Below, in pieces: positions 1 through 29,605 of a stretch of DNA of 29,605 nucleotides (position 1 is the first letter of the stretch; each line of letters begins with the position of its first letter). Source of the DNA: a virus. Its lineage: Duplodnaviria; Heunggongvirae; Uroviricota; Caudoviricetes. The DNA lies in IMG/VR virus record IMGVR_UViG_2547132415_000023; one strand, written 5' to 3'. The position numbers and the translations under genes are program-made. Below the pieces are notes generated by a model, which searched no databases, was not told where the DNA came from, and worked only from the letters and a program-made list of their open reading frames with translations.

Positions 1-17
1 AACACCAGCAAACAGAT

Positions 18-45
18 AAAAAAGGGCCAGCCAATTGGCCAGCCC
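18..45 (-). terminator. Rho-independent terminator candidate downstream of int (minus-strand transcript)
   Basis: On the minus strand 45..24 folds as a 9-bp GC-rich stem (two G.U wobbles) with an AAUU loop, followed by a U6 run (23..18). It lies 3' of the integrase gene on that strand. Confidence 0.55.
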
Positions 46-171
46 TTCTTAACAGGATGTCGCTTAAGCGAAATCTTAGTTAAGACGCTCCTATTTACAC
101 CCCGCAACAAACAAACGCTTACCATATAAAACAATTAGTTAAAGTAATTTTTAATGCAATGAATTGCAGTG

Positions 172-1221
172 TTATGCAACCTCTGCCGCCATATTGTCGC
201 CAACATACAGCGATAACGGATTAAGGGTTACAGCTTGTTCAAGGTGGTCAGGAGCAAAGTGTGCATACTTCATTGTTTCTCGAATATTGGCATGCCCGAG
301 AATTTTCTGCAGTACCAGTATATTCCCGCCGTTCATCATAAAATGCGCACCAAAAGTATGACGCAAAACGTGCGTCTTCTGCCCTTCCGTCAATTCAATA
401 TTCGTTAGTTTGAGCATCTTCTTAAACTCCTGATAGCAGGGTTTAAACATTCTGCCTTGACGTACGGACAACTCGTCGTACAGCCATTTAGGAATAGGAA
501 CTGTGCGATTCTTCTTACCTTTGGTTTTGGTGAACGTCAGTTTATATGGAGAAAGTTGAGGGCGGGTCAATCTCTCCGCTTCCCCCCATCGAGCGCCGGT
601 TGCAAGGCACACCTTAACAATCATGGTGAGGTCTTCTTTGCCGTATTGCTCACAGGCTCGAAACAGCTCCGGGAGCTGAGACAAAGTTAGCCAGGACATT
701 TCTTTCTCAGCCTCTTTGAATACTCGGATCCCATCAAGTGGATTGGGTAGGCTCCACTCCCCTAACCGGCGGAGCTCATTAAACACTGCTTCTAGGTATT
801 GTTGTTCGCGATTGACGGTTATAGGTTTGGCGATCCATTTCGAGGGGTCTTTATGATAACCGTTGTCTATTTCACCACGTAATCGACGGTCACGATAATG
901 AGCCCAGTCTTTCGCGGTAAGGCGAGATGCAATCGGGTCACCAAGCCCATTACATACGATTTGAAGCTTTGCTAACCTCGACTTACTGGCGACTAACGCT
1001 TGACCGTGCAAATTGTGCCAAAGCTGAATAATCTCGCTTAAGCGTCGGCGGTCTTCTTTCTTGCCAAGCCACGGCTTATCTTCACTCTCGCTTTTGGTAA
1101 ATGCTTCGAATGCCTCGGCCTCACCTTTGGTATTGAATTGCCGACGTATACGCCGCCCTTCTCGACCATTTGGATAGAGCTCGCATAACCATTTGCCATT
1201 TTTTTGCTTACTTACAGTCAT
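172..1221 (-). CDS. int: P2/186-type tyrosine integrase
   Basis: 349 aa ORF. N-terminus MTVSKQKNGKWLCELYPNGREGRRIRRQF and C-terminal HVLRHTF..GGNILVLQKILGH..MKYAH motifs (R..HxxR..Y catalytic region) are typical of P2/186 integrases. Terminal position next to the repressor gene fits. Confidence 0.92.
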   Translation of the reverse strand: MTVSKQKNGKWLCELYPNGREGRRIRRQFNTKGEAEAFEAFTKSESEDKPWLGKKEDRRRLSEIIQLWHNLHGQALVASKSRLAKLQIVCNGLGDPIASRLTAKDWAHYRDRRLRGEIDNGYHKDPSKWIAKPITVNREQQYLEAVFNELRRLGEWSLPNPLDGIRVFKEAEKEMSWLTLSQLPELFRACEQYGKEDLTMIVKVCLATGARWGEAERLTRPQLSPYKLTFTKTKGKKNRTVPIPKWLYDELSVRQGRMFKPCYQEFKKMLKLTNIELTEGQKTHVLRHTFGAHFMMNGGNILVLQKILGHANIRETMKYAHFAPDHLEQAVTLNPLSLYVGDNMAAEVA

Positions 1222-1243
1222 AATGTCACCGAGGCAACTCTAA

Positions 1244-1582
1244 TTATTCGCAAAGTGCTGTTGCGGCATCCATTACAGGATCCAAAGGAATTTTTACACC
1301 TGCATACTCTGGACTGTCTTTCCAAACAGCATCAATATTGCTCCCCTCAAGCTTTCCAGACTTTACTCCATCAATAGCAAAACCATTTAATGGGTATCGG
1401 TCATCAGTTGCTTTGTCGTATACAAAGGCATACTTACCGTTAACGCAAGACACCGTAGCTTTTTCAAAAGTTAACGGCCAATCCTCACCAAACTTAGCGC
1501 CATCTAAATCCTGTGTTTTTTCAGCGGCTAAGGAGCCAAAAGAAAAGGTAAGAAGCATAGCTAAAAAGAGTTTACGTTTCAT
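1244..1582 (-). CDS. Small secreted protein (cleavable signal peptide), cargo gene between cI and int; possibly YebY/DUF2511-like
   Basis: Likely true start at MKRKLFLAMLLTFSFGSLAAE (ATG at 1580-1582) with RBS AAGGGA upstream; the longer ORF to 1654 would overlap cI. N-terminus is basic then hydrophobic with an A-x-A-like cleavage site; two Cys in the mature part. It starts 9 nt after the cI stop on the same strand. Confidence 0.6.
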   Translation of the reverse strand: MKRKLFLAMLLTFSFGSLAAEKTQDLDGAKFGEDWPLTFEKATVSCVNGKYAFVYDKATDDRYPLNGFAIDGVKSGKLEGSNIDAVWKDSPEYAGVKIPLDPVMDAATALCE

Positions 1583-1590
1583 AATTTCCC

Positions 1591-2451
1591 TTATACGTGT
1601 TTTTCCAATGTGAAAACTACAACCCCGGCAGGCGTAATGTCGGTAATGTTGCATTCAAACTCAGCAGACTTATTTGACAACCTGACTTTTCCACCAGGTA
1701 AACGAATTACATCAAAAACATCAAGAGCGCCGTCGATATCAATTAACCAGCGACCATTACTTATATTCGAAGCAGAACAGTCGACAAGCCAAGAGGCAGC
1801 TACACCGTCAACAAAAATCAATTCCCCTGAGTTAGAAGGAATCATTGAGGGGTCAGGATGCCACGTTCCTGCATCCTTAAGCTCACCAGATTCAAGACGA
1901 GATTTTTTAATAGAAAAACCAGATGTGACATCTTCCCTGTTAGCTCGCATTTGCCCCTTGCCTGTTGCTAACCATTCCAGTGACGTATCGGTATCAAGAG
2001 CGCATGTAACAACAACATCACCAGGGAAAAAATCTCGCCTTACCCATGTGCTAATTGTGCCAGAGGAAATGCCGAGCAAATCACCGAGCTCCTTTTGCAT
2101 GGTAAAGCCATACGCATCAAGAATCCTACGCAAAACGGTTTTACCACCATTCGTCATAATCTCGTCATAAAGCTCTTTGCCTTTTAACTTGCAACTGGCT
2201 CGCTCGTGATTTGCATTTGCAAGCTCTCCATTTACAAGCCAATTGATATCAGCTCCCGTGTCAAGACAACACCTAACTATGACATTGCCAGGTATTGCAT
2301 CACGCTGAACCCAGCCGCTAACGCTGTGTTTAGCGATACCTAGCAGGTCAGCCAAATCCTTTTGCATCTTGACCCCATAGGCTGACATTAAGCGTTCCAA
2401 TACGCCGTTCGTTGCACTAACACGCCACTGAACATCAAGCTCAGAACTCAT
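1591..2451 (-). CDS. cI: 186-type CI immunity repressor with tandemly duplicated N-terminal HTH domain
   Basis: 286 aa. Residues ~14-75 (VLERLMSAYGVKMQKDLADLLGIAKHSVSGWVQRDAIPGNVIVRCCLDTGADINWLVNGE) and ~102-163 (VLRRILDAYGFTMQKELGDLLGISSGTISTWVRRDFFPGDVVVTCALDTDTSLEWLATGK) are clear internal repeats of a phage CI-type HTH domain. Divergent from the apl/cII operon and upstream of int, as in 186. Confidence 0.85.
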   Translation of the reverse strand: MSSELDVQWRVSATNGVLERLMSAYGVKMQKDLADLLGIAKHSVSGWVQRDAIPGNVIVRCCLDTGADINWLVNGELANANHERASCKLKGKELYDEIMTNGGKTVLRRILDAYGFTMQKELGDLLGISSGTISTWVRRDFFPGDVVVTCALDTDTSLEWLATGKGQMRANREDVTSGFSIKKSRLESGELKDAGTWHPDPSMIPSNSGELIFVDGVAASWLVDCSASNISNGRWLIDIDGALDVFDVIRLPGGKVRLSNKSAEFECNITDITPAGVVVFTLEKHV

Positions 2452-2460
2452 AAAAACCCC

Positions 2461-2497
2461 TACAGATAATTTTATGGGTGTTTACAGAAAACTTTTT
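2461..2497. promoter_or_regulatory. Direct repeats in the cI-apl divergent promoter region (candidate Apl/CI operator sites at pR/pL)
   Basis: TACAGATAATTTT (2461-2473) and TACAGAAAACTTTT (2483-2496) are spaced about two helical turns apart in the 121-bp gap between divergent cI and apl. Confidence 0.3.
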
Positions 2498-2572
2498 ACG
2501 ATCTATAGTGGCATTCATCGACCAAGATGCACACCACTGCACTACATTTCAAACAACAGGAGATAATGCGAT

Positions 2573-2944
2573 ATGTCAGATGCAAAATCAATCTCGACGC
2601 ACGACTCGCAAAACTCACAAAATCAAACTGTGCTGCTAGATCCAACACAGTTTGATGCCATCGTTACCGCCATGCTGCCAGCTCTACAGACAATGATTCG
2701 CTCCGCTATGTCAGACACGATGACTGTGAAAGACTTCGCCGCTACTCGCGGTGTTAGCGAGCGTCTGGTCTGGCAATGGCTCGATGAGGGAGTCCTTCTC
2801 AAAGCTCCGACCAAAGACTTTTCCAACAAAGAGGAAGCTGCTAAACGAAGCCGAACCCTCGTAAACGTAAAAGCATGGCGCGATAAGCTGACTCAACAAG
2901 CGATTGATTGTCGCTACATCGACCAGCGCACCGCTCTTAACTGA
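2573..2944 (+). CDS. apl: Apl/Cox-like excisionase and transcriptional regulator
   Basis: 123 aa, first gene of the rightward early operon, RBS CAGGAG 8 nt upstream. Internal HTH-like segment MTVKDFAATRGVSERLVWQWLDEG. Longer than classical Apl/Cox (~90 aa), so the N-terminal 30-odd residues may be an extension or the true start may be internal. Confidence 0.6.
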   Translation: MSDAKSISTHDSQNSQNQTVLLDPTQFDAIVTAMLPALQTMIRSAMSDTMTVKDFAATRGVSERLVWQWLDEGVLLKAPTKDFSNKEEAAKRSRTLVNVKAWRDKLTQQAIDCRYIDQRTALN

Positions 2945-2976
2945 ATTTGATTATGCAAGTTAGAGGGAATTTAACC

Positions 2977-3486
2977 ATGTTTGATTTTCAGGTTTCCAAA
3001 CATCCCCACTATGACGAAGCATGCCGCATTTTCGCACAGCGTCACAACATGGCGAAGCTGGCCGAGCGTGCAGGTATGAACGTTCAAACGTTACGTAACA
3101 AGCTCAACCCGGAACAGCCTCACCAGTTCACGCCGTCTGAATTGTGGCTGCTGACTGACCTGACCGAAGACTCAACCCTCATTGATGGTTTTTTAGCGCA
3201 GATTCACTGCCTACCATGCGTGCCGGTTAATGAGTTGGCTAAAGACAAATTGCAGTCTTATGTCATGCGCGCAATGCGTGAACTCGGCGAACTGGCGAGC
3301 GGCGCGGTATCTGATGAACGTCTGACCATTGCCCGTAAGCACAACATGATTGAAAGCGTTAACTCCGGCATTCGCATGTTGTCATTGTCGGCTCTGGCGC
3401 TGCATGCACGTCTGCAGACTAATCCAGCTATGTCGAGCGTGGTCGATACCATGAGCGGTATTGGCGCATCGTTTGGTCTGATTTGA
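2977..3486 (+). CDS. cII: 186-type CII lysogeny-establishment activator
   Basis: Sequence from MFDFQVSKHPHYDEACRIFAQRHNMAKLAERAGMNVQTLRNKLNPEQPHQF is CII-like with an HTH. I chose the ATG at 2977; the track ORF starts at 2947 in the same frame. Confidence 0.8.
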   Translation: MFDFQVSKHPHYDEACRIFAQRHNMAKLAERAGMNVQTLRNKLNPEQPHQFTPSELWLLTDLTEDSTLIDGFLAQIHCLPCVPVNELAKDKLQSYVMRAMRELGELASGAVSDERLTIARKHNMIESVNSGIRMLSLSALALHARLQTNPAMSSVVDTMSGIGASFGLI

Positions 3487-3493
3487 GGTGCGT

Positions 3494-3694
3494 ATGCTGA
3501 AAAGTGAACCGTCATTCGCATCTCTGCTCGTTAAGCAAAGCCCCGGCATGCACTACGGCCACGGCTGGATCGCAGGTAAGGACGGCAAGCGCTGGCACCC
3601 GAGCCACTCGCAGGCTGATTTACTGGCTGGCCTCTCTACTCAAAAGCGGGGGGGATCATGGCTATCGAAGCTGTTTCCGCGACTGTTCCGCTAA
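3494..3694 (+). CDS. Hypothetical small early protein (fil-position ORF)
   Basis: ATG at 3494 preceded by GAGGTG RBS; 66 aa; in the early operon after cII. No recognisable motif. Confidence 0.4.
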   Translation: MLKSEPSFASLLVKQSPGMHYGHGWIAGKDGKRWHPSHSQADLLAGLSTQKRGGSWLSKLFPRLFR

Positions 3695-3996
3695 AAGCGG
3701 GTGAACGTCTGGCCGGTCTCAATCATGTTGCCGAATTGCGCGCGAGATATTGGGGCGATAGCTGGAAAGAGGTTGAACGTTTTGTCGATGATATGCGCGA
3801 TAAACGTGACCCACAATTTGAAGAAAATAATCGGGCGCTGGCCGCTATTTTCTTTCTGGCAAAAATACCGGCGGCTCGTCATGAACTCGAATTAAGTGAG
3901 CTGACTACTGACGAGAAAAAGGCGCTTATTACAGCGATGAATCATTTTCGTGCAGTAGTGAGCTTATTTCCCAAACGGCTAACCATGCCGAATTAA
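3658..3996 (+). CDS. Hypothetical early protein
   Basis: 112 aa ORF in the rightward early operon, overlapping the previous ORF by ~37 nt. Not recognised. Confidence 0.45.
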   Translation: MAIEAVSATVPLKAGERLAGLNHVAELRARYWGDSWKEVERFVDDMRDKRDPQFEENNRALAAIFFLAKIPAARHELELSELTTDEKKALITAMNHFRAVVSLFPKRLTMPN

Positions 3997-4063
3997 TCCA
4001 AACAGAAATTTAATGGCGTAAACCCGCCGGGCATCTTATTGCCCGAAATCAGGAGAGTTAATT

Positions 4064-4291
4064 ATGCGTAATACCGAAATCCGTAGTTTTAACACTGATA
4101 GCGATGCGCTGGCCGTATTGCTGACCGATGCAAAAAAAGAAGAGCGTAAAGACCGCGCGCTCGCTGTTTCCATCCGCCTTGAGGCGCTGGCTATCCATAT
4201 TACCAGAGAGGGAATGAGCGGCACCGAAGCTGCCGAACTGCTGCGCCGTGAAGCAACCCGCTTTGAGAATGAATCACAGGAGCTGCACTAA
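4064..4291 (+). CDS. Hypothetical early protein
   Basis: 75 aa, RBS AGGAGAG upstream; its stop overlaps the next start (TAATG). Confidence 0.5.
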   Translation: MRNTEIRSFNTDSDALAVLLTDAKKEERKDRALAVSIRLEALAIHITREGMSGTEAAELLRREATRFENESQELH

Positions 4292-4512
4292 TGGCCGACG
4301 CAATGGATTTAGCACAACTGCGCGAGCAGGAAGACCGCGAACGCCACATCAGCAACGCACGCACCCGTATCGCTGCACCTTCCCGTTTTCTTTGCGAGGA
4401 ATGTGACGCACCAATCCCGGAAGCTCGCCGCATTGCGATTCCGGGCGTGGCTTTTTGCGTAACCTGCCAGCAAATCGCAGAGCTAAAAAACAAACACTAT
4501 CGGGGGGTATAA
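4291..4512 (+). CDS. TraR/DksA-family C4 zinc-finger protein
   Basis: 73 aa with CEECDAPIP....CVTCQ four-cysteine motif near the C-terminus; immediately upstream of gene A. Confidence 0.75.
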   Translation: MADAMDLAQLREQEDRERHISNARTRIAAPSRFLCEECDAPIPEARRIAIPGVAFCVTCQQIAELKNKHYRGV

Positions 4513-4513
4513 A

Positions 4514-6736
4514 TTGGCTGTTCAATTCGCTTATCCGTGGAACGTCCCACGGTCGGCAATCTCCAGCCCATACCTTACTTATGAGCAACAGCATCGCCGC
4601 GACCGTATGTTCGCGGCTTTGCTGCATGCAAAAAAGGTGCTTTCTCTCCAGCCCGACTGCGTGCGGTTAGATGTTTATCGCACTGCTGCGGTGCTGGAGC
4701 AAAATCAGGGTAGTCAACGAGCCAATGCATTTTTAATCAACTTCTGCAAAAAGGCATTGCCGCGTCTTGAAATGGTCGCAAAAAAATACGAATGCGCTGG
4801 TATCAACAGCAAGGTATCAACCGCTGTTTTTGGAAGTCATTTTGATACTCAGCAAATGCAATATCTGTCGTCACGCATGGTTAATATGGTCGCCCGATAT
4901 AACCGTCTCCCGGATATGTCGCGCGCTGATGTTGACCTGTTGGCCGCTGATATTGCTAATTTCATTCGTGGTGAACTTGCCAACATTAATGACCACGGAT
5001 TCGGCGAGCTTAAAACGCTGTACACCTGGTATATTCGTGCTGGCTTTATTTCCCTCCAATTTAACGTTATCCCACCACATTGGGAGCGGGTTGAAAAAAA
5101 ATATGTCGGTGCGGATGAAATCGCACCGGCTATCGCCAAAATGTTTAACGATGGGTGGTGGCGCGGTCGTTTGCGCCGTGTTGCAGCTACGTGGCGCGAA
5201 CACCTGCAAATTGCAGTCGGCAACGTCAGTAAGAAAAAAAACACTTACGCGAGTAAAAACTGCGTGACTGACTGGCGTGAACAAAAGCGCCGCACTCGTG
5301 AATTTCTCAAAGGTCTGGATCTCGAAGACGAAGACGGCAACCGTATCAGCCTGATTGAAAAATATGATGGCTCAGTTGCTAACCCTGCGATTCGCCGCTG
5401 TGAGCTCATGACCCGCATTCGTGGGTTTGAAAACATCTGTAATGAGCTCGGTTATGTCGGTGAGTTTTACACTCTAACCGCGCCGTCAAAATATCACGCC
5501 ACGACTAAAGCCGGTTACCGTAACAGCAAATGGAGCGGTGCCAGCCCGGCTGACACGCAAAACTATCTAACCGGTATCTGGGCGCGTATCCGTGCCAAAC
5601 TACATCGGGAAGATGTCCGTATTTTCGGTATTCGTGTCGCCGAGCCTCATCACGACGGCACTCCACACTGGCACATGCTGATGTTCATGCTGCCGGAAGA
5701 TGTTGAATATGTTCGCTCCATCGTCCGTAAATACGCATGGAAAGAAGACCGCCACGAACTGAAAAGCGATAAATCCAAAAAAGCACGTTTCCACGCCGAG
5801 TCCATTGACCCGGAGAAAGGCAGCGCAACCGGCTATGTTGCTAAATACATCTCAAAAAATATCGACGGTTATGCTCTCGATGGTGAAACCGATGATGAAA
5901 GCGGTGAGCTGCTGAAAGAGACAGCCCCCGCCGTTTCAGCATGGGCTGCGCGCTGGCACATCCGTCAGTTTCAGTTTATTGGTGGTGCGCCGGTGACGGT
6001 TTACCGTGAGTTGCGTCGCCTCGCTGATACCGAAACCGCGCACGGTCTGAGCGTTGAGTTTGCCGCCGTCCATGATGCCGCCGACGCTGGTGACTGGGCT
6101 GGTTATGTTAATGCTCAGGGTGGGCCGTTTGTCCGTCGCGATGATTTACAGGTGCGCACACTGTATGAACCGCGTACCGAGCTTAATCAGTACGGTGAGG
6201 AAACGGTATGTATTAAGGGGGTCTACGATTCCTCCATAGGTGCAGGAAGCCCGATTTTAACCCGGCTCACTCAGTGGAAGATTGTTCCGAAGCGTGCTGT
6301 TGATTTGGCCGTTGACCTTCAGGACGGCAAAGCCGTCCCTCGGAGTTCTGTCAATAACTGTACGGGAAGCGAAAGCGATCCACCGATACTGGATTTAACA
6401 AAACCACTGAGTCGGCGTGAAAGACGAGAATTGACCAACCGACTCAGGAAGCAAAAGCCAGCAGCACGGCGAAAATTCATCCACGGAACGGATGAGCAAA
6501 ACGCAGCTATAGCTAAAACTATCGACGAGATACATCTGACAACCGGCATTAATATCAGCCGGGGCGAAGCCCTGCACCTGATGGCCGGTGGTAAAAGTTG
6601 TTTTGATGGTAAATGGCTACGCGGAACGGCCAAAGGAGAAATATTTTCCGCAGCACCATCGCATGAGGCTAAAGCTCGGAAAATCCTTAATCGTGTTGCG
6701 GCGATGGCTGAAGCATCAAAACCAATACATGAGTAA
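4514..6736 (+). CDS. A: Replication initiation endonuclease gpA (rolling-circle initiator)
   Basis: 740 aa. HxH metal motif region EPHHDGTPHWHMLMF and catalytic-tyrosine region GYVAKYISKNIDGYA are typical of P2/186 A proteins. Position after the early genes fits. Confidence 0.9.
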   Translation: MAVQFAYPWNVPRSAISSPYLTYEQQHRRDRMFAALLHAKKVLSLQPDCVRLDVYRTAAVLEQNQGSQRANAFLINFCKKALPRLEMVAKKYECAGINSKVSTAVFGSHFDTQQMQYLSSRMVNMVARYNRLPDMSRADVDLLAADIANFIRGELANINDHGFGELKTLYTWYIRAGFISLQFNVIPPHWERVEKKYVGADEIAPAIAKMFNDGWWRGRLRRVAATWREHLQIAVGNVSKKKNTYASKNCVTDWREQKRRTREFLKGLDLEDEDGNRISLIEKYDGSVANPAIRRCELMTRIRGFENICNELGYVGEFYTLTAPSKYHATTKAGYRNSKWSGASPADTQNYLTGIWARIRAKLHREDVRIFGIRVAEPHHDGTPHWHMLMFMLPEDVEYVRSIVRKYAWKEDRHELKSDKSKKARFHAESIDPEKGSATGYVAKYISKNIDGYALDGETDDESGELLKETAPAVSAWAARWHIRQFQFIGGAPVTVYRELRRLADTETAHGLSVEFAAVHDAADAGDWAGYVNAQGGPFVRRDDLQVRTLYEPRTELNQYGEETVCIKGVYDSSIGAGSPILTRLTQWKIVPKRAVDLAVDLQDGKAVPRSSVNNCTGSESDPPILDLTKPLSRRERRELTNRLRKQKPAARRKFIHGTDEQNAAIAKTIDEIHLTTGINISRGEALHLMAGGKSCFDGKWLRGTAKGEIFSAAPSHEAKARKILNRVAAMAEASKPIHE

Positions 6737-6812
6737 TTCATATCCATATCATGCACATACAGCAATCGCTCTATTCGTTTTTTTTCTTCCCATCTTTTGC
6801 CAATACGTGATA

Positions 6813-6828
6813 CTGTATAAATATACAG
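6813..6828. promoter_or_regulatory. LexA (SOS) box overlapping the promoter of the downstream small ORF
   Basis: CTGTATAAATATACAG (CTGT-N8-ACAG), within TACTGTATAAATATACAGTA, a 19/20 match to the palindromic enterobacterial SOS-box consensus. 22 bp upstream of the ORF starting at 6850 (RBS GGGAGGG); possible -35 TTGCCA at 6797-6802. Confidence 0.75.
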
Positions 6829-6849
6829 TAACCCTATGGGAGGGATTTC

Positions 6850-7032
6850 ATGGTTGGCGAACATTTCAGCCGAACGCAGCAAAAGTGGGCTTGTGTGCAA
6901 TTTATTGCCGAGGTATCTCTGATTGCAAACTGCAAGCCATCAGACTTAAAGCTCGCGCTCACTCTCATTGCAGACCTAGCAAACAGCGAAAATAACGAAA
7001 CCGAAGATGATAATTTTTATAAGGCTGATTAG
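6850..7032 (+). CDS. SOS-controlled small protein, candidate Tum-like antirepressor N-terminal part
   Basis: 60 aa ORF directly behind the LexA box with a strong RBS. Ends at TAG 7030-7032, in frame with the following DinI-like ORF. Confidence 0.5.
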   Translation: MVGEHFSRTQQKWACVQFIAEVSLIANCKPSDLKLALTLIADLANSENNETEDDNFYKAD

Positions 7033-7035
7033 ATT

Positions 7036-7266
7036 ATGAGAATCAATATCACGTTGGATAAAGAGCAAAAATTAGGGCAACAGATCATTGATGCTTTTCA
7101 GAATGAAATAACACATCGAGTACAATGCGTTTTTCCTGCAACAAAAGTTAACGTTAAGAAAGGGTCAATGACTAGTGTAGAGGCTATCGGATTCGATAAA
7201 GAGACGGACAGAGAAACATTAGGCAGCATATTACAAGAGATTTGGGAAGACGATAGCTGGCGTTAA
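7036..7266 (+). CDS. DinI-family protein
   Basis: 76 aa: MRINITLDK...IIDAF..EITHRVQCVFP...ILQEIWEDDSW matches the DinI pattern (MRIEVTI...RRIQYAFP...ILQETWE..DDW). Same frame as the preceding ORF. Confidence 0.75.
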   Translation: MRINITLDKEQKLGQQIIDAFQNEITHRVQCVFPATKVNVKKGSMTSVEAIGFDKETDRETLGSILQEIWEDDSWR

Positions 7267-7308
7267 ACATAATAACCGTGCTGGCGCAAAAACTAGCTTT
7301 TTGCGTCG

Positions 7309-7349
7309 GCGGGGTTGAGTAACGAGCCCACGAGGCTTAAGTCCTGCCT
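7309..7349. repeat. Imperfect ~40-bp direct repeat, copy 1
   Basis: GGCGGGGTTGAGTAACGAGCCCACGAGGC... compared with GGCGGGGTTGAACAACGAGCTACGCGAGGC... at 7711; each follows a small hairpin placed just after a stop codon. Confidence 0.45.
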
Positions 7350-7465
7350 TTCAAAATTTCTCAATGTGCTATTAATGACACGCCCATGATTAATGAGGCA
7401 TGACCTGAGATGGTTTTATAGTGGCGTTTTGACGGCACTGATTAAAATTCATTGAGGGCGATAAT

Positions 7466-7693
7466 ATGCATCGACTATCAGGTGAAATTCCGCATCACAA
7501 AACCAAAAGCATCAAACTGATGGCCATCGTTCATCGTCTGCAGCAGATAATGGTCAATGAGAATTTGACACCCACAGAGCTGGTCGGGTGTGCCGAAATA
7601 GTCAGGGATAATTACGGCAAGCTGGATAGCATCAGCAGGCCGATACAATACGCCCCCCACCACGTCGACGATAGCAAACGTCGTCAGCGCTGA
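7466..7693 (+). CDS. Hypothetical small protein
   Basis: 75 aa ORF with GAGGGCG RBS, bracketed by the two ~40-bp direct repeats. No recognisable motif. Confidence 0.35.
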   Translation: MHRLSGEIPHHKTKSIKLMAIVHRLQQIMVNENLTPTELVGCAEIVRDNYGKLDSISRPIQYAPHHVDDSKRRQR

Positions 7694-7710
7694 AACTTGT
7701 TTTCAGGGCT

Positions 7711-7752
7711 GGCGGGGTTGAACAACGAGCTACGCGAGGCGTTAGCCCGCCC
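7711..7752. repeat. Imperfect ~40-bp direct repeat, copy 2
   Basis: See copy 1; about 80% identical over ~40 bp. Confidence 0.45.
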
Positions 7753-7956
7753 CGTAGAGACCGCTCCAAACCGTCGCCCTGAATGCCGGTTTTTTTATGT
7801 CATTTTCCCGCGATTTCCCCGTTTTTTAGCCGTGCATGCATCAGGTGCATGGTTTTGCATGCGTCAGTCTTGCCCCTTCTGTCCGTGCGCCGCCAGAGCT
7901 GGCGCGGATCCAGAGTTGTCATGCAACTGCATTAAAACCGACCCATAAAGCGGGCA

Positions 7957-7975
7957 GGCGTGGCGGGGAAAGCAT
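7957..7975 (+). other. cos site (19-nt cohesive-end sequence) of a P2/186-type phage
   Basis: GGCGTGGCGGGGAAAGCAT followed by TGCGCGC matches my recollection of the P2/186 cohesive ends (P2 GGCGAGGCGGGGAAAGCAC). Orientation agrees with a leftward portal gene to its right. Confidence 0.55.
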
Positions 7976-8239
7976 TGCGCGCAACGAACAAAAATGATTT
8001 TTGGAACTTTGATTGTTTTGGCAACGTTGTCTTAATGTAGTTGATGTCTAATGACTTATGTGCTGTCATAGCGGCAATAGCTTGTATGACTCTTATCGAT
8101 AGACTAATTAAATTATATAAATCAGATTACTAATGTGCTAAAGCGATTATAAGACTAACTCCATCATAAATTAAAGAATTAAGTTAGTCTGTTAAAATAG
8201 GTGAATTGAGAGAAAGTAATTTATAAATTAGGAGGAAAT

Positions 8240-9568
8240 ATGAATTGTAATGAACTTTTTTATTCCGCTGACAACCATGCATTAACGTTGCATGAAAGAA
8301 CAAAGTTATCTACGGTTGTTTTAGATAAAGGCATTACAAAAAAGAATGAATTAATAGAGTTTTTGAGAGAGGAATTAAAAGGGTCATTTGGTTGCGACGT
8401 TAAGTTTTGGTTGCAAGGATCATACAAAAGTCACACTCTCATTAAGCCTGTTGATAAGTTTTCTTCATATGATATTGATGTGGGCATTTATTTGTTCTTT
8501 GATGCAGAGGCTGAAGAGATTAATTCAAAGGATGTAAAGGATACGTTGAAAGATGCTTTACTATCTTACTGCGAAATAAATAACGAGGCGAAGATTCAGG
8601 AGTCAAAGAATGCGTGTGAGGGATTAATATTCTCCTCCTTTCTTACAATCGACACCCCTATCTATTATAAAACAACGACAAAAGTAAAACTTGCAACAGA
8701 TAAAGGTTGGAGTGATAGCGATCCAAAAGCTATACAAGACTGGTTAACAAATTCACATGCTACAAAACCAGCTAGAGCATTAATGAAACGGCTCGTCCGT
8801 TACTTTAAAGCATGGGTTAATGTACAGTGGCACGGTACTTCATTTAAAAAAATACCTTCGTTAGCGATAAATGTCCTAGTTGCTAATAACTTAAGTATCC
8901 ATGATAGAGAGGACGATTGTTTTATATATACAGTGTTAGCTATTTGTGAGCAATTAGAGCGCTCAATGGAAGTAGAGAATCCTCTTAATGGCACCAATTT
9001 GCTTGCGATGCCTGATGATGCTTTAACTTTCGCGCATCAAAAGCTTCAACAATTGAAGAAAGTTTGTATAGATTGTATAGATGCCAACGAAAATGAAAGG
9101 AATATAAATTTTTCTAATTTATTCCAACATTATTTCCCTCAGGTAACGATCGTATCAAACGGAGGGGGAACTGGTCTGCCAGCGATTACTACAACCCCAG
9201 AAATATCTGTCTGTCGTTATGATAAACATGGTTCCCACATTGAAACTGTCTTAACGGATCAGTTAACGGTTGATAAAGGTGACTCATTAACATTCACCAT
9301 TTGTAATCCTGGGGCTTTTAGCCCTTATGCTCAGACGAAATGGACGGTTAGAAATGTTGGTAGCCAAGCTAATGATGCCAATGATATAGGGCACATTGAA
9401 TATGGAAAACCCAACGAAAGTCATAAACGGGGAACGTCTTATACTGGCTCGCATACGATGGAATGTATGGTTACTTACAATGGCGCTGTTTTAGGTTTAA
9501 AAGTTATTCAAGTTATAGTACGGCCTGCAATTTCTGTTAAAAGACCTATTAGAAAGTTTTGGAGATGA
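8240..9568 (+). CDS. cGAS/DncV-like (SMODS-type) nucleotidyltransferase with C-terminal extension; candidate signal synthase of a defence module
   Basis: 442 aa, strong RBS AGGAGG at 8231-8236. Pol-beta NTase signature G60-S61 ... D78-I-D80 (QGSYKSHTLIKPVDKFSSYDIDVGIYLF), with further acidic residues downstream. About 140 C-terminal residues are Gly/Thr/Ser-rich and beta-like with no recognised match. Low-GC gene. Confidence 0.7.
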   Translation: MNCNELFYSADNHALTLHERTKLSTVVLDKGITKKNELIEFLREELKGSFGCDVKFWLQGSYKSHTLIKPVDKFSSYDIDVGIYLFFDAEAEEINSKDVKDTLKDALLSYCEINNEAKIQESKNACEGLIFSSFLTIDTPIYYKTTTKVKLATDKGWSDSDPKAIQDWLTNSHATKPARALMKRLVRYFKAWVNVQWHGTSFKKIPSLAINVLVANNLSIHDREDDCFIYTVLAICEQLERSMEVENPLNGTNLLAMPDDALTFAHQKLQQLKKVCIDCIDANENERNINFSNLFQHYFPQVTIVSNGGGTGLPAITTTPEISVCRYDKHGSHIETVLTDQLTVDKGDSLTFTICNPGAFSPYAQTKWTVRNVGSQANDANDIGHIEYGKPNESHKRGTSYTGSHTMECMVTYNGAVLGLKVIQVIVRPAISVKRPIRKFWR

Positions 9569-9572
9569 TAGT

Positions 9573-10151
9573 ATGTGGGAACTAATGCCACCAAAAGCTA
9601 AATACGGCTTATCAATTGGAATTTCTATTCTTATCTTCCTTATGTATAAGGAATGTTTTAAGTTTCCTTTTGCTAGATCTATCTCCTTTACGATCAGTAC
9701 CATTACCATCCTTGCTTGGTTATTTGGAAAGTATTTATGGAAATATATTTATTTTGGTATCTTTAAACGGAATTTTTGCCCAGATTTTAATGGCACGTGG
9801 ACGGCTACGATAAAATCAAATTTTAGCCCGAATACTCAGGTTGAATTTCCATTAAAGATAGAGGCTAATTTCTTCTCTGTTAAGATGACAGGCAATACCA
9901 CTATCGGAAGAACCTACACAAATCTATGTAAAATTGTTCGTGCAGAAGATGATAGTTTCGAGTTGGTATATATGTTTAGAGTTATGAATGACTCTCCATC
10001 TGATTCTGATGCTGTTTTCTATGAAGGGGCGGCGAGGTTACGTGTAGTTGACATTGACTCTATGCAAATGATAGGGGTCTTTTGGACAAATCGATGTTGG
10101 CAAAATAATTTAAACACTGCTGGTTCTATAACTTTAACGAAACAGAGTTAG
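9573..10151 (+). CDS. Small membrane effector candidate: two N-terminal TM helices plus beta-rich C-terminal domain (Cap15-like)
   Basis: 192 aa, starts 4 nt after the NTase stop with its own GGAG RBS. Hydrophobic segments LSIGISILIFLMY (~13-25) and ISFTISTITILAWLF (~37-51); the C-terminal ~130 aa shows alternating hydrophobic patterns suggesting beta strands. Confidence 0.65.
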   Translation: MWELMPPKAKYGLSIGISILIFLMYKECFKFPFARSISFTISTITILAWLFGKYLWKYIYFGIFKRNFCPDFNGTWTATIKSNFSPNTQVEFPLKIEANFFSVKMTGNTTIGRTYTNLCKIVRAEDDSFELVYMFRVMNDSPSDSDAVFYEGAARLRVVDIDSMQMIGVFWTNRCWQNNLNTAGSITLTKQS

Positions 10152-10207
10152 CTTTCATTAATTTCAATCCTACTTTTCTTGGGTCAGGATTAACAGACTC
10201 TGTCAGA

Positions 10208-10238
10208 GTTGGTACGTACCATTTAGTTGGTACGTACC
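10208..10238. repeat. Tandem pair of 10-bp perfect palindromes (GTTGGTACGTACC x2)
   Basis: GTTGGTACGTACC at 10208-10220 and 10226-10238, each containing GGTACGTACC; adjacent CTCTG-T-CAGAG inverted repeat at ~10198-10208. In the convergent gap between the 2TM gene and portal gene ends. Confidence 0.5.
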
Positions 10239-10245
10239 CTATCAT

Positions 10246-11262
10246 CTAATCCTCGTCAATACTGTAATCCTTGAAGCGGACCACTTCCATTCCCAGCCAG
10301 TCATTAATTTCTTTAAATCGCTCCTGCAACGGTGTCAGCTCATTACGTACGAACACCTTTGCCACCTTCTCAACATCACCGAGCGACGCGATGTTTTCAG
10401 GCTTGCCCCCCATTAGCTGGAACGGCACGCGGTGTGCATCGAGCAGGTCAGCGGCGCTCACCTTTTTAATGTTAAAGAAATCATCTTTCGTCGCGACCTC
10501 ACTCAAAGGCACGATCTTGATGCCGTCGGGTTTACCGTTTGGCGCATAGAAAAACAGGTTTTTAAAATTCCCTAGTCCTTTTGAGTCACGCATGGCCGAG
10601 CGCAGCGCATCAACATCCGTGCTGCTTTGTGCCGCATCGGTCACATACATGATGTAACCCGCATGCGCCCCGTTCTGGTAATACTTGCGACGAAAAAGCG
10701 TGGCGGATTCATTCAGCCACGCGGAATTGAGTGCGCTCAGGTATTCCGGCATGCCATAAAGCTCCTGATTGATGTCAGGCTCCAGCAGGTGAAACACCGA
10801 GCCGGGTGCGAACTGGTGCGGGTTGTTAAAACTCGAAATGTACCAGTAAACTCCATCCTCAACGCCACGACGGGTATATTTAGCAGGTGATGTTTCCAGT
10901 TTTATAAGCTGGCCGGTGACGCTCATGCGCTTCTCAAGATAGCCGTTGGCAAAGACCAGATAATCCAGTACGAGGCGGCTGAAATCCTGACGTGACAGCA
11001 GCGGGTGCGGGATGTAGGTACTCGCCAGAATGTTACGTTTCACGTAAATCGGCGAGCTGTGATGAACGGCGGCGCGCAGGCTTTTTGCCAGACCAGAGAA
11101 GTTGACCGGCGGCTCGTACCACTTACCGTTATTGATGCACTCGACATAATCGAGGATATCGCGACGATCCAGAACGGCAGAGGGCTCGCCAAAGGTGAAC
11201 GCCTCCATTTTTTGCGGTGCGCTAACGGTCGTTGTGGTGGGTATCTTCAGTTGCTTTTTCAT
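10246..11262 (-). CDS. Q: Portal protein gpQ
   Basis: 338 aa, size and position (leftward, next to cos, preceding P) match P2 Q. Confidence 0.9.
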   Translation of the reverse strand: MKKQLKIPTTTTVSAPQKMEAFTFGEPSAVLDRRDILDYVECINNGKWYEPPVNFSGLAKSLRAAVHHSSPIYVKRNILASTYIPHPLLSRQDFSRLVLDYLVFANGYLEKRMSVTGQLIKLETSPAKYTRRGVEDGVYWYISSFNNPHQFAPGSVFHLLEPDINQELYGMPEYLSALNSAWLNESATLFRRKYYQNGAHAGYIMYVTDAAQSSTDVDALRSAMRDSKGLGNFKNLFFYAPNGKPDGIKIVPLSEVATKDDFFNIKKVSAADLLDAHRVPFQLMGGKPENIASLGDVEKVAKVFVRNELTPLQERFKEINDWLGMEVVRFKDYSIDED

Positions 11263-11263
11263 G

Positions 11264-13033
11264 TCAGTTAATATCCAGAATTGTCGTTGAATGCATGCCG
11301 CTACCGGCGGAAAGAGGTTCGTTTAACAGGGCGTGCATGGTCGCCCATGCGATATCGGCGTGACTGGCTTCCTCGGTACGGCAGGCCTCGTAGGTGGCGC
11401 TGCGCCCGCTGCTGGTCATGGTTTTGCGAATCGACATAAACGACTGCGTGACGTCGGTCGCCCCGGCGTCGTACTCCAGGCAGCCGCGGCGAATGGTGTC
11501 TTTCGCCTTGAGCACCATTGCGGTTTTCATTTCAGGGGTGTAACGGATGCCGCGTGCAGCCGGGTAGAATGAGCGCACCAACTGGAATACGCCGAGGCCG
11601 AGGCCGGTTGCGTCAATGCCGATGTATTCGACGTTGTATTTCTCGGTCAGTTTGCGGATGCCCTCAGCCTGAGCGGCAAAGTCCATGCCTTTCCACTGGT
11701 GGCGCTCCAGCATGCGGAACTTGCCACCAGAGACCACTGGCGGCGCGAGCACGACGCACCCGGCACTGTCGCCGGTGTGTGACGGGTCGTAGCCAATCCA
11801 GACAGGACGAGAGCCGAACGGATGGTCGGCGAACGGGGCAAAGTCCTCCCATTCCTCCATCACATCGACCATGCAGCGCTGCAGCTCCTCGAACGGGAAT
11901 ACCGACGCTTTATCGTCGACAAACTCGCACATAAACAGGTTCTTAAAGTCCTCATCACTGTTTTCGCGTTTGAGCTGGTCGAGGTCGAACAGGGTGCAGC
12001 CACCCGCAAGGGCGTCCTCAATGGTGACAATCTGCCGCCACTGGCCATCGTCGCAGAGCTGGCCACCGGCGAGCGCGCTGTGACTGATGTCGATTTCGAT
12101 GCGGTCGGCAATCCGGCTGCGCCCCTTGTTGAACAGCTCGCCAGACCAGAAGGGGTAAGCACCGTGCGCCAGCGTGGAAGGTGTCGAAAAATAGGTCGAG
12201 CGCAGGTGCTTTTGCGAGGCCATGCCCGAGGCGACTTTGCGCAGTTTCTGAAAATTCGGGATCCAGAATATTTCATCGACATACAGGTCGCCGTTATGGC
12301 TCTGCGCGGTGTTGGAATTGGTACCGAGAAAAATCAGTTTTGCGCCGTTGTTACCAATGGCAATCGGGTCGCCGGTCAGGTCAACGTCGACCAATCGCGC
12401 AAACTGGATGATGTATTCGCGGAACACGTAAGCCTGCGTTTTACTGGCTGATAAAAATATCTGGTTATGGCCGGTTTTGAGTGCGCGCAGCAGTGCCTCG
12501 CGGGAGAAATAGAACGTCGCGCCAATCTGGCGGGATTTGAGAATGTCACGAATACGGTGCTCCAGTCCTGCGCGGTACCACTGCAACTGGTACTCGAAAG
12601 ACTGGTCGAAAAATAATTCCTCCAGTTTCTCGATAGCCTCGTCGCTGAAAAAATTCTTTTTCGGCTTTTTGCGCTCCCCTTTGTTGCGGTTGGCGACGTT
12701 GGGGTTAAGGTCGGCCTCGTTGCCGGTCTGGCTGTAGCGGTTGACGCGCGCCAGCCGTTCAATCTGCCGTCCGAGCAGGTCAATCTCTTTGAAATCGCCG
12801 CCTGTCTTTTGCGGCTTGGCGATGAGCTGAATCAGCCTAGCCTCAAGGCTGCTTTCAACGCGGGAAATCGGCGCGATGCCGTCCCAGCCGTCGCGCTGCT
12901 TCCAGCTCTGCACGGTCGGGCGCTTGACCTGCAGCATTTCGGCAATCTGTGGCACGGAAAAACCCTGCCAGTAAAGCAGCGATGCCTGCCGTCGCGGGTC
13001 ATGCAACAAGGTTGTATCGGTGGAAATGGTCAT
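11264..13033 (-). CDS. P: Terminase large (ATPase) subunit gpP
   Basis: 589 aa, leftward, directly upstream of Q with a 1-nt gap; size matches P2 P (~590 aa). Confidence 0.9.
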   Translation of the reverse strand: MTISTDTTLLHDPRRQASLLYWQGFSVPQIAEMLQVKRPTVQSWKQRDGWDGIAPISRVESSLEARLIQLIAKPQKTGGDFKEIDLLGRQIERLARVNRYSQTGNEADLNPNVANRNKGERKKPKKNFFSDEAIEKLEELFFDQSFEYQLQWYRAGLEHRIRDILKSRQIGATFYFSREALLRALKTGHNQIFLSASKTQAYVFREYIIQFARLVDVDLTGDPIAIGNNGAKLIFLGTNSNTAQSHNGDLYVDEIFWIPNFQKLRKVASGMASQKHLRSTYFSTPSTLAHGAYPFWSGELFNKGRSRIADRIEIDISHSALAGGQLCDDGQWRQIVTIEDALAGGCTLFDLDQLKRENSDEDFKNLFMCEFVDDKASVFPFEELQRCMVDVMEEWEDFAPFADHPFGSRPVWIGYDPSHTGDSAGCVVLAPPVVSGGKFRMLERHQWKGMDFAAQAEGIRKLTEKYNVEYIGIDATGLGLGVFQLVRSFYPAARGIRYTPEMKTAMVLKAKDTIRRGCLEYDAGATDVTQSFMSIRKTMTSSGRSATYEACRTEEASHADIAWATMHALLNEPLSAGSGMHSTTILDIN

Positions 13034-13198
13034 TGATGCCTCGCCGTAGTGGATTCAGGGCAAGGCTACTTAATGGCCGTCAGTGATTCGCTAAGGTGCT
13101 GTTGTGTGGGCGGTTGTCCAGTCGTCATTGGTGGTCTGGCGTGTCCTGAGTCTGGAAACTGGCGGTGACCAGTAACCTCAACCTCAGGACTCCTGACA

Positions 13199-14053
13199 AT
13201 GGCAAAAAAAGTCTCAAAATTCTTTCGCATCGGCGTCGAGGGTGACACCTGCGACGGCCGCATTATCAGCGGCAACGATATTCAGGAAATGGCCGAATCG
13301 TTTGACCCTCGCGTCTACGGTTGCCGCATTAACCTTGAGCATATTCGCGGTCTCTTTCCTGATGGCGACTTCAAACGCTTAGGCGATGTGGTTGAACTGA
13401 AAGCTGAAATAATTGACGACGATTCTGCGCTTAACGGCAAATGGGCGTTGTTCGCCAGAATCACCCCAACCGACGACCTGATTGCGATGAATAAAAAATT
13501 GCAGAAGGTCTACACCTCAATGGAAATTCAGCCGAATTTTGCCAATACCGGCAAATGCTACCTCGTCGGCCTTGCTGTCACCGATGACCCGGCGAGCCTC
13601 GGCACTGAATACCTCGAATTCTGCCGCAACGCGAAGCACAACCCTCTGCAGCGCTTTAAGGCCAACCCTGAAAACGTCTTTTCCGCTGCCACGCTGGCCG
13701 AACTGGAATTTGAAGACGTTCCCGATACGGTGCTAAACAGCCTGGCAGATAAGGTGAAAGCCATTTTCAGCCGTAAGCAGGTCAGCGACGATGCGCGCCT
13801 GAATGATGTGCATGAAGCGGTGACCACCGTCAGCGAGCATGTGCAGACCAACCTCACTGCGCAGGATCAGCGTCTTTCCGCTATGGAAGCCGCGCTTACC
13901 ACCTTTAAACAGGAACTGACCGGCAAGATTGAAGAAACCAGCCAGGCATTTTCCGCCCTGAAAGCCACCCTCGACAAAACCGAAAGTTTCAGCCAGCCGC
14001 GACGCACGAAAGCCAGCGGCGGTGGTGGCGATGAGCTGCTGACCGACTGCTGA
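13199..14053 (+). CDS. O: Capsid scaffolding protein gpO
   Basis: 284 aa, first gene of the rightward late operon divergent from P; size identical to P2 O. Confidence 0.85.
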   Translation: MAKKVSKFFRIGVEGDTCDGRIISGNDIQEMAESFDPRVYGCRINLEHIRGLFPDGDFKRLGDVVELKAEIIDDDSALNGKWALFARITPTDDLIAMNKKLQKVYTSMEIQPNFANTGKCYLVGLAVTDDPASLGTEYLEFCRNAKHNPLQRFKANPENVFSAATLAELEFEDVPDTVLNSLADKVKAIFSRKQVSDDARLNDVHEAVTTVSEHVQTNLTAQDQRLSAMEAALTTFKQELTGKIEETSQAFSALKATLDKTESFSQPRRTKASGGGGDELLTDC

Positions 14054-14072
14054 TAAACCGCAGACCAGAAAC

Positions 14073-14091
14073 CGGGCGGTAACTCCGCCCG
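14073..14091 (+). other. Stem-loop between O and N (no U-tract)
   Basis: CGGGCGG-TAACT-CCGCCCG, a 7-bp perfect stem with no following T-run; possible RNA processing or stability element. Confidence 0.3.
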
Positions 14092-14129
14092 ATGCAGTGA
14101 CTAACCGATAAATTCAAACAGGAAATACT

Positions 14130-15197
14130 ATGCGCCCGGAAACCCGTTTTAAGTTCAATGCCTATCTGACCCGCGTCGCTGAGCTGAACGGCATCAGCAC
14201 TGATGACGTCAGTAAAAAATTCACCGTCGAGCCGTCCGTCACGCAAACGCTGATGAACAAAGTGCAGGAGTCATCCGCGTTTCTGCAGACGATTAACATT
14301 CTGCCGGTCGCAGAAATGAAGGGTGAGAAAATCGGCGTCGGTGTGACCGGTACTATCGCCAGCACGACCGACACCTCGGGCGATGATGAGCGTAAGACCG
14401 CAGACTTCACCGCGCTTGAGTCCAACAAGTACGAGTGCGACCAGATTAACTTTGACTTCCATCTGAAATATAAAACCCTCGACCTGTGGGCGCGTTTTCA
14501 GGACTTTCAGCGCCGCATCCGTGACGCCATTGTTAAGCGTCAGGCGCTCGATTTCATCATGGCCGGTTTTAACGGTACCACCCGCGCCGCCACCTCTGAC
14601 CGCACCAAAAATCCGATGCTGCAGGATGTAGCCGTCGGCTGGCTGCAGAAATACCGCAACGAAGCCCCGACGCGTGTGATGAGCAATATCACCGATGCTG
14701 ACGGTAAGGTCGTTTCGGCAGTGATTCGCGTCGGTAAAAACGGCGACTATGAGAACCTCGACGCGCTGGTGATGGATGCTACCAACAACCTGATTGACGA
14801 GGTTTATCAGGATGACCCGAAACTCGTTGCCATCGTTGGCCGTAAGCTGCTGGCCGACAAATATTTCCCGCTGGTGAACAAGCCGCAAGAAAACAGCGAA
14901 GCGCTCGCGGCAGATATCATCATCAGCCAGAAGCGAATCGGCAACCTGCCTGCTGTGCGTGTGCCGTACTTCCCGGCGAATGCCGTGTTAGTGACAACGC
15001 TGGAAAACCTCTCTATCTATTTCATGGATGAGAGCCACCGCCGCAGCATTGATGAAAACCCGAAAAAAGACCGCGTGGAAAACTACGAGTCAATGAATAT
15101 CGACTATGTGGTCGAGGCGTATGCCGCCGGGTGTCTGCTGGAAAACATCACCCTGGGCGATTTCACCGCACCTGCAGCACCGGAAAGCGGAGAGTAA
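14130..15197 (+). CDS. N: Major capsid protein gpN
   Basis: 355 aa after O; size and position match P2 N. Confidence 0.9.
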   Translation: MRPETRFKFNAYLTRVAELNGISTDDVSKKFTVEPSVTQTLMNKVQESSAFLQTINILPVAEMKGEKIGVGVTGTIASTTDTSGDDERKTADFTALESNKYECDQINFDFHLKYKTLDLWARFQDFQRRIRDAIVKRQALDFIMAGFNGTTRAATSDRTKNPMLQDVAVGWLQKYRNEAPTRVMSNITDADGKVVSAVIRVGKNGDYENLDALVMDATNNLIDEVYQDDPKLVAIVGRKLLADKYFPLVNKPQENSEALAADIIISQKRIGNLPAVRVPYFPANAVLVTTLENLSIYFMDESHRRSIDENPKKDRVENYESMNIDYVVEAYAAGCLLENITLGDFTAPAAPESGE

Positions 15198-15201
15198 GCC
15201 C

Positions 15202-15951
15202 ATGACGAGCCCCGCACAGCGTCACATGATGCGGGTCTCGGCCTCTCAAGCCGCGCAGCGGGAACAAGCCCCGCTGCGCCATGCAACCGCCTACGAGCAG
15301 ATGCTGGTAAAGCTGGCCGATGACCGCCGCACGTTGAAAACCATCCGTTCAAACGAACTGAAAGCCGCGAAAAAGCGTGAGCTGCTGCCGTTCTATGCGC
15401 CGTGGGTCGCCGGTGTGCTGGCTGATGGCCGTGGTGCGCAGGATGACATTCTGATGACAGTCATGCTGTGGCGTCTCGATGCCGGTGATATCGCTGGCGC
15501 GCTGGAAATTGCGCCATACGCGCTGAAGTACGGCCTCACCTCTGACTATCGCCGCACGACACCTTACATGCTGGTTGAGGAGGTGGCGCTTGCCGCGCTG
15601 CGCCTGCGCGATGCCGGTGAGCCTGTCGACCTCGCATTACTGCTGACCACCCTTAGCCTGACCGACGGCGCTGACGTTCCCGATATGGTGCGCGCTCGAC
15701 TGCATAAGGTGACCGGCCTAACCCTGCGCGATGCCGGTCAGAGCGCCGAAGCACTGGCACAGTTTCAGCGCGCGATGCAGCTCGACCGCAATGCCGGTGT
15801 GCGCAAAGAGATTGAGCGGCTGGAGCGCGCATTGAAGCCAAAGCCAGAGGCAGCATCCCGTAAAACGACTAAACCGCGCACGCGCAAACCTGCCAACAAA
15901 CCGGCGGCAAAGCGCGGGCGTCCACCAAAGGCGGTAAAAACCGCCGGTTAA
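15202..15951 (+). CDS. M: Terminase small (endonuclease) subunit gpM
   Basis: Start trimmed to ATG 15202 (MTSPAQRHMM), just after the N stop; the track ORF from 15106 would overlap N. Basic C-terminal tail KPRTRKPANKPAAKRGRPPK. Confidence 0.8.
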   Translation: MTSPAQRHMMRVSASQAAQREQAPLRHATAYEQMLVKLADDRRTLKTIRSNELKAAKKRELLPFYAPWVAGVLADGRGAQDDILMTVMLWRLDAGDIAGALEIAPYALKYGLTSDYRRTTPYMLVEEVALAALRLRDAGEPVDLALLLTTLSLTDGADVPDMVRARLHKVTGLTLRDAGQSAEALAQFQRAMQLDRNAGVRKEIERLERALKPKPEAASRKTTKPRTRKPANKPAAKRGRPPKAVKTAG

Positions 15952-16044
15952 CTGAACGCTCCCCGAGCCGGGCGGCACGCCGGTCAAAGTGGGTTTTGAC
16001 CCTGACGGCGACCGGCGTCCACCGCCCAACCTAATGAGGTTGTC

Positions 16045-16554
16045 ATGACGACAGTAATACTGAATCAGCCCGACGAACCGCAGGACGTACCGGGCGTGGT
16101 GATTCCCACACCGGAGACGGGCGACGCAGTGATTAAAAACACGTTCTTTTTCCCTGATGTGGATCCGAAGCGGGTGCGCGAACTGATGCGCCTTGAGCAG
16201 ACGGTTTCCGATGCGCGCCTACGTAACGCCATCAAGACCGGCATGGCGGAAACCAATGCGGAGCTTTACGACTACCGGCTGCGCCAGATTGCCGCAGGGT
16301 TTAAGACACTGGCCGACGTGCCTGACGCCGAGGAAATCGACGGCGAGAATGTGCGCGTTTTCCACTACCTCAGCGCCGTGACGGCGATGGCGACCGCCAC
16401 CCTGTATGAACGTTATCGCGGGGTTGAGGCCACGGGCAAGGGTGACAAAAAAGCCGACAGCGTCGAAACCACCATTGATGACCTGTGGCGGGATATGCGC
16501 TGGTCGGTCTCGCGTCTGCAGGACAAGCCGCGCTGCATCGTGGGTCAGCTCTGA
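16045..16554 (+). CDS. L: Head completion/stabilisation protein gpL
   Basis: 169 aa, same size as P2 L, after M. Confidence 0.8.
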   Translation: MTTVILNQPDEPQDVPGVVIPTPETGDAVIKNTFFFPDVDPKRVRELMRLEQTVSDARLRNAIKTGMAETNAELYDYRLRQIAAGFKTLADVPDAEEIDGENVRVFHYLSAVTAMATATLYERYRGVEATGKGDKKADSVETTIDDLWRDMRWSVSRLQDKPRCIVGQL

Positions 16555-16757
16555 TGAAAGTCTACGCGATGCAGGGCGACACCCTCGACGCGCTTTGCGC
16601 CCGGTATTACGGGCGCACTGAGGGCGTGGTCGAGACGGTGCTGCAGGCTAATCCCGGTCTGTCTGAGCTGGGCGTCATTCTGCCGCATGGCACGGCGATT
16701 GACCTGCCCGACGTGGCATCGTCACCCGTAACAGAAACTATCAACCTTTGGGAGTAA
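16554..16757 (+). CDS. X: Tail protein gpX (LysM-like)
   Basis: 67 aa from ATG 16554 (overlaps L stop as TGATG): MKVYAMQGDTLDALCARYYGRTEG..., a LysM-like motif. Size matches P2 X. Confidence 0.7.
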   Translation: MKVYAMQGDTLDALCARYYGRTEGVVETVLQANPGLSELGVILPHGTAIDLPDVASSPVTETINLWE

Positions 16758-16760
16758 ACC

Positions 16761-17057
16761 ATGACAGAAGGGGAAAAAGGCGTCCTGTCACTGTTTGTGA
16801 TTGGCGTGATGATTGTTGTCGGAAAAGTGCTGGCGGGTGGTGAGCCCATTACCCCGCGCCTGTTTATCGGCCGCATGCTGCTCGGCGGTTTTGTTTCAAT
16901 GGTCGCCGGTGTTGTTCTGGTGCAGTTTCCAGATATGTCACTGCCTGCCGTTTGTGGGATTGGATCCATGCTCGGCATTGCAGGTTATCAGGTGGTGGAA
17001 ATCGCCATTCAGCGCCGCTTTAAGTCACAACAGGGGGATAGCGATGCCGGTCATTAA
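16761..17057 (+). CDS. Y: Holin
   Basis: 98 aa with 2-3 hydrophobic TM segments and a charged C-terminus; position before the endolysin. Confidence 0.7.
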   Translation: MTEGEKGVLSLFVIGVMIVVGKVLAGGEPITPRLFIGRMLLGGFVSMVAGVVLVQFPDMSLPAVCGIGSMLGIAGYQVVEIAIQRRFKSQQGDSDAGH

Positions 17058-17541
17058 TACTCACCAGAATATCGCCGCATTTCTGGACATGCTGGCCTAT
17101 TCCGAAGGGACGGCGACGCATCCGCTGACGAAAAATCGTGGTTACGACGTCATTGTCACTGGCCTTGATGGCAAGCCGGAAATTTTCACCGACTACACCG
17201 ACCACCCTTTCGCACATGGCAGACCAGCGAAAGTGTTTAATCGACGCGGCGAAAAATCCACGGCATCAGGGCGTTACCAGCAGCTTTATCTCTACTGGCC
17301 GCACTATCAGAAACAACTCGCATTGCCTGATTTCAGCCCGTTGTCGCAGGACAAACTTGCGATTCAGTTAATCCGCGAACGCGGTGCCATTGAGGATATT
17401 AAGGCGGGGCGTATTGAGCGGGCAATTTCACGGTGCCGCAATATCTGGGCGTCGTTACCGGGTGCCGGTTACGGCCAACGTGAGCACAGCCTCGACAAAC
17501 TGGTCACCGTATGGCGCACCGCTGGCGGGGTAATGGAATGA
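17044..17541 (+). CDS. K: Endolysin (lambda R-like lytic transglycosylase/lysozyme family)
   Basis: Start trimmed to ATG 17044 (MPVINTHQNIAAFLDMLAYSEGT...); the AYSEGT motif is typical of this endolysin family. 165 aa. Confidence 0.85.
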   Translation: MPVINTHQNIAAFLDMLAYSEGTATHPLTKNRGYDVIVTGLDGKPEIFTDYTDHPFAHGRPAKVFNRRGEKSTASGRYQQLYLYWPHYQKQLALPDFSPLSQDKLAIQLIRERGAIEDIKAGRIERAISRCRNIWASLPGAGYGQREHSLDKLVTVWRTAGGVME

Positions 17542-17951
17542 AAATCCTGATTACACTTCTGGTGCTGACTGTGCTCGGGATGTTGTGGTTGCGCCATGAG
17601 AACGGCAATTTATCCCGCTCCTTTGAGACAGCAAACCGCGTCGCGAGCGAACAAAAGACGACGATTGGCATGCTGAAAAATCAGCTCAGTGTTGCCGGTC
17701 AGCTTGCCAGACGTAATGAATCTGCGCAGGTGGCACTGCGTGAACAGCTCGCAAAGGCCAGCGAGGAAGCCAGCCGCCGCGAGCAATCAATAACGAGGTT
17801 ACTTAATGAAAATGAAGCCTTTCGCCGCTGGTATAACGCTGCTTTACCTGATGTTGTGCGTCGGTTGCACATCCGCACCGCCTGCGCCAGCGCCGGTGAT
17901 TGTGGTCAACGGATGCCCGAGAGTGAGCCTTTGCCCGATGCCGGGAAGTGA
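17538..17951 (+). CDS. lysB: i-spanin (Rz-like, LysB)
   Basis: MKILITLLVLTVLGMLWL N-terminal TM anchor followed by a charged, coiled-coil-like periplasmic domain; contains the o-spanin gene in another frame. Confidence 0.65.
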   Translation: MKILITLLVLTVLGMLWLRHENGNLSRSFETANRVASEQKTTIGMLKNQLSVAGQLARRNESAQVALREQLAKASEEASRREQSITRLLNENEAFRRWYNAALPDVVRRLHIRTACASAGDCGQRMPESEPLPDAGK

Positions 17952-18096
17952 CCCGAAAACCAATGGTGACCTGAGCGCAGATATCCGCCGCCTTGAGGGC
18001 GCGCTGATCGCCTGCGCGCTACAGGTCAAAACCGTCAAACACTGTCAGGATGAACTCGATGCAGAAGCACAAAAGCCTGCGCAAAGCGCTGATTAA
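17806..18096 (+). CDS. lysC: o-spanin (Rz1-like lipoprotein, LysC)
   Basis: Signal peptide with lipobox-like LCVGC, Pro-rich mature region, begins inside lysB in a different frame. Confidence 0.65.
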   Translation: MKMKPFAAGITLLYLMLCVGCTSAPPAPAPVIVVNGCPRVSLCPMPGSDPKTNGDLSADIRRLEGALIACALQVKTVKHCQDELDAEAQKPAQSAD

Positions 18097-18526
18097 CGCC
18101 GTGCCGCAGCTCCGAAACAACCCCGATATGCTGCGCCTTTTTGCCGACAACGGCCATACCGATTCCAGACTGGCGAGCTCGCTGTCGTTTGAAAAGGTGT
18201 ACGTGCTTAACGTGGTGGTGACCGACTTCACCGGTGACCTTGATTTGATATTCGTGCCGGTGCAGGCGTGGCTGCGTGAACATCAGCCGGACATTATGAC
18301 CACCGACGACGGGCGGGAAAAAGGATTCACCTGGATTATTGATATCAATAACGACGATTCGCTCGATATCAGTATCAGCCTGAGGCTCACCGAGCGCACG
18401 CTCGTCAAAGAGGTCGACGGCGCGCTGCATGTCAGCTATGCCCCTGAGCCGCCGCTGCCTGAGCCGGTGACGCGCCCGGTCGAGCTGTACGTTAACGGCG
18501 AACTGGTGAGTAAGTGGGATGAGTGA
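18050..18526 (+). CDS. R: Tail completion protein gpR
   Basis: 158 aa in the conserved P2 position after the lysis genes; the start may be the ATG at 18059. Confidence 0.7.
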   Translation: MNSMQKHKSLRKALINAVPQLRNNPDMLRLFADNGHTDSRLASSLSFEKVYVLNVVVTDFTGDLDLIFVPVQAWLREHQPDIMTTDDGREKGFTWIIDINNDDSLDISISLRLTERTLVKEVDGALHVSYAPEPPLPEPVTRPVELYVNGELVSKWDE

Positions 18527-18968
18527 GTTAACCGCACTGCAGGAACGCCTTGCCGGTCTGATTGCCAGCCTGTCACCGGCGGCGCGTCGGCAAATGGCGG
18601 CTGAGATTGCGAAAAAGCTGCGTACCAGTCAGCAACAGCGTATCAAGCGCCAGCAGGCACCAGACGGCACCCCGTATGCGGCACGAAAGCGCCAGCCGGT
18701 GAGGAGCAAGAAAGGTCGGATTAAACGTGAAATGTTCGCCAAACTGCGCACCAGTCGCTTTATGAAAGCCAAAGGCAGCGACAGTGCGGCGGTGGTGGAG
18801 TTTACCGGCAAGGTGCAGCGCATGGCGCGGGTGCATCAGTACGGGCTCAAAGACAGACCAAACCGCAACAGCCGGGATGTGCAGTACGAGGCGCGCCCGT
18901 TACTCGGTTTCACCCGCGACGATGAGCAGATGATTGAAGACGTCATTATCAGGCATCTCGGCAAATAA
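18519..18968 (+). CDS. S: Tail completion / virion morphogenesis protein gpS
   Basis: 149 aa, overlaps the R stop; P2 synteny. Confidence 0.75.
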   Translation: MSELTALQERLAGLIASLSPAARRQMAAEIAKKLRTSQQQRIKRQQAPDGTPYAARKRQPVRSKKGRIKREMFAKLRTSRFMKAKGSDSAAVVEFTGKVQRMARVHQYGLKDRPNRNSRDVQYEARPLLGFTRDDEQMIEDVIIRHLGK

Positions 18969-19036
18969 ATATTGTGTGAACCACCACCGGAGCCGCGCGA
19001 ATTGGCGCGACTCCAGACCAGAGGCATCCTTGCACT

Positions 19037-19672
19037 ATGAATACGTTATCCACGATACAGGAGCTCGCGCGCGCGATTCGCAACCTCATCCGCTCAGGTG
19101 TGGTGACTGAGGTTGATACCGTGCAGGGGCTGTGCCGCGTACAAAGCGGCGGGATCCAGACTACATGGCTGAACTGGCTGACCACCCGCGCCGGTCGTTC
19201 GCGGACGTGGTGGGCTCCCTCGGTCGGTGAGCAGGTTCTGCTGCTGGCAATCGGTGGCGAGCTTGATACCGCTTTCGTGCTGCCGGGTATTTTCTCCGAC
19301 GATAACCCCGCCCCGTCTGCCTCGGCGGATGCGTGGCATGTGGCTTTCCCTGATGGTGCGGTCATTGAGTACGAGCCCGAGACCGGCGCGCTGACGGTCA
19401 GCGGTATCAAAACTGCCGACGTGACGGCATCGGAGTCCATCACTGCAACCGTACCGCTGGTACTGGTGAAAGCCTCGACCAGTATCACCCTCGACACCCC
19501 GGAGGTGATTTGCACCAATAAGCTGACGACAGCGACGCTTGAGGTACAAAAAGGCGGCAAGATGAGCGGCAATATCGAACATACCGGCGGGTCACTGTCG
19601 TCTAATGGCAAGGTACTCCACACCCATAAACACCCAGGCGACAGCGGCGGGCAAACGGGGGCACCGTTATGA
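19037..19672 (+). CDS. V: Baseplate spike protein gpV
   Basis: 211 aa, same size as P2 V; first gene of the baseplate operon. Confidence 0.85.
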   Translation: MNTLSTIQELARAIRNLIRSGVVTEVDTVQGLCRVQSGGIQTTWLNWLTTRAGRSRTWWAPSVGEQVLLLAIGGELDTAFVLPGIFSDDNPAPSASADAWHVAFPDGAVIEYEPETGALTVSGIKTADVTASESITATVPLVLVKASTSITLDTPEVICTNKLTTATLEVQKGGKMSGNIEHTGGSLSSNGKVLHTHKHPGDSGGQTGAPL

Positions 19673-20016
19673 CGGCGCGCTATCAGGGTATGAACCGAAA
19701 TACCGGCCTCGGCATCAGCGACACTGAGCACATCAGCCAGAGCATGCGCGACATACTGCTGACGCCGGTCGGCTCGCGGGTGATGCGCCGTGAATATGGC
19801 TCGCTTCTGTCGGCACTGATTGATATGCCGCAAAACCCGGCGCTCAGGCTGCAAATTATGGTGGCGTGCTATTCGGCTATCCAGAAGTGGGAGCCGCGCA
19901 TCAGGCTTACCTCCATCAACTTTGAGACCGGCGACGATGGCGAAATGTATGTCGATATTACCGGGATGCGTACCGATACCGGTGCGTCAGTTTCAACCAC
20001 TGTTTCACTGAGTTAA
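19669..20016 (+). CDS. W: Baseplate wedge protein gpW (gp25-like)
   Basis: 115 aa, same size as P2 W; overlaps the V stop. Confidence 0.85.
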   Translation: MTARYQGMNRNTGLGISDTEHISQSMRDILLTPVGSRVMRREYGSLLSALIDMPQNPALRLQIMVACYSAIQKWEPRIRLTSINFETGDDGEMYVDITGMRTDTGASVSTTVSLS

Positions 20017-20022
20017 ATCACT

Positions 20023-20931
20023 ATGGCAACCGTTGACCTGAGTCAGTTACCCGTTCCCGATGTGGTTGAGGAACTGGACTATGAAACTATCCTTGCGGAA
20101 CGCATTGCGACGCTGATTTCGCTCTATCCCGAAGACCAGCAGGAGGCCATTGCCCGGACGCTCACACTTGAGTCAGAGCCGATTGTTAAGCTGCTGCAGG
20201 AAAACGCCTACCGTGAAGTTATCTGGCGTCAGCGGGTGAACGAAGCCGCGCAGGCGGTGACGCTGGCCTACTCCGCCGGTAACGACCTCGACGTCGTAGC
20301 CGGGAACAATAATACCGAACGCCTGACCATCACCCCGGCGGATGATACCACCATCCCGCCGACACCTGCCGTTATGGAATCTGATACCGACCTGCGACTG
20401 CGCACGCAACAGGCGTTTGAGGGATTGAGCGTGGCGGGTCCGGTCGGTGCATATGAGTATCACGGCCGCAGCGCCGACGGGCGGGTCGCTGACGTTTCGG
20501 TCGCCAGCCCGTCGCCAGCCTGCGTGACGATTACCGTGCTATCGCGTGAAGGGGACGGCACTGCCAGCCCTGAGCTACTGGCGATTGTTGATAAAGCGCT
20601 GAACGCCGAAGATGTGCGCCCGGTAGCTGACCGGGTGACCGTCCAGTCAGCCGAGATTGTGCCGTACCAGATTGACGCGACGATCTACGTTTACCCCGGC
20701 CCCGAATCTGAACCCATCAGGCAGGCGTCAGAGCAGAAGTTGCAGAGCTACATCAGCGCGCAGCACCGCCTCGGGCGTGATATCCGTCTGTCAGCCATTT
20801 ATGCGGCGCTGCATGTTGAGGGGGTGCAGCGTGTCGAGCTGACATCACCGCAGGCCGACATAGTGCTGAGTAAGTCGCAGGCGTCGAACTGTACCGAGTA
20901 CCAGATAACTATCGGGGGCTCGGATGAATGA
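20023..20931 (+). CDS. J: Baseplate protein gpJ
   Basis: 302 aa, same size as P2 J. Confidence 0.85.
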   Translation: MATVDLSQLPVPDVVEELDYETILAERIATLISLYPEDQQEAIARTLTLESEPIVKLLQENAYREVIWRQRVNEAAQAVTLAYSAGNDLDVVAGNNNTERLTITPADDTTIPPTPAVMESDTDLRLRTQQAFEGLSVAGPVGAYEYHGRSADGRVADVSVASPSPACVTITVLSREGDGTASPELLAIVDKALNAEDVRPVADRVTVQSAEIVPYQIDATIYVYPGPESEPIRQASEQKLQSYISAQHRLGRDIRLSAIYAALHVEGVQRVELTSPQADIVLSKSQASNCTEYQITIGGSDE

Positions 20932-21532
20932 CCGGCTATTACCCGTTGGCTCGTCGCCGCTGGAGGTCGCCGCCGCCGCTGCGTTCTCTGAGATTCAGCG
21001 CGTGCCGGTACCGCTGCGCACCCTGTGGAACTGGCGCACCTGCCCGGTAAAGCTGCTGCCGTATCTGGCGTGGGCGCTGTCGGTCGACAGGTGGGATGAG
21101 AAATGGCCGGAGGCGACAAAGCGCAGCGTCTGCGCGTCCTCGTTTTTCGTCCATCAGCACAAAGGCACCATCAGCGCATTGCGTCGAGTCGTCGAGCCGC
21201 TCGGCTTTCTGATTGAGGTGCGCGAGTGGTGGCAACTCGACGAGGAGCCAGGCACATTCCGCCTCGTTGTTGGCGTCCTCGACAGCGGCATCACTGACGA
21301 AATGTATCAAGAGCTTGAGCGCCTGATTGAAGACGCCAAACCGGCAAGTCGCCACCTGACCGGGCTGGCTATCAGTCTGAGCTCGACCGGCGAACTGTAT
21401 GTCGGCGCGGGATGCTATCACGGCGACGCGCTGACTGTTTACCCCTACACCCCCGAGGAGATTGTCGTCGGCGGTGAATATTACCCGGCCTCGGCCATCC
21501 ATTTGATTGATAACCTGAGAGTGAACGCATGA
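20924..21532 (+). CDS. I: Baseplate/tail protein gpI
   Basis: 202 aa, overlaps J and H ends; P2 synteny. Confidence 0.8.
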   Translation: MNDRLLPVGSSPLEVAAAAAFSEIQRVPVPLRTLWNWRTCPVKLLPYLAWALSVDRWDEKWPEATKRSVCASSFFVHQHKGTISALRRVVEPLGFLIEVREWWQLDEEPGTFRLVVGVLDSGITDEMYQELERLIEDAKPASRHLTGLAISLSSTGELYVGAGCYHGDALTVYPYTPEEIVVGGEYYPASAIHLIDNLRVNA

Positions 21533-22512
21533 CCGCAAAATATTTTGCCATTCTGACCAATCAGGGCGCGGCGCGGCTGGCGAACGCGGCGGCACTCGGT
21601 ACCAAACTCAACCTGACGCAGATGGCCGTCGGTGATGCGAATGGTACGTTGCCGACCCCTGACCCGGCGCAGACGAAGCTCATTAACCAGAAACGCATCG
21701 CGCCGCTGAACCTGCTGACCGTTGACCCGGCCAATACCAGTCAGATTATCGCGGAACAGATTATTCCCGAGAATGAAGGTGGTTTCTGGATCCGCGAGAT
21801 TGGTCTCTATGACGATGATGGTATTCTGATTGCCGTGGCGAACTGTCCGGAGACCTACAAGCCACAACTGCAGGAGGGAAGCGGTCGCACGCAGACCATT
21901 CGCATGATTCTGATTGTGTCGAGCACATCGGCAATTACCCTGAAAATCGACCCGGCAGTCGTGCTGGCAACGCGCCAGTATGTCGACGATAAGGTTATCG
22001 AGGTGAAAGCCTATGCTGATAGTCTGCTGGCCGCGCACCTCGCCGCTGCTGACCCGCATTCGCAGTACCTCAAAACGGCGGATATTGATAAATATATTCC
22101 GGTCGGCTTTCCGCTGCCGTGGCCGCAGGCAACTCCGCCGAGTGGCTGGCTGAAATGCAACGGTGCGGCTTTTGACAAGGCGAAATATCCAAAGCTGGCC
22201 GTCGCTTATCCATCAGGTAATCTGCCTGATTTGCGTGCTGAATTTATCCGTGGGTGGGACGATGGTCGAGGGGTCGATGCGGGCCGAATTTTGCTAAGTC
22301 AGCAAGGAGCCACAGCATTTACTGAATATCATGGGGACGGAGCAACAGGGCAACCACCTCGAAATTATTACACCAATCAGGACTTTGTCAGCTATGCCGG
22401 TACTGGGTTTACTGCTTTTGGTGGAACTGATGTTCGAAAAGACGGAATCACCAATTATATTGGTGTTCGCCCGCGCAACATTGCATTTAACTACATCGTG
22501 AGGGCGGCATAA
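21529..22512 (+). CDS. H: Tail fibre protein gpH (short form)
   Basis: 327 aa with the conserved tail-fibre N-terminus MTAKYFAILTNQGAARLANA. Much shorter than P2 H (~670 aa); the last ~80 codons have lower GC. Confidence 0.8.
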   Translation: MTAKYFAILTNQGAARLANAAALGTKLNLTQMAVGDANGTLPTPDPAQTKLINQKRIAPLNLLTVDPANTSQIIAEQIIPENEGGFWIREIGLYDDDGILIAVANCPETYKPQLQEGSGRTQTIRMILIVSSTSAITLKIDPAVVLATRQYVDDKVIEVKAYADSLLAAHLAAADPHSQYLKTADIDKYIPVGFPLPWPQATPPSGWLKCNGAAFDKAKYPKLAVAYPSGNLPDLRAEFIRGWDDGRGVDAGRILLSQQGATAFTEYHGDGATGQPPRNYYTNQDFVSYAGTGFTAFGGTDVRKDGITNYIGVRPRNIAFNYIVRAA

Positions 22513-23108
22513 TGGCAAAAGCGACACTAAACAAAAACGGCATTGCCACAAAAGCTGGTGATATGACCGTCTATAACTTTGATGGCGAGACGCGCGAATA
22601 TTTATCGGCATCCGTGGAGTTTCTCGCCGTCGGCGTAGGTATTCCTGCCAACTCCTGCACCGATGCTCCCGTCGACGCGAAAGATGGTTTTGCTGTGTGC
22701 CGCGCGACCAGTCTTGATGGGTGGGAATATGTTATCGACCATCGGGGCGAGACCGTGTATGACACTGAATCCGGCCAACCTGTCGAGATAAACGGGCTCG
22801 GTGATTACCCTGATAATATGACCACCATCAAACCGCTGACGACTTATGACCGCTGGAACGGTAGCGAATGGGTTACGGATGCGGATGCACAAAAAGGCGG
22901 TCAGGTTGCGGCAGCGCAACAGAAAAAAGCCTCGCTACTGGCCGAAGCGCAAAGCACCATTAGCCTGTGGCAGACCGAGCTGCAACTCGGCATCATCAGC
23001 GACGATGACAAGGCCAACCTGATTGCATGGATGAAATACATTCAGGCGCTGAACGCGGTCGACACATCAACAGCACCGGATATCGAGTGGCCGGTAAAAC
23101 CGGAATAA
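22512..23108 (+). CDS. G: Tail fibre assembly chaperone gpG
   Basis: 198 aa, starts at the TAATG overlap with H; lower-GC 5' part and a conserved-looking C-terminus. Confidence 0.8.
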   Translation: MAKATLNKNGIATKAGDMTVYNFDGETREYLSASVEFLAVGVGIPANSCTDAPVDAKDGFAVCRATSLDGWEYVIDHRGETVYDTESGQPVEINGLGDYPDNMTTIKPLTTYDRWNGSEWVTDADAQKGGQVAAAQQKKASLLAEAQSTISLWQTELQLGIISDDDKANLIAWMKYIQALNAVDTSTAPDIEWPVKPE

Positions 23109-23113
23109 CGCAA

Positions 23114-23137
23114 GGCGGGCTGATGCCCGTCTTTTTT
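23114..23137 (+). terminator. Rho-independent terminator after the tail-fibre operon
   Basis: GGCGGGC-TGAT-GCCCGTC stem-loop followed by TTTTTT, immediately after the G stop. Confidence 0.7.
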
Positions 23138-23239
23138 ATGATTTGTTTATGTGCCATCCCCTACCCATCGCCGATAAATAGCCCCTCAAAAGACCAGCCA
23201 GGACAATAACACTTGCCCACTAACCACGGAGTTAACCGG

Positions 23240-24418
23240 ATGAGTGATTTTCACCACGGCGTGCAGGTGCTTGAGATTAACGACGGCACCCGCGTCATTT
23301 CCACTGTTGCAACCGCAATCGTCGGCATGGTCTGTACAGCCAGCGATGCGGATGCGGCAACCTTTCCCCTCAACGAGCCGGTACTGATTACCAATGTGCA
23401 AAGCGCCATTGCGAAAGCCGGTAAAAAAGGCACTCTGGCCGCGTCCCTGCAGGCCATCGCCGACCAGTCAAAACCTGTCACAGTTGTCGTGCGTGTTGCC
23501 GAAGGTACCGGAGAAGACGCCGAAGCGCAGACCATTTCCAATATCATCGGCGGCACGGATGAGAACGGTAAATATACCGGCATCAAGGCGCTGTTGACTG
23601 CCGAAGCAGTCACCGGCGTTAAGCCGCGCATTCTCGGCGTGCCGGGTCTCGATACCAAAGAGGTCGCAGTCGCACTTGCTTCGGTCTGTATCAGCCTGCG
23701 CGCGTTTGGTTATGTCAGCGCATGGGGTTGTAAAACCATTTCCGAGGCGATGGCCTATCGCGAGAATTTCAGCCAGCGCGAGCTGATGGTCATCTGGCCT
23801 GATTTCCTTGCATGGGATACCACCACAAACGCCACCGCACCGGCATACGCAACTGCGCGCGCACTCGGCCTGCGTGCCTATATCGACCAGACCGTCGGCT
23901 GGCACAAAACCCTGTCTAACGTCGGCGTGCAGGGTGTTACCGGCATCAGTGCGTCAGTGTTTTGGGATTTGCAGGCATCCGGCACCGATGCTGATCTGCT
24001 CAACGAGGCCGGGGTCACGACACTGGTGCGTAAGGATGGCTTCCGCTTTTGGGGTAACCGCACCTGCTCTGATGACCCGCTTTTCCTGTTTGAGAACTAC
24101 ACCCGCACCGCGCAGGTGCTGGCCGACACGATGGCCGAGGCGCACATGTGGGCGGTCGATAAGCCCATCACCGCATCACTTATCCGTGACATTGTCGACG
24201 GCATTAACGCCAAATTCCGCGAGCTGAAATCAAACGGCTACATCGTGGACGGTGAATGCTGGTTCGACGAGGAATCGAACGATAAGGAAACCCTCAAGGC
24301 CGGGAAACTGTATATCGACTACGACTATACACCGGTTCCACCACTGGAAAGCCTAACCCTGCGCCAGCGTATCACCGATAAATATCTGGTGGATCTGGCC
24401 GAATCGGTCAACAGCTAA
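23240..24418 (+). CDS. FI: Tail sheath protein gpFI
   Basis: Start trimmed to ATG 23240 (MSDFHHGVQVLEINDG...), 392 aa, close to P2 FI (~396 aa). Confidence 0.9.
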   Translation: MSDFHHGVQVLEINDGTRVISTVATAIVGMVCTASDADAATFPLNEPVLITNVQSAIAKAGKKGTLAASLQAIADQSKPVTVVVRVAEGTGEDAEAQTISNIIGGTDENGKYTGIKALLTAEAVTGVKPRILGVPGLDTKEVAVALASVCISLRAFGYVSAWGCKTISEAMAYRENFSQRELMVIWPDFLAWDTTTNATAPAYATARALGLRAYIDQTVGWHKTLSNVGVQGVTGISASVFWDLQASGTDADLLNEAGVTTLVRKDGFRFWGNRTCSDDPLFLFENYTRTAQVLADTMAEAHMWAVDKPITASLIRDIVDGINAKFRELKSNGYIVDGECWFDEESNDKETLKAGKLYIDYDYTPVPPLESLTLRQRITDKYLVDLAESVNS

Positions 24419-24433
24419 GGAGCCTGAAACAAC

Positions 24434-24952
24434 ATGGCACTACCCCGCAAACTTAAATATCTGAACATGTTCAATGACGGCCTTAGCTACATGGGCGTTG
24501 TGGAATCCGTGACGCTGCCGAAGCTGACCCGCAAGCTCGAAAACTATCGCGGCGGCGGCATGAATGGCGCGGCGGCGATTGACCTTGGTCTCGACGATGA
24601 TGCGCTCACCGTCGAATGGTCTGTCGGTGGCCTGCCTGATGTGGCGCTGTGGGCGCAGTACGCCGCGCCGGGTGCTGACGCTGTGCCGTTGCGTTTTGCT
24701 GGCTCTTACCAACGTGACGACACTGGCGAAATCGTGGCGGTCGAGGTGGTCATGCGTGGCCGTCATAAAGAAATCGACGGCGGCGAGAATAAGCAGGGTG
24801 AAAACACCTCGACCAAACTGTCGACCGTATGCACCTATTACCGCCTCACGATTGATGGTAGCGACGTCATCGAAATCGACACCGTCAACATGGTTGAGAA
24901 GGTGAACGGCGTCGACCGTCTGGAACAGCACCGCCGCGCAATCGGGCTGTAA
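24434..24952 (+). CDS. FII: Tail tube protein gpFII
   Basis: 172 aa, same size as P2 FII, directly after FI. Confidence 0.85.
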   Translation: MALPRKLKYLNMFNDGLSYMGVVESVTLPKLTRKLENYRGGGMNGAAAIDLGLDDDALTVEWSVGGLPDVALWAQYAAPGADAVPLRFAGSYQRDDTGEIVAVEVVMRGRHKEIDGGENKQGENTSTKLSTVCTYYRLTIDGSDVIEIDTVNMVEKVNGVDRLEQHRRAIGL

Positions 24953-24960
24953 TTCCCTGA

Positions 24961-24989
24961 CCGGTCAGCACTGCTGGCCGGTTATTAAT
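24961..24989 (+). terminator. Stem-loop / partial terminator between FII and E
   Basis: CCGGTCAGC-ACT-GCTGGCCGG 9-bp stem (one G.U) followed by the U-rich TTATTAAT. Confidence 0.4.
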
Positions 24990-25015
24990 CCCCATTCAGA
25001 GCAGAGAAAAACATC

Positions 25016-25351
25016 ATGGCAAAAGCACCACGTAAAACCGCTGAATTTGTTGATATGGCTGGCAATGAAATTGACACCGTAAACCCGAACGTCGTGACCC
25101 TCGACAAGCCGATTAAGCGCGCCGGTCAGACGATTGATAAAGTCACACTGATTGAGCCGAACGCCGGTACCCTGCGCGGTGTCAGTCTGGCAGCGGTGGC
25201 GCAGTCCGAAGTCGATGCGCTGATTAAGGTATTGCCACGCATGACCTACCCCGCGCTTACGGCGCAGGAGCTTACCGCAATGAACCTGCCCGATATGCTG
25301 TCGCTGGCCGCTAAGGTGATTGGTTTTTTGTCACCGGCTTCGGCGGAGTAG
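25016..25351 (+). CDS. E: Tail assembly chaperone gpE
   Basis: 111 aa, between tube and tape-measure genes; contains the slippery heptamer near its 3' end. Confidence 0.8.
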   Translation: MAKAPRKTAEFVDMAGNEIDTVNPNVVTLDKPIKRAGQTIDKVTLIEPNAGTLRGVSLAAVAQSEVDALIKVLPRMTYPALTAQELTAMNLPDMLSLAAKVIGFLSPASAE

Positions 25352-25503
25352 ATTTCCCGCCCGACCTGTCGACCGATGACCTGATGGCGGATATCGCGGT
25401 GATATTCCACTGGCCGCTATCAGATCTCTATTCCCTGAGCCTGACCGAGCTCATCACATGGCGCGAAAAGGCGCTGCAGCGTAGCGGACACCACAATGAG
25501 TAA
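25016..25503 (+). CDS. Frameshift-extended tail chaperone gpE+E' (-1 shift near 25330)
   Basis: E N-terminus joined to the -1 frame ORF ending at 25503; its end overlaps the T start codon (25496). Confidence 0.65.
25324..25330 (+). promoter_or_regulatory. -1 programmed ribosomal frameshift slippery site T_TTT_TTG (E to E+E')
   Basis: In the E frame the codons are GGT TTT TTG (25322-25330). The -1 frame from this point is open to TAA 25501-25503 and encodes VTGFGGVDFPPDLSTDDLMADIAVIFHWPLSDLYSLSLTELITWREKALQRSGHHNE. Confidence 0.7.
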
Positions 25504-27940
25504 TAACCTGAGACTTGAGGTTTTGCTGAAAGCGGTCGACCAGGCGACCCGACCGCTTAAATCCATCCAGACCGCGAGTAAAACCCTGTCGGGCGATATT
25601 CGCGACACACAAAAAGGGCTGCGTGACCTGAACGGGCAGGCCGCGAAAATCGACGGCTTTCGCAAAACCAGCGCTCAACTGGCCGTAACCGGCCAGTCGC
25701 TGGAGAAGGCAAAGCGCGAGGCTGAAGCGCTTGCCACGCAATTCAAAAATACTGAGCGCCCGACGCGAGCGCAGGCACAGGTGCTCGAATCCGCAAAACG
25801 TGCCGCCGAGGGGCTGCAGGTTAAATACAACAGCCTCACCGAGTCGGTTAAACGCCAGCAACGCGAGCTGGGTGCCGCCGGTATCAATACCCGCAATCTG
25901 GCAAACGATGAGCGGGGGCTTAAAACACGTATCAGCGAGACGACGGCGCAGCTCAACCGGCAGCGTGAAGCATTGGCGAAGGTCAGCGCACAGCAGGCGC
26001 ACCTAAACCGAGTGAAAGAGCGATATAAATCGGGTAAGGAGCTTGCCGGTAACATGGCCGCTGCAGGTGCTGCCGGGGTCGGTATTGCGACAGCGGGAAC
26101 GATGGCCGGGGTTAAATTGCTGATGCCCGGTTATGACTTTGCGCAAAAAAACTCCGAGCTGCAGGCTGTGCTCGGGGTCGATAAGCAGTCGCCAGAAATG
26201 CAGGCGTTACGCAAACAGGCGCGCCAGCTCGGTGACAATACAGCCGCTTCTGCTGATGATGCAGCCAGTGCGCAGATTATCATTGCAAAAGGTGGTGGTG
26301 ATGCGGCGGCTATAGCGGCCATGACACCTGTGACTCTCAACCTGTCGCTTGCAAACAAAAAAACAATGGAGGAAAACGCGCAACTGTTGATGGGGACAAA
26401 AGCCGCCTTTCAACTTTCTAATGACGCGGCTGCGCATATCGGTGATGTTCTTTCAACCACGATGAACAAAACCACCGCTGATTTTCAGGGACTAAGTGAC
26501 TCATTAAGTTACCTTGCCCCTGTTGCGAAAAATGCTGGGGTGAGTCTTGAACAGGCGGCGGCGATTACCGGCACACTTCATGATAATAACATCAGGGGGT
26601 CAATGGCTGGGACTGGCGGCGCTGCTGTTATAACGAGACTACAGGCACCCACAGGCAAAGCATACGATGCTCTCAAAGAGCTGGGAGTTAAAACCTCAGA
26701 CAGCAAAGGCAATACGCGCCCGCTATTTACCATCCTGAAAGAAATGCAGGCCAGTTTTAAGCGCAACAATCTTGGTACCTCACAAAAGGCCGAGTACGTG
26801 AAAACGATATTCGGCGAGGAGGCTATGAAGTCTGCAAGTGTCCTTATGACGGCAGCGGCAAGCGGAAAACTCGATAAGCTAACTGCCACGATAAAGGATT
26901 CAGACGGTAAAACAGAGGAGCTGGTCAAGGTTATGCAGGATAACCTCGGCGGCGACTTCAAGGAGTTCCAGTCAGCATATGAGGCGGTCGGCACTGACCT
27001 CTATGACCAGCAAGATAGCTCATTGCGTCAGCTAACTCAGACAGCAACACGGTATGTGCTAAAGCTTGATGACTGGATCAAAGACAACAAGGAGTTAGCG
27101 GAAACTATCGGCATCATCGCCGGTGGTGCGCTGGCGCTGATTGGTATCATCGGCGGCATTGGTCTCGTTGCGTGGCCGGTTGTCATGGGGATTAATGCAA
27201 TTATCGCCGCTGCTGGCGTGCTGGGTACGGTCTTTACTGTCGTCGGTAGTGCCATTGCGACAGCGCTCGGTGCGATTACCTGGCCGATAGTGGCCGTCGG
27301 TGCGGCGATTGTGGCGGGGGCGCTACTCATCCGTAAATATTGGGAGCCCATCAGCGCATTTTTCTCGGGAGTGATTGAAGGCATCATGAGTGCCTTTGCC
27401 CCAGTCGGGGAAATGTTAGCTCCACTGACTCCCATTTTTGATGGTCTCGGCGAGAAACTGCGCGGCGTCTGGCAGTGGTTTAAAGACCTGATAGCACCGG
27501 TTAAGGCCACGCAGGAAACGCTTGATAGCTGCAAAAATGTCGGCGTCATATTTGGTCAGGCACTGGCCTCTGCCTTGATGGCTCCGCTCAATGTTTTTAA
27601 CAAGCTGCGCAGCGGTGTCGACTGGCTTCTCGAAAAGCTCGGCATCATCAACAAAGAGTCGGACAGCCTCGACCAGACCGCCGCCAAAACCAATGCCGCC
27701 ACACAGGGTAATTCCTACATCCCGGCAACCAGCACATATGGCGGCTATCAGGCTTATCAGCCAGTTACCGCACCGGCGGGGCGCTCTTACATTGACCAGA
27801 GCAAAAGCGAATACAACATCAATCTGCCGGGAGGTGTTGCGCCGGGGCATCAGCTTGACAGACAACTACGCGACACGCTCGAACAGATTGAGCGCGATAA
27901 ACGCGCCCGCCAGCGTGCCAACATGACCCACGACTATTGA
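25496..27940 (+). CDS. T: Tail tape measure protein gpT
   Basis: 814 aa, coiled-coil-rich N-terminal half, Gly/Ala-rich hydrophobic segment (IAGGALALIGIIGGIGLVAW...); size and position match P2 T. Confidence 0.9.
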   Translation: MSNNLRLEVLLKAVDQATRPLKSIQTASKTLSGDIRDTQKGLRDLNGQAAKIDGFRKTSAQLAVTGQSLEKAKREAEALATQFKNTERPTRAQAQVLESAKRAAEGLQVKYNSLTESVKRQQRELGAAGINTRNLANDERGLKTRISETTAQLNRQREALAKVSAQQAHLNRVKERYKSGKELAGNMAAAGAAGVGIATAGTMAGVKLLMPGYDFAQKNSELQAVLGVDKQSPEMQALRKQARQLGDNTAASADDAASAQIIIAKGGGDAAAIAAMTPVTLNLSLANKKTMEENAQLLMGTKAAFQLSNDAAAHIGDVLSTTMNKTTADFQGLSDSLSYLAPVAKNAGVSLEQAAAITGTLHDNNIRGSMAGTGGAAVITRLQAPTGKAYDALKELGVKTSDSKGNTRPLFTILKEMQASFKRNNLGTSQKAEYVKTIFGEEAMKSASVLMTAAASGKLDKLTATIKDSDGKTEELVKVMQDNLGGDFKEFQSAYEAVGTDLYDQQDSSLRQLTQTATRYVLKLDDWIKDNKELAETIGIIAGGALALIGIIGGIGLVAWPVVMGINAIIAAAGVLGTVFTVVGSAIATALGAITWPIVAVGAAIVAGALLIRKYWEPISAFFSGVIEGIMSAFAPVGEMLAPLTPIFDGLGEKLRGVWQWFKDLIAPVKATQETLDSCKNVGVIFGQALASALMAPLNVFNKLRSGVDWLLEKLGIINKESDSLDQTAAKTNAATQGNSYIPATSTYGGYQAYQPVTAPAGRSYIDQSKSEYNINLPGGVAPGHQLDRQLRDTLEQIERDKRARQRANMTHDY

Positions 27941-27953
27941 GGGGGATTAAACG

Positions 27954-28439
27954 ATGATGCTTGCTCTCGGAATGTTTGTGTTTGAACTTCGCACCCTGCC
28001 TTACCAGTCGATGCAGCATTCGAAAGATTATCGCTGGGTGTCCAATGACCGGGTGGGTAAACCACCTGCCTATCAGTTTCTTGGCGAGGGGGAAACCTCT
28101 ATACAGCTTGCTGGTACGCTATACCCCGCTATCACTGGCGGTTGGATCTCACTTAAGGCTGTAGAGGTGATGGCCAATGAAGGCAGAGCGTGGCCGTTGA
28201 TAGAGGGAACCGGAAATATCCTCGGGATGTATATCGTCGATAAAGTATCGACTACACGCACCGAGTTTTTCAGTGATGGTGCGGCCAGAAAGATTGATTT
28301 CACGCTTTCGCTAAAACGGGTTGATGAATCGCTGACAGAGATGTTTGGTGACCTGAATAAACAGGCCAGTGAGCTTCTCGGCTCTGCCGGTAATTTGACA
28401 GATAAACTGCAGGGTATGCCCGGAGGTTTCACTGCATGA
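27954..28439 (+). CDS. U: Tail protein gpU
   Basis: 161 aa directly after T; P2 synteny. Confidence 0.85.
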   Translation: MMLALGMFVFELRTLPYQSMQHSKDYRWVSNDRVGKPPAYQFLGEGETSIQLAGTLYPAITGGWISLKAVEVMANEGRAWPLIEGTGNILGMYIVDKVSTTRTEFFSDGAARKIDFTLSLKRVDESLTEMFGDLNKQASELLGSAGNLTDKLQGMPGGFTA

Positions 28440-29605
28440 TAACGGGGATGGCAATTGACGCCGGTGCCAGCCTTGTACCGGCTTTTATGCTGACGCTGAA
28501 CAGTCAGGACATTACCAGCAACTTCAGCGACCGGCTGATTTCTCTCACCATGACGGACAATAGGGGCTTTGAAGCTGACCAGCTCGACATTGAGCTCGAT
28601 GACACCGATGGGAAAGTCGAGTTACCCCTGCGCGGGGCAGTGCTGACGTTGTGGCTTGGCTGGCAGGGTTCGGCGCTGCTGAATAAGGGGGATTTTACGG
28701 TCGATGAGATTGAGCACCGGGGGGCTCCTGATACCCTGACCATCCGTGCGCGCAGCGCGGACTTTCGCGGCACGCTAAATTCCAGGCGTGAAGAGTCATG
28801 GCACGACACCACCATCGGCGAACTGGTCAGTACCATCGCAAAGCGCAACAAACTGACGGCCAGCATTGCGGAATCGCTGAAAAAAATCCCGGTACCGCAT
28901 ATCGACCAGTCGCAGGAATCCGACGCGGTATTTTTGAGTCGACTGGCTGACCGCAACGGGGCAACGGTATCGGTGAAGGCAGGGAAACTGTTGTTTCTGA
29001 AAGCCGGTAGTGCGATGACGGCCAGCGGCAAACCCGTCCCGCAAATGACGCTGACCCGCAGTGATGGTGACCGTCATCAGTTTGCCATTGCCGACCGTGG
29101 GGCTTATACCGGCGTCACTGCTAAATGGTTGCACACCAAAGACCCGAAGCCACAAAAGCAGAAAGTAACGCTGAAACGCAAGCCAAAAGAGAAGCACCTG
29201 CGCGCACTGGAACACCCAAAAGCAAAGCCGGTCAGCAAAAAGACAAAGGTCAAAAAAGAACAGGAAGCACGTGAGGGTGAGTACATGGCCGGTGAAGCCG
29301 ATAACGTGCTGGCGCTGACGACGGTCTATGCCTCAAAGGCACAGGCGATGCGCGCCGCTCAGGCTAAGTGGGATAAACTGCAGCGAGGCGTTGCGGAGTT
29401 TTCAATCACACTGGCGCTAGGGCGAGCGGATTTATTTCCTGAGACGCCTGTACGCGTGTCAGGCTTTAAGCGCGTCATAGACGAGCAGGCATGGTTAATC
29501 AGCAAGGTGACCCACAACCTCAATAATAACGGTTTCACGACGGGCTTAGAGCTTGAGGTTAAACTCTCCGATGTGGAGTACAGCTCAGAAGAAAATGAGG
29601 AGTGA
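28436..29605 (+). CDS. D: Tail protein gpD
   Basis: 389 aa (P2 D ~387 aa), overlaps the U stop (ATGA); stop codon is at the window end. Confidence 0.85.
   Translation: MITGMAIDAGASLVPAFMLTLNSQDITSNFSDRLISLTMTDNRGFEADQLDIELDDTDGKVELPLRGAVLTLWLGWQGSALLNKGDFTVDEIEHRGAPDTLTIRARSADFRGTLNSRREESWHDTTIGELVSTIAKRNKLTASIAESLKKIPVPHIDQSQESDAVFLSRLADRNGATVSVKAGKLLFLKAGSAMTASGKPVPQMTLTRSDGDRHQFAIADRGAYTGVTAKWLHTKDPKPQKQKVTLKRKPKEKHLRALEHPKAKPVSKKTKVKKEQEAREGEYMAGEADNVLALTTVYASKAQAMRAAQAKWDKLQRGVAEFSITLALGRADLFPETPVRVSGFKRVIDEQAWLISKVTHNLNNNGFTTGLELEVKLSDVEYSSEENEE

Follow-up and report, generated by a model that had tools for sequence, protein, structure and literature searches.

The tail fiber locus described here very probably consists of a complete, compact fiber gene together with the gene for its cognate chaperone, with a tip that is mosaic at two nested levels and that carries inserts that are GC3 poor throughout the family. 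The locus lies in a P2/186-family (Peduoviridae) prophage of Escherichia coli, represented by a window of 29,605 nucleotides, which is the whole stretch of DNA analyzed. The two genes, H and Tfa, are an intact, ordinary, and already catalogued kind of gene pair, and H is a complete, compact tail fiber gene and is not truncated. Its GC-poor stretch is a swappable, probably receptor-binding segment, and the gene is therefore ordinary rather than broken.

The open reading frames and their Pfam matches give the gene order V-W-J-I-H-G-FI-FII, in agreement with the RefSeq annotation of E. coli D3, and all coordinates given here are on the plus strand. A gpI-type baseplate or tail protein is encoded at 20924 to 21532 (PF09684, Tail_P2_I; E 4.7e-51), overlaps the start of H, and has a D3 counterpart annotated as 'phage tail protein I'. 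H is a complete gene of 327 aa at 21529 to 22512 with matches to PF12571 and PF07484, and is followed in the P2 G position by the gene for a 198-aa tail fiber assembly chaperone, Tfa, at 22512 to 23108 (PF02413, E 3.4e-39; phrog_105, 'tail fiber assembly', E 1.8e-90). H is thus located between the gpI and Tfa genes and upstream of the sheath and tube genes, which is the position of P2 gpH, and the order V-W-J-I-H-G is the same around gpH/gpG of P2 and K/Tfa of phage 186. Tfa overlaps H by one base (TAATG), suggesting that their translation is coupled. The spacing from Tfa to the sheath gene is 105 nt and includes a terminator-like hairpin and T-run (23112 to 23143) with a nine-pair stem, which closes the V-W-J-I-H-G operon and is placed as are the annotated terminators 3' of the P2 and 186 Tfa genes.

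The fiber has three parts, the last of which, a T4 gp37/gp12-type collar domain, is split by an insert. The first 150 residues (21529 to 21978) constitute a P2-H-type N-terminal domain that matches PF12571 over its full length (1 to 150 of 150; 211 bits, E 9.5e-63), is >90% conserved over 120 family representatives, and presumably attaches to the baseplate. A short linker or neck (aa 151 to 185; 21979 to 22083) is defined by its conservation in the family, with homology to P2 and 186 stopping at about aa 158; it corresponds in position to the long shaft of P2 H, and its predicted structure is of low confidence. Residues 186 to 257 (22084 to 22299) are the N-terminal part of a collar domain and form a conserved framework that matches PF07484 at aa 193 to 240 and aligns to the T4 gp37 tip (PDB 2xgf). 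Family alignment then delimits a hypervariable insert (aa 258 to 313; 22300 to 22467) at the center of a dip in GC content, and the protein ends with a conserved strand, RPRNIAFNYIVRAA (aa 314 to 327; 22468 to 22509), which is near-invariant across the family, aligns to the C-terminal end of T4 gp37, KNIAFNYIVRLA, and closes the collar domain.

The relationship of the collar to T4 fiber proteins is evident in several searches. The PF07484 profile scores 52.3 bits against H (cut-off 24), H as a single sequence matches 2xgf with an E value of 2.9e-18, and the family profile does so at 4.6e-27, spanning both the N-terminal part and the last strand and also matching gp12. Both collar segments align to gp37 (aa 179 to 252 and aa 315 to 327), and from these alignments H is predicted to have the split topology in which the N-terminal part of the collar is followed by a distal excursion and then a closing strand. 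The collar and its split topology are common to H, the gp37 tip, and the gp12 C-terminal domain (1ocy, 5iv5), as is a T4-type final strand returning to the collar with the motif NIAFNYIVR, and the insert is topologically equivalent to the needle and head of gp37 and to the head of gp12. An AlphaFold2 model of the C-terminal fragment (aa 176 to 327, from an alignment of 81 sequences) has pLDDT values of 85 to 96 in the collar core, 88 in the last strand, and below 60 in the insert, and its top Foldseek matches are gp37 and gp12 (probability 1.0, TM 0.31 to 0.42, with large rmsd), a fold match that lends weak support to the collar homology. The full-length monomer model (59-sequence alignment) has a mean pLDDT of 43 and was therefore kept out of the fold search. 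The short tail fiber of phiTE (PDB 9cuy) matches the entire collar by sequence, but its paper modeled residues 3 to 92 alone and it therefore provides no collar structure.

We note, however, that H departs from the T4 proteins in several respects. The excursion is 56 aa long, compared with ∼90 aligned needle and head residues in the gp37 chain, and the collar is mounted on a P2-type N-terminal domain. The insert (aa 258 to 313) contains a single histidine (in YHGDG) and has none of the HxH metal-binding motifs of the gp37 and gp12 kind, so that the fine structure of the tip may differ; HxH is found in several other inserts of the family. H is also served by a chaperone of the Mu/P2 Tfa type, unlike the T4 fibers, whose chaperones are gp57A and gp38.

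The assignment of Tfa is supported by its score against the Caudo_TAP profile (PF02413; 134 bits, cut-off 22), and the exact protein is present on 76 contigs. Its C-terminal domain (aa 131 to 198; 22902 to 23105) is conserved and putatively mediates oligomerization; it aligns to residues 111 to 175 of Mu Tfa (U; 5yvq_B) with an E value of 4e-07, and is 31% identical to P2 G and 33% to 186 Tfa over those ∼68 residues only. The remainder (aa 1 to 130; 22512 to 22901) is a tip-specific domain that probably binds the fiber, and is homologous to none of its counterparts in P2 (G), 186 (Tfa), and Mu (U). This arrangement corresponds to the modular Tfa model, in which a variable N-terminal domain is matched to the tip and the gene lies directly 3' of the fiber gene, as it does here (PMC9608196). 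Mu Tfa is reported to remain on the virion. By sequence, Tfa is predicted to be the chaperone for folding and trimerization of H. Its N-terminal domain covaries with the fiber tip, through the collar framework: at 65 loci, identity over the N-terminal 120 aa tracks that of the framework (r 0.78) and not that of the insert (r 0.23), and these 120 residues are 78 to 86% identical at loci whose inserts are ∼20% identical to that of H.

These features suggest how the fiber may be organized. The P2-H-type domain (aa 1 to 150) would plug into the baseplate and the linker would replace the ∼500-aa shaft and tip of P2 H, placing the T4 gp37/gp12-type collar at the distal end. The chain would exit the collar after aa 257, make its 56-aa excursion, and return as the last strand (aa 314 to 327), and the excursion may contact the receptor distally and fix adsorption specificity by analogy with gp37 and gp12. 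Tfa probably uses its tip-specific domain to bind the end of the collar, and its conserved C-terminal domain probably brings the three chains into register.

Variation in the family is concentrated in the insert. Among 120 representatives, identity to the reference is 7 to 21% in columns 261 to 310 and >90% in the flanks, with conservation above 90% at aa 1 to 250 and aa 321 to 327. These representatives carry 67 insert types (the family thus has at least 67 alleles), which range from 52 to 115 aa and are mutually unalignable. The insert allele of H is rare, being present in 4 of 5,426 complete E. coli genomes and in no phage records, and the same insert type is found in a 460-aa fiber of strain 97.3, in an invertible segment of strain S12, where it lies in the silent cassette, and in Yersinia phage YerA41 (P0014). 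The earlier literature that we found on P2-like phages covers long P2-type fibers only and does not describe the present collar-insert family, and the BASEL collection paper has nothing on Peduoviridae collar fibers. In the long fibers of P88 and pro147, hypervariable regions are reported at aa 576 to 695 and aa 716 to 746 (PMC5285337), which is an analogous principle with a different tip type.

A more general reading, which we advance tentatively, is that the collar acts as a universal socket accepting at least 67 unrelated inserts of 52 to 115 aa between near-invariant flanks, that essentially one insert-agnostic Tfa serves them all, and that they come from a pool, poor in GC3, to which lytic phages (YerA41; T-even-like gp37 and gp12 tips) and silent invertible cassettes also belong. 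If so, the 327-aa fiber would offer a minimal, naturally occurring plug-and-play scaffold with which P2-like phages and tailocins could be retargeted. The data suggest that a single chaperone may tolerate many inserts.

The GC content of the locus falls locally and modestly. Across the late region (10.5 to 29.6 kb; mean GC 0.563, sd 0.035 in 400-bp windows), the lowest 400-bp window is 22181 to 22580, at 0.475. The 196 bp from 22272 to 22467 have a GC content of 0.464, a value equaled or undercut by 1.2% of late-region windows of that size. In 120-bp windows the deep dip spans ∼22320 to 22620, and therefore takes in ∼60 codons at the end of H but, at the start of G, only ∼35 (about one-sixth of that gene), with GC again at 0.56 by 22560 to 22679. 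The preliminary description had the GC content falling from ∼22250 through the first third of gpG; the fall is real (0.475 versus 0.563), but it is narrower than that, and G overall has a uniform GC content of ∼0.52 to 0.55 with no step at one-third of its length.

It had also been proposed that this low-GC block is an exchanged module of receptor-binding tip and cognate chaperone N-terminus, and the answer depends on the relatives compared. Against P2 and 186 the module stands, as only aa 1 to 158 of H and about aa 131 to 198 of G are homologous. The H N-terminus is 56% identical to aa 27 to 159 of P2 H and 52% to aa 1 to 159 of 186 K; beyond aa 158 there is no significant alignment to either protein, both of which have long shafts and unrelated tips (669 aa in P2 H, 462 aa in 186 K), and the N-terminal ∼130 aa of the chaperones are unrelated also. 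Judged from these alignments, H is a P2-H N-terminal domain fused to a different tip and not a full-length ortholog of P2 H. Among near relatives, however, the breakpoints enclose only 22272/22299 to 22467, inside H: no DNA homology to phage EtG or to SF-468 is found over this interval, and it restarts at 22468. Swapping within the family is confined to the insert, while relative to P2 and 186 the replacement extends to the tip and, jointly with it, to the N-terminal two-thirds of Tfa. At the outer level of the mosaic, the collar tip and Tfa would be one of several tip-chaperone modules carried on near-identical backbones, and, one level further in, only the insert would be exchanged between highly conserved collar flanks, presumably by recombination at those flanks.

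It is improbable that a single recent transfer brought in one low-GC block made up of the tip and the first third of the chaperone. The joint loss of homology to P2 and 186 past aa ∼158 of H and over aa 1 to 130 of G is consistent with such an event, as are the mildly low GC of 22006 to 22901 (0.523, versus 0.56 to 0.60 in the flanks) and phage 613R3, whose DNA is 99% identical up to 22020 and has no homology until 23164, the entire interval being replaced. But the dip and the breakpoints with the closest relatives lie within H (22272 to 22467), GC has recovered by ∼22600, and G shows no compositional step. The tip-specific part of Tfa is moreover about two-thirds of the protein and not one-third, and its strong conservation beside unrelated inserts, correlated with the collar framework, is at odds with a tip-chaperone block of this kind.

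The dip is modest (∼2.5 sd) and not unique, since equal GC is reached at three other late-region sites (∼13330, 26320, and 28210), and this is what favors viewing it as chance or as the amino acid composition of a Gly/Thr/Asn/Tyr-rich loop, with no evolutionary signal. We regard this as very unlikely. GC3 in H declines from 0.67 (aa 1 to 180) to 0.50 (aa 181 to 240) and 0.39 (aa 241 to 327), reaching 0.30 at codons 261 to 300, and the insert has a GC3 of ∼0.29 at an overall GC of 0.45 to 0.46; GC1 and GC2 over the same stretch are unchanged or higher. A fall restricted to GC3 leads us to reject amino acid composition as its source. The dip also coincides with the hypervariable segment defined by alignment, and the deficit recurs beside unrelated inserts: in related loci, which number 76 and are not phylogenetically independent, insert GC is below that of the N-terminal domain in 70 and insert GC3 is lower in 74, with a mean difference of −0.225. 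A GC3-poor insert is thus a family-wide signature of a circulating insert pool.

The preliminary description rightly put H at about half the size of P2 H, that protein being 669 aa, and its limits for the reading frame were right, but it called the fiber truncated, which the database contradicts. It is highly improbable that H is a defective remnant of a P2-H-like long fiber, produced by deletion, premature stop, or assembly error and giving no functional fiber. The greater lengths of the P2 and 186 proteins, and the occurrence of the same collar tip on longer fibers (460 aa in strain 97.3, and a 1,497-nt match, ∼499 codons, in a P2-like phage of E. coli O157:H43 T22), are compatible with shortening. 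The H reading frame nevertheless runs to RPRNIAFNYIVRAA, the C-terminus conserved in the family, completing the collar domain, and keeps its TAATG overlap with Tfa. The identical protein is encoded in the complete D3 genome (WP_004017449.1, 'phage tail-collar fiber domain-containing protein'; 98.8% DNA identity to 20900 to 23400) and on 67 contigs, and each of the best 120 cluster representatives is 324 to 379 aa long and has both domains, so that at least 120 share the architecture. The infectious Erwinia phage EtG is built alike, with a 327-aa ortholog; of 30 E. tracheiphila isolates, it infects 8 (PMC5824000). We reject truncation or an assembly error on the recurrence of the protein in databases and on its conserved C-terminus.

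That tip variability is made in situ, by a DNA-invertase switch of the Mu G, P1 C, or e14 kind or a diversity-generating retroelement (DGR), is scarcely credible: invertases, inverted crossover sites, and opposed tip/Tfa cassettes are seen in relatives (613R3 carries an inverted Tfa together with an invertase, and E. coli S12 combines a recombinase with inverted repeats of 248 nt (94%) and carries the insert type of the window in a silent cassette) and not at the H/G locus, where the G-to-sheath interval of only 105 nt has no invertase ORF, a search of the window found no inverted repeats flanking the variable region, no gix-like crossover site, and no second copy of 22272 to 22467 to act as template repeat, and the inserts are unequal in length and unalignable, unlike the products of A-targeted DGR mutagenesis. 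A Mu-like inversion crossover site is annotated in 186 K, and H is without one.

The complete fiber with an exchangeable tip corrects a concern for annotation, in that the adsorption apparatus of this prophage is intact and its GC anomaly is what receptor-binding-tip exchange would be expected to leave. It also supplies swap boundaries for host range engineering of P2-like phages and R-type tailocins, at aa 257/258 and aa 313/314 (22299/22300 and 22467/22468). Hypervariable distal tips with conserved flanks, and tip-chaperone modules, are already known in T-even, Mu, P1, and P2-like phages, and the locus raises no new biological question. The EtG counterpart (Eganvirus EtG, gp21) has the same length, domain order, and neighbors as H and is 81% identical overall, with 79% DNA identity in the Tfa region; it differs in having an unrelated insert at about aa 249 to 313 and in that two additional genes, on the minus strand, separate Tfa from the sheath gene.

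The tail fibre gene H (21529-22512, + strand, 327 aa) and the tail fibre assembly chaperone gene G, or Tfa (22512-23108, + strand, 198 aa), lie among late genes ordered V-W-J-I-H-G-FI-FII-E-T, with one base of the junction TAATG common to the H stop and the G start. A terminator-like hairpin (23112-23133) closes the operon at the position of the annotated terminators following the Tfa genes of P2 and 186. The window, which also has an integrase (172-1221, - strand) and GPA replication protein (4514-6736, + strand), is a P2/186-family prophage; 5426 of 5426 complete E. coli genomes match some part of window 1-11000, and an E. coli D3 prophage is 98.8% identical to it over the tail region. H has an N-terminal PF12571 domain (aa 1-150, E 9.5e-63) and a PF07484 phage tail collar domain (aa 193-240, E 5.7e-14), and G belongs to the Caudo_TAP tail fibre assembly proteins (PF02413, E 3.4e-39).

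As the preliminary description stated, H is about half the length of P2 H (327 aa versus 669 aa; 186 K is 462 aa), but, contrary to that description, it is not truncated. An identical protein is annotated in E. coli D3 as a 'phage tail-collar fiber domain-containing protein' (WP_004017449.1), 67 E. coli contigs carry the exact sequence, and one near-identical member of the cluster comes from Salmonella. A search of 5.8 billion proteins yielded 8000 scored relatives, and each of the top 120 cluster representatives is 324-379 aa long and carries both PF12571 and PF07484. Erwinia phage EtG codes for a 327-aa H orthologue in the same gene order as the window, and was isolated as a phage infecting 8 of 30 E. 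tracheiphila isolates (PMC5824000). The H C-terminus, RPRNIAFNYIVRAA, is near-invariant among family members. H and G are an ordinary, intact, and already catalogued gene pair.

Aligned as a single sequence to solved structures, H aa 179-252 matches the collar part of gp37, the T4 long-tail-fibre tip (2xgf, E 2.9e-18), and the last 13 residues of H align as a separate segment to the last residues of gp37; with the family profile, the 2xgf match improves to E 4.6e-27, and T4 gp12 and the phiTE short tail fibre are detected as well. In gp37 and gp12 (2xgf and 1ocy), the chain exits the collar, forms the distal receptor-binding needle or head, and re-enters to complete the collar. This split topology is also visible in H, as a collar N-part (aa 186-257), an excursion (aa 258-313, window 22300-22467), and a closing strand (aa 314-327). 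An AlphaFold2 monomer of aa 176-327 has pLDDT values of 85-96 in the collar core, 88 in the last strand, and below 60 in the excursion, and the best Foldseek PDB matches of this model are gp37 and gp12 (probability 1.0, with low TM of 0.31-0.42), weakly corroborating the collar homology. The full-length H monomer model (pLDDT 43) was unusable. Some family inserts have HxH motifs, as do gp37 and gp12, and none was found in the window's H insert.

The excursion coincides with a hypervariable insert. Among the 120 family representatives, identity to the window's H exceeds 90% at aa 1-250 and 321-327 and is 7-21% at aa 261-310, and the inserts (60-115 aa as extracted with short flanks) form 67 types at 60% identity. 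The same boundaries are seen in DNA: SF-468 is 92% identical to the window up to 22298 and 91% from 22468 on, and for EtG the values are 93% up to 22271 and 79% from 22468 on, with no DNA match to the window between these points in either. The window's insert allele is matched identically in one of the 5426 complete E. coli genomes and by related sequences in three others, and the 50,697 phage records contain no match. It is thus uncommon, and one of many alleles in the family.

The fall in GC content noted from the sequence is real, with the lowest 400-bp window of the late-gene region (10.5-29.6 kb; mean 0.563, sd 0.035) at 22181-22580 (0.475). The 196 bp at 22272-22467 have a GC content of 0.464, equaled or undercut by only 1.2% of 196-bp windows, and the interval unmatched in SF-468 and EtG is at 0.45-0.46. 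The dip is carried by third codon positions, with GC3 declining from 0.67 (aa 1-180) to 0.50 (aa 181-240) and 0.39 (aa 241-327; 0.30 in codons 261-300), and no fall in GC1 or GC2 along H. Contrary to the preliminary description, it does not extend through the first third of G; in 120-bp windows the deep dip spans ~22320-22620 and GC is again 0.56 by 22560-22679, so that it enters G by only ~35 codons, and the rest of G is uniform at 0.52-0.55. Low insert GC is not peculiar to this element: among 76 related loci drawn from phage records, E. coli genomes, and IMG/VR, with many unrelated inserts among them, the insert is below the N-terminal domain in GC in 70 and in GC3 in 74 (mean GC3 difference -0.225), a comparison that is descriptive since the loci are non-independent. 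This persistent GC3 deficit suggests movement of the inserts through a phage pool that is broader and, on average, richer in AT than that of the backbone, with turnover too rapid for their composition to adjust to the backbone's. GC of 0.464 or less in 196-bp windows also occurs at three further late-region sites (starts ~13326-13373, ~26311-26359, and ~28208-28222), the second of these within the tape-measure gene.

Only aa ~131-198 of G are similar to Mu U (5yvq, E 4e-07), P2 G (31%), and 186 Tfa (33%), so that the fibre tip and the chaperone N-terminal part are jointly replaced relative to P2 and 186, the exchange covering the fibre beyond aa ~158 and about the first two thirds of the chaperone. 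This pattern fits the published picture of a modular Tfa, whose variable N-domain attaches to the distal fibre and whose conserved C-domain mediates oligomerisation (PMC9608196, which cites the Mu Tfa structure). Inside the collar family, however, the chaperone is not exchanged along with the insert: where inserts share only ~20% identity with that of the window, the first 120 aa of G still show 78-86% identity, and over 65 loci G N-terminal identity correlates with that of the collar framework (r 0.78) rather than the insert (r 0.23). Horizontal exchange of the receptor-binding end as a general cause and, in outline, the joint replacement relative to P2 and 186 survive from the preliminary description, but the dip does not mark a tip-plus-chaperone block; the unit is an intragenic hypervariable insert, and the chaperone tracks the collar framework.

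Mosaicism operates at two nested levels, an outer one of the tip and Tfa region and an inner one of insert swapping. Escherichia phage vB_EcoM-613R3 is 99% identical in DNA to the window up to 22020 and again from 23164, and in place of window 22020-23164 it has (at 3957-5524 of its locus) a different 320-aa tip accompanied by a DNA invertase and a pair of opposed Tfa genes. Whereas this phage, whose baseplate genes are 99% identical, thus carries an invertible host-range switch, the tip at the same position in the window is fixed, because no invertase, flanking inverted repeats, gix-like site, or template-like repeat was found in the window. The window-type insert occurs in other settings, including a 460-aa fibre of E. 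coli strain 97.3 (74% DNA identity), more distantly Yersinia phage YerA41 (P0014), and many stand-alone 140-260-aa collar ORFs beginning ...KNLGLGEGSALPVG. In E. coli S12, an invertible tail-fibre segment (2121-5381 of the locus) adjoins a recombinase and has inverted repeats of 248 nt (94%, in the collar N-part) and 304 nt (78%); its active fibre (328 aa) differs in the N-terminal domain and bears a collar insert of the HxH type, and its silent, promoter-distal cassette (154 aa) carries a window-type insert. Such an arrangement probably accounts for the many 140-260-aa collar-only ORFs.

We infer a mechanism in which the H N-domain would dock on the baseplate, with a short neck and collar giving a stubby trimeric fibre whose aa 258-313 excursion may form the distal receptor-contacting surface. 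Tfa, probably translationally coupled to H, would bind the collar end and align the three C-termini, such that trimerisation begins distally. Recombination between homologous collar flanks, both of them conserved, could then generate new specificities.

Several features near the gene pair and elsewhere in the prophage are also of note. Between its Tfa and sheath genes, EtG carries two minus-strand genes (4649-5409 of its locus), coding for a hypothetical protein and a putative membrane protein, and fun(Z) of P2 occupies the same gap. The corresponding window segment (23109-23212) is only ~105 nt and contains the terminator-like hairpin, and this cargo (moron) site is therefore empty. The mechanical ORF list begins the sheath gene (23213-24418) at a TTG, giving 401 aa, and RefSeq starts it 27 nt downstream in the near-identical D3 prophage (window 23240, 392 aa); the 401-aa version is probably extended too far. 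A low-GC island (0.34-0.39) just upstream of the portal gene (10246-11262, - strand) codes for a two-gene, CBASS-like type I defence system (8240-10151, + strand), consisting of a 442-aa CD-NTase/oligonucleotide cyclase (PADLOC PDLC00824, E 1e-159; Pfam DncV-like NTase and AGS_C) and a 192-aa 2TM/Cap15-like effector (PDLC00682, E 1e-29).
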